This document shows, one piece after another, positions 1 through 64,000 of a stretch of 64,000 nt of DNA. The notes below the pieces were generated by a model. It was given only the letters and a program-made list of their open reading frames with translations, made no database searches and was not told the DNA's origin. Every line of letters starts with the position of its first letter. The stretch's first letter is position 1. The DNA is taken from positions 4,776,001 through 4,840,000 of the forward strand of contig CM075995.1 in assembly GCA_038087875.1 (NCBI GenBank), given 5' to 3'. The stretch comes from Malacoraja senta. Taxonomy: Eukaryota. A program made the position numbers and the translations under genes.

Positions 1-119
1 ATCCTCGGTTCCCCTAGTATTTCTTGGAGATTGTGTCTACCTTAGTGAAGACAGAACCAAAGTGCTTGTTTAACTGGTCTGCCATTTCCTTGTTTCCTCA
101 TTATAAATTCACATTATAA

Positions 120-495
120 AAAGATTATGAGGGGAATAGATAGGGTGAATGATGCAGACCAGTTAAACAGTCTTATTCCCACGGTAGCTGAGATCAAGTA
201 CCACAGGACACAGATTTAAGGGGCGAGGGGATAGATTACATAGGAACCTGAGGGGCAACTTTTTCACACTGAGGGTGATGGGGATATGGAACGAGCTGCC
301 TGAGTCGTTAGTTGAACCAGGTGCCATAACAACATTTAAAATACATTTGGATGGGTACATGGATAGGAAAGGTTTAGAGTGATATGGGCCAAAAATGGAC
401 AGGTGGGCCTCATGTAGATGGGGCATCTTGGTCGGCATGGGCAGGTTGGGCCGAAGGGCTTGTTTCCATGCTGTAGGACTCAATGACTCTACTAT
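120..495 (+). mobile_element. CR1/HER1-type LINE 3' fragment
   Basis: Degenerate ORF2 C-terminus (RTTGHRFKGR...LRGNFFT..V..IWNELP-like) followed by the GGCCGAAGGGC.TGTTTCCATGCTGTA tail shared with the SINEs. Confidence 0.8.
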
Positions 496-1060
496 GATAC
501 TTTATTGTGACAAGCTAATTGCATTTTGTGAAATAGATTATGTAAACAAGACAGCCTGTAATACACAGCCGGTTCCAGCGCATTGTATGGGTAATTTAAA
601 TGCTCTATTAATCCCTTTACTTCCCCCAACTATCAGTACTTCTTAAGATTATGGATATGGAAACCCAGACATTTGGGGGACAATTTACTAGTTTACTGTG
701 TATTTATAATCCTGCAGATAGTCTAAAACCACAGGAATCCAGAGAAGAAGAAAAAACATGGCATGTTGGGATATTAAAGTTCTGTCAATTTCTGAGTATG
801 TACCTCCACTGTACAGCTGTCAGCCCTACTAGCGTGGGTGGTTAGTCACTCACTATGTGGATATGACTATCAGGTTTCTCCATGATCTCACATTTATTTG
901 AATACAAGAGCAGAAATTTCAAATGGAGAACATGAAATGCTGGAACAAAGTGCTGTGTTGGAGACTGAGATCCAAGATGGCGCTCAACCCAGGCGACTAT
1001 CAGTGTGCTCGCCACAGAAGTGGATCTGCAATCACTCATCACAATCGCTCCACACCTTTA

Positions 1061-1522
1061 CATAGAAACATAGAAAATATGTGCAGGAGTAGGCCATTCG
1101 GCCCTTCGAGCCTGCACCGCCATTCAATATGATCATGGCTGATCATCCAACTCAGTATCCCATCCCTGCCTTCTCTCCATACCCCCTGATCCTTTTAGCC
1201 ACAAGGGCCACATCTAACTCCCTCTTAAATATAGTCAATGAACTGGCCTCAACTACCTTCTGTGGCAGAGAATTCCTCAGATTCACCACTCTCTATGTAA
1301 AAAATGATTTCTCATCTCGGTCCTAAAAGATTTCCCTCTTATCCTTAAACTGTGACCCCTAGTTCTGGACTTCCCCAACATCGGGAATAATCTTCCTGCA
1401 TCTAGCCTGTCCAACCCCTTAAGAATGTTGTAAGTTTCTATGAGATCCCCCCTCAATCTTCTAATTTCTAGTGTGTACAAGCCAAGTCTATCCAGTCTTT
1501 CTTCATATGAAAGTTCTGCCAT
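1061..1522 (-). mobile_element. 5'-truncated CR1 LINE 3' end
   Basis: ORF 1283-1522 LSYEERLDRLGLYTLEIRRLRGDLIETY...RTRGHSLRI is the CR1 ORF2 C-terminus; (TTTCTATG)n tail at ~1061-1078. Confidence 0.9.
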
Positions 1523-2177
1523 CTAAAGTTCTGCCATCTAAAGTCCTGCCATTTAAATCTCTACTCTTATAGCAACATTTCATACTGAAGAAGGGTGTCG
1601 TCCCAAAACGTTGCCCATTCCTTTTCTCCAGTGATGCAGCTTTTTGTGTCTATCTTCGGTTTAAATCAGCATCAGCGGTTCCTTCCTACACATTTTATAC
1701 TTCAACTATGATATCTGTACACTGAATGGCTCGATTGTAATCATGTATTGTCTTTCTGCTGACTGGTTAGCATGCAACAAAAAGCTTTTCACTCTACCTC
1801 GGTACACGTGACAATAAATAAGCTAAATTAAACCAAAACTAAATGAAGCTAACTCTGCGGGTCACCCAGCATCTCTTGAGGCAATGGGTAGCTGATATTT
1901 TGAGTCAAGTCCCTTCTTTAGACTTATGGGTAGTTTGGGGCAGAGAGCAGGAAGAAAGGTTGGGACAGGACAAAGCCTGTGGCAAGTGATAGGTGGATAC
2001 AGTGACCGTGTGTGTGTGTGATCGGCAGGTGGGTGGACAAAGGCTAGAGATGTAAAAGGAGAAAACGAGGTGTCAAATAGGGAAAGAACCTGTGAAGGAT
2101 GAATGAATTGTAATGCCAGAGGGAGGGGGGAAATACAGGTGGAAGAGAACAACATAAAGGGGGTAGGATAGTGGGAG

Positions 2178-2855
2178 ACGCAGCTCTACAGGACTTTGGT
2201 TAGGCTGCATTTGGACTATCGTGTGCAGTTCTGGTCACCCCATTACAGGAAAAATGTGGAGGCTTTGGAGAGGTTGCAGAGGAGGTTTACCAGAATGCTG
2301 CCTGGATTAGAGGGTTTCAGCTACAGGGCGAGGTTGGATAGACATGGATTGTTGTCTCTGGAATGACATAGGTTGAGGGATGCTTGATAGAAGTAAATAA
2401 AATGATGAGAGGCTTAAATAGGGTAGTCAGAACCTTTTTTCCCCATGGTGGAAATGTCCAACACTAGAGGGCATAACTAAGGTAAGAGGGGGAAAGTTTT
2501 ATGTCCAGCACAAGTTTTTTTACACAGAGAGTGGTGGGGGCCTGGAACGCATTGCCAGGGGTGGTGGTGGAGGCAGATATAGTGGCATTTAAGAGGATTT
2601 CAGATAGGCAGATGGAAGGATATGGATCATGTGCAGGCAGAGTGTCAGGGGTTAGGGGGCGAAGGCAGGGGAATGGGGTTGAGATGGAAAGGTAGATCAG
2701 CCATGATTGAGTGATGGAGTAGACTTGATGGGCCGAACGTCCTTATTCTGCTCCTAGAACTTATGAAGTTGAGAACAGTTTAACTAGGCATCATGTTTAG
2801 CACAAACATTGTGGGCCAAAGGGCCTGTTCCTGTGCTGTGCTGTTCTATGTTCTA
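2178..2855 (+). mobile_element. Degenerate CR1 LINE 3' fragment(s)
   Basis: QLYRTLVRLHLDY.VQFWSPHYRK and FFTQRVVGAWNALP motifs with stops and frameshifts; CR1-type tail. Confidence 0.8.
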
Positions 2856-3204
2856 AATGCTTGGGGCACATGAAACAGATGGGATAGAGGGGGCACAGGA
2901 GGGAGAGAGAGGGAAGAAGTGAGGATGGACGGAGAAGAGAGGGGGGGGGGGGAATTTGGGGGGGGGGGGGAGAGGTTTACCTAAAATTGGAGCATTCAAT
3001 ATTTATATGGTTGGGTTGTAAGTTACCCATTAAATTTCCCATTTGTCTCCATGAAATGATTGCAAGTGGCCGCCTGTCCTTTCGCAAGGAAATATACTGA
3101 AGCTTAGCCAGACTCCTAGTGCGCTGGATATAAAACTTATCGGCATCAGACACTTTGCAAGCGCTCCACCTGAGAAGGTGTTGCAAGCAATGTTTGCTAC
3201 ATGA

Positions 3205-3320
3205 TCAGTCCCCGGAAGCTGCTGTCAGTCAGTGGCGGGGCGGGGCGGCGCTGGCGATGAGAGCGCTTGGAGCTGGTGCATCGATTCGAGGCTGCAGCGA
3301 GGAAGGCGAGGGTCCACCAA
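3205..3320 (+). promoter_or_regulatory. Small CpG/GC-rich unique segment with ETS-like CCGGAAG and tandem GC boxes
   Basis: CCCCGGAAGC at ~3210 and GGCGGGGCGGGGCGGCG at ~3234-3250 in non-repetitive, locally CpG-rich sequence upstream of a splice-donor match at 3420. Motif match only. Confidence 0.3.
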
Positions 3321-3380
3321 GCAAACGCCCACCACAGCACTTCTTCACCTTGTGGTGGCTTCACCTGCACACCATCCCAG

Positions 3381-3419
3381 AAGAACCTGGATCCAACAAA
3401 AGCGTCCCCGACCCTGCAG
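3381..3419 (+). CDS. Candidate 39-nt exon (KNLDPTKASPTLQ in phase 0), or 3' end of a longer first exon
   Basis: CTTCACCTGCACACCATCCCAG acceptor with TGC at -15; donor CAG|GTTAGT; length a multiple of 3. Host gene not recognised. Confidence 0.3.
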
Positions 3420-3474
3420 GTTAGTGTAAAGTAATGCACTTTAAACATTCACATTTTGACTGCAGCATTTGTTA

Positions 3475-3885
3475 CATATGCAAATTGCTGGAGAGAAAAA
3501 CGGGTCTGGAGAGAAGGAATGGGTGTCGTTTCGGGTCGAGACACTTCCTCAAACTGAGTCAGGGGAGAGGGAGACTAGAGATATGGAAGGGCAAGGTGTG
3601 AAAACGACAGATCAAAGCAGATGCTGGTAAGGAAATGTACAGTGGTTCATTTTTAATTGAGGGTAAGGTGACAAGGAGGCATACAATCAGTAAAATGAAG
3701 ATAGACACAAAATGCTGGAGTAACTCAGCGGGTCAGGCAGCATCCCTGGAGAGAAGGAGAAAGGAAATGACCATCCCTTGCTTTCCCTCTCCCATCCTAG
3801 TTCTCCGACTGGTTTCACTATCCTGATTAATTTTACTGTTTGTATGCCTCGTTGTCACTTTCCCTTCAGCCAAGAATGAACCATT
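3475..3885. mobile_element. Penelope-like terminal repeat fragments in both orientations
   Basis: GTTTCGGGTCGAGAC.CTTC and ACACAAAATGCTGGAGTAACTCAGCGGG modules; 3625-3695 is inverted relative to 3825-3885. Confidence 0.7.
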
Positions 3886-3886
3886 A

Positions 3887-5110
3887 GAAACATAGAAAAT
3901 AGGTGCAGGAGTAGGCCATTCGGCCCTTCGAGCCTGCACCGCCATTCAATATGATCATGGCTGATCATCCAACTCAGTATCCTGTACCTGCCTTCTCTCC
4001 ATACCCCCTGATCCCTTTAGCCACATGGGCCACATCTAACTCCCTCTTAAATATAGCCAATGAACTGGCCTCGACTACCTTCTGTTGCAGAGAATTCCAG
4101 AGATTCACCACTCTCTGTGTGAAAAATGTTTTTCTCATCTCGGTCCTAAAAGATTTCCCCCTTATCCTTAAACTGTGACCCCTTGATCTGGACTTCCCCA
4201 ACATCGGGAACAATCTTCCTGCATCTAGCCTGTCCAACCCCTTAAGAATTTTGTAAGTTTCTATAAGATCCCCCCTCAATCTTCTAAATTCTAGCGAGTG
4301 CAAGCCGAGTCTATCCAGTCTTTCTTCATATGAAAGTCCGGACATCCCAGGAATCAGTCTGGTGAACCTTCTCTGTACTCCCTCTATGGCAAGAATGTCT
4401 TTCCTCAGATTTGGAGACCAAAACTGTACGCAATACTCCAGGTGTGGTTTCACCAAGACCCAGTACAACTGCAGTAGAACCTCCCTGCTCCGATACTCAA
4501 ATCCTTTTGCTATGAATGCTAACATACCATTCGCTTTCTTCACTGCCTGCTGCACCTGCATGCCTACTTTCAATGACTGGTGTACCATGACACCCAGGTC
4601 TCGTTGCATGTCGCCTTTTCCTAATCGGCCACCATTCAGATAATAGTCTACTTTCCTGTTTTTGCCACCAAAGTGGATAACCTCACATTTATCCACATTA
4701 TACTGCATCTGCCATGCATTTGCCCACTCACCCAGCCTATCCAAGTCACCTTGCAGCCTCCTAGCATCCTCCTCACAGCTAACACTGCCCCCCAGCTTCG
4801 TGTCATCCGCAAACTTGGAGATGTTGCATTCAATTCCCTCGTCCAAATCATTAATATATATTGTAAATAGCTGGGGTCCCAGCACTGAGCCTTGCGGTAC
4901 CCCACTAGTCACTGCCTGCCATTCTGAAAAGGACCCGTTTACTCCTACTCTTTGCTTCCTGTCTGCCAGCCAGTTCTCTATCCACATCAATACTGAACCC
5001 CCAATACCGTGTGCTTTAAGTTTGTATACTAATCTCTGAAAGTCCAGATATAACACATCCACTGGTTCTCCCTTATCCACTCTACTAGTTACATCCTCGA
5101 AAAATTCTAC
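3887..5110 (-). mobile_element. CR1 LINE ORF2 (reverse transcriptase to 3' end), 5'-truncated
   Basis: 411-aa ORF with VDVLYLDFQ, SGVPQGSVLGPQLFTIYINDL, KFADDTKL and RRLRGDLIETYKI; small in-frame deletion of the KAFDKVPH motif; CR1 tail. Confidence 0.96.
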
Positions 5111-5277
5111 ATTTTCCTTTGTCACTCCCCTTTGATCTGTCGTTTCACACCTTACCCATATCGCAAATTTCCCTCTCTCCTGAAGAAGGGTCTTGAACCG
5201 AAATGTCACCCATTCCTCCTCTCCTGAGATGCTGCCTGACCCTCTGAGTTACTCCAGCATTTTGTGTCTATCTTCGC
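5110..5277 (+). mobile_element. Penelope-like terminal repeat between two head-to-head CR1s
   Basis: CTGAAGAAGGGTCTTGAACCGAAATGTCACC...GAGTTACTCCAGCATTTTGTGTCTATCTTCG module. Confidence 0.75.
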
Positions 5278-7468
5278 AAAGATTTAAGGATGAACTCCAA
5301 AAATTGTTCAACCCTGAATCGCGAAAAAATAAAATGGGGAAGGCGTCTCAACCGTGGCTAACGAGGGAAATCAAGGATAGTGTTAAATCCAAGGAAAAGG
5401 CATATAAATTGGCCAAAGGAAGCAGCAAACCGGAGAAATCTAGAATTCAACAGAGGAGGACAAAGGGGTTAATTAAGAGGGGGGAAAAGAGCATGAAAGA
5501 AAGCTTGCGGGGAATATAAAAACGGACTCTAAAAGCTTCTTTACCTATGTAATAAGGAAAAGATTAGTGAAGACAAATGTAAGGCCCTTACAATCAGAGA
5601 TAGGTGAATTTATAGTGGGAAACAAAGAAATGGCAGAACAGTTAAACAAGCACTTTGGTTCTGTCTTCACTAAGGAAGACACAAACAATCTCCCCGAAAT
5701 ACTAGGGGACCGAGGATCTAGTGGGAGGGAGGAACTGAAGGGAATCCACATTAGTCAGAAAATGGTGTTAGGTAAACTGTTGGGACTGGAGGCAGATAAA
5801 TCCCCAGGGCCCGATGGTCTGCATCCCAGAGTACTTAAGGAGGTGGCCCTAGAAATCATAGATGCATTGGTGATCATTTTCCAATGTTCTCTCGACTCTG
5901 GATCAGTTCCTGTGGACTGAAGGGTAGCCAATGTAACCCTGCTTTTTAAGAAAGGAGGGAGAGAGAAAACGGGGAATTAAAGACCAGTTAGCCTTACATT
6001 GGTAGTGGGGAAGATGCTTGAGTCGATTGATAAAGATGTTATAGCAGCGCATTTGGTGATCGCTTCGCCCAGCACCTCCGCTCGGTTCGCAATAACCAAC
6101 CTGATCTCCCGGTGGCTCAGCACTTCAACTCCCCCTCCCATTCTGAATCTGACCTTTCTGTCCTCGGCCTCCTCCATGGCCAGAGTGAGGAGAGTGAGGA
6201 CCACCGTAAATTGGAGGAGCAGCACCTCATATTTCGCTTGGGCAGTTTGCACCCCAGCGGTATGAACATTGACTTCTCTAATTTCAGGTAGTCCTTTCTT
6301 TCTCCTCCCCATCTCAGCTCTCCCTCAGCCCACTGGCTCCACCTCTTTCTTTCTTCTTCCTGCCCCCTCCCCCCCCCCACCGAAGGGTTTCGGCCCGAAA
6401 CGTTGCCTATTTCCTTCGCTCCATAGATGCTGCCTCACCCGCTGAGTTTCTCCAGCATTTTTGTCTACCTTCAGTCAAAGTCAGCATGGATTTATGAAGG
6501 GGCAATCATGCTTGACTAATCTTCTGGAATTTTTTGAGGATGTAACAAGTAGAATGGATAAGGGAGAGCCAGTGGATGTGGTGTATCTGGACTTTTTGAC
6601 AGCGTCCCACACAAGAGATTAGTGTGCAAAATTAGAGCACATGGTATTGGGGGTAGGGTATTGACATGGATAGAGTACTGGTTGGCAGACAGGAAGCAAA
6701 GAGTAGGAATTAACAGGTCCTTTTCAGAATGGCAGGCAGTGACTAGTGGGGTGCCGCAAGGCTCAGTGCTGGGACCCCAGTTATTTACAATATATATTAA
6801 CGATTTAGACGAGGGAATTAAATGTGACATCTCCAAATTTGCGAATGCCACAAAGCTGGGTGGCAGTGTGAGCTGCGAGGAGGATGCTATGAGGCTGCAG
6901 GGTGACTTGGATAGGTTGGGTGAGTGGGCAGATACATGGCAGATGCAGTATAATGTGGATAAATGTGAAGTTATCCACTTTGGTGGCAATAACAGGAAGG
7001 CAGATTATTATCTGAATTATGTAAGATTAGGAAAAGGGGAGGTGCAACAAAACCATGGTGTGCTTGTATATCAGTCACTGAAAGTAAGCATGCAGGTGCA
7101 GCAGGCCGTGAAGAAAGTTGGTCTTCATTGCAAGAAGATTTGAGTTTAGGAGCAAGGAGGTCCGACTGAAGTTGTACAGGGCCCCGATGAGACTGCACCT
7201 GGAGTATTGTGTGCAATTTTGTTCTTCTAATTTGAGGAAGGACATTATTGCTATTGAGTGAGTGCAGCCTAGGTTCACCAGGTTAATTCCCGGGATGGCG
7301 GGACTGACATATGATGAAAGAATGGGTCAACTGGGCTAAAGGAATCAAGGGATATGGGGAAAAAGCAGGAACAGGGTACTGATTCTAGATGATCAGCCAT
7401 GATCATATTCAATGCCGGTGCTGCCTCAGAGGGCTGAATGGCCTACTCCTGCACCTATTTTTCTATGT
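5278..7468 (+). mobile_element. Degenerate CR1 LINE ORF2, interrupted by a Penelope fragment and internally deleted near its 3' end
   Basis: PWLTREIK, KSPGPDGLHPRVLKE, SGVPQGSVLGPQLF and KFANATKL (degenerate FADD); stops and frameshifts; CR1 tail at ~7340-7468. Confidence 0.95.
6055..6472 (+). mobile_element. Penelope-like element 3' fragment (GIY-YIG endonuclease C-terminus plus terminal repeat) nested in CR1
   Basis: Manual translation of 6055-6291: GDRFAQHLRSVRNNQPDLPVAQHFNSPSHSESDLSVLGLLHGQSEESEDHRKLEEQHLIFRLGSLHPSGMNIDFSNFR*, matching the RF..H...HF...LE...I..L....P.G.N pattern of Penelope endonucleases. CR1 coding sequence resumes at ~6473. Confidence 0.85.
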
Positions 7469-8050
7469 TTTGGTGCAAACCAGCCTTTGCACTTCCTTCC
7501 TACACATTTGCTAAACGCAGTTGCCCAATGTCATTTGTGATGCTTCTCAGAAATTGCTTAATGGTTCCTTCCGAAGTTAGTTATGTATCAGGGGGGTGGG
7601 GAGGGGAGGAGAGACTCAGACTCTGAACGTAACTTCAGTGGCTGGATTTAGGTTCCCTGGTGGAGTTATGTTGAAACATGCAGATGGTGCTCTGATGAAG
7701 TGTCTCGACCTGAAACGTCACCTATTCCTTCTCTCCTGAGATGCTGCCTGTCCCGGGTCGAGTTACTCCAGCAATTTGTGTCTATCAATGATGCTCTTTA
7801 AAATACTTGCAGAACCTCTCACGTAGTCATCATCTGAATCCATTGGTATTCACGACGTTGACCTCTAGATCTTGACCTCTAGATCTGGAGAAGGCAGGAA
7901 CGGGGTACTGATTGGGGATGATCAGCCATGATCACATTGAATGGCTGGCTCGAAGGGCCAAATGGCCTACTCCTGCACCTATTGACTATTGTCTATTTAC
8001 CTGTGGCTGTTAACATGGATCAGTAAGCACTCAGTGTAAATGATCAAATG

Positions 8051-10336
8051 ATCTCTGGATGCAGAGAAAGCATTTGATCAGGTAGAGTGGCAGTATTTAT
8101 ATAAAGTACTGCAAAAATTTAATATGGGAGAGAATTTTATTGCATGGGTAAAATTATTATATGATAAACCGATGGCAAGAATATTAACCAATAATATGTT
8201 ATCTCCAAAATTTCAATTATCAAGGGGCAATAGGCAGGGATGTGCGTTATCACCCCTGCTATTTGCCCCTGGCTGAAAGTATAAGAATTCATCTGAATAT
8301 CCAGGGATACAATACTAGGGACTCAAATAATAAAATTTCATTATATGCAGACGATATACTTTTATATATTACAAATTCACAAACGAGCATACCAAATTTA
8401 TTTAATTTAATAGAGGAATTCGGGTCCTTTTCTGGATATAGAATAAACTGGAATAAAAGTGAAATCATGACGTTAAAACCTCAAGAATCTACACACTTAT
8501 TGAAATTCCCCTTTAAAATTGCAACAGAAAAATTTAAATATTTAGGTATTCAAATTACTAGAAAATATAAAGCATTATTTAACGCTAATTTTATGCCTTT
8601 ATTAAATAAACTCAACACGTTGATTACATTCTGGAAAACACTTCCCTTATCATTAATAGGTAGAATAAACGCTATTAAAATGATCTTTCTACCACAATTA
8701 TTATACCTATTTCAATCTATACCATTATATACACCAATTTTTTTTAATTTTTAATTAGACTCTAATATTACTAATTTTATTTGGGATTATAGATCACACA
8801 GAATTTAAAAAAAACACTTATGTGAACCAAAAGAGGTCGGGGGACTTTCACTTCCGAACTTTTTGTATTACTATTGGGCAGTGCATATTAAGAATATAAT
8901 TTACTGGTTGGACAGTTCTACCCAACAGACAGAATGGATAAGAATGGAGAAAGAGGATTGTTTTCCTTGTAATATAGGGGCGATCCTCTTCTCCCTGACA
9001 AAACTGAACAACACAATATATAAGAAGAACCCAATTATACATGATACAATAAGAATTTGGAAACAGATAAAATTATCTCTAAAATTAAGAAATCTATCAT
9101 TGTTAATGCCAATAGCGAATAATCCTTCATTTAAACCATTGATAAAACATATAACCAAAGGGAAAGAATGGGAATTAAAAGGATCGGTGATATGTATGAA
9201 ATGGGAAACCTATTATCATTCCAACAATTATAATTAAAATTTAAACTGAAAAATAACCAATATTTTAAATATCTTCAGATTTGCGATTTCATGAAGAAAT
9301 ACAAACAAGGATATCAAAACATAACTTTTGATTTACTGGAAGAAGCAATGAATATTAAGGCTGACTCACAGAAATTAATATCATATTTATATAATAGTAT
9401 TTTAAATATAGACCTACCATCGACAGAGGTACTTAGAGAAGAGTGGGAACGGGAATTAATGATAAAACTTACGAAGGTTACATGGGAAAAGTATTTGATA
9501 TATATACACAAATGTTCGATTAATGCAAGATAATTTAATTCAATTTAAAATTTTACATAGATTATATTATTCAAAAACTAGATTGAATAAATTTTATCCA
9601 AATATATCCCCCATTTGTGATAAATGTCTATCCCAAAACGCAACTATAACACACTCTTTCGTTTCCTGCATAAAACTTTATAAATGTTGGAGTGATATTT
9701 TTGAAATATTTACAAAATTATTCAAGATAAAAATGGAACCTAATACTGAAATGATTATATTTGGAGTAATGGAAGACGGGAATAAATTGAACTCATCTCA
9801 AAATTTATTTTTTAATTATGGTTTAATAATAGCAAAAAAACTAATACTTAAATTCTGGAAAAATACACCAATACCAATGCTTAAAATGTGGATTTCAAGC
9901 ATGTTGGACACCGCACATCTTGAGGAAATGCGATTCCTCCTGATAGATAAATCAGACCAATTCTTAACGAGTTGGTCTCCATTTGTCGTCTTTTTGGAAG
10001 CATATGGTGCAACACAATTGTAGAAGCTAACTGTTCCAGGACTGGGTGAGGGATGGTTAAGATTATAAATAATGATCTCCTTATTTTTCTTTTTTCTTTT
10101 CTACTCTCTTTCTTTCTACTTTTCTTCTTTCACTCTTTTTTTTCTTTTTCACATACTATATATCTCACGTTTTTCTATCTTTTATTATCTATTCTCTTTT
10201 TCTTTTTCTTCTTTATTATAGTAAAAAATATATAAGAAGCTGTACATAAAATGTATTATGTCAATATATATTAGGCACTTTGGTGCCATATGATTGTACT
10301 TACTTCTAATAAAATTAAAATATATATATTTTTTAA
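8051..10336 (+). mobile_element. 5'-truncated L1-clade LINE ORF2 with 15-bp TSD
   Basis: SLDAEKAFDQVEW, RGNRQGCALSPLLF, ISLYADDILLYI, FKYLGIQI, LSLIGRINAIKM and C-terminal CDKC...H....C zinc knuckle; T-rich 3' UTR; AATAAA at 10308; GTAAATGATCAAATG at 8036-8050 and 10337-10351. Confidence 0.95.
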
Positions 10337-10729
10337 GTAAATGATCAAATGTGGTACTGGTTTCTGCATGATTAATAGTGGGCTGTGTTTGGCTTTTAAA
10401 ATGTGGCGTCTCTCATTCCTCCCTTAATTAAGGAGTCACCTAACTATTCAAAGGCTGTGGGCTGGCTGGTTCTTGTAGATGGTACCTGCTGCAGCCATCA
10501 AGTGTTGATGATGAAGAGTTCAAATGTTTAAGCAGGTGGGTGGCTTGCCAACCAAACCGGTTGCAGTGACCTGGCCGGTGTCAAGTTTCTCTGGCGTCGC
10601 TGTAATGTATTCCAGCCCACTGTCGACATGTATATTTGTAGGTGATGTGCAGGCAGATGGCATTAGTTTAAGTTGTCATCATAATCAGTGTAGACATGGT
10701 GGGTTGAAGGGCCTGTACCTCTGCTGTAG

Positions 10730-11150
10730 TGTATAGGTAAGAGCTGCAGATGCTGGTTTAAATTGGAGATAGACGCAAAGCTGGAGGTACTCAGCGGGAC
10801 AGGCAGCATTTCTGGAGAGAAGGAATGGGTGACGTTTCAGGTTGAGACCCTTCTTCAGACTGGTTAGGGATAAGGGAAACGAGAGATATAGACGATGAGG
10901 TAGGGGAATAAAGAACAATGAATGAAAGATACGCAAAAAAGTAACGATGATAAAGCATTGTTAGCTGTTTGTAGGGTGAAAACGAGAAGTTGGTGTGACT
11001 TGGGTGGGGGTGGGATAGAGGGAGAGGGAATGCCGGGGCTAATTGAAATGAGAAAAATCAATATTCATATCACTGGGCGGTAAGCTGCCCAAGCGAAATA
11101 TGGGATACAATTCCTCCAATTTGCGTTTAGTCACGCTGGCAATGGAAGAG
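10730..11150 (-). mobile_element. Penelope-like 3' fragment
   Basis: Terminal repeat module followed by the reverse complement of the endonuclease C-terminus (GCTGCCCAAGCGAAATAT...CCTCCAATTTGCG). Confidence 0.8.
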
Positions 11151-11375
11151 ACTGCTGTATTCTATTTTTTTAACGAAAAGCTTTGCGGTGTCAGAAGATG
11201 CATTAATTAGTTGTTAATAATTAATGCAGTTAATGGGATTAATTTTAGTTCCTAACTCAGAGCTGTGATTTCAATGTGAATCACTCACTAATAAATGTGT
11301 AGAGTTGCTCTCTTTCCTAATGGTGACATTTTGGGTTGGGACCCTTCTTCAGAGTGGCCTCAAAAAACACTCAAT

Positions 11376-11403
11376 CTGAAGAAGGGTCTCGACCCGAAAC
11401 GTC
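11376..11403 (+). ncRNA. Minimal hammerhead-ribozyme-like motif in a Penelope terminal repeat (best-preserved copy)
   Basis: CUGAAGA-A-GGGU(CUCG)ACCC-GAAA-CG-UC: CUGANGA box, stem II, GAAA box, palindromic ACGU stem III and a GUC cleavage triplet. Stem I is weak in this copy. Confidence 0.6.
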
Positions 11404-11847
11404 ACCTGTCCATGTTCTCCAGGGATGCTGTCTGCCCCGCAGAGTTACTCCAGCACGTTGTCTTTTTTTGTAAACCAGCAACTCCAGTTCCTTCTTTCTC
11501 TACTACGATTCCACTCGATGGTCTACAGTTGGATAGATCACTCTTTGACACACTGGGGCCAACACTCCTGTGAGGCGGAACCTACTTTGTTATGATGCTA
11601 ATGTGATGTGTGAATAATGTGCCCCATGTGTTAACAAGTGCTCTGTACAATGCAGCCAGTTATATTTGTTGCCTGATGAAATTAATCTTACCGATTTTTT
11701 CTTTCAAACCTTTTCACATCATTGCCACCGTAAGACCACCAAGTGTTTTTTTTTTCATCCTTCACTTGTAGATGCCTCTCTCAGGACAAAAGTAATTCAA
11801 GTTTTTCAGCACACCTCAACTTTGCACTGAAATGTCAGCCTCGATAA

Positions 11848-12390
11848 TTTAGAGCATTGTGTTCAGTTTTGGGCACCATGTCATAGGAAAGATGTTGTCA
11901 AGCTGGAAAGGGTGCAGGGAAGATTTACGAGGATGTTGCCAAGACACGAAGGCCTGAGCTATGATAGGGAGAGGTTGAGTGAGCTGGGATTCTATTCCTT
12001 GGAGCTCAGGAAGATGAGGGGTGATCTTATAGAGATATATAAAATGATGAGAGGAATAGATCGGGTAGATGCACAGCCTTTTGTCCAGAGTAGGGGAATC
12101 GAGAACCAGAGGACATCGGTTTAAGGTGAGGGGGGAAAGATCTAATAAGAATCTGAGGGGTAACTTTTTCACGCAAGGGATGGTAGGTGTATGGAACAGA
12201 GGAGGTAGTTGAGGGTGGTACCATCGCAACATTTAAGAAACATTTAGACAGATACATGCATTGGATAGGCATAGAAGGATATTGGCCAAAAACAGATAGG
12301 TGAGACCAGTGTAGATGGGACATGTTGGTCGTGTGGGAAGGTTGGGCCGAAGGGCCTGTTTCGATGCTGTAAGACCCTATGATTATGACC
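11848..12390 (+). mobile_element. CR1/HER1-type LINE 3' fragment
   Basis: QGRFTRMLP...LGFYSLELRKMRGDLIEIYKMMRGIDRV plus tail. Confidence 0.88.
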
Positions 12391-13950
12391 TTAGGTGCAG
12401 TTCAGAGTTATGTTGTTCTTACAACTGTGACAGAGTATTTTCAGTATTTTCCAGTTTTATTTGCCACAAGGGCCTCCCTGTTTTTGTTCCCCTTTTTAAA
12501 GATGTGATGTTCTCACACTCAGGTGAAATAAGTATAATCTTCTTACCTAACTTACAGATTTTGAGAAACACATTGTCGGGGAAGGAATGAATTAGATTCT
12601 TTTATCTTCACGCACAAAGCAATATGTTAATATTTTTCAATTGTGAGGCTAAAGGTGAATGTCCCATTGTGAGATCTCATTTATAATTAATCCTCGGTTT
12701 GGTTTGACAATCTCATCGTGCATCTTGCAAGCTTTACAAAGTTCAGATTTGGTTTTCCTCCAGAAATAGACCCCTTCCCTAATAAGAAGGCCAACTGTGA
12801 AAATGGCAATTGAAATTAGTTTTTTGTGTTCGAGAAAGTGACCATGTCTTGCAAATGCTGATGAAGTCTTGACAGACTCTGATTGATAAAGGGACACAAA
12901 GTGCTGGAGTAACTCAGCATCTCTGGAGAACTGGGGAGTCTGATTCATGTTCATTACCGTGAAATGAAGTCGATTTTATTGGAACGTAAACAGGTTTACA
13001 AAAAGACTTACTAGAACTTTGTCCAATTGGAGCAATGTAGAGAAATGGACTTACAATAAAGGCCAACATATTGTTTGAGAAGGGTTCTGATCCAAAATAT
13101 CACATCGATTGTAATCATGTATAGTCTTCTTTGACTGGATAGCACACAAACAAAAGCTTTTCACTGTACCATGGTGCATGTGACAATAAAAAACTAAACT
13201 AAACACCTATCCATGTTCTCCAGAGATGCTGCCTGACCCGCAGAGTTACTTAAGCACTTTGTGTCTTTTTTTGTAAACCAGCATCTGCAGTTCCTTGATT
13301 CTCCATATTGTTTTTCTTTCTAATTGTTTATTCTGCCTGCCTATTAACTTATAATGATTCACGGAAAGGACATATGAACATCAATACATTTCTATCTTTT
13401 ACCACTGGGAAAATACTCATAGTTTTATTTCCTTCCACTAAATTTACATATTTTATTCCAACCTGTGGCCCAATTTTCTATCATCAGCAAACTTGGATGG
13501 TGGGGTTAAGTATAACATTTCCAAATCATTGGGTTTGACCTTGGACAGCTGGAGTCCAACACTGATCCATGCAACAATCAGCTAGTCACACCCTCCCAAC
13601 CCACAAAAAGGGTATTTTAATCATTGCTTTCTGTCTACTTGATTGAAGCGGAAGCAATGAATTTGTTAGTTGGCCGAAAGGTATGAATTCAATGATATTT
13701 TATTGTCAAATGTACCTAAGTATAATGAAGATAGACACAAAATGCTGGAGTAACTCTGCGGGACAGGTAGCATTTCTAGAGAGAAGGAATGGGTGAGACC
13801 CTTCTTCAGTAAATTGAAATGCTTTGTTTTGCACACAGCCCGGTAAAATCATACAGTAGACTGTACCTCGGCAGTGCACAAGTGTCGCCACGTGTGTGAC
13901 GCCGACAAAGTGACAAAAGTTCACTGTCTTCTGTCCGCGTGTGCAAAGCC

Positions 13951-14275
13951 GGGGCGGCACGGTGGCGCAGCGGTAGAGTTGCTGCCTTACAGCCCTTACA
14001 GCTCCAGAGACCCAGTTCAATCCTGACTACCGGCTGCTGTCTGTGCGGAGTTTGTACGTTCTTCCCGTGATCGTGTGGATTTTCTCCGGGTGCTCCGGTT
14101 TCCTCCCACATTCCAAAGACGTATAGGTTGCAGGTTAATTGGCTTGGTACAAATGTAAATTGTACCTAGAGTGTGTAGGATAGTGTTATTGTGCAGGGAT
14201 CGCCGGTCGGTGTGGACTCGGTGGCCCGAAGTGCCTGTTTACGCCCTGTAAACGTAAAAACTAAAAACAAAACGA
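13951..14275 (+). mobile_element. tRNA-derived V-SINE (HE1-like)
   Basis: A box TGGCGCAGCGG, B-box-like GTTCAATCC, V-domain GGAGTTTGTACGTTCT...CTCCGGTTTCCTCCCACA and CR1-derived tail. Confidence 0.88.
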
Positions 14276-14647
14276 AAGGGGCGAACGGTTAAACAGATGG
14301 GTGAAGGGTAACCACTTGTGTAACCACTAGGCACTGTGGTGTGCTATGGTTTTCTAATTTCAATGTAATTAGTTCATTGTCTCAAATGCCAGTCCTTAGA
14401 TGGCAGACTGTCAGAACCTTTTTTCCCCAGGGTGGAAATTTAAAATGCTAGAGAGCATAGCGTTAAGGTGAGGGTCAAAGTTCAAAGGGGAGGTCTGGGA
14501 CAAAGCTTTTTACGCAAGAGTGGGGGGTGCCTTGAACGTATTGCCAGGGGTGGTGGTGGTGGAGGAAGAAATATTAGCGGCATTTAAGAGGCTTTTATGT
14601 AGGGAATGGAGGGGGGTGGATCATCCCATGGCAAATGAGAGTAGTTT

Positions 14648-15100
14648 ATGTAGGAAAGAACTGTAGATGCTGGTTTAAATCGAAGGTAGACACAAAATGC
14701 TGGGGTAACTCAGCGGGACAGGCAGCATCTCCGGAGAGAAGGAATGGGTGACGTTTCGGGTCGAGACAATTCTTCAGACTGATGTCAGGGGAGTGGGCGG
14801 TTCTGAGATAAAATGTAGGCGGAGACAGTAAGACTGGTGGGAGGATTGGGAAGGGGGATGGGATGGAGAGGGAGGGAAAGTAAGGGCTATATGAAGTGAG
14901 AGAAGTCAATGTTCATATATTGACTTCTCTCACTGGGGTGTAAACTGCCCAAGCGAAATATGAGGTGCTGTTCCCCCAATTTGCGCTGGGCCTCACTTTG
15001 ACAATGGAGGAGGCCCAGGACGGAAAGGTCAGTGTGGGAATGGGAGGGGGAGTTAAAGTGTTAAGCAACCGAGAGATCAGTAGGTTTAGGCGGACTGAGC
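14648..15100 (-). mobile_element. Penelope-like 3' fragment
   Basis: Reverse-complement homologue of 6090-6472; very similar to 23380-23785. Confidence 0.85.
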
Positions 15101-15497
15101 GGCCTTCTGTTCGGCACAGACATGTTGGGCCAAAAAGCCTGTTTCCTCTGTGCTGTACTTTTCTATGTGCTATGTGCTATAGCAGTTGTATCTAAGGCAG
15201 AATTTCAACAGATATTTGGTGGGAAAATTTGGAAGGGTAATAGGTGTAAATGTTACATTGCAACAGCGGCATGAATTTGTTCAGAGAAAATGTGTTATTG
15301 AAGGAAGCAAATCTTGCAACATACTGATGGAAATGAGATCATTTTGTTTGATAAGTGGCAAGGAAATTTTGCTGGGGAACTTGATGTAGATTGGCGTTCT
15401 ACTCACAGATTAAATGCCAACACTGTAGGAAATATTTTCAGCTTTTGTGTTATCTTATGCACTGAAGTCCTTTTACATTTTTGCGCTGATTCTCTAG

Positions 15498-15524
15498 ACG
15501 GTGCTTGATTCTGTACCATTGCCG
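15498..15524 (+). CDS. Candidate 27-nt microexon (TVLDSVPLP in phase 0)
   Basis: CCTTTTACATTTTTGCGCTGATTCTCTAG|ACGGTGCTTGATTCTGTACCATTGCCG|GTGAGT: pyrimidine tract, TGC at -16, consensus donor, 9 codons, unique sequence. Confidence 0.5.
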
Positions 15525-15606
15525 GTGAGTTTTATTTATCGGGGTGGTTGGAGGTCTGTGGGGGAAACATCGGATTTTTAAAAATCAGTAAGGCACAGAA
15601 GGATGT

Positions 15607-16113
15607 CATAGAGTGATATAGTGTGGAAACAGGCCCCTCGGCCCAACATGTCCCAGCTACACTAGTCCCACCTGCACTTGTTTGGGCCTTATCCCTCCAC
15701 ACCTGTGCCTGTCTAACTGTTTCTTAAACGTTGGGATAATCCCTGCCTTAACTACCTCCTCTGGCAGCTTGTTCCATACACCCACCACCCTTTGTGTGAA
15801 AAAGTTACCACTCTGATTCCTATTAAATCTTTTCCCCTTCACCATAAACCTATTTCCTCTGGTCCTCGATTCACCTTCTCTGGGCAAGAGACTCTTTGCA
15901 TCTACCCGATCTATTCCTCTCATGATTTTATACACCTCTATAAGATCATCCCCTCATCCTCCTGCGCTCCAAGGAAAAGAGTTCCAGCCTATTCAACCTC
16001 TGCCTCTAGCCCAGACCCTCTAGTCCTGGCAACATCCTTATAAATCTTCTCTGTACCCTTTCCATCTTGGCAATATCTTTCCTATAACACGATGCCCAGA
16101 ACTGAACACAATA
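15607..16113 (-). mobile_element. CR1/HER1-type LINE 3' fragment
   Basis: ORF 15657-15935 YKIMRGIDRVDA...FFTQRVVGVWNKLPEEVV. Confidence 0.88.
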
Positions 16114-16953
16114 TTGTCATTGGACTCATAACAGCTGTGCCAGTTCTTTGCTCTCTCGCATAACCTTGTCATCCCCATTCACCATAGCATTACGAGTTAT
16201 TTTTCCCGCATGTGCTTATCCAATTTCCTTCCAGTTTGATCCTTTCTTCAATATCAGTTTTGGTTTATATTTATCACCTACATTGAGATACAGTGAAAAG
16301 TTTTGTTTTGCGTGCTATCCAGGCAGATCATACCTTACATGAGTACTTTAGGTAGTGATAATGAGAAAATAAATCCTGAGCAGAATATAGTGTTACATTT
16401 ACAGTGAAAGTGTAGATTAAAGATAAAAGTGCAAGGGCAGCAACAAGGTAGATTGGAAGATTGTGAATTCATCCCATCACATGAGAGGTCCATACAAGAA
16501 TCTTTCAAGCTTTTGTATCTTCTGCCTGAATGGAGAATGAAGAAGTGAGAATGACCCGGGTGTGAGTAGCCCTTGCATGGTGTAGATTGTGGGGTGGGGG
16601 GGGGGGGGGTGTTGGAGGTAGGGGGAAGCTGGTTTGTTTGATGGATCGGGCTATGTTTACAACTCTCTGCCATCTCTTGTGGCCATGGGCAAAGCTGATG
16701 TAGAAATCTGATGTAGGCAGCTTGTTATCCAAATGTTCCAGGGATGAGTGTGGGAGGTGGCCCCTGCCGTGGACCTGTTCTGTAGTAGGTGAATTGCTCT
16801 GGATCTAGGCTATCTAGGAGGTTGAGGTGCACCATGACCAGCCTCTCATAGGACTTCATGATGGTGGGTGTTAGAGCTGTGGGCGGTAGTCATTCATGCA
16901 CATTATCTTGTTTTTCATAGATTTGAAGACAGTGGAAGCTTTATACTCTAGAT

Positions 16954-17096
16954 CAAGGGTTCCCAACCTGGGGTAAATTTAGGGTAAATTTCACCTACCC
17001 AAGGGGTAAATTTGTTGATTCTGGATTTGTAGATATTTTTTCTCATTGACTGACTGTGTAGGGGTAAACGGGACGAAAAAGGTTGGGGAACCCCTG
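16954..17096. mobile_element. hAT (Charlie-like) MITE, 143 bp
   Basis: TIRs CAAGGGTTCCCAACCT / AGGTTGGGGAACCCCTG; flanks CTCTAGAT and ATCTAGGT match at 6 of 8 positions and resemble the NTCTAGAN target; internal GGGGTAAA repeats. Confidence 0.8.
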
Positions 17097-18479
17097 ATCT
17101 AGGTGATCCCAAGCCATCGATTGAGGTAGTCCATGAACAATAATGATGGCTTTTTATTTCTTATGTTAGTTCTTATGTTTCGCAAGCTTCAGAATTCCAT
17201 AATATGGGTGAAATCTCCTCCCATGCAGCACACATCTGCAATTTATTTTAATTATAAGGAACACCGATTAATCCACGAGATCTCCATTTAATACTCAAAT
17301 GGAAATAGCATGCAGTACGTGTGGAGTCACCAGGAATTTAAAAAAAATCAAGAACTCCAAGACACGAGGGAAATTTAGAACCCTTGACTCTTAACTTTGC
17401 AAAGAATTCTATGCAAGCCAAAACATGAATCAGGTACAATGGTACAACACTCTGCAGACAGTGCGATTTGCAACTTCTCTGGTCAATAAAAGATTATTTA
17501 TGTGTATTCATGTAAAGCTTGGTACACGCGACAATAAACTAAACTGAACCGATTCTGCAGGTACCATCACAAAGTTTAGGAACCATTTAGACAGGTACAT
17601 GGCTAGGATAGGTTTTGAGGGATATGGGCCAAACGCAGGCAGGTGGGACTAGTGTAGATGGGGCATGCTGTCGATATGGGCAAGTTGGGCCGATGCGCCT
17701 GTTTGCATGCTATATCACTCTATAAGCCACGTCATTAGGTCATAAGTGATAGTAGAATGAGGCCATTCGGCCCATCGTCTATTCTGCCATTCAATCATGG
17801 TTGATCTATCTTTCCCTCCCAACCTCATTCTCCTGCCTTCTCCCCATAACCTGTACTAATCAAGAATCTATTTCTTTGCCTTAAAAATATCCACTGACTT
17901 GGCCTCCACAGCCTTCCGTGGCAAAGAATTACACAGAATTACACAGATAAATAAATTTCTCCTCATCTCCTTCCTAAAAGAACATCCTTTAATTCTGAGG
18001 CCATGACTTCTAGTCCTAGACTCTCCCACTCGTGGAAACATCTTCTTCACATCCACATTATTGTAGCTGGAGGTATGTTGTTTGTGTTGTGCAGTGCCGT
18101 ATCCCTTCACAAAGTGACTGCAAAGACCATGTCGGCATTGGTGGGGACACATCAATAGGAATTGCTGGGAAACCTAGCTACGGTGTTAAATGAACCTCTG
18201 ATTAAAGTTCTCATTTTACATCCGTCTTTTGTGGACAGCATTAGGTTGATGCACCACGCTGCTTTCAATGCCTAAGGAATGCTATAGAGCAGCTTATAGA
18301 CTGTGTGAAGTTGTTCACCCTTGACACTTGAATCCTTTTCTTGGTATGCTGATATTTTGACATAGGTCGAGCTGCAATTAAAATGCTTTGATATTGTGAG
18401 GTGAGGGGAGGGAAAGGTAATTATTTTCTGATTATTAGCCAGACACCTCAGTTGGATTGTATTGAAGCGAGCAAGGCAA

Positions 18480-19120
18480 ATTCAATGCTAGCGTTTATAT
18501 CAAGATGACTGGAATACAAAAGCAGAGAATGTAATACTGAGGCTCTACAAGGTGCTGGTCAGGCTGCATTTGGAGTCGTGTGAGCAAATTTGTGCCTCGT
18601 ATCTGAGGAAGGATGTGCTGGCTCTGGAGAGGGTCCAGAGGAGGTTTACAAGAATGATTCCAGGATTGAGTGGGTTAGCATAAGATGAGCGTTTGACTGC
18701 ACTGGGTCTCTACTCGCTGGAGTTTGGAAGGTTGAGGGGGGATCTCATTGAAACTTACAGAATAATGAAAGACATAGATAGAGCGGATGTGGAAAGGATG
18801 TTTCCACTGGTGGGAGAGTCTAGGACCAGAGGTCATAGCCTCAGAATTAAAGGGCGCTCTTTTAGAAAGGAGGTGAGGACGAACTTCTTTAGTCAGAGGG
18901 TAGTTAATCTGTGGAACTCATTGCCACAGAGGGCTGTGGAGGCCAAGTCAGTGGATATTTTTTAAGGCAGAGATAGACAAATTCTTGATTAGAATGGGTC
19001 TCAAGGGTTATAGGGGAGAAGGCAGGAAAATGGGATTAGGAGGCAGATATCAGCCACGATTGAATGGCATAGACCATAGGCCGAATGGCCTCATTCTACT
19101 CCTGTAACTTGTGAACTTGT
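18480..19120 (+). mobile_element. CR1 LINE 3' fragment
   Basis: LGLYSLEFGRLRGDLIETYRIMK...FFSQRVVNLWNSLPQ; (CTTGTGAA)n tail. Confidence 0.9.
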
Positions 19121-19227
19121 GAGTAGACTGATAATGTGTTTTGAGATTGTGTAGTATATTGATATCCTTTTTCTGTTGCTGTGATAAGTGCTGGAACTTC
19201 TTACCTGTCATCGGTGTCCTTAATACA

Positions 19228-19520
19228 GTTTAGTTTATAGATACAGCGCGCGGAAACAGGCCCACCTGAGTCCGCGTCGACCAGCGATCCTCGTACATTA
19301 ACACTATCCTACACACACTGGGGACAGTTTACAATTATACCAAGCCAAGTAGTCTACAAACCTATACGTCTTTGTAGTGTGGGAGGAAACTGGAGCATCC
19401 GGGAAAAAAGCCACGCAGGTCACGGGGAGAACGTACAGACAAGCACCTGTAGTCAGGATCGAACACGGGTCTCTGGCGCTGTAAAGCAGCAACTTTACTG
19501 CTGCGCCACCATGCCGCCCT
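19228..19520 (-). mobile_element. V-SINE (HE1-like)
   Basis: Reverse complement of the SINE family at 13951. Confidence 0.85.
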
Positions 19521-21818
19521 CCCCTCCCCATTGACTGCAGTAGTTTTTTGAGGGAGCTCATCTCTGCAATCCTGAAGGGCGGGCAATAACGCTAATCTTG
19601 CCAGCGGCTACCATGTGTTTACAGCTACCCATATATTAAAAATTAATTGCAGCTGCACAGTTTGCAACATCCAGTGCAGGTAGAAAACAAATGGGAGCCG
19701 TAAGGTGGAGACACTAGAAAGTGTCGATACATGAATCTTGAAAGTGCTGGAGTAACTCAGCGAGTCAGGCAGCATCTGTGGAGGGAATGGATAGGTGACG
19801 TTTCAGCTCAGGACCCTTCTTCAAGTCCCTGGTCAGAACATGGCTGAAGGGCAGGATGGTAGCAGGAATCACAGAGGGGGAGCCCTGAGAGATGAAAACC
19901 GTTGCCCTGAGGAAATGTAAGGGTTTATCTCTCTATTAAGGAGTCTGTTGAAGATGAGGAATTTCTTTAGCCAGAAGGTGGTGAATTTGCGGAATTCTTT
20001 GCCACAGATGGCTGTGGAGGCCAAGACATTGGGTATTTTTAAAGCGGAGATTGATAAGGTCTCGATTCGGAAGGGTTTCAAAGGTTATGGGCAGAAGCCA
20101 GGAGAATGGGGTTGAGTGGGAAAAATAGATCAACCATGATTGAATGGCGGAGTAGAGTCGATGGGCTGAATGGCCTAATTCTGCTCCAATGTTTTATGGT
20201 CTTATGTTGCAAGGATTCGCTTTCCGTATTTATTTTCCACCTCATTTCATTTTTCCATGTCTCCTGCTTTGTTAATCAATAAACCTTGCATGCAAGGATG
20301 ATGGTATTTCCTTCCAGTCGCTGTTCACTTGCCTGAAGTAACGTTGTGCAGCATATGCAAATGCAAATGTAGACTTTTGGAGCCCTCAATTATCATTCAC
20401 ATTGTGTTAGAAGGTATTAAAAATAACTCTTCACCCACACCAATCTGTTTTCCAACAGAAGGTTATGTACGTGGGAGGAATTCCAATTTGCCAACTGGGC
20501 GTGCTTAAAGAGTCTAATAATTCTTTTGCTGATGTTGCGAGCAAGTGCTGCCAGAACTTCCTCTTTGTAAGACTTCTCTCTTCCTTTGTGGGATGGGTTT
20601 AAAATCAGTCGTGTAAATATTCACTGTTGATGCCTTGCCTATGAAAATGGTTCTGATCAGGAACTGCAGATGCTGGTTTAAACCGAAGATAGACACAAAA
20701 AGCTGGAGCCATCTGAAGAAGGGTCTCGACCCGAAACCTCACCCATTCCTTCTCTCCAGAGATGCTGGTCCCGCTGAGTAACTCCAGCTTTTTGTGTCTA
20801 TCTTAGCTTATTGTCTCGTATACCAGGGTGTAATGAAATTCATTGTTTGCATGAAGCTCATAGTACATTGTGTCCATGTTAATGATACAATACAACATTG
20901 ATTGCAAAATGGACGGCAGAATAGGGCAAAGATTATAAATGCAATCGGAGGTTGTGCAAAACAAAATACTGATGTGCAATAACAGAATAATCGAGTTAGG
21001 TAGAGTTAAGACTAAGAATACGTGGCAGAACCTCTGGGGAAAGGGGATGAGAAAGACATGATTATGAATCTGATAACAGTCGAGAAGAAGCTGTTCTTAA
21101 GTCTGGGTGTCTGAGTTTTCAAGCTTCTGATTCTTCTCCCAGATGATTTTGTTTAGTTTAGAGATACAGCATGGGAAACAGGCCCTTCGGCCCACCGAGT
21201 CCACGCTGACCATTGATCACCCAGTCACACTGATTTTATGCTACCCCACCACCAACACACCAGGTGCAATTTTACGGGCCATTTAACCTACAAACCCACG
21301 CGTCTTTGGGATGTGGGATTAAACCGGAACACCTGGAGGAAAACCCTGACCCAGAGCAGTTTATTGTCTCATACACCAGGGAGTAATGAAATTCATTGTT
21401 TGCAAGAAGTTCAGAGTACACTGTGTGCATGTTAATGATACATACAATAATAAATGCAACATTGAATGCAAAACAGCAGAAGATTACAGTGCAATCCGAG
21501 ACAAAATACTGAAGTGTAATAACAGAAGAATTGAGTTGGGTAGAGTCTAGTTTAGTTTATTATCACATGCACTGAGGTACAATGAAAAGGTTTTTTTGTG
21601 TGCTAACCAGTCAGCAGAAAGACTATACACGATTACAATCGAGCCATCCACAATGTACAGATGCATGATAAAGGGAATAACATGAATAACGTTTAGTGCA
21701 GAATAAAGCCAGCAACGTCCGATCAAAGGGTCACCAATGAGGTAGATAGTAGCTCAGGACTGCTCTCTAGTTGTGGTAGGATGGTTCAGTTGCCAGATAA
21801 CAGCTGGGAAGAAATTAA

Positions 21819-22241
21819 TGGGCCTGTCCCACTAAGGCTATTTTTAGGCGACTGCCGCGACTGTCATAGTCGTAGCAGGTCGAAGAAAAAACGGTGACTG
21901 GACCCCCCTTCAACATAAAATTTGAAATAGAATCATTACTATATCAACAACAAAAAAACAGTCAGCACCGGCGACAACCTACGCTAACCTGGCAACAACT
22001 ACGACAGCACCTACGTCAGGAGAAGTCAACCTACGCTCATTGGTGTCAAACCCACTGTCGCCGACTGTCTCTGAAAAATTTTCAACATCTTGAAAATCCA
22101 GCAGCGACCAGGAAGACGCTACGACTCTTTGGGCGACTGAGGAGACTACTCATGACCATACAGGTGACACCCCGGCGACCATGTGGCGACAGCCTAGTCA
22201 CCTGTAGTCGCCTAAAAAATAGCCTAAGTGGGACAGGCCCA
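21819..22241. mobile_element. PIF/Harbinger-type MITE A (~420 bp)
   Basis: TIRs TGGGCCTGTCCCACTAAGGCTATTTTTAGGCGACT / AGTCGCCTAAAAAATAGCCTAAGTGGGACAGGCCCA; TAA on the left flank; non-coding CpG-rich interior with GCGAC repeats. Confidence 0.85.
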
Positions 22242-22399
22242 CCTCTGAATCTGAAGTAAGAGTAAGTGTACTTGGCAGCACCTCTGGGAAAAGGAATGTG
22301 AAAGAACTGATTAGGAATCTGACAGTAGTGGGGAAGAAGCTGTTAATTCAGGATGTCTGAGTTTTCAAACCTCTGAACCTTCTCCCTGAAGATCTTTTT

Positions 22400-22710
22400 T
22401 AGTTTAGAGATACAGCATGGAAACAGGCCCTTCAGCCCACTAAGTCCGCGCCAACCATCGATTGCCCATTCATGCTAGTTCTACGTTAACCCGCCTTCGC
22501 GTCCACTGAATACACACTAGAGGCAATTTACAGAGGGCCAATTAACCTACAGACCTGCACGTCTTTGGGATGAGGGTGGAAACTGGAGCACCCGAAGGAA
22601 ACCGATGCGGCCACAGGGAGAACGTGCAAACTCCACACAGACAGCACCCGAAGTCAGAATCAAACTAGGGATCTCTGATGCTGAGGCCTACTGCCACACT
22701 GTTGCTGCCA
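22400..22710 (-). mobile_element. V-SINE (HE1-like), older copy
   Basis: TTAGTTTAGAGATACAGCATGGAAACAGGCCC tail and GGAGAACGTGCAAACTCCACACAGACAGC V-domain, reverse orientation. Confidence 0.8.
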
Positions 22711-23029
22711 AAGTGGTGCAGGTGGTTCGAGGTAGAGGAGAGGCCATGCAAGGTAGAAGAGCAAAAAGGGAATGACCAGGATGGCAGTCATCCTTGACGA
22801 TACATAGAATCATAGAGTGATACTGTGTGGAAACAGGCTCTTCGGATCAAATTGCCCACACCAGCCAACATGTCCCAGTTACACTAGTCCCACCTGCCTG
22901 CACTTGGTCCATATCCCTCCAAACCTGTCCTATCCATGTACCTGTCAAACTGTTTCTTAAATGTTGGGATAGTCCCAGCCTCAGCTACCTACTCTGGCAG
23001 CTTGTTCCATACACCCACCACGCCATATG

Positions 23030-23378
23030 CTTTCCATGTTGCTGTATACACTTTCAAAATGTACAGGTGTATGGTGGAGAGTATATTGACTGGTTGCTTC
23101 GTGGCTTGGTTCTTGAATTAAAACGCTCGATAACGAAGGAGGCTGCAGAAAGGGGTGGACATTGTTGAATCCATCAATGGTATTGATCTCCCCACCATCG
23201 AATGGATCTACTGGATGCGCTGCTGGAAGAAGGCAGATAATGTCATCAAAGACACACATTACCCTGGCCGTGCTCCTTCCCAGCTGCAAACATCAGGATT
23301 TAGGAACAGGAGCCTGAGAACCATTATCTCCAGGTGCAACAGCCACCACTTCCCATTAACAATCAAGTTCTTGAACCA
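23030..23378 (+). mobile_element. Old Rex/Babar- or L2-like LINE fragment (post-RT C-terminal region)
   Basis: YRCMVESILTGCFVAWF and IY..RC.KKA..VIKDTHYPG motifs. Confidence 0.65.
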
Positions 23379-23379
23379 T

Positions 23380-23785
23380 GTGTAGGAAAGAACTGCAGAT
23401 GCTGGTTTAAATCGAAGGTAGACACAAAATGCTGGAGTAACTCAGTGGGACAGGCAGCACCTCTGGAGAGAAGGAATGGGCGACGTTTTGGGTCGAGACA
23501 ATTCTTCAGACTGATGTCAGGGGAGTGGGCGGTACAGAGATAGAATGTAGTGGGAGACAGTAAGACTGGTCGGAGAACTGGGAAGGGGGAGGGGATGGAG
23601 AGAGAGGGAAAGCAAGGGCTACTTGAAGTTAGAGAAGTCAATGTTCATACCGCTGGGGTGTAAGCTACCCAAGCGAAATATGAGGTGCTGTTCCCCCAAT
23701 TTGCACTGGGCCTCAGTCTGACAATGGAGGAGGCTCAGGACAGAAAGGTCAGTGTGGGAATGGGAGAGGGAGTTAAAGTGTTGAG
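23380..23785 (-). mobile_element. Penelope-like 3' fragment
   Basis: Terminal repeat plus endonuclease C-terminus on the minus strand. Confidence 0.85.
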
Positions 23786-23804
23786 GTTTCTTTTCCTTCT
23801 TAGT

Positions 23805-24212
23805 TTAGAAAGATGAGGGGGATCTTATAGAAACATATAAAATTATAAAAGGACTGGACAAGCTAGATGCAGGAAAAATGTTCCTAATGTTGGGTGAGTC
23901 CAGAACCAGGGGCCATAGTCTTAGAATAAAGGGGAGGCCATTTAAGACTGAGGTGAGAAAAAACTTTTTCACCCAGAGAGTTGTGAATTTGTGGAATTCC
24001 CTGCCACAGAGGGCAGTGGAGGCCAAATCACTGGATGGATTTAAGAGAGAGTTAGATAGAGCTCTAGGGGCTAGTGGACTCAAGGGATATGGGGAGAAGG
24101 CAGGCACGGGTTATTGATTGGAAACGATCAGCCATGATCACAATGAATGGCGGTGCTGGCTCGAAGGGCCGATTGGCCTCCACCTATTTTCTATGTTTCT
24201 ATGTCTATGTTT
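23805..24212 (+). mobile_element. CR1 LINE 3' end
   Basis: RMRGDLIETYKII...FFTQRVVNLWNSLPQRAVEA...GYGEKAGTGY; TTTCTATG tail. Confidence 0.9.
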
Positions 24213-25014
24213 CTCTCCAGAGATGCTACCTGTCCCGCTGAGTTACTCCAGCATTTTGTGTCTGTAAGCTCTTGAACCACCGCACCAAACCACGACGGAC
24301 TTTGCACTACTATGCTTGCTCTGTGTACTTATATGTAATGCTCCATGTACTCGGCCCACCGAGCCCGCACCGACCATCAATCAGCAATTGGACAATTTTT
24401 TGTTACAACTTACCGAATCCATTTAACCTACAAATCTGTACGTCTTGGGAGTGCGGTTGGAAACGGGAGCACCCGGAGAAAACCCACGCGGTCACTGGGA
24501 GAACATACAAACTCCGTATAGAAACCACCCGTAGACAAGATCGAACCCCGGGTCTCCAGCGCTGTAAGGCAGCAACTCTATCGTTAAGCCACTGTGCCGC
24601 TTGTAATAGAGGAAACAGGCCCTTCGACCCAACTTGTCCACGCCGACCAACATGCTCCATCGACACTAGTCCCACCTGCCTACGTTTGGCCCATATCCCT
24701 CTGAATGTATCCTATCCAAGTACCTGTCCAAATATTTTTTAAACGTTGAGATGGTACCAGCCTCAACCACCTCCTCCGGCAGCTTGTTCCATGCACCTAC
24801 CACTCTTTGTGTTAAAAAAAGTCCTTCAGGTTCCTATTAAATCTTTTCCACCTCACCTTAAAGTACTTGGGTTTCTGTACCTTGGTCAGCAGGTGCAGGG
24901 GTACTTTTCACATACAGTTGAATAAGGAAACAGTATTATGGTCTGATGAAGGATCTCGACCCAAAACGTCACCCATTTCATCTCTCCAGAGATGCTGCCT
25001 GTTCCGCTGAGTAA

Positions 25015-25332
25015 AAGCCCTGTCCCACTGTACGAGTTCATTCAAGAGCTCTCCCGAGTTTTTAAAAAAATCAAACTCGTGGTAAGCACGTAGAATGAAC
25101 GTAGCGGGTATGTCGGAGCTCAAGGACGTCTCTTAGCGGCTCGTAACGCTAACGGCAGGTACTCGGGAAACGCGGTAAGCTTGGGAAGACTCGTGAAGAT
25201 TTTTCAACGTATTGAAAAATGTCCACGAGAGCCCCGAGTACTTACGAGCGGCCTTTACCGTAAATCTCCAATTTCAAATCGGGGGAAACTCGGGAGAACT
25301 CTTGGATGAACTCGTACAGTGGGACAGGGCTT
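25015..25332. mobile_element. PIF/Harbinger-type MITE B (318 bp) inserted in a Penelope terminal repeat
   Basis: ~47-bp TIRs AAGCCCTGTCCCACTGTACGAGTTCAT.CAAGAG.TCTCCCGAGTTT; flanked by TAA and TTA (TWA target), splitting host CTGAG-TTA-CTCCAGC. Confidence 0.9.
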
Positions 25333-26571
25333 TTACTCCAGCATTTTGTGTCTATCTTGCGTTAGTTCAATGTCCAAGGGAATGATAGTGAAGAGCTTTT
25401 TTGATGGCTGACGGAAGGTTTTTGCTCAACTATTGTCCGATTTAATTAGAATAACTGAGATTATTGTATATTTATTTGTTGTTGTTGCTGCATCTAAATG
25501 TGTCTGTAGAGCTGCAGCAAGTAAAGATTCTCATTGTTACGCTTCGTAACCGGTGCAAGTGATAAATATACACTCTTGAACTTGCTACTTTTGTGGTACA
25601 CTCCGTCCCTGTGTGAGGCAGTCCCTCTATGTGAGACCAGTTGTTACATTGTTAGCAGTTAATCATCAGACCATTCCAGAGTGCAGTGCTAGTTCGTGGA
25701 ATGCTTCTTTCTATTTTTGATGGATTAACCCCACCGGATCTAATGCCTTGATCTAATGCCGGTTCTTGCTCTGCAGGAGTGAACCTGGCTTTTATTTGGA
25801 ACTGTGTAGGAAGGAAACGCAGATGCTGGTTTACACCGAAGGTAGACACAAAATGCTGCAGGAACACAGCCGGGACAGGCAGCATCTCTGGGGAGGAAGA
25901 ATGGGCGACGTTTTGGGTCGAGACCCTTCTTCAGACTGAGGGTCGGGGGAGAAGGAAACTAGAGATATGGAAGGGTACAAAGAGAATGTACTGTGAAAAC
26001 AATAGACAATAGGTGCAGGAGTAGGCCATTCGGCCCTTCGAGCCAGCACCGCCATTCAATGTGATCATGGCTGATCATCCCCAATCAGTACCCCGTTCCT
26101 ACCTTCTCCCCATATCCCCTGACTCCGCAATTTTTAAGAGCTCTATCTAGCACTCTTGAAAAACGACAGGCGATGATCAAGGAAATGTAGAATGGTTCAT
26201 TGTTGGCTGAGGGGAAGGTGACAACAAGGCATACAATTAATCAAATCAATTGGAGGTAGACACAAAATGCTGGAGTAACTCAGCGGGACAGAAAGAATGG
26301 GTGACGTTTCGGGTCATTCCTTCTCTTCAGAGATGCTGCCCGTCCTGCTGAGTTACTCCAGCATTTTGTGTCTATCTTCGATTTAAACCAGCATCTGAAG
26401 TTCTTTCCTACACATCTTATGATCTTGACTTAAGCTCCATCTCAGACGGTGCAGGGGGTATTTTGCACATACAGTTGAATAAGAAAACAGTGTTAGTTTA
26501 ATATCTTATGGTAAAGTTAGTGAAAAGAAAGATTTAATTTTGGTAGCAGATGGGAGATCAATCTAAAGCAG

Positions 26572-26865
26572 ATGGCGGCACAGTGGCGCAGCGGTAGAGT
26601 TGCTGCCGCACAGCACCAGAGACCCGGGTTCAATCCTGACTACGGGTGTCGTCTGTACAGGGTTTGTACGTTCTCCCCGTGACCGCGTGGGTTTTCTCCA
26701 GGATCTCTGGATTCCTCCCACACAGAGTGTAGGTTAATTGGCTTTGGTAGAAATTGTAAAGTGTCCCTGGTGTGTAGGATAGTGCTAGTGTACGGGGATT
26801 GCTGGTCGGCGGGGACTCGGTGGGTCGAAGGGCCAGTTTCCATGTTGTATCTCTAAACTAAACTA
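26572..26865 (+). mobile_element. V-SINE (HE1-like)
   Basis: A and B boxes, V-domain, (CTAAA)n tail. Confidence 0.88.
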
Positions 26866-26917
26866 ATATCTAAATGCTGGGAAAATATCTTGGTTGTCCA
26901 ATGCTGACCTTGTCAAC

Positions 26918-27225
26918 TTTAGTTTAGTTTAGAGATACAGCGCAGAAACAGGCCCACCGAGCCTGCACCGACCAGCGATCCCCACACATTAATACTGTCC
27001 TACACACACTAGAGACAATTTACACATACACCAAACCAATTAACCTACAAACCTGTACGTCTTTGGAGTGTGGGAGGAAACCGAAGATCTCTGAGAAAAC
27101 CCACGTGGACAGGAGGAGAACGTACAAACTCCGCAAACACCACCCGTAGCCGGGATCGAACCCGGGTCTCCGGCGCTGCAAGCGCTGTAAGGCAGCGACT
27201 CTACCGCTGCTTCACCGTGCTGCCC
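26918..27225 (-). mobile_element. V-SINE (HE1-like), tail-to-tail with the previous copy
   Basis: (TTTAG)n tail then the reverse-complement body ending ...CTACCGCTGC.TCACCGTGCTGCC. Confidence 0.88.
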
Positions 27226-27287
27226 CGGTCAACTCCCCGGGGCAATCCTGTAAAACTGCCAACAGGACAGTCTGTTTACTTATGATG

Positions 27288-27496
27288 TATGTGTAAGATG
27301 GAACTGCAGATGCTGGTTTAAACTGAAGATAGACACAAAAAGCTGGAGTAACTGAACGGGACAGGCAGCATCTCTGGAGAGAAGGAATGAGTAACGTTTC
27401 GTTCGAGAGGTCTGAAGAAGGGTCTCAACCCGAAACATCACCCATTCATTCTCTCCAGAGATGCTGCCTGTCCCGTTGAGTAACTCCACATTTTTG
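27288..27496. mobile_element. Fold-back Penelope terminal-repeat insertion with 15-bp flanking direct repeat
   Basis: Inverted copies of the module; TGTTTACTTATGATG at 27273-27287 and 27497-27511. Confidence 0.8.
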
Positions 27497-27576
27497 TGTT
27501 TACTTATGATGAATGGTAACTGGAAGTGACTGAAGATGCACAGCCCATTGTGTCCTTTCCATGGTGCTCAGATCAT

Positions 27577-27928
27577 AATAATAATAATAATAATGGATTG
27601 GATTTATATAGCGCCTTTCTAATACCCAAGGCGCTTTACATCGCATTATTCATTCACTCCTCAGTCACACTCGATGGTGGTGAGCTACTTCTGTAGCCAC
27701 AGCTGCCCTGGGGCAGACTGACGGAAGCGTGGCTGCTAATCTGCGCCTACGGCCCCTCCGACCACCACCAATCACTCACACACATTCACACACATGCACA
27801 CGCAGGCAAAGGTGGGTGAAGTCTCTTGCCCAAGGACACAATGACAGTATGCACTCCAAGCGGGATTCGAACCGGCTACCTTCCGGTTGCCAGCCGAACA
27901 CTTAGCCCATTGCGCCATCTGTCGTCCT
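27577..27928 (-). mobile_element. tRNA-derived CORE-type SINE with L2-like tail (resembles teleost AFC-like SINEs)
   Basis: Minus strand: A box TGGCGCAATGG, B box GGTTCGAATCC, CORE-like GTGTCCTTGGGCAAGAGACT, tail AAAGGCGCTATATAAAT plus (ATT)n; AGATCAT direct repeat at 27570-27576 and 27929-27935. Confidence 0.8.
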
Positions 27929-28094
27929 AGATCATGTCCGCATCTCCTAACTAATCTTCAGCTGTCACAGCTCTTGCCTCACAGCACTAGAGATCCGGGT
28001 TTGATACTGCCCACGGTTGCTATCTGTGCGGTGTTTGCACGCTCTTCCTTGCTTTCCCACCCGCTTCCATTTTCTTCCCATCGCCCAAAGACAA

Positions 28095-28578
28095 GCTCAC
28101 AGGTTCACAACTTATAGGAGTAGAATTTTAGGCCATTCGACCCGAGTCTACTCCGCCATTCAATCCTGGCTGATCTCTGCCTCCTAATCCCATTTTCCTG
28201 CCTTCTCCCCATAACCCTTGACACCCGTTCTAATCAAGAATTTGTCTATCTCTGCCTTAAAAATATCTCCTGACTTGGCCTCCACAGCCCTCTGTGGCAA
28301 GGAGTCCCACAGATTAACTACCCTCTGACTAAAGAAGTTCCTCCTCACCTCATTTCTAAAAGAGCGCCCTTTAATTCTGAGGCTATGTCCTCTGGTCCCA
28401 GACTCCCCCACCAGTGGAAACATCCTTTCCACATCCACTCTATCTGATGCCTTACATTATTCTGTAAGTTTCAATGAGATCCCCCCTCAACCTTCTAAAC
28501 TCCAGCGAGTTGAGGATCAGTGCTGTCAATCGCTCATCATATGCTTACCCACTCATTCCTGGAATCGTTCTTGTAAAG
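28095..28578 (-). mobile_element. CR1 LINE 3' end (left arm of an inverted pair)
   Basis: ORF 28184-28438 ...GHSLRIKGRSFRNEVRRNFFSQRVVNLWDSLPQ. Confidence 0.9.
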
Positions 28579-28661
28579 ACCTTCAAGATGCTCGGTCAAT
28601 TGGCCGCTGTATATGGACCCCAGTCTAGTGGGCAGTAAAATTGATGGAACATGAGGAGGAT

Positions 28662-29142
28662 ATGTTCCCGGGATGGCGGGACTGTCATATGCTGAGAGAA
28701 TGGAGCAGCTGGGTTTGTACACTCTGGAGTTTAGAAGGATGAGAGGATATCTCATTGAAACATATAAGATTGTTAAGGGCTTGGACACGCTAAGAGGCAG
28801 GAAACATGTTCCCGATGTTGGGGGAGTCCAGAACCAGGGGCCACAGTTTAAGAATAAGGAGTAAGCCATTTAGAACGGAGACGAGGAAACACTTTTTCTC
28901 ACAGAGAGTGGTGAGTCTGTGGAATTCTCTGCCTCAGAGGGCGGTGGAAGCAGGTTCTCTGGATGCTTTCAAGATAGAGCTAGATAGGGCTCTTAAAAAT
29001 AGTGGATTCAGGCGATATGGGGAGAAGGCAGGAACGGGGTACTGATTGGGGATGATCAGCCATGATCACATTGAATGGCGGTGCTGGCTCGATGGGCCAA
29101 ATGGCCTTGTCCTGTACCTATTGTCTATTGTCTATTGTCTAT
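28662..29142 (+). mobile_element. CR1 LINE 3' end (right arm of an inverted pair)
   Basis: MAGLSYAERMEQLGLYTLEFRRMRG... and FFSQRVVSLWNSLPQ; (CTATTGT)n tail. Confidence 0.9.
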
Positions 29143-29845
29143 GCTTGGGGGGAGGGGAGGGAGGAGATAATTAGTTGAAGATTGGGAAAGCTCTGCAGGT
29201 AACGATGGGCCGATTTGACCAGCTCCAATGTTGTAAAGAAATATTGAAAAATAGTGCAGCCAGCTTAATCCTTATCAGACTGGAATGGATAAAGAGCTGG
29301 TAAATTTCTGGTCTTGGTAGAGGAACAAGGATTGTCTTTGGCACAAGCAACACATTTCACACAAAGGTTGATGGGTGTATGGAACGAACTGCCAGACGAG
29401 GTAGTTGAAGCAGGGACTATCGCAACTTTGAGAAACAATTGAACAGGTACATGGATAGGACAGGTTTAGAGGGATATGGACCAAACGCAGGCAAGAAGGA
29501 CGAGTGTAGATGGGACATGTTGGTCGGCATGGGCAAGTTGGGCCTAAGGGCATGTTTCCGCACTGTATGACTCTATTTAAAAAGTTTGAGAATTGCTCGA
29601 TGTATCAATAGTGCGCATTTGCCATCCTGGCCAAAATGAGCTTGCGACATTGTCTTCATTTCCACACTGATTGTTGACTGAGGCCCTGTCCGATAGACCA
29701 GTGAATAACTATTGGAAAGCCAATAGTTGTGGTTTGGTCCCTCACCTTATTTGCCACTTAACCACTTGGAACAAAATGGGAATTGAGATGCGATTAATTG
29801 TAAATCATTTCAAAACTCACAGTGCAGGCTTAAGCACTTAAACAT

Positions 29846-30150
29846 CAGGCAGGCACAGTGGCGCAGTGGTAGAGCTAGCGCCTTACAGCGCCAGAGACCC
29901 GGGTTCGATACGTTCTATGGGTGTTGTCTGTACAGAGTTTGTACGTTCTCCCGGTGACCAGCGTGGATTTTTTCTGAGATCTTCGGTTTCTTCCCACACT
30001 CCAAAGACGTACAGGCTTGTAGGTTAATTGGCTTGGTATAAATGTAAAATTGTCCCCAGTGTGTGTAGGATAGTGTTAATGTGCGGGGATCGCTGGTCGG
30101 TGCAGGCTCCGTGGGCCGAAGGGCCTGTTTCCGTGCTGTATCTCTAAACC
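29846..30150 (+). mobile_element. V-SINE (HE1-like)
   Basis: GGCACAGTGGCGCAGTGGTAGAG...GGTTCGAT...V-domain...GGGCCGAAGGGCCTGTTTCCGTGCTGTATCTCTAAAC. Confidence 0.88.
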
Positions 30151-30604
30151 AATTGAAACCGGTAGTGCTTTTCATTTTTGACATTTGTATTTGTTCATTA
30201 ATGGTAGATGTTAATTGAATATATACATGAATTTTATGTAGGCACATGTTTTTTTAAATTAGTGCGTAGCTTTTTAAACGTTGTTGTTTCACCCATGTGA
30301 CTACTTAGGGATTTTTGGACAATATTGGGCCAAGTTAATGTATCTCAAAACTTTACCTTGGCATGAGTTTTGTGTCTGCATCCAAAAAATGGTGTACAGC
30401 AGCTGGAGATAATCAATTTTGCTGGAATGTTTTTTTTTCTTTTGTGATTTATGGTGTGGAAATGTTGGTGCTTGGCTCCAATTATGGAAAGCCAATGTAT
30501 TGTGTGATGAAGACACAAAATGTCAATCCCTACATATTTAGTTTGGTGGAAGTAGGTACTTCAGCCCACCAAGTCTGAGCCAACCAATCATCACCTGTAC
30601 ACTA

Positions 30605-30834
30605 TGTGTAGGAAGGAACTGCAAATGCTGGTTTAAATCCATGATAGACACAAAATGCTGGAGTAACTGAGCGGGGCAGACTTCTCTGGAGAAGTCTGAA
30701 AGTCTGAAGAAGGGTCTTGACCAGAAACGTCGCCCATTCCTTCTCTCCAGAGATGCTGCCTGTTCCGCTGAGTTACTCCAGCATTTTGTGTTTACCTTCG
30801 ATTTAAAGCAGCATCTGCAGTTCTTTCCTACACA
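30605..30834. mobile_element. Fold-back Penelope terminal-repeat element
   Basis: TGTGTAGGAAGGAACTGC...GCAGTTCTTTCCTACACA inverted arms of ~85 bp around a hammerhead-like motif at 30704. Confidence 0.82.
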
Positions 30835-31908
30835 TTTTGTCAGCAGTTGAAAGGGAATGTCCCCATTCGCATTTCCTAATAGAATCTTGTGTCAAAGAGG
30901 TGAGTAAAGGCCAAACCAAAGTCGTCATTCCAAATGCACCTAAGCAAGTCCAACAAGCGGATATATGTACAGGAGGTGTGGGCAAACAAGATTTGTTTTT
31001 GTGAGATGGGCAGCTGGTACGGCTGATTTAGCTCTTAGGGCTAAGGGAATCAAGGGATATGGGGGAAAAAGCCTGAACGGGGTACTGATTTTGGATGACC
31101 AGCCATGATCATATTGAATGGCTCGAAGGGCCGAACGGCCTACTCCTGCACCTTTTTTCTATGTATCTATGATACTCAAAGCGGGAAGTGTAGAATTGCA
31201 TGTAGATAGAGTCATAGAGAGTGATACAGTGTGGAAACAGGCCCTTTGGCCCAAGTTGCCCACACCGGCCAACATGTCCCTGCTACACTAGTCCCACCTG
31301 CTCCCTCTATACCTGTCTTATCCATGTACCTGTCTAACTGTTTCTTAAATGTTGGGATAAATTGTGAACTACAGTCCACCCCAAGCAGCTGAGGAAGTCA
31401 AAAGTTTGTGAAGCTACAAGGTCAGGATAGGAATATATGTATGGTCAGTTGAAGTGACTTCTGCAGAGAATATGTTTAAGAAGGAACTGCAGATGCTGGG
31501 AAAATCGAAGGTAGACAAAAATGCTGGAGAAACTCAGCTGAGTATGATTTGGCAGCGTGGGTAGAATGCCCTGTTTTGGTGCCGTGAGTTCTATGTAGTG
31601 AATGCAGCCCTTGTAGCATTACAAAATTACTTTCTTTAGTCAGAGGGTGGTGAATCTGTGGAATTATTTGTCACAGAAGGCTGTGGAGGCCAAGTCAGTG
31701 GATATTATTACAGCAGAGATAGATATATCCTTGATTAGTACAGGTGTCAGAGGATTTGGGGAGAAGGCAGGAGAATGGAGTTAGGAGGGAGAGATAGATC
31801 AGCCATGATTGAATGGCGGAGTAGACTGGATGGGCTTAATGGCCTAATTCTACTCCTATTCCTTATGACCTTATGACAAAATGATTATTGTTTGTTTGCT
31901 TTTATGAT

Positions 31909-31992
31909 GATATATGTATATATATATTTATATGTGTGTGTGTGTGTGTATATATATATAGACACACATACACACACACACACACACACATA
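31909..31992. repeat. Compound microsatellite (TA)n(TG)n(TA)n(CA)n
   Basis: Directly visible; quasi-palindromic arrangement. Confidence 0.9.
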
Positions 31993-32757
31993 AAAATAAA
32001 CAATAATAGTTTTGTAATGTTACAAGTGCTGTAGCACTTGCCCACCCCGGACATATATATACATCCGGGTGAAAGGCTGGGACCGTGGTCTGCTGCAAGG
32101 CACCACTGTCACGGTAGAAGGATATAGGCCACAAGGGGGCAGGTGGGACTGGTCTAGATGGGGCAGCTTGGTCGAATTGGACATGTTGGGTAGGAAGGAA
32201 CTGCAGATGCTGGTTTACACCGAAGATTGACACAAAACGCTGGAGGAATTCAGCGGGACAGGCAGCAACTCTGGAGAGAAAGAATGGATGACATTTTGGT
32301 TCGAGACCCTTCTTCCGACTGCAAGTCGGGGGGGGGGGGGAGGTAGTCTAGAGATATGGAGGGGTAAGGTGTGGGAACGACAGATCAAAGCAGACGATGT
32401 TAAGAAAAAGTAGAATGGTTCATTGTTAGCTGAGGGGAAGATGACGAGGCACACAATCAGTAACATTAATCAGAAGGACTGTGAAAATAGTCGGAGAACG
32501 AGGTGTTTCCATGTCTCGATGACTAAACAGTCCAGTAGGTGGAGTCGCAGTCTAGAGAAGAAATGCTGATCAATCTCTGTCAATTAGACCAAGAACATTT
32601 TCTGTTTCCTGCTTACCAGCTGAAATTCAGAACACTGTTAACATGAAAGAATGTGTTGCAAACCTACATGATGCTTCATAATGTACCCCTTTCTTTTCAT
32701 TCACTTAACGCCATATCCCTTATTCTTTAATGATTATGAATGCCCTTCACTGTACAG

Positions 32758-32784
32758 ATAATGGCTTTGAATAATAGCATGGCT
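32758..32784 (+). CDS. Candidate 27-nt microexon (IMALNNSMA; only phase 0 is open)
   Basis: GAATGCCCTTCACTGTACAG|ATAATGGCTTTGAATAATAGCATGGCT|GTAAGT; TGC at -17; branch-point-like CACTTAAC at 32702-32709; no AG dinucleotide for ~105 nt upstream. Confidence 0.6.
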
Positions 32785-32925
32785 GTAAGTAAAGCTCTTT
32801 AAGGACACATGATTTGTTAACCCTGTCAGGGATGGATCGCAATGAAGGGATGCGGAATTTATCCTGGAGTGCTATTGTATGCAGATGACAACACAATTGG
32901 AATTGGGTGCAACTTGAATCAGTTT

Positions 32926-33125
32926 NNNNNNNNNNNNNNNNNNNNNNNNNNNNNNNNNNNNNNNNNNNNNNNNNNNNNNNNNNNNNNNNNNNNNNNNNNN
33001 NNNNNNNNNNNNNNNNNNNNNNNNNNNNNNNNNNNNNNNNNNNNNNNNNNNNNNNNNNNNNNNNNNNNNNNNNNNNNNNNNNNNNNNNNNNNNNNNNNNN
33101 NNNNNNNNNNNNNNNNNNNNNNNNN
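32926..33125. other. Assembly gap (200 N)
   Basis: Run of exactly 200 n, a round scaffolding placeholder. Confidence 0.99.
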
Positions 33126-33834
33126 CTCAACCGTGGCTAACGAGGGAAATCAAGGATAGTGTTAAATCCAAGGAAAAGGCATATAAATTGGCCAAAGGAA
33201 GCAGCAAACCGGAGAAATCTAGAATTCAACAGAGGAGGACAAAGGGGTTAATTAAGAGGGGGGGAAAAGAGCATGAAAGAAAGCTTGCGGGGAATATAAA
33301 AACGGACTCTAAAAGCTTCTTTACCTATGTAATAAGGAAAAGATTAGTGAAGACAAATGTAAGGCCCTTACAATCAGAGATAGGTGAATTTATAGTGGGA
33401 AACAAAGAAATGGCAGAACAGTTAAACAAGCACTTTGGTTCTGTCTTCACTAAGGAAGACACAAACAATCTCCCCGAAATACTAGGGGACCGAGGATCTA
33501 GTGGGAGGGAGGAACTGAAGGGAATCCACATTAGTCAGAAAATGGTGTTAGGTAAACTGTTGGGACTGGAGGCAGATAAATCCCCAGGGCCCGATGGTCT
33601 GCATCCCAGAGTACTTAAGGAGGTGGCCCTAGAAATCATAGATGCATTGGTGATCATTTTCCAATGTTCTCTCGACTCTGGATCAGTTCCTGTGGACTGA
33701 AGGGTAGCCAATGTAACCCTGCTTTTTAAGAAAGGAGGGAGAGAGAAAACGGGGAATTAAAGACCAGTTAGCCTTACATTGGTAGTGGGGAAGATGCTTG
33801 AGTCGATTGATAAAGATGTTATAGCAGCGCATTT

Positions 33835-34252
33835 GGTGATCGCTTCGCCCAGCACCTCCGCTCGGTTCGCAATAACCAACCTGATCTCCCGGTGGCTCAG
33901 CACTTCAACTCCCCCTCCCATTCTGAATCTGACCTTTCTGTCCTCGGCCTCCTCCATGGCCAGAGTGAGGAGAGTGAGGACCACCGTAAATTGGAGGAGC
34001 AGCACCTCATATTTCGCTTGGGCAGTTTGCACCCCAGCGGTATGAACATTGACTTCTCTAATTTCAGGTAGTCCTTTCTTTCTCCTCCCCATCTCAGCTC
34101 TCCCTCAGCCCACTGGCTCCACCTCTTCCTTTCTTCTTCCTGCCCCCTCCCCCCCCCCACCGAAGGGTTTCGGCCCGAAACGTTGCCTATTTCCTTCGCT
34201 CCATAGATGCTGCCTCACCCGCTGAGTTTCTCCAGCATTTTTGTCTACCTTC
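33835..34252 (+). mobile_element. Penelope fragment nested in CR1 (duplicate of 6055-6472)
   Basis: Near-identical to copy 1. Confidence 0.85.
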
Positions 34253-35830
34253 AGTCAAAGTCAGCATGGATTTATGAAGGGGCAATCATGCTTGACTAAT
34301 CTTCTGGAATTTTTTGAGGATGTAACAAGTAGAATGGATAAGGGAGAGCCAGTGGATGTGGTGTATCTGGACTTTTTGACAGCGTCCCACACAAGAGATT
34401 AGTGTGCAAAATTAGAGCACATGGTATTGGGGGTAGGGTATTGACATGGATAGAGTACTGGTTGGCAGACAGGAAGCAAAGAGTAGGAATTAACAGGTCC
34501 TTTTCAGAATGGCAGGCAGTGACTAGTGGGGTGCCGCAAGGCTCAGTGCTGGGACCCCAGTTATTTACAATATATATTAACGATTTAGACGAGGGAATTA
34601 AATGTGACATCTCCAAATTTGCGAATGCCACAAAGCTGGGTGGCAGTGTGAGCTGCGAGGAGGATGCTATGAGGCTGCAGGGTGACTTGGATAGGTTGGG
34701 TGAGTGGGCAGATACATGGCAGATGCAGTATAATGTGGATAAATGTGAAGTTATCCACTTTGGTGGCAATAACAGGAAGGCAGATTATTATCTGAATTAT
34801 GTAAGATTAGGAAAAGGGGAGGTGCAACAAAACCATGGTGTGCTTGTATATCAGTCACTGAAAGTAAGCATGCAGGTGCAGCAGGCCGTGAAGAAAGTTG
34901 GTCTTCATTGCAAGAAGATTTGAGTTTAGGAGCAAGGAGGTCCGACTGAAGTTGTACAGGGCCCCGATGAGACTGCACCTGGAGTATTGTGTGCAATTTT
35001 GTTCTTCTAATTTGAGGAAGGACATTATTGCTATTGAGTGAGTGCAGCCTAGGTTCACCAGGTTAATTCCCGGGATGGCGGGACTGACATATGATGAAAG
35101 AATGGGTCAACTGGGCTAAAGGAATCAAGGGATATGGGGAAAAAGCAGGAACAGGGTACTGATTCTAGATGATCAGCCATGATCATATTCAATGCCGGTG
35201 CTGCCTCAGAGGGCTGAATGGCCTACTCCTGCACCTATTTTTCTATGTTTTGGTGCAAACCAGCCTTTGCACTTCCTTCCTACACATTTGCTAAACGCAG
35301 TTGCCCAATGTCATTTGTGATGCTTCTCAGAAATTGCTTAATGGTTCCTTCCGAAGTTAGTTATGTATCAGGGGGGTGGGGAGGGGAGGAGAGACTCAGA
35401 CTCTGAACGTAACTTCAGTGGCTGGATTTAGGTTCCCTGGTGGAGTTATGTTGAAACATGCAGATGGTGCTCTGATGAAGTGTCTCGACCTGAAACGTCA
35501 CCTATTCCTTCTCTCCTGAGATGCTGCCTGTCCCGGGTCGAGTTACTCCAGCAATTTGTGTCTATCAATGATGCTCTTTAAAATACTTGCAGAACCTCTC
35601 ACGTAGTCATCATCTGAATCCATTGGTATTCACGACGTTGACCTCTAGATCTTGACCTCTAGATCTGGAGAAGGCAGGAACGGGGTACTGATTGGGGATG
35701 ATCAGCCATGATCACATTGAATGGCTGGCTCGAAGGGCCAAATGGCCTACTCCTGCACCTATTGACTATTGTCTATTTACCTGTGGCTGTTAACATGGAT
35801 CAGTAAGCACTCAGTGTAAATGATCAAATG

Positions 35831-38117
35831 ATCTCTGGATGCAGAGAAAGCATTTGATCAGGTAGAGTGGCAGTATTTATATAAAGTACTGCAAAAATTT
35901 AATATGGGAGAGAATTTTATTGCATGGGTAAAATTATTATATGATAAACCGATGGCAAGAATATTAACCAATAATATGTTATCTCCAAAATTTCAATTAT
36001 CAAGGGGCAATAGGCAGGGATGTGCGTTATCACCCCTGCTATTTGCCCCTGGCTGAAAGTATAAGAATTCATCCGAATATCCAGGGGATACAATACTAGG
36101 GACTCAAATAATAAAATTTCATTATATGCAGACGATATACTTTTATATATTACAAATTCACAAACGAGCATACCAAATTTATTTAATTTAATAGAGGAAT
36201 TCGGGTCCTTTTCTGGATATAGAATAAACTGGAATAAAAGTGAAATCATGACGTTAAAACCTCAAGAATCTACACACTTATTGAAATTCCCCTTTAAAAT
36301 TGCAACAGAAAAATTTAAATATTTAGGTATTCAAATTACTAGAAAATATAAAGCATTATTTAACGCTAATTTTATGCCTTTATTAAATAAACTCAACACG
36401 TTGATTACATTCTGGAAAACACTTCCCTTATCATTAATAGGTAGAATAAACGCTATTAAAATGATCTTTCTACCACAATTATTATACCTATTTCAATCTA
36501 TACCATTATATACACCAATTTTTTTTAATTTTTAATTAGACTCTAATATTACTAATTTTATTTGGGATTATAGATCACACAGAATTAAAAAAAAACACTT
36601 ATGTGAACCAAAAGAGGTCGGGGGACTTTCACTTCCGAACTTTTTGTATTACTATTGGGCAGTGCATATTAAGAATATAATTTACTGGTTGGACAGTTCT
36701 ACCCAACAGACAGAATGGATAAGAATGGAGAAAGAGGATTGTTTTCCTTGTAATATAGGAGCGATCCTCTTCTCCCTGACAAAACTGAACAACACAATAT
36801 ATAAGAAGAACCCAATTATACATGATACAATAAGAATTTGGAAACAGATAAAATTATCTCTAAAATTAAGAAATCTATCATTGTTAATGCCAATAGCGAA
36901 TAATCCTTCATTTAAACCATTGATAAAACATATAACCAAAGGGAAAGAATGGGAATTAAAAGGATCGGTGATATGTATGAAATGGGAAACCTATTATCAT
37001 TCCAACAATTATAATTAAAATTTAAACTGAAAAATAACCAATATTTTAAATATCTTCAGATTTGCGATTTCATGAAGAAATACAAACAAGGATATCAAAA
37101 CATAACTTTTGATTTACTGGAAGAAGCAATGAATATTAAGGCTGACTCACAGAAATTAATATCATATTTATATAATAGTATTTTAAATATAGACCTACCA
37201 TCGACAGAGGTACTTAGAGAAGAGTGGGAACGGGAATTAATGATAAAACTTACGAAGGTTACATGGGAAAAGTATTTGATATATATACACAAATGTTCGA
37301 TTAATGCAAGATAATTTAATTCAATTTAAAATTTTACATAGATTATATTATTCAAAAACTAGATTGAATAAATTTTATCCAAATATATCCCCCATTTGTG
37401 ATAAATGTCTATCCCAAAACGCAACTATGACACACTCTTTCGTTTCCTGCATAAAACTTTATAAATGTTGGAGTGATATTTTTGAAATATTTACAAAATT
37501 ATTCAAGATAAAAATGGAACCTAATACTGAAATGATTATATTTGGAGTAATGGAAGACGGGAATAAATTGAACTCATCTCAAAATTTATTTTTTAATTAT
37601 GGTTTAATAATAGCAAAAAAACTAATACTTAAATTCTGGAAAAATACACCAATACCAATGCTTAAAATGTGGATTTCAAGCATGTTGGACACCGCACATC
37701 TTGAGGAAATGCGATTCCTCCTGATAGATAAATCAGACCAATTCTTAACGAGTTGGTCTCCATTTGTCGTCTTTTTGGAAGCATATGGTGCAACACAATT
37801 GTAGAAGCTAACTGTTCCAGGACTGGGTGAGGGATGGTTAAGATTATAAATAATGATCTCCTTATTTTTCTTTTTTCTTTTCTACTCTCTTTCTTTCTAC
37901 TTTTCTTCTTTCACTCTTTTTTTTCTTTTTCACATACTATATATCTCACGTTTTTCTATCTTTTATTATCTATTCTCTTTTTCTTTTTCTTCTTTATTAT
38001 AATAAAAAATATATAAGAAGCTGTACATAAAATGTATTATGTCAATATATATTAGGCACTTTGGTGCCATATGATTGTACTTACTTCTAATAAAATTAAA
38101 ATATATATATTTTTTAA
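35831..38117 (+). mobile_element. L1-clade LINE (duplicate of 8051-10336)
   Basis: Same motifs and TSD; one extra G near 36085 shifts the frame relative to copy 1. Confidence 0.95.
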
Positions 38118-41100
38118 GTAAATGATCAAATGTGGTACTGGTTTCTGCATGATTAATAGTGGGCTGTGTTTGGCTTTTAAAATGTGGCGTCTCTCATTCC
38201 TCCCTTAATTAAGGAGTCACCTAACTATTCAAAGGCTGTGGGCTGGCTGGTTCTTGTAGATGGTACCTGCTGCAGCCATCAAGTGTTGATGATGAAGAGT
38301 TCAAATGTTTAAGCAGGTGGGTGGCTTGCCAACCAAACCGGTTGCAGTGACCTGGCCGGTGTCAAGTTTCTCTGGCGTCGCTGTAATGTATTCCAGCCCA
38401 CTGTCGACATGTATATTTGTAGGTGATGTGCAGGCAGATGGCATTAGTTTAAGTTGTCATCATAATCAGTGTAGACATGGTGGGTTGAAGGGCCTGTACC
38501 TCTGCTGTAGTGTATAGGTAAGAGCTGCAGATGCTGGTTTAAATTGGAGATAGACACAAAGCTGGAGGTACTCAGCGGGACAGGCAGCATTTCTGGAGAG
38601 AAGGAATGGGTGACGTTTCAGGTTGAGACCCTTCTTCAGACTGGTTAGGGATAAGGGAAACGAGAGATATAGACGATGAGGTAGGGGAATAAAGAACAAT
38701 GAATGAAAGATACGCAAAAAAGTAACGATGATAAAGCATTGTTAGCTGTTTGTAGGGTGAAAACGAGAAGTTGGTGTGACTTGGGTGGGGGTGGGATAGA
38801 GGGAGAGGGAATGCCGGGGCTAATTGAAATGAGAAAAATCAATATTCATATCACTGGGCGGTAAGCTGCCCAAGCGAAATATGGGATACAATTCCTCCAA
38901 TTTGCGTTTAGTCACGCTGGCAATGGAAGAGACTGCTGTATTCTATTTTTTTAACGAAAAGCTTTGCGGTGTCAGAAGATGCATTAATTAGTTGTTAATA
39001 ATTAATGCAGTTAATGGGATTAATTTTAGTTCCTAACTCAGAGCTGTGATTTCAATGTGAATCACTCACTAATAAATGTGTAGAGTTGCTCTCTTTCCTA
39101 ATGGTGACATTTTGGGTTGGGACCCTTCTTCAGAGTGGCCTCAAAAAACACTCAATCTGAAGAAGGGTCTCGACCCGAAACGTCACCTGTCCATGTTCTC
39201 CAGGGATGCTGTCTGACCCGCAGAGTTACTCCAGCACGTTGTCTTTTTTTGTAAACCAGCAACTCCAGTTCCTTCTTTCTCTACTACGATTCCACTCGAT
39301 GGTCTACAGTTGGATAGATCACTCTTTGACACACTGGGGCCAACACTCCTGTGAGGCGGAACCTACTTTGTTATGATGCTAATGTGATGTGTGAATAATG
39401 TGCCCCATGTGTTAACAAGTGCTCTGTACAATGCAGCCAGTTATATTTGTTGCCTGATGAAATTAATCTTACCGATTTTTTCTTTCAAACCTTTTCACAT
39501 CATTGCCACCGTAAGACCACCAAGTGTTTTTTTTTTCATCCTTCACTTGTAGATGCCTCTCTCAGGACAAAAGTAATTCAAGTTTTTCAGCACACCTCAA
39601 CTTTGCACTGAAATGTCAGCCTCGATAATTTAGAGCATTGTGTTCAGTTTTGGGCACCATGTCATAGGAAAGATGTTGTCAAGCTGGAAAGGGTGCAGGG
39701 AAGATTTACGAGGATGTTGCCAAGACACGAAGGCCTGAGCTATGATAGGGAGAGGTTGAGTGAGCTGGGATTCTATTCCTTGGAGCTCAGGAAGATGAGG
39801 GGTGATCTTATAGAGATATATAAAATGATGAGAGGAATAGATCGGGTAGATGCACAGCCTTTTGTCCAGAGTAGGGGAATCGAGAACCAGAGGACATCGG
39901 TTTAAGGTGAGGGGGGAAAGATCTAATAAGAATCTGAGGGGTAACTTTTTCACGCAAGGGATGGTAGGTGTATGGAACAGAGGAGGTAGTTGAGGGTGGT
40001 ACCATCGCAACATTTAAGAAACATTTAGACAGATACATGCATTGGATAGGCATAGAAGGATATTGGCCAAAAACAGATAGGTGAGACCAGTGTAGATGGG
40101 ACATGTTGGTCGTGTGGGAAGGTTGGGCCGAAGGGCCTGTTTCGATGCTGTAAGACCCTATGATTATGACCTTAGGTGCAGTTCAGAGTTATGTTGTTCT
40201 TACAACTGTGACAGAGTATTTTCAGTATTTTCCAGTTTTATTTGCCACAAGGGCCTCCCTGTTTTTGTTCCCCTTTTTAAAGATGTGATGTTCTCACACT
40301 CAGGTGAAATAAGTATAATCTTCTTACCTAACTTACAGATTTTGAGAAACACATTGTCGGGGAAGGAATGAGTTAGATTCTTTTATCTTCACGCACAAAG
40401 CAATATGTTAATATATTTCAATTGTGAGGCTAAAGGTGAATGTCCCATTGTGAGATCTCATTTATAATTAATCCTCGGTATGGTTTGACAATCTCATCGT
40501 GCATCTTGCAAGCTTTACAAAGTTCAGATTTGGTTTTCCTCCAGAAATAGACCCCTTCCCTAATAAGAAGGCCAACTGTGAAAATGGCAATTGAAATTAG
40601 TTTTTTGTGTTCGAGAAAGTGACCATGTCTTGCAAATGCTGATGAAGTCTTGACAGACTCTGATTGATAAAGGGACACAAAGTGCTGGAGTAACTCAGCA
40701 TCTCTGGAGAACTGGGGAGTCTGATTCATGTTCATTACCGTGAAATGAAGTCGATTTTATTGGAACGTAAACAGGTTTACAAAAAGACTTACTAGAACTT
40801 TGTCCAATTGGAGCAATGTAGAGAAATGGACTTACAATAAAGGCCAACATATTGTTTGAGAAGGGTTCTGATCCAAAATATCACATCGATTGTAATCATG
40901 TATAGTCTTCTTTGACTGGATAGCACACAAACAAAAGCTTTTCACTGTACCACGGTGCATGTGACAATAAAAAACTAAACTAAACACCTATCCATGTTCT
41001 CCAGAGATGCTGCCAGACCCGCAGAGTTACTTAAGCACTTTGTGTCTTTTTTTGTAAACCAGCATCTGCAGTTCCTTGATTCTCCATATTGTTTTTCTTT

Positions 41101-43278
41101 CTAATTGTTTATTCTGCCTGCCTATTAACTTATAATGATTCATGGAAAGGACATATGAACATCAATACATTTCTATCTTTTACCACTGGGAAAATACTCA
41201 TAGTTTTATTTCCTTCCACTAAATTTACATATTTTATTCCAACCTGTGGCCCAATTTTCTATCATCAGCAAACTTGGATGGTGGGGTTAAGTATAACATT
41301 TCCAAATCATTGGGTTTGACCTTGGACAGCTGGAGTCCAACACTGATCCATGCAACAATCAGCTAGTCACACCCTCCCAACCCACAAAAAGGGTATTTTA
41401 ATCATTGCTTTCTGTCTCCTTGATTGAAGCGGAAGCAATTAATTTGTTAGTTGGCCGAAAGGTATGAATTCAATGATATTTTATTGTCAAATGTACCTAA
41501 GTATAATGAAGATAGACACAAAATGCTGGAGTAACTCTGCAGGACACGTAGCATTTCTAGAGAGAAGGAATGGGTGAGACCCTTCTTCAGTAAATTGAAA
41601 TGCTTTGTTTTGCACACAGCCCGGTAAAATCATACAGTAGACTGTACCTCGGCAGTGCACAAGTGTCGCCACGTGTGTGACGCCGACAAAGTGACAAAAG
41701 TTCACTGTCTTCTGTCCGCGTGTGCAAAGCCAGGGCGGCACGGTGGCGCAGCGGTAGAGTTGCTGCCTTACAGCCCTTACAGCTCCAGAGACCCGGTTCA
41801 ATCCTGACTACCGGCTACTGTCTGTGCGGAGTTTGTACGTTCTTCCCGTGATCGTGTGGATTTTCTCCGGGTGCTCCGGTTTCCTCCCACATTCCAAAGA
41901 CGTATAGGTTGCAGGTTAATTGGCTTGGTACAAATGTAAATTGTACCTAGAGTGTGTAGGATAGTGTTATTGTGCAGGGATCGCCGGTCGGTGTGGACTC
42001 GGTGGCCCGAAGTGCCTGTTTACGCCCTGTAAACGTAAAAACTAAAAACAAAACGAAAGGGGCGAACGGTTAAACAGATGGGTGAAGGGTAACCACTTGT
42101 GTAACCACTAGGCACTGTGGTGTGCTATGGTTTTCTAATTTCAATGTAATTAGTTCATTTTCTCAAATGCCAGTCCTTAGATGGCAGACTGTCAGAACCT
42201 TTTTTCCCCAGGGTGGAAATTTCAAATGCTAGAGAGCATAGCGTTAAGGTGAGGGTCAAAGTTCAAAGGGGAGGTCTGGGACAAAGCTTTTTACGCAAGA
42301 GTGGGGGGTGCCTTGAACGTATTGCCAGGGGTGGTGGTGGTGGAGGAAGAAATATTAGCGGCATTTAAGAGGCTTTTATGTAGGGAATGGAGGGGGGTGG
42401 ATCATCCCATGGCAAATGAGAGTAGTTTATGTAGGAAAGAACTGTAGATGCTGGTTTAAATCGAAGGTAGACACAAAATGCTGGGGTAACTCAGCGGGAC
42501 AGGCAGCATCTCCGGAGAGAAGGAATGGGTGACGTTTCGGGTCGAGACAATTCTTCAGACTGATGTCAGGGGAGTGGGCGGTTCTGAGATAAAATGTAGG
42601 CGGAGACAGTAAGACTGGTGGGAGGATTGGGAAGGGGGATGGGATGGAGAGGGAGGGAAAGTAAGGGCTATATGAAGTGAGAGAAGTCAATGTTCATATA
42701 TTGACTTCTCTCACTGGGGTGTAAACTGCCCAAGCGAAATATGAGGTGCTGTTCCCCCAATTTGCGCTGGGCCTCACTCTGACAATGGAGGAGGCCCAGG
42801 ACGGAAAGGTCAGTGTGGGAATGGGAGGGGGAGTTAAAGTGTTAAGCAACCGAGAGATCAGTAGGTTTAGGCGGACTGAGCGGCCTTCTGTTCGGCACAG
42901 ACATGTTGGGCCAAAAAGCCTGTTTCCTCTGTGCTGTACTTTTCTATGTGCTATGTGCTATAGCAGTTGTATCTAAGGCAGAATTTCAACAGATATTTGG
43001 TGGGAAAATTTGGAAGGGTAATAGGTGTAAATGTTACATTGCAACAGCGGCATGAATTTGTTCAGAGAAAATGTGTTATTGAAGGAAGCAAATCTTGCAA
43101 CATACTGATGGAAATGAGATCATTTTGTTTGATAAGTGGCAAGGAAATTTTGCTGGGGAACTTGATGTAGATTGGCGTTCTACTCACAGATTAAATGCCA
43201 ACACTGTAGGAAATATTTTCAGCTTTTGTGTTATCTTATGCACTGAAGTCCTTTTACATTTTTGCGCTGATTCTCTAG

Positions 43279-43305
43279 ACGGTGCTTGATTCTGTACCAT
43301 TGCCG
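43279..43305 (+). CDS. Duplicate of candidate microexon 15498-15524
   Basis: Identical exon and splice signals. Confidence 0.45.
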
Positions 43306-44736
43306 GTGAGTTTTATTTATCGGGGTGGTTGGAGGTCTGTGGGGGAAACATCGGATTTTTAAAAATCAGTAAGGCACAGAAGGATGTCATAGAGTGATAT
43401 AGTGTGGAAACAGGCCCCTCGGCCCAACATGTCCCAGCTACACTAGTCCCACCTGCACTTGTTTGGGCCTTATCCCTCCACACCTGTGCCTGTCTAACTG
43501 TTTCTTAAACGTTGGGATAATCCCTGCCTTAACTACCTCCTCTGGCAGCTTGTTCCATACACCCACCACCCTTTGTGTGAAAAAGTAACCACTCTGATTC
43601 CTATTAAATCTTTTCCCCTTCACCATAAACCTATTTCCTCTGGTCCTCGATTCACCTTCTCTGGGCAAGAGACTCTTTGCATCTACCCGATCTATTCCTC
43701 TCATGATTTTATACACCTCTATAAGATCATCCCCTCATCCTCCTGCGCTCCAAGGAAAAGAGTTCCAGCCTATTCAACCTCTGCCTCTAGCCCAGACCCT
43801 CTAGTCCTGGCAACATCCTTATAAATCTTCTCTGTACCCTTTCCATCTTGGCAATATCTTTCCTATAACACGATGCCCAGAACTGAACACAATATTGTCA
43901 TTGGACTCATAACAGCAGTGCCAGTTCTTTGCTCTCTCGCATAACCTTGTCATCCCCATTCACCATAGCATTACGAGTTATTTTTCCCGCATGTGCTTAT
44001 CCAATTTCCTTCCAGTTTGATCCTTTCTTCAATATCAGTTTTGGTTTATATTTATCACCTACATTGAGATACAGTGAAAAGTTTTGTTTTGCGTGCTATC
44101 CAGGCAGATCATACCTTACATGAGTACTTTAGGTAGTGATAATGAGAAAATAAATCCTGAGCAGAATATAGTGTTACATTTACAGTGAAAGTGTAGATTA
44201 AAGATAAAAGTGCAAGGGCAGCAACAAGGTAGATTGGAAGATTGTGAATTCATCCCATCACATGAGAGGTCCATACAAGAATCTTTCAAGCTTTTGTATC
44301 TTCTGCCTGAATGGAGAATGAAGAAGTGAGAATGACCCGGGTGTGAGTAGCCCTTGCATGGTGTAGATTGTGGGGTGGGGGGGGGGGGGGGGTGTTGGAG
44401 GTAGGGGGAAGCTGGTTTGTTTGATGGATCGGGCTATGTTTATAACTCTCTGCCATCTCTTGTGGCCATGGGCAAAGCTGATGTAGAAATCTGATGTAGG
44501 CAGCTTGTTATCCAAATGTTCCAGGGATGAGTGTGGGAGGTGGCCCCTGCCGTGGACCTGTTCTGTAGTAGGTGAATTGCTCTGGATCTAGGCTATCTAG
44601 GAGGTTGAGGTGCACCATGACCAGCCTCTCATAGGACTTCATGATGGTGGGTGTTAGAGCTGTGGGCGGTAGTCATTCATGCACATTATCTTGTTTTTCA
44701 TAGATTTGAAGACAGTGGAAGCTTTATACTCTAGAT

Positions 44737-44879
44737 CAAGGGTTCCCAACCTGGGGTAAATTTAGGGTAAATTTCACCTACCCAAGGGGTAAATTTGTTG
44801 ATTCTGGATTTGTAGATATTTTTTCTCATTGACTGACTGTGTAGGGGTAAACGGGACGAAAAAGGTTGGGGAACCCCTG
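44737..44879. mobile_element. hAT MITE (duplicate of 16954-17096)
   Basis: Same TIRs. Confidence 0.8.
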
Positions 44880-47800
44880 ATCTAGGTGATCCCAAGCCAT
44901 CGATTGAGGTAGTCCATGAACAATAATGATGGCTTTTTATTTCTTATGTTAGTTCTTATGTTTCGCAAGCTTCAGAATTCCATAATATGGGTGAAATCTC
45001 CTCCCATGCAGCACACATCTGCAATTTATTTTAATTATAAGGAACACCGATTAATCCACGAGATCTCCATTTAATACTCAAATGGAAATAGCATGCAGTA
45101 CGTGTGGAGTCACCAGGAATTTAAAAAAAATCAAGAACTCCAAGACACGAGGGAAATTTAGAACCCTTGACTCTTAACTTTGCAAAGAATTCTATGCAAG
45201 CCAAAACATGAATCAGGTACAATGGTACAACACTCTGCAGACAGTGCGATTTGCAACTTCTCTGGTCAATAAAAGATTATTTATGTGTATTCATGTAAAG
45301 CTTGGTACACGCGACAATAAACTAAACTGAACCGATTCTGCAGGTACCATCACAAAGTTTAGGAACCATTTAGACAGGTACATGGCTAGGATAGGTTTTG
45401 AGGGATATGGGCCAAACGCAGGCAGGTGGGACTAGTGTAGATGGGGCATGCTGTCGATATGGGCAAGTTGGGCCGATGCGCCTGTTTGCATGCTATATCA
45501 CTCTATAAGCCACGTCATTAGGTCATAAGTGATAGTAGAATGAGGCCATTCGGCCCATCGTCTATTCTGCCATTCAATCATGGTTGATCTATCTTTCCCT
45601 CCCAACCTCATTCTCCTGCCTTCTCCCCATAACCTGTACTAATCAAGAATCTATTTCTTTGCCTTAAAAATATCCACTGACTTGGCCTCCACAGCCTTCC
45701 GTGGCAAAGAATTACACAGAATTACACAGATAAATAAATTTCTCCTCATCTCCTTCCTAAAAGAACATCCTTTAATTCTGAGGCCATGACTTCTAGTCCT
45801 AGACTCTCCCACTCGTGGAAACATCTTCTTCACATCCACATTATTGTAGCTGGAGGTATGTTGTTTGTGTTGTGCAGTGCCGTATCCCTTCACAAAGTGA
45901 CTGCAAAGACCATGTTGGCATTGGTGGGGACACATCAATAGGAATTGCTGGGAAACCTAGCTACGGTGTTAAATGAACCTCTGATTAAAGTTCTCATTTT
46001 ACATCCGTCTTTTGTGGACAGCATTAGGTTGATGCACCACGCTGCTTTCAATGCCTAAGGAATGCTATAGAGCAGCTTATAGACTGTGTGAAGTTGTTCA
46101 CCCTTGACACTTGAATCCTTTTCTTGGTATGCTGATATTTTGACATAGGTCGAGCTGCAATTAAAATGCTTTGATATTGTGAGGTGAGGGGAGGGAAAGG
46201 TAATTATTTTCTGATTATTAGCCAGACACCTCAGTTGGATTGTATTGAAGCGAGCAAGGCAAATTCAATGCTAGCGTTTATATCAAGATGACTGGAATAC
46301 AAAAGCAGAGAATGTAATACTGAGGCTCTACAAGGTGCTGGTCAGGCTGCATTTGGAGTCGTGTGAGCAAATTTGTGCCTCGTATCTGAGGAAGGATGTG
46401 CTGGCTCTGGAGAGGGTCCAGAGGAGGTTTACAAGAATGATTCCAGGATTGAGTGGGTTAGCATAAGATGAGCGTTTGACTGCACTGGGTCTCTACTCGC
46501 TGGAGTTTGGAAGGTTGAGGGGGGATCTCATTGAAACTTACAGAATAATGAAAGACATAGATAGAGCGGATGTGGAAAGGATGTTTCCACTGGTGGGAGA
46601 GTCTAGGACCAGAGGTCATAGCCTCAGAATTAAAGGGCGCTCTTTTAGAAAGGAGGTGAGGACGAACTTCTTTAGTCAGAGGGTAGTTAATCTGTGGAAC
46701 TCATTGCCACAGAGGGCTGTGGAGGCCAAGTCAGTGGATATTTTTTAAGGCAGAGATAGACAAATTCTTGATTAGAATGGGTCTCAAGGGTTATAGGGGA
46801 GAAGGCAGGAAAATGGGATTAGGAGGCAGATATCAGCCACGATTGAATGGCATAGACCATAGGCCGAATGGCCTCATTCTACTCCTGTAACTTGTGAACT
46901 TGTGAGTAGACTGATAATGTGTTTTGAGATTGTGTAGTATATTGATATCCTTTTTCTGTTGCTGTGATAAGTGCTGGAACTTCTTACCTGTCATCGGTGT
47001 CCTTAATACAGTTTAGTTTATAGATACAGCGCGCGGAAACAGGCCCACCTGAGTCCGCGTCGACCAGCGATCCTCGTACATTAACACTATCCTACACACA
47101 CTGGGGACAGTTTACAATTATACCAAGCCAAGTAGTCTACAAACCTATACGTCTTTGTAGTGTGGGAGGAAACTGGAGCATCCGGGAAAAAAGCCACGCA
47201 GGTCACGGGGAGAACGTACAGACAAGCACCTGTAGTCAGGATCGAACACGGGTCTCTGGCGCTGTAAAGCAGCAACTTTACTGCTGCGCCACCATGCCGC
47301 CCTCCCCTCCCCATTGACTGCAGTAGTTTTTTGAGGGAGCTCATCTCTGCAATCCTGAAGGGCGGGCAATAACGCTAATCTTGCCAGCGGCTACCATGTG
47401 TTTACAGCTACCCATATATTAAAAATTAATTGCAGCTGCACAGTTTGCAACATCCAGTGCAGGTAGAAAACAAATGGGAGCCGTAAGGTGGAGACACTAG
47501 AAAGTGTCGATACATGAATCTTGAAAGTGCTGGAGTAACTCAGCGAGTCAGGCAGCATCTGTGGAGGGAATGGATAGGTGACGTTTCAGCTCAGGACCCT
47601 TCTTCAAGTCCCTGGTCAGAACATGGCTGAAGGGCAGGATGGTAGCAGGAATCACAGAGGGGGAGCCCTGAGAGATGAAAACCGTTGCCCTGAGGAAATG
47701 TAAGGGTTTATCTCTCTATTAAGGAGTCTGTTGAAGATGAGGAATTTCTTTAGCCAGAAGGTGGTGAATTTGCGGAATTCTTTGCCACAGATGGCTGTGG

Positions 47801-49601
47801 AGGCCAAGACATTGGGTATTTTTAAAGCGGAGATTGATAAGGTCTCGATTCGGAAGGGTTTCAAAGGTTATGGGCAGAAGCCAGGAGAATGGGGTTGAGT
47901 GGGAAAAATAGATCAACCATGATTGAATGGCGGAGTAGAGTCGATGGGCTGAATGGCCTAATTCTGCTCCAATGTTTTATGGTCTTATGTTGCAAGGATT
48001 CGCTTTCCGTATTTATTTTCCACCTCATTTCATTTTTCCATGTCTCCTGCTTTGTTAATCAATAAACCTTGCATGCAAGGATGATGGTATTTCCTTCCAG
48101 TCGCTGTTCACTTGCCTGAAGTAACGTTGTGCAGCATATGCAAATGCAAATGTAGACTTTTGGAGCCCTCAATTATCATTCACATTGTGTTAGAAGGTAT
48201 TAAAAATAACTCTTCACCCACACCAATCTGTTTTCCAACAGAAGGTTATGTACGTGGGAGGAATTCCAATTTGCCAACTGGGCGTGCTTAAAGAGTCTAA
48301 TAATTCTTTTGCTGATGTTGCGAGCAAGTGCTGCCAGAACTTCCTCTTTGTAAGACTTCTCTCTTCCTTTGTGGGATGGGTTTAAAATCAGTCGTGTAAA
48401 TATTCACTGTTGATGCCTTGCCTATGAAAATGGTTCTGATCAGGAACTGCAGATGCTGGTTTAAACCGAAGATAGACACAAAAAGCTGGAGCCATCTGAA
48501 GAAGGGTCTCGACCCGAAACCTCACCCATTCCTTCTCTCCAGAGATGCTGGTCCCGCTGAGTAACTCCAGCTTTTTGTGTCTATCTTAGCTTATTGTCTC
48601 GTATACCAGGGTGTAATGAAATTCATTGTTTGCATGAAGCTCATAGTACATTGTGTCCATGTTAATGATACAATACAACATTGATTGCAAAATGGACGGC
48701 AGAATAGGGCAAAGATTATAAATGCAATCGGAGGTTGTGCAAAACAAAATACTGATGTGCAATAACAGAATAATCGAGTTAGGTAGAGTTAAGACTAAGA
48801 ATACGTGGCAGAACCTCTGGGGAAAGGGGATGAGAAAGACATGATTATGAATCTGATAACAGTCGAGAAGAAGCTGTTCTTAAGTCTGGGTGTCTGAGTT
48901 TTCAAGCTTCTGATTCTTCTCCCAGATGATTTTGTTTAGTTTAGAGATACAGCATGGGAAACAGGCCCTTCGGCCCACCGAGTCCACGCTGACCATTGAT
49001 CACCCAGTCACACTGATTTTATGCTACCCCACCACCAACACACCAGGTGCAATTTTACGGGCCATTTAACCTACAAACCCACGCGTCTTTGGGATGTGGG
49101 ATTAAACCGGAACACCTGGAGGAAAACCCTGACCCAGAGCAGTTTATTGTCTCATACACCAGGGAGTAATGAAATTCATTGTTTGCAAGAAGTTCAGAGT
49201 ACACTGTGTGCATGTTAATGATACATACAATAATAAATGCAACATTGAATGCAAAACAGCAGAAGATTACAGTGCAATCCGAGACAAAATACTGAAGTGT
49301 AATAACAGAAGAATTGAGTTGGGTAGAGTCTAGTTTAGTTTATTATCACATGCACTGAGGTACAATGAAAAGGTTTTTTTGTGTGCTAACCAGTCAGCAG
49401 AAAGACTATACACGATTACAATCGAGCCATCCACAATGTACAGATGCATGATAAAGGGAATAACATGAATAACGTTTAGTGCAGAATAAAGCCAGCAACG
49501 TCCGATCAAAGGGTCACCAATGAGGTAGATAGTAGCTCAGGACTGCTCTCTAGTTGTGGTAGGATGGTTCAGTTGCCAGATAACAGCTGGGAAGAAATTA
49601 A

Positions 49602-50024
49602 TGGGCCTGTCCCACTAAGGCTATTTTTAGGCGACTGCCGCGACTGTCATAGTCGTAGCAGGTCGAAGAAAAAACGGTGACTGGACCCCCCTTCAACATA
49701 AAATTTGAAATAGAATCATTACTATATCAACAACAAAAAAACAGTCAGCACCGGCGACAACCTACGCTAACCTGGCAACAACTACGACAGCACCTACGTC
49801 AGGAGAAGTCAACCTACGCTCATTGGTGTCAAACCCACTGTCGCCGACTGTCTCTGAAAAATTTTCAACATCTTGAAAATCCAGCAGCGACCAGGAAGAC
49901 GCTACGACTCTTTGGGCGACTGAGGAGACTACTCATGACCATACAGGTGACACCCCGGCGACCATGTGGCGACAGCCTAGTCACCTGTAGTCGCCTAAAA
50001 AATAGCCTAAGTGGGACAGGCCCA
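49602..50024. mobile_element. Harbinger-type MITE A (duplicate)
   Basis: Same TIRs. Confidence 0.85.
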
Positions 50025-52797
50025 CCTCTGAATCTGAAGTAAGAGTAAGTGTACTTGGCAGCACCTCTGGGAAAAGGAATGTGAAAGAACTGATTAGGAA
50101 TCTGACAGTAGTGGGGAAGAAGCTGTTAATTCAGGATGTCTGAGTTTTCAAACCTCTGAACCTTCTCCCTGAAGATCTTTTTTAGTTTAGAGATACAGCA
50201 TGGAAACAGGCCCTTCAGCCCACTAAGTCCGCGCCAACCATCGATTGCCCATTCATGCTAGTTCTACGTTAACCCGCCTTCGCGTCCACTGAATACACAC
50301 TAGAGGCAATTTACAGAGGGCCAATTAACCTACAGACCTGCACGTCTTTGGGATGAGGGTGGAAACTGGAGCACCCGAAGGAAACCGATGCGGCCACAGG
50401 GAGAACGTGCAAACTCCACACAGACAGCACCCGAAGTCAGAATCAAACTAGGGATCTCTGATGCTGAGGCCTACTGCCACACTGTTGCTGCCAAAGTGGT
50501 GCAGGTGGTTCGAGGTAGAGGAGAGGCCATGCAAGGTAGAAGAGCAAAAAGGGAATGACCAGGATGGCAGTCATCCTTGACGATACATAGAATCATAGAG
50601 TGATACTGTGTGGAAACAGGCTCTTCGGATCAAATTGCCCACACCAGCCAACATGTCCCAGTTACACTAGTCCCACCTGCCTGCACTTGGTCCATATCCC
50701 TCCAAACCTGTCCTATCCATGTACCTGTCAAACTGTTTCTTAAATGTTGGGATAGTCCCAGCCTCAGCTACCTACTCTGGCAGCTTGTTCCATACACCCA
50801 CCACGCCATATGCTTTCCATGTTGCTGTATACACTTTCAAAATGTACAGGTGTATGGTGGAGAGTATATTGACTGGTTGCTTCGTGGCTTGGTTCTTGAA
50901 TTAAAACGCTCGATAACGAAGGAGGCTGCAGAAAGGGGTGGACATTGTTGAATCCATCAATGGTATTGATCTCCCCACCATCGAATGGATCTACTGGATG
51001 CGCTGCTGGAAGAAGGCAGATAATGTCATCAAAGACACACATTACCCTGGCCGTGCTCCTTCCCAGCTGCAAACATCAGGATTTAGGAACAGGAGCCTGA
51101 GAACCATTATCTCCAGGTGCAACAGCCACCACTTCCCATTAACAATCAAGTTCTTGAACCATGTGTAGGAAAGAACTGCAGATGCTGGTTTAAATCGAAG
51201 GTAGACACAAAATGCTGGAGTAACTCAGTGGGACAGGCAGCACCTCTGGAGAGAAGGAATGGGCGACGTTTTGGGTCGAGACAATTCTTCAGACTGATGT
51301 CAGGGGAGTGGGCGGTACAGAGATAGAATGTAGTGGGAGACAGTAAGACTGGTCGGAGAACTGGGAAGGGGGAGGGGATGGAGAGAGAGGGAAAGCAAGG
51401 GCTACTTGAAGTTAGAGAAGTCAATGTTCATACCGCTGGGGTGTAAGCTACCCAAGCGAAATATGAGGTGCTGTTCCCCCAATTTGCACTGGGCCTCAGT
51501 CTGACAATGGAGGAGGCTCAGGACAGAAAGGTCAGTGTGGGAATGGGAGAGGGAGTTAAAGTGTTGAGGTTTCTTTTCCTTCTTAGTTTAGAAAGATGAG
51601 GGGGATCTTATAGAAACATATAAAATTATAAAAGGACTGGACAAGCTAGATGCAGGAAAAATGTTCCTAATGTTGGGTGAGTCCAGAACCAGGGGCCATA
51701 GTCTTAGAATAAAGGGGAGGCCATTTAAGACTGAGGTGAGAAAAAACTTTTTCACCCAGAGAGTTGTGAATTTGTGGAATTCCCTGCCACAGAGGGCAGT
51801 GGAGGCCAAATCACTGGATGGATTTAAGAGAGAGTTAGATAGAGCTCTAGGGGCTAGTGGACTCAAGGGATATGGGGAGAAGGCAGGCACGGGTTATTGA
51901 TTGGAAACGATCAGCCATGATCACAATGAATGGCGGTGCTGGCTCGAAGGGCCGATTGGCCTCCACCTATTTTCTATGTTTCTATGTCTATGTTTCTCTC
52001 CAGAGATGCTACCTGTCCCGCTGAGTTACTCCAGCATTTTGTGTCTGTAAGCTCTTGAACCACCGCACCAAACCACGACGGACTTTGCACTACTATGCTT
52101 GCTCTGTGTACTTATATGTAATGCTCCATGTACTCGGCCCACCGAGCCCGCACCGACCATCAATCAGCAATTGGACAATTTTTTGTTACAACTTACCGAA
52201 TCCATTTAACCTACAAATCTGTACGTCTTGGGAGTGCGGTTGGAAACGGGAGCACCCGGAGAAAACCCACGCGGTCACTGGGAGAACATACAAACTCCGT
52301 ATAGAAACCACCCGTAGACAAGATCGAACCCCGGGTCTCCGGCGCTGTAAGGCAGCAACTCTATCGTTAAGCCACTGTGCCGCTTGTAATAGAGGAAACA
52401 GGCCCTTCGACCCAACTTGTCCACGCCGACCAACATGCTCCATCGACACTAGTCCCACCTGCCTACGTTTGGCCCATATCCCTCTGAATGTATCCTATCC
52501 AAGTACCTGTCCAAATATTTTTTAAACGTTGAGATGGTACCAGCCTCAACCACCTCCTCCGGCAGCTTGTTCCATGCACCTACCACTCTTTGTGTTAAAA
52601 AAAGTCCTTCAGGTTCCTATTAAATCTTTTCCACCTCACCTTAAAGTACTTGGGTTTCTGTACCTTGGTCAGCAGGTGCAGGGGTACTTTTCACATACAG
52701 TTGAATAAGGAAACAGTATTATGGTCTGATGAAGGATCTCGACCCAAAACGTCACCCATTTCATCTCTCCAGAGATGCTGCCTGTTCCGCTGAGTAA

Positions 52798-53115
52798 AAG
52801 CCCTGTCCCACTGTACGAGTTCATTCAAGAGCTCTCCCGAGTTTAAAAAAAAATCAAACTCGTGGTAAGCACGTAGAATGAACGTAGCGGGTATGTCGGA
52901 GCTCAAGGACGTCTCTTAGCGGCTCGTAACGCTAACGGCAGGTACTCGGGAAACGCGGTAAGCTTGGGAAGACTCGTGAAGATTTTTCAACGTATTGAAA
53001 AATGTCCACGAGAGCCCCGAGTACTTACGAGCGGCCTTTACCGTAAATCTCCAATTTCAAATCGGGGGAAACTCGGGAGAACTCTTGGATGAACTCGTAC
53101 AGTGGGACAGGGCTT
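52798..53115. mobile_element. Harbinger-type MITE B (duplicate)
   Basis: Same TIRs and TWA flanks. Confidence 0.9.
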
Positions 53116-55354
53116 TTACTCCAGCATTTTGTGTCTATCTTGCGTTAGTTCAATGTCCAAGGGAATGATAGTGAAGAGCTTTTTTGATGGCTGACGGAAG
53201 GTTTTTGCTCAACTATTGTCCGATTTAATTAGAATAACTGAGATTATTGTATATTTATTTGTTGTTGTTGCTGCATCTAAATGTGTCTGTAGAGCTGCAG
53301 CAAGTAAAGATTCTCATTGTTACGCTTCAAGTGCAAGTGATAAATATACACTCTTGAACTTGCTACTTTTGTGGTACACTCCGTCCCTGTGTGAGGCAGT
53401 CCCTCTATGTGAGACCAGTTGTTACATTGTTAGCAGTTAATCATCAGACCATTCCAGAGTGCAGTGCTAGTTCGTGGAATGCTTCTTTCTATTTTTGATG
53501 GATTAACCCCACCGGATCTAATGCCTTGATCTAATGCCGGTTCTTGCTCTGCAGGAGTGAACCTGGCTTTTATTTGGAACTGTGTAGGAAGGAAACGCAG
53601 ATGCTGGTTTACACCGAAGGTAGACACAAAATGCTGCAGGAACACAGCCGGGACAGGCAGCATCTCTGGGGAGGAAGAATGGGCGACGTTTTGGGTCGAG
53701 ACCCTTCTTCAGACTGAGGGTCGGGGGAGAAGGAAACTAGAGATATGGAAGGGTACAAAGAGAATGTACTGTGAAAACAATAGACAATAGGTGCAGGAGT
53801 AGGCCATTCGGCCCTTCGAGCCAGCACCGCCATTCAATGTGATCATGGCTGATCATCCCCAATCAGTACCCCGTTCCTACCTTCTCCCCATATCCCCTGA
53901 CTCCGCAATTTTTAAGAGCTCTATCTAGCACTCTTGAAAAACGACAGGCGATGATCAAGGAAATGTAGAATGGTTCATTGTTGGCTGAGGGGAAGGTGAC
54001 AACAAGGCATACAATTAATCAAATCAATTGGAGGTAGACACAAAATGCTGGAGTAACTCAGCGGGACAGAAAGAATGGGTGACGTTTCGGGTCATTCCTT
54101 CTCTTCAGAGATGCTGCCCGTCCTGCTGAGTTACTCCAGCATTTTGTGTCTATCTTCGATTTAAACCAGCATCTGAAGTTCTTTCCTACACATCTTATGA
54201 TCTTGACTTAAGCTCCATCTCAGACGGTGCAGGGGGTATTTTGCACATACAGTTGAATAAGAAAACAGTGTTAGTTTAATATCTTATGGTAAAGTTAGTG
54301 AAAAGAAAGATTTAATTTTGGTAGCAGATGGGAGATCAATCTAAAGCAGATGGCGGCACAGTGGCGCAGCGGTAGAGTTGCTGCCGCACAGCACCAGAGA
54401 CCCGGGTTCAATCCTGACTACGGGTGTCGTCTGTACAGGGTTTGTACGTTCTCCCCGTGACCGCGTGGGTTTTCTCCAGGATCTCTGGATTCCTCCCACA
54501 CAGAGTGTAGGTTAATTGGCTTTGGTAGAAATTGTAAAGTGTCCCTGGTGTGTAGGATAGTGCTAGTGTACGGGGATTGCTGGTCGGCGGGGACTCGGTG
54601 GGTCGAAGGGCCAGTTTCCATGTTGTATCTCTAAACTAAACTAATATCTAAATGCTGGGAAAATATCTTGGTTGTCCAATGCTGACCTTGTCAACTTTAG
54701 TTTAGTTTAGAGATACAGCGCAGAAACAGGCCCACCGAGCCTGCACCGACCAGCGATCCCCACACATTAATACTGTCCTACACACACTAGAGACAATTTA
54801 CACATACACCAAACCAATTAACCTACAAACCTGTACGTCTTTGGAGTGTGGGAGGAAACCGAAGATCTCTGAGAAAACCCACGTGGACAGGAGGAGAACG
54901 TACAAACTCCGCAAACACCACCCGTAGCCGGGATCGAACCCGGGTCTCCGGCGCTGCAAGCGCTGTAAGGCAGCGACTCTACCGCTGCTTCACCGTGCTG
55001 CCCCGGTCAACTCCCCGGGGCAATCCTGTAAAACTGCCAACAGGACAGTCTGTTTACTTATGATGTATGTGTAAGATGGAACTGCAGATGCTGGTTTAAA
55101 CTGAAGATAGACACAAAAAGCTGGAGTAACTGAACGGGACAGGCAGCATCTCTGGAGAGAAGGAATGAGTAACGTTTCGTTCGAGAGGTCTGAAGAAGGG
55201 TCTCAACCCGAAACATCACCCATTCATTCTCTCCAGAGATGCTGCCTGTCCCGTTGAGTAACTCCACATTTTTGTGTTTACTTATGATGAATGGTAACTG
55301 GAAGTGACTGAAGATGCACAGCCCATTGTGTCCTTTCCATGGTGCTCAGATCAT

Positions 55355-55706
55355 AATAATAATAATAATAATGGATTGGATTTATATAGCGCCTTTCTAA
55401 TACCCAAGGCGCTTTACATCGCATTATTCATTCACTCCTCAGTCACACTCGATGGTGGTGAGCTACTTCTGTAGCCACAGCTGCCCTGGGGCAGACTGAC
55501 GGAAGCGTGGCTGCTAATCTGCGCCTACGGCCCCTCCGACCACCACCAATCACTCACACACATTCACACACATGCACACGCAGGCAAAGGTGGGTGAAGT
55601 CTCTTGCCCAAGGACACAATGACAGTATGCACTCCAAGCGGGATTCGAACCGGCTACCTTCCGGTTGCCAGCCGAACACTTAGCCCATTGCGCCATCTGT
55701 CGTCCT
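55355..55706 (-). mobile_element. CORE-type SINE (duplicate of 27577-27928)
   Basis: Same sequence and flanking repeat. Confidence 0.8.
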
Positions 55707-58700
55707 AGATCATGTCCGCATCTCCTAACTAATCTTCAGCTGTCACAGCTCTTGCCTCACAGCACTAGAGATCCGGGTTTGATACTGCCCACGGTTGCTA
55801 TCTGTGCGGTGTTTGCACGCTCTTCCTTGCTTTCCCACCCGCTTCCATTTTCTTCCCATCGCCCAAAGACAAGCTCACAGGTTCACAACTTATAGGAGTA
55901 GAATTTTAGGCCATTCGACCCGAGTCTACTCCGCCATTCAATCCTGGCTGATCTCTGCCTCCTAATCCCATTTTCCTGCCTTCTCCCCATAACCCTGAAT
56001 CCACTATTTTTAAGAGCCCTAGTCTATCTCTAGCCTTAAAATCATCTCAGAGAACCTGGCCTCCACCGCCCTCTGAGGCAATGAGTCCACAGACTCACCT
56101 ACCTCTTGATAAAAAGTGTTCCACTCCGTCCGTTTCTAAATGGCTTACTCCTTATTCTTAAACTGTGTCCCTCTGGTTCCTGACTCCCCCAACAGTCGGA
56201 ACATCTTTCCATCCCTCTATCGTGCCATGCCCTTAACATTCTTAGTATGTTTCAATGAGATCCCCCTCAACCTTCTAAACTCCAGGAGTGACAGATCCAG
56301 CTGCTGTCCATCGCTCATCATATGACTTACCCCTCATCCCTGGAAGTCATAGTCCTCCTCAGATGTGGTCCAATGCAGATTTTACTGGCCCTGGACCCCA
56401 GTCTAGTGGGCAGTAAAATTGATGGAACATGAGGAGGATATGTTCCCGGGATGGCGGGACTGTCATATGCTGAGAGAATGGAGCAGCTGGGTTTGTACAC
56501 TCTGGAGTTTAGAAGGATGAGAGGATATCTCATTGAAACATATAAGATTGTTAAGGGCTTGGACACGCTAAGAGGCAGGAAACATGTTCCCGATGTTGGG
56601 GGAGTCCAGAACCAGGGGCCACAGTTTAAGAATAAGGAGTAAGCCATTTAGAACGGAGACGAGGAAACACTTTTTCTCACAGAGAGTGGTGAGTCTGTGG
56701 AATTCTCTGCCTCAGAGGGCGGTGGAAGCAGGTTCTCTGGATGCTTTCAAGATAGAGCTAGATAGGGCTCTTAAAAATAGTGGATTCAGGCGATATGGGG
56801 AGAAGGCAGGAACGGGGTACTGATTGGGGATGATCAGCCATGATCACATTGAATGGCGGTGCTGGCTCGATGGGCCAAATGGCCTTGTCCTGCACCTATT
56901 GTCTATTGTCTATTGTCTATGCTTGGGGGGAGGGGAGGGAGGAGATAATTAGTTGAAGATTGGGAAAGCTCTGCAGGTAACGATGGGCCGATTTGACCAG
57001 CTCCAATGTTGTAAAGAAATATTGAAAAATAGTGCAGCCAGCTTAATCCTTATCAGACTGGAATGGATAAAGAGCTGGTAAATTTCTGGTCTTGGTAGAG
57101 GAACAAGGATTGTCTTTGGCACAAGCAACACATTTCACACAAAGGTTGATGGGTGTATGGAACGAACTGCCAGACGAGGTAGTTGAAGCAGGGACTATCG
57201 CAACTTTGAGAAACAATTGAACAGGTACATGGATAGGACAGGTTTAGAGGGATATGGACCAAACGCAGGCAAGAAGGACGAGTGTAGATGGGACATGTTG
57301 GTCGGCATGGGCAAGTTGGGCCTAAGGGCATGTTTCCGCACTGTATGACTCTATTTAAAAAGTTTGAGAATTGCTCGATGTATCAATAGTGCGCATTTGC
57401 CATCCTGGCCAAAATGAGCTTGCGACATTGTCTTCATTTCCACACTGATTGTTGACTGAGGCCCTGTCCGATAGACCAGTGAATAACTATTGGAAAGCCA
57501 ATAGTTGTGGTTTGGTCCCTCACCTTATTTGCCACTTAACCACTTGGAACAAAATGGGAATTGAGATGCGATTAATTGTAAATCATTTCAAAACTCACAG
57601 TGCAGGCTTAAGCACTTAAACATCAGGCAGGCACAGTGGCGCAGTGGTAGAGCTAACGCCTTACAGCGCCAGAGACCCGGGTTCGATACGTTCTATGGGT
57701 GTTGTCTGTACAGAGTTTGTACGTTCTCCCGGTGACCTGCGTGGATTTTTTCTGATATCTTCGGTTTCTTCCCACACTCCAAAGACGTACAGGCTTGTAG
57801 GTTAATTGGCTTGGTATAAATGTAAAATTGTCCCTAGTGTGTGTAGGATAGTGTTAATGTGCGGGGATTGCTGGTAGGTGCAGACTCGGTGGGCCGAAGG
57901 GCCTGTTTCCGTGCTGTACCTCTAAACCAATTGAAACCGGTAGTGCTTTTCATTTTTGACATTTGTATTTGTTCATTAATGGTAGATGTTAATTGAATAT
58001 ATACATGAATTTTATGTAGGCACATGTTTTTTTAAATTAGTGCGTAGCTTTTTAAACGTTGTTGTTTCACCCATGTGACTACTTAGGGATTTTTGGACAA
58101 TATTGGGCCAAGTTAATGTATCTCAAAACTTTACCTTGGCATGAGTTTTGAGTCTGCATCCAAAAAATGGTGTACAGCAGCTGGAGATAATCAATTTTGC
58201 TGGAATGTTTTTTTTTCTTTTGTGATTTATGGTGTGGAAATGTTGGTGCTTGGCTCCAATTATGGAAAACCAATGTATTGTGTGATGAAGACACAAAATG
58301 TCAATCCCTACATATTTAGTTTGGTGGAAGTAGGTCCTTCAGCCCACCAAGTCTGAGCCAACCAATCATCACCTGTACACTATGTGTAGGAAGGAACTGC
58401 AAATGCTGGTTTAAATCCATGATAGACACAAAATGCTGGAGTAACTGAGCGGGACAGGTTTCTCTGGAGAAGTCTGAAAGTCTGAAGAAGGGTCTTGACC
58501 AGAAACGTCGCCCATTCCTTCTCTCCAGAGATGCTGCCTGTTCCGCTGAGTTACTCCAGCATTTTGTGTTTACCTTCGATTTAAAGCAGCATCTGCAGTT
58601 CTTTCCTACACATTTTGTCAGCTCCAGTTGAAAGGGAATGTCCCCATTCGCATTTCCTAATAGAATCTTGTGTCAAAGAGGTGAGTAAAGGCCAAACCAA

Positions 58701-60550
58701 AGTCGTCATTCCAAATGCACCTAAGCAAGTCCAACAAGCGGATATATGTACAGGAGGTGTGGGCAAACAAGATTTGTTTTTGTGAGATGGGCAGCTGGTA
58801 GAGCTGATTTAGCTCTTAGGACTAAGGGAATCAAGGGATATGGGGAAAAAGCCTGAACGGGGTACTGATTTTGGATGACCAGCCATGATCATATTGAATG
58901 GCTCGAAGGGCCGAACGGCCTACTCCTGCACCTTTTTTCTATGTATCTATGATACTCAAAGCGGGAAGTGTAGAATTGCATGTAGATAGAGTCATAGAGA
59001 GTGATACAGTGTGGAAACAGGCCCTTTGGCCCAAGTTGCCCACACCGGCCAACATGTCCCTGTTACACTAGTCCCACCTGCCCGCATTTGGTCCATCTCC
59101 CTCTATACCTGTCTTATCCATGTACCTGTCTAACTGTTTCTTAAATGTTGGGATAAATTGTGAACTACAGTCCACCCCAAGCAGCTGAGGAAGTCAAAAG
59201 TTTGTGAAGCTACAAGGTCAGGATAGGAATATATGTATGGTCAGTTGAAGTGACTTCTGCAGAGAATATGTTTAAGAAGGAACTGCAGATGCTGGGAAAA
59301 TCGAAGGTAGACAAAAATGCTGGAGAAACTCAGCTGAATATGATTTGACAGCGTGGGTAGAATGCCCTGTTTTGGTGCCGTGAGTTCTATGTAGTGAATG
59401 CAGCCCTTGTAGCATTACACAATTACTTTCTTTAGTCAGAGGGTGGTGAATCTGTGGAATTATTTGTCACAGAAGGCTGTGGAGGCCAAGTCAGTGGATA
59501 TTATTACAGCAGAGATAGATATATCCTTGATTAGTACAGGTGTCAGAGGATTTGGGGAGAAGGCAGGAGAATGGAGTTAGGAGGGAGAGATAGATCAGCC
59601 ATGATTGAATGGCGGAGTAGACTGGATGGGCTTAATGGCCTAATTCTACTCCTATTCCTTATGACCTTATGACAAAATGATTATTGTTTGTTTGCTTTTA
59701 TGATGATATATGTATATATATATTTATATGTGTGTGTGTGTGTGTATATATATATAGACACACATACACACACACACACACACACATAAAAATAAACAAT
59801 AATAGTTTTGTAATGTTACAAGTGCTGTAGCACTTGCCCATCCCGGACATACATATACATCCGGGTGAAAGGCTGGGACCGTGGTCTGCTGCAAGGCACC
59901 ACTGTCACGGTAGAAGGATATAGGCCACAAGGGGGCAGGTGGGACTGGTGTAGATGGGGCAGCTTGGTCGAATTGGACATGTTGGGTAGGAAAGAACTGC
60001 AGATGCTGGTTTACACCGAAGATTGACACAAAACGCTGGAGGAATTCAGCGGGACAGGCAGCAACTCTGGAGAGAAAGAATGGATGACATTTTGGTTCGA
60101 GACCCTTCTTCCGACTGCAAGTCGGGGGGGGGGAGGTAGTCTAGAGATATGGAAGGGTAAGGTGTGGGAACGACAGATCAAAGCAGACGATGTTAAGAAA
60201 AAGTAGAATGGTTCATTGTTAGCTGAGGGGAAGATGACGAGGCACACAATCAGTAACATTAATCAGAAGGACTGTGAAAATAGTCGGAGAACGAGGTGTT
60301 TCCATGTCTCGATGACTAAACAGTCCAGTAGGTGGAGTCGCAGTCTAGAGAAGAAATGCTGATCAATCTCCGCCAATTAGACCAAGAACATTTTCTGTTT
60401 CCTGCTTACCAGCTGAAATTCAGAACACTGTTAACATGAAAGAATGTGTTGCAAACCTACATGATGCTTCATAATGTACCCCTTTCTTTTCATTCACTTA
60501 ACGCCATATCCCTTATTCTTTAATGATTATGAATGCCCTTCACTGTACAG

Positions 60551-60577
60551 ATAATGGCTTTGAATAATAGCATGGCT
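60551..60577 (+). CDS. Duplicate of candidate microexon 32758-32784
   Basis: Identical exon and splice signals. Confidence 0.55.
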
Positions 60578-60793
60578 GTAAGTAAAGCTCTTTAAGGACA
60601 CATGATTTGTTAACCCTGTCAGGGATGGATCGCAATGAAGGGATGCGGAATTTATCCTGGAGTGCTATTGTATGCAGATGACAACACAATTGGAATTGGG
60701 TGCAACTTGAATCAGTTTAAATTCATAGGCTCTAAATTTACAGATGACGTAGAACTTGGGGACATTGTGAACTTTTAAGAGGAATAATATACT

Positions 60794-61265
60794 TACGATA
60801 CGATATGATGCGATAGAACTTTATTTATCCCAGGAAGAAAAACACAAAATGCACAAAACGCACAAAACATGAAACATGAAATTAAAGTGACGAGTGGAAA
60901 AGCTTGGGGGATGTGCAAAGATTGGGGGGGGGGGGGGGGGGAGTCACTCAGTCTACCCCACGATACAAGGGGGAGGAGTTGTACAGTTTGATAGCCACAG
61001 GGAAGAAGGATCTCCTGTGGCATTCCGTGCTGCATCTTGGTGGAACCAGTCTGCTGCTGAAGGTGCTCCTCGGGCTGACCAGTGTGTCATGGAGGGGGTG
61101 AGCTGTTTGTCCAGGATGCTCCGCGGTTTGAGGAGCATCCTCCCCTCCAAGACCACCTCCCTTGGATCCAACTCCACCCCCAGGACAGAACTGGCCTTCC
61201 TGATGAGTTTGTTGATCCTATTGGCGTACGCAGCCTTCGCCCTACTGCCCCAGCACACGGCATCA
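60794..61265 (-). mobile_element. Rex/Babar-type LINE 3' end
   Basis: CWGSRAKAAYANRINKLIRKASSVLGVELD...EGRMLLK...IL; minus-strand AATAAAGTT followed by an (ATCGT)n-like tail. Confidence 0.8.
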
Positions 61266-61442
61266 AAGAAGCAAAGACTTCCAGGAGAATTTGTCCCGCC
61301 CCCACTTTTTTCCTGCTTTCTTTTCTCCTTTTATTCTGAGGCTATGACCTCTCCCACTAGTGGAAACATCCTCTCCGCATCCACTCTATCCAGGCCTTTC
61401 ACTATTCGGTGCACGTGAATGTCTGCAGAAAGCTAGCCATAA

Positions 61443-64000
61443 TTTTACTTCGGAGTCACGTGAGTGACTACGTGAAGAAGGCCGTCAGCCCGCATGCACG
61501 CCATTACGTCTACCGCATTGCGCAACGATTGACTGGCAGGCGCGCTGCTCCTTCCAGCGGTAAGTTTAAACCTGCAGGTAAGTTTTAAAACTTATTTCTA
61601 GGTTCTGTATTTCTAGGTACAGAGTTTGCCTGCTAGATTCGGGGCGAAGTCGGACGGGCTGCGGGGAAACTGGTTATGGACCGTGGGGAGATCCCGGTCC
61701 GGACCGCGGAAGCGCAGGTAGCCGGCGGCCGTCGGGTTCGCTACCAAAGCCGCTGACAATGGGGTCAGCGACTCCCAGACCGCTGTGGTTCCCCAGAAAG
61801 GGGGTAAAGCCAGGAGTAAGTCGGTCTCGCCACCCGAGTCACTGACAGTGCGGTCAGCGGCTCCTATGGTGCCCCAGAAAGGGGGTAAAACCAGCAGTAA
61901 GTCGGTCAGGCCTTGGGACTTGGGCGAGTCGGGCCAGGAGGGTTCTCCTCCTTCAATGGGTGCGTCTGCGGACGTCTAAACCCACATGGAGCACCTGATG
62001 GAGAGGTTGCTCCACAATGATATACTCCAAAGGAGGTAGTTATCAGCGCGGGTCTCCTCGGGGGCCCACGGCAGCGGCATCTGTTCCAGGGCTGCACAAT
62101 GTCTCCCTCTCTGAGGAGGGGAGCATTCGGGGTCAGTTTCAGTCTGACTCAGAGCAAAAATCCTGATATAGGTCCGTGGGAGGGGCCGTGTCAGCGCAGG
62201 TATCCTCAGGAGCCTGCGGCAGCACCTGTTTTCAGGGCTGTCTATGAATCTCCCTCTCTGTGGAGGGGAGTGCGAGGAAATACTCACAAGCGAAGGGGTT
62301 ACTGCCGGAAGAATTGGTTCCAGCCGTTGGCAGAAAACCCAGAAGGGGCCAGAGTTCCCCTCACGCTACAAGTGCCGGCAGTGAACAGCGCTATCAGGGG
62401 TGACATTGGAGGGGGCATGAAATCCAGGAAATGAAACCTAGCCGCCGAATCTTCTCTTCAGGTAAGACTTATCCAACAGGTATACCTGGATGAGGAAGCA
62501 AAAGCTGTCGGACTGATCAAGGGACCGACGACGAACAAAGCTTCATCGTATCGGCGCCGACACACCCCACGCCTCATCGGCAGTAAGCAGTTCACTGAAG
62601 CTGGTGGCAGCTTGAAAGCTGGGCAGAGGTCTTTCAGGCCAAGGTCCAAGCTGGTCTCAGGAAATATGGAATCCACATACACTACCAGTCCTACTCTCCA
62701 ATCAAGGACGGGAATAGAACCCACATCAGGGGCCTTTGGGCTTACCATAAGACCACCGGTAACCATGGAGGTAGGTTGGTCTGGTTCTTCCCAAACATGA
62801 GGTATGTGGACCATTTACAAGTTGGTAATATTTACACTTGTTTTTGTACAAATGACAATGATAACATGAGATTCCGATCCGTTTATAAACTAAAATGATA
62901 ACATGTGATTGGTTTATTATTGCACAGTATTCAAGGGTACCAAGCATGGCTTGGAATTGGGGCCAGAGTTGTCTTTCGAGGCAGGCTCAGTATTACGGCC
63001 AGGATTGCCTTCCGAGACAGGCTCAGGAATTTGGCCAGAGTTGTCATTCGAGGCAGGCACGGAATTATGGCAGGCGTGGCCTGTTCATTGTGAAAGATGG
63101 AGGATGTCGGTTCATAATTGATTTAACTCGCATGTGCAACATAGACTTTTCAGTGTATGGAACTTCGTTACTGTCTAACAACTGATTTCCTTAGGATCTT
63201 TATGGCATGCATCTATCTCAAAGATGCATACTATTTAGGTCCCATTCACAGGGATCACCGGAGACATTTGAAATTTATCTGGATGGGGCAATGATAACAG
63301 TTAATGCATTACAAAATGGGCTAACTTCAGCTCCCAGGTCAACTACCAAATTACTAAACCGGTGCTTGGACTGCTCAGAGCTCAAAAACACTTGTTATGG
63401 CTTAACTGGATGATATTCTAAACGCTGTATTTTGCTAAAATCAACTGTTTCAGCCGCAACTACATTTGAGAAATTGGGGTTCCTCAACCATCCAGTTAAA
63501 TTTAAGTTGATACCAACTAGAGTTATTGATTATTCGGATTTACCTTTAACTATTAATTTATCTGTGACTCCGCCCTGGGGCAAGAGATTGGAATCAATAG
63601 AAGCCTGTATGAAGCAGCCTTCTATTCCTCAAGTGTAATTGGCAATATAGCAGCTGTGTTTCAGCTGTGCAATTGGGCCTTTGCATTATCAGAACTTACA
63701 ACGTGCAAAGTAGTAACCTCTCAAGTGCCATATAGGTCATTGTTAACAGACCTATGCTATTACCAGCTGAAGCTACCAACGTCACAATGGTGGACAAACA
63801 ATATTCAGCATTGCTCCAGTAGTTTTGGTCAGTAATTCTTCAGTTATATTACAAACTGATGCTAGTGCTCAAAGATGGAAAATTACGAATGCCATCTCTA
63901 GTTACGGAGGCGGATGGGATTTGCATGAATTACCAATTCTTCAGTTATTGGTATCAACTACCTATAGACACTAGGTGCATACTATGGGTTAAAGGGTTAT
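61443..64000 (+). mobile_element. Degenerate DIRS-like (tyrosine-recombinase) retrotransposon, 5' part through RT and RNase H, running off the window end
   Basis: Frameshifted motifs in DIRS order: KDGGCRFIIDL (~63093), IYLKDAYY.GPIH (~63210), LQNGLTSAPR.TTKLL (~63310), LDDIL (~63407), EKLGFLNHP.K..LIPT..IDY (~63468) and LQTDAS (~63849). Quasi-palindromic start CTTCGGAGTCACGTGAGTGACTACGTGAAG. Confidence 0.85.
62953..63074 (+). repeat. 36-bp degenerate tandem repeat, about 3.4 units
   Basis: GGAATTGGGGCCAGAGTTGTCTTTCGAGGCAGGCTC / AGTATTACGGCCAGGATTGCCTTCCGAGACAGGCTC / AGGAATTTGGCCAGAGTTGTCATTCGAGGCAGGCAC / GGAATTATGGCAGG. Confidence 0.88.

Follow-up and report, generated by a model that had tools for sequence, protein, structure and literature searches.

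The 28-nucleotide motif that recurs in the window (the whole 64-kb stretch of Malacoraja senta DNA analysed here) comes, with near certainty, from the pseudo-LTR (pLTR) of a Penelope-like element (PLE), and it is very probably a true descendant of a minimal hammerhead ribozyme. Most of its copies are short insertions that start directly before the CUGA of the motif, a point that a preliminary description of this DNA had overlooked. The association of hammerheads with pLTRs has already been published and our finding is in that respect confirmatory, with one new lead in the form of an overlap between the motif and promoter-like positions.

The focal copy, on the plus strand, matches the 28-mer exactly, and the window contains 21 matches at up to three mismatches (none in 100 shuffles) and 34 at up to eight (mean 0.04 in 50 shuffles). 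Nineteen of these 34 are independent copies; the other 15 are duplicates, because a 27.6-kb segment recurs in direct orientation across a gap of 200 Ns (Table 1). This is probably a false duplication, that is an assembly overlap of unmerged haplotypes, which doubles every feature within it, and that half of the window is a duplicate had also gone unnoticed. All 16 copies listed in the preliminary description were found, together with three that it had missed at 1894, 11325 and 26303, each on the minus strand. Sixteen of the 19 lie within six mismatches of the 28-mer, approximately 2.4 times the density in our genome sample (280 in 1.40 Mb), and just two of the 19, at 11376 (+) and 10831 (-), pass the strict minimal-hammerhead descriptor, in keeping with the general decay that had been described. 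The copy at 24943, previously singled out for its stem I, is present but has lost G12 and one stem II pair, and G12 is also gone from the copy at 1585. As reported before, the motif remnant near 6381, which lacks CUGA, begins 90 nt past an endonuclease stop codon.

Table 1. Features of the window; positions are counted from its first nucleotide.
Feature	Position	Strand	Remarks
Focal minimal hammerhead motif	11376..11403	+	Exact 28-mer match; descriptor-intact
Focal core	CUGAAGA 11376-11382; extra A 11383; GAAA 11396-11399	+	
Focal stem II and palindrome	Stem II 11384-11387/11392-11395; ACGU 11399-11402	+	
Focal predicted cut	After C11403	+	Predicted; stem I only 1 bp
Short Penelope pLTR/leader insertion with focal motif and tail	11373..11500	+	81.5% identity to closest young consensus; covers element positions about -3 to +126 (0 = C of CUGA)
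Inverted arm, motif only	11322..11353	-	Four mismatches; 22 nt from focal copy
Penelope 3' fragment: GIY-YIG C-terminus, UTR, tail	6052..6472	+	Stop 6289-6291; motif 6377-6404 with CUGA deleted; nested in LINE remnant
Penelope 3' fragment	10727..11152	-	Endonuclease remnant 11137-11045; descriptor-intact motif 10831-10858
Penelope 3' fragment	14645..15078	-	Endonuclease remnant; motif 14750-14777, stem II broken
Penelope 3' fragment	23379..23783	-	Endonuclease remnant; motif 23482-23509, stem II and G12 broken
Head-to-head insertion	20659..20804	+	Inverted tail arm 20659-20708, then arm from 1 nt before CUGA (motif 20713-20740)
Head-to-head insertion	27289..27502	+	Inverted arm 27289-27408, then arm from -2 (motif 27412-27439)
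Head-to-head insertion	30604..30834	+	Inverted arm 30604-30692, then arm from -3 (motif 30704-30731)
Solo short insertion	7691..7786	+	From -1 (motif 7692-7719)
Solo short insertion	24941..25012	+	From -2 (motif 24943-24970)
Span of all 19 independent copies	1585..32503	both	
Remaining independent copies	1585, 5180	+	
Remaining independent copies	1894, 3525, 19797, 25907, 26303, 32290	-	
Duplicate block	33126..60718	+	99.27% identity to 5347-32925; 15 duplicate motif matches

It had also been suggested that some copies lie within a probable intron. This setting is unsupported because a host exon was not found: among the candidates in 12 unique stretches and in the last 3.3 kb of the window, none was convincing. 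Repeats make up 74% of the first 33 kb. LINE remnants with RVT_1 matches, which we take to resemble CR1 and L1, are present at 3974-5248 (-), 5347-7380 (+) and 8188-10023 (+), the second of them containing the Penelope fragment at 6052-6472. Rfam miRNA matches to simple-repeat hairpins at 31920-32000 and 26827-26958 scored below gathering thresholds and are artefacts.

The very high number of motifs that had been proposed for this genome was borne out by counting them. The exact 28-mer occurs 18,728 times in the 1.94-Gb assembly (reversed control, 0) and a second form of the motif 19,101 times. Position N7 had been given as A or T; A stands, but T is rare, with 395 exact copies. For diverged copies we sampled 140 stretches of 10 kb, chosen blind at round coordinates on contigs C1-C23 with small contigs left out, and found 17 exact matches, 198 at up to four mismatches and 280 at up to six, which scales to 0.28-0.39 million copies genome-wide. 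The strict descriptor matched 68 times in the 1,397,400 nt (0-2 times in each of five shuffles), extrapolating to some 95,000 intact cores. On contig C3341 (L074 and L075) we noted an 8.35-kb unit with at least three repeats and two motif copies in each.

The source of the motif can be recognised in the window itself, where an open frame at 6058-6288 encodes an endonuclease C-terminus of 77 amino acids. Pfam gave no match to this fragment, and it was identified because it is 79% similar to the ORF of the full element; endonuclease remnants also lie upstream of the motif in three further window copies. From 150 scored reverse transcriptase (RT) matches we picked the 12 loci with the longest open frames (L241-L252, for example C1:20901200-20909199), which run to 1057-1302 amino acids. 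In all 12 the motif lies about 115-120 nt past the ORF stop and in five it is also found 163 nt before the ATG, one locus (L242) being a partial tandem. The motif thus adjoins full-length RT and GIY-YIG reading frames on both sides, and its proposed origin from Penelope terminal repeats is confirmed. The element protein, of 1212 amino acids, is encoded by a single ORF with RT and C-terminal GIY-YIG domains. Its matches to RVT_1 (E = 5.9e-4) and GIY-YIG (E = 1.3e-3) are both below the Pfam gathering cut-offs, and the translation contains a DKG motif and a Cx4CxxC linker; a Cx2-5CxxC linker is reported for Neptune and Nematis in the accessible text of bioRxiv 10.1101/2021.04.23.441226. We class the element, from its sequence, as an EN+ PLE of Neptune type, the call between Neptune and Nematis resting on motifs. 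Direct pLTR repeats or partial tandems, inverted 5' copies and a tail spacing of approximately 36 nt, all of them Neptune-type features, were each observed.

The other 11 long-ORF loci are 98.7-99.4% identical to L243 and the subfamily is therefore young; its open frames suggest that it is likely to be recently or still active. At least six subfamilies could be distinguished, with CAGT, core and tail in common and with differing upstream UTRs. In the leader of L243 there is a 41-codon upstream ORF (2879-3004) that runs, in another reading frame, across the main ATG at 2992 and that could damp translation.

In order to describe where copies begin and end, we numbered element positions from the C of CUGA (0), with the predicted cut between +27 and +28, and anchored arms by their tails only, so as not to miss templates that had been cut. 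Out of 702 tail anchors 626 could be scored, the rest lying near stretch ends or lacking alignment overlap, and removal of duplicates, weak scores, arms short of +73 and ends beyond +60 left 457 arms (311 solo, 146 head-to-head). An earlier mapping of 461 arms and the mapping of 457 arms with a trimmed reference gave the same result. The 3' ends peak at +93-96 and +129-132, 36 nt apart (461-arm mapping). At the 5' side, 98 of the 457 arms end at -5 to -1, where 4.4 are expected from the background rate, and the mode lies at -3, the A of TCAGT (25 arms, 20 of them solo). More widely, 251 arms end at -10 to +14, spread over this interval and not at any single base, while 92 end at -21 or beyond and 57 reach -110 or beyond.

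At the cut site, five arms end at +28 and seven at +27 to +29 against 4.9 expected (P = 0.23). A weak and broad excess was seen over +20 to +34 (1.8-fold; 17 against 8.2 at +26 to +30), and cleavage may therefore have affected a few percent of templates. In simulations uniform truncation gave a flat profile and a point end was recovered exactly in 44-55% of trials, which leaves no more than a few percent of templates with an end at the cut. Because the 5' ends pile up before CUGA and not at the cut, we conclude that most copies likely arose by reverse transcription of an mRNA leader that had not been cut. Pyrimidines make up 50% of the left flanks in the peak class, and these flanks are therefore not hidden subfamily UTRs. 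Target duplications of at least 7 nt were seen in 19 of 45 young solo arms, a count with no null for comparison. The base to the left of the -3 ends was G in ten, A in nine and T in one (n = 20); a cap signature, in the form of an extra G, was considered and rejected, as the target-duplication junctions had no consistent G. We also observed a recurrent head-to-head junction (for example in L217, L143, L207 and L114) at which both arms end at +10 and overlap by 15 nt over a near-palindrome that takes in loop II and GAAAC; an end at +10 was seen in 14 paired arms.

The earlier parse of the motif as a minimal type I hammerhead holds for all six subfamily consensuses, each of which contains CUGANGA, GAAA and NUH, with GUC or GUU as the triplet. 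The extra nucleotide after A9, the G10.1-C11.1 pair and the palindromic 15.2-16.2 are all present, and the fourth extra trait of PMC4209133, consensus families, is present or fits. Differences among the subfamilies lie in loop II, in U-A against U-G pairs in stem II and in stem I, and in H17 (C or U), and all of them keep the fold. Comparison with the Rfam hammerhead models, a check that the preliminary description had suggested, gave no match at E<=1 in the window or at E<=10 in the full-length pLTR, and pair covariation in the 19 aligned copies was not better than in shuffles.

Stem I is 2 bp long in all six consensuses. It had been described as short (2-3 bp), and it is; but this is a consensus feature of every subfamily and not a product of decay. 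Of the 68 intact cores, 54 have a stem I of 2 bp, 11 a shorter one and three a longer one, flanking DNA providing a 4-bp stem in two, and a third pair fails in 15 of the 19 aligned copies. An older PLE family was also noted (L253-L262, L173, L194 and L199), with endonuclease remnants upstream in three of ten loci. It has one extra C before CUGA and one extra G after H17, which form an additional C-G pair at the base of stem I, and its A9 is changed to C. In its ten genome matches, found with a search pattern that fixed only the 5' side of stem I, six pair over 3-5 bp, three have a change expected from CpG decay and one is otherwise broken. Such a compensatory pair speaks for past selection on stem I, albeit in the same family that carries the A9 to C change.

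Non-CpG sites of the core are better conserved than the tail. Over 62 long arms, 15 of 606 such core positions depart from consensus, compared with 85 of 1804 positions in the tail (P = 0.018); a similar test on 166 arms (P = 1e-4) was set aside owing to alignment-edge bias. G12, which is catalytic and lies in a CpG, has been lost in 8 of 59 cases, a rate similar to that of other CpGs (12-15%). We read these figures as pointing to constraint on the source elements and neutral decay after insertion.

The doubt already expressed about activity was reinforced both by the 2-bp stem I and by folding. For 43-nt RNAs, the hammerhead dimer helices were calculated at -6.5 (young form), -0.9 and +0.1 (focal) kcal/mol, whereas their most stable dimer folds reach -28.8, -14.6 and -21.1 kcal/mol, respectively, under energy models that take no account of Mg2+ or tertiary contacts. 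The prediction for naked RNA is that it does not form the active dimer. Given the 2-bp stem I and the unfavourable active fold, cleavage, if any, is likely to need the element protein; we put protein-assisted cleavage in young elements at a little short of an even chance, and regard measurable cleavage of the naked natural dimer as doubtful. The focal copy and its inverted neighbour are predicted to pair into a long hairpin (-56.5 kcal/mol, z -7.9) in which the core would be hidden, and because of this hairpin and its 1-bp stem I the focal copy is likely to be inert.

Position -3, where the 5' ends have their mode, is the A of TCAGTC, which fully matches the initiator TCA+1GTY (6/6 in five subfamilies, 5/6 in one; initiator, MTE and DPE consensus taken from PMC5580651). 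With this A as +1, the revised MTE sequence CGANC falls at +18 to +22 (4/4 in five of the six subfamilies, 3/4 in the youngest) and the DPE sequence RGWYV at +28 to +32 matches at 4/5. The two fit jointly at shift 0 only out of 17 shifts, with a probability of 0.002 given the hammerhead constraints, or 0.035 when the older 12-letter form of the MTE is used. The second MTE contact, CGG at +27 to +29, matches at 1/3, and in the older family the promoter spacing is shifted by 1 nt. As the test was chosen after the sequence had been seen, the promoter overlap is a lead and not a result; a literature search that covered few subscription papers found none on hammerhead/promoter overlap. Tentatively, the same 35 letters might act at the DNA level as an Inr-MTE-DPE core promoter and, once transcribed, as a hammerhead, a start 3 nt before CUGA limiting stem I to 2-3 bp and making the ribozyme a protein-gated switch that could clip off a capped 31-nt mRNA end, although we consider this dual reading rather unlikely. 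If it were true, the half-million short copies would be a fossil map of the uncut state and the young family with intact ORFs would be a vertebrate Neptune system for testing it.

The explanation that we favour, and that as a whole we think probable, is that the short insertions are reverse-transcribed uncut leaders of PLE mRNA. The A of TCAGT is probably the transcription start, acting as an initiator, and a start there would place the motif 3 nt from the cap and hence limit stem I to at most 3 bp (2 observed). The element RT would likely use as template the first 95-135 nt, still uncut, of the mRNA that encodes it. In the Anolis element RT starts at two internal sites, both target strands are extended and uncut RNA is preferred (PMC11167929, accessible text). 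By analogy, the skate RT would prime internally at about +95 or +131 on the leader and run to the cap, so that priming by one target strand would give solo copies of 100 or 135 bp and priming by both strands would give head-to-head pairs, and long copies could come from priming at the 3' pLTR. The Anolis hammerhead is inactive without protein and is dispensable for insertion (PMC11167929). The skate ribozyme is likely to be latent; cleavage would need the element protein and would take place on source transcripts, removing the capped 31-nt end or separating tandem units. Inserted copies, the focal one included, would likely decay neutrally and be functionless.

A potential explanation that would not need to invoke catalysis is that the hammerhead is vestigial in this lineage and that its letters are now kept mainly as an Inr-MTE-DPE promoter and an RT-binding leader. 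The joint fit of CGANC and RGWYV at a single shift (probability 0.002) speaks for this view, and the 2-bp stem I, the energies of the hammerhead dimer (-6.5 to +0.1 kcal/mol, compared with -15 to -29 for the most stable dimer), the A9 to C change in the older family and the spread of Naiad elements without a hammerhead (bioRxiv 2021.04.23.441226, accessible text) point the same way. However, CUGANGA (+4 to +10) is invariant in six subfamilies at positions where promoter motifs are generally absent (PMC5580651), the core has fewer non-CpG differences than the tail (P = 0.018), and the extra stem I pair of the older family is compensatory while moving the promoter spacing by 1 nt. Moreover CGG matches at just one position in three, and the energy models leave out Mg2+ and tertiary contacts; we take a vestigial hammerhead to be somewhat unlikely. 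At the other extreme, the ribozyme could cleave efficiently in vivo as a natural dimer, with inserted copies cutting host transcripts. This we hold to be very unlikely, given that 54 of 68 intact cores have a stem I of 2 bp and 11 a shorter one, that the active fold is unfavourable, that G12 is unprotected after insertion and that dimeric minimal hammerheads are credited with low activity only in the accessible text of PMC4209133, even though some 95,000 intact cores are extrapolated, two of 68 gain a 4-bp stem I from their flanks and 5' ends are weakly enriched near the cut.

Two further alternatives concern the shared boundary and the short copies themselves. These copies might form an independent SINE-like or retrozyme-like family amplifying from its own solo copies, as short arms outnumber long ones (251 ending at -10 to +14 against 57 reaching -110 or beyond, of 457) and retain the downstream promoter-like positions together with both priming sites. 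We judge this improbable: short copies are found with the tail of each subfamily, the youngest autonomous one among them, those in the window are dispersed and not arrayed in tandem, and the 3' ends of short copies fall at the two points that long copies also use. The boundary could instead be a 3' splice site (pyrimidine tract, CAG/T), in which case splicing would lengthen stem I. A pyrimidine tract and CAG do lie directly upstream in all six subfamilies, and an intron ends at helix I in the Penelope of D. virilis (PMC4209133, accessible text). Nevertheless, the mode is at -3 with the AG kept (20 solo arms) and not at -1 (13), and the left flanks are mutually unrelated, have a pyrimidine fraction of 0.50, often show a target duplication and share no exon, which makes a splice site scarcely probable.

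Minimal hammerheads are known from metazoan PLEs, including Xena, Poseidon and Neptune of fish (PMC4209133). The skate motif resembles these in its pLTR location, full core, extra nucleotide after A9, G10.1-C11.1 pair, palindromic 15.2-16.2 and lack of loop III, and in occurring mostly as single copies associated with truncated elements. Its stem II has 4 bp against 7-8 in Schistosoma, and its stem I has 2 bp against 4-5 in Schistosoma and 2 in D. virilis (PMC4209133). The same source gives 4,000 motifs for coelacanth and 9,000 for Xenopus, compared with our extrapolated 95,000 or so intact cores, the descriptors being different. One of its two supplements names no skate or shark, and our search of the literature, covering few subscription papers, found nothing on such motifs in skates or rays.

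Among individual systems, Poseidon PAc of Anolis carolinensis is alike in having two internal RT start sites that give the tail, in the extension of both strands and in the use of uncut RNA as main template (PMC11167929). The skate ORF differs in its Neptune-type zinc-finger linker and in beginning 163 nt past the motif, whereas the PAc ORF begins inside it; cleavage, with protein assistance, has been demonstrated for PAc and is putative in the skate. Neptune-clade EN+ PLEs share with the skate element the RT, Cx2-5CxxC linker and C-terminal GIY-YIG, partial tandems, inverted 5' copies, a tail of 30-40 bp and a pLTR hammerhead (bioRxiv 10.1101/2021.04.23.441226). The Penelope of D. virilis likewise has a TATA-less internal pLTR promoter with an initiator and downstream element/DPE, and a 75-bp intron from 46 bp past the start (PMC2377424), helix I lying at the intron end (PMC4209133); the skate motif would, in contrast, overlap the core promoter itself. 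Animal non-LTR retrozymes, for which one chondrichthyan genome is positive, are also non-coding, hammerhead-bearing and pLTR-derived, but they are tandem hammerhead arrays, whereas the 19 copies in the window lie scattered over both strands as solo or head-to-head insertions (bioRxiv 10.64898/2026.07.22.740005, accessible text). Craig et al. call the role of PLE hammerheads unclear (bioRxiv 10.1101/2021.04.23.441226). To that question the present genome brings a large natural sample in which the inserted templates are almost all uncut, a motif that apparently sits at the very start of the mRNA over promoter-like positions, which narrows its possible roles, and young intact elements in which the role of the hammerhead can be tested directly.
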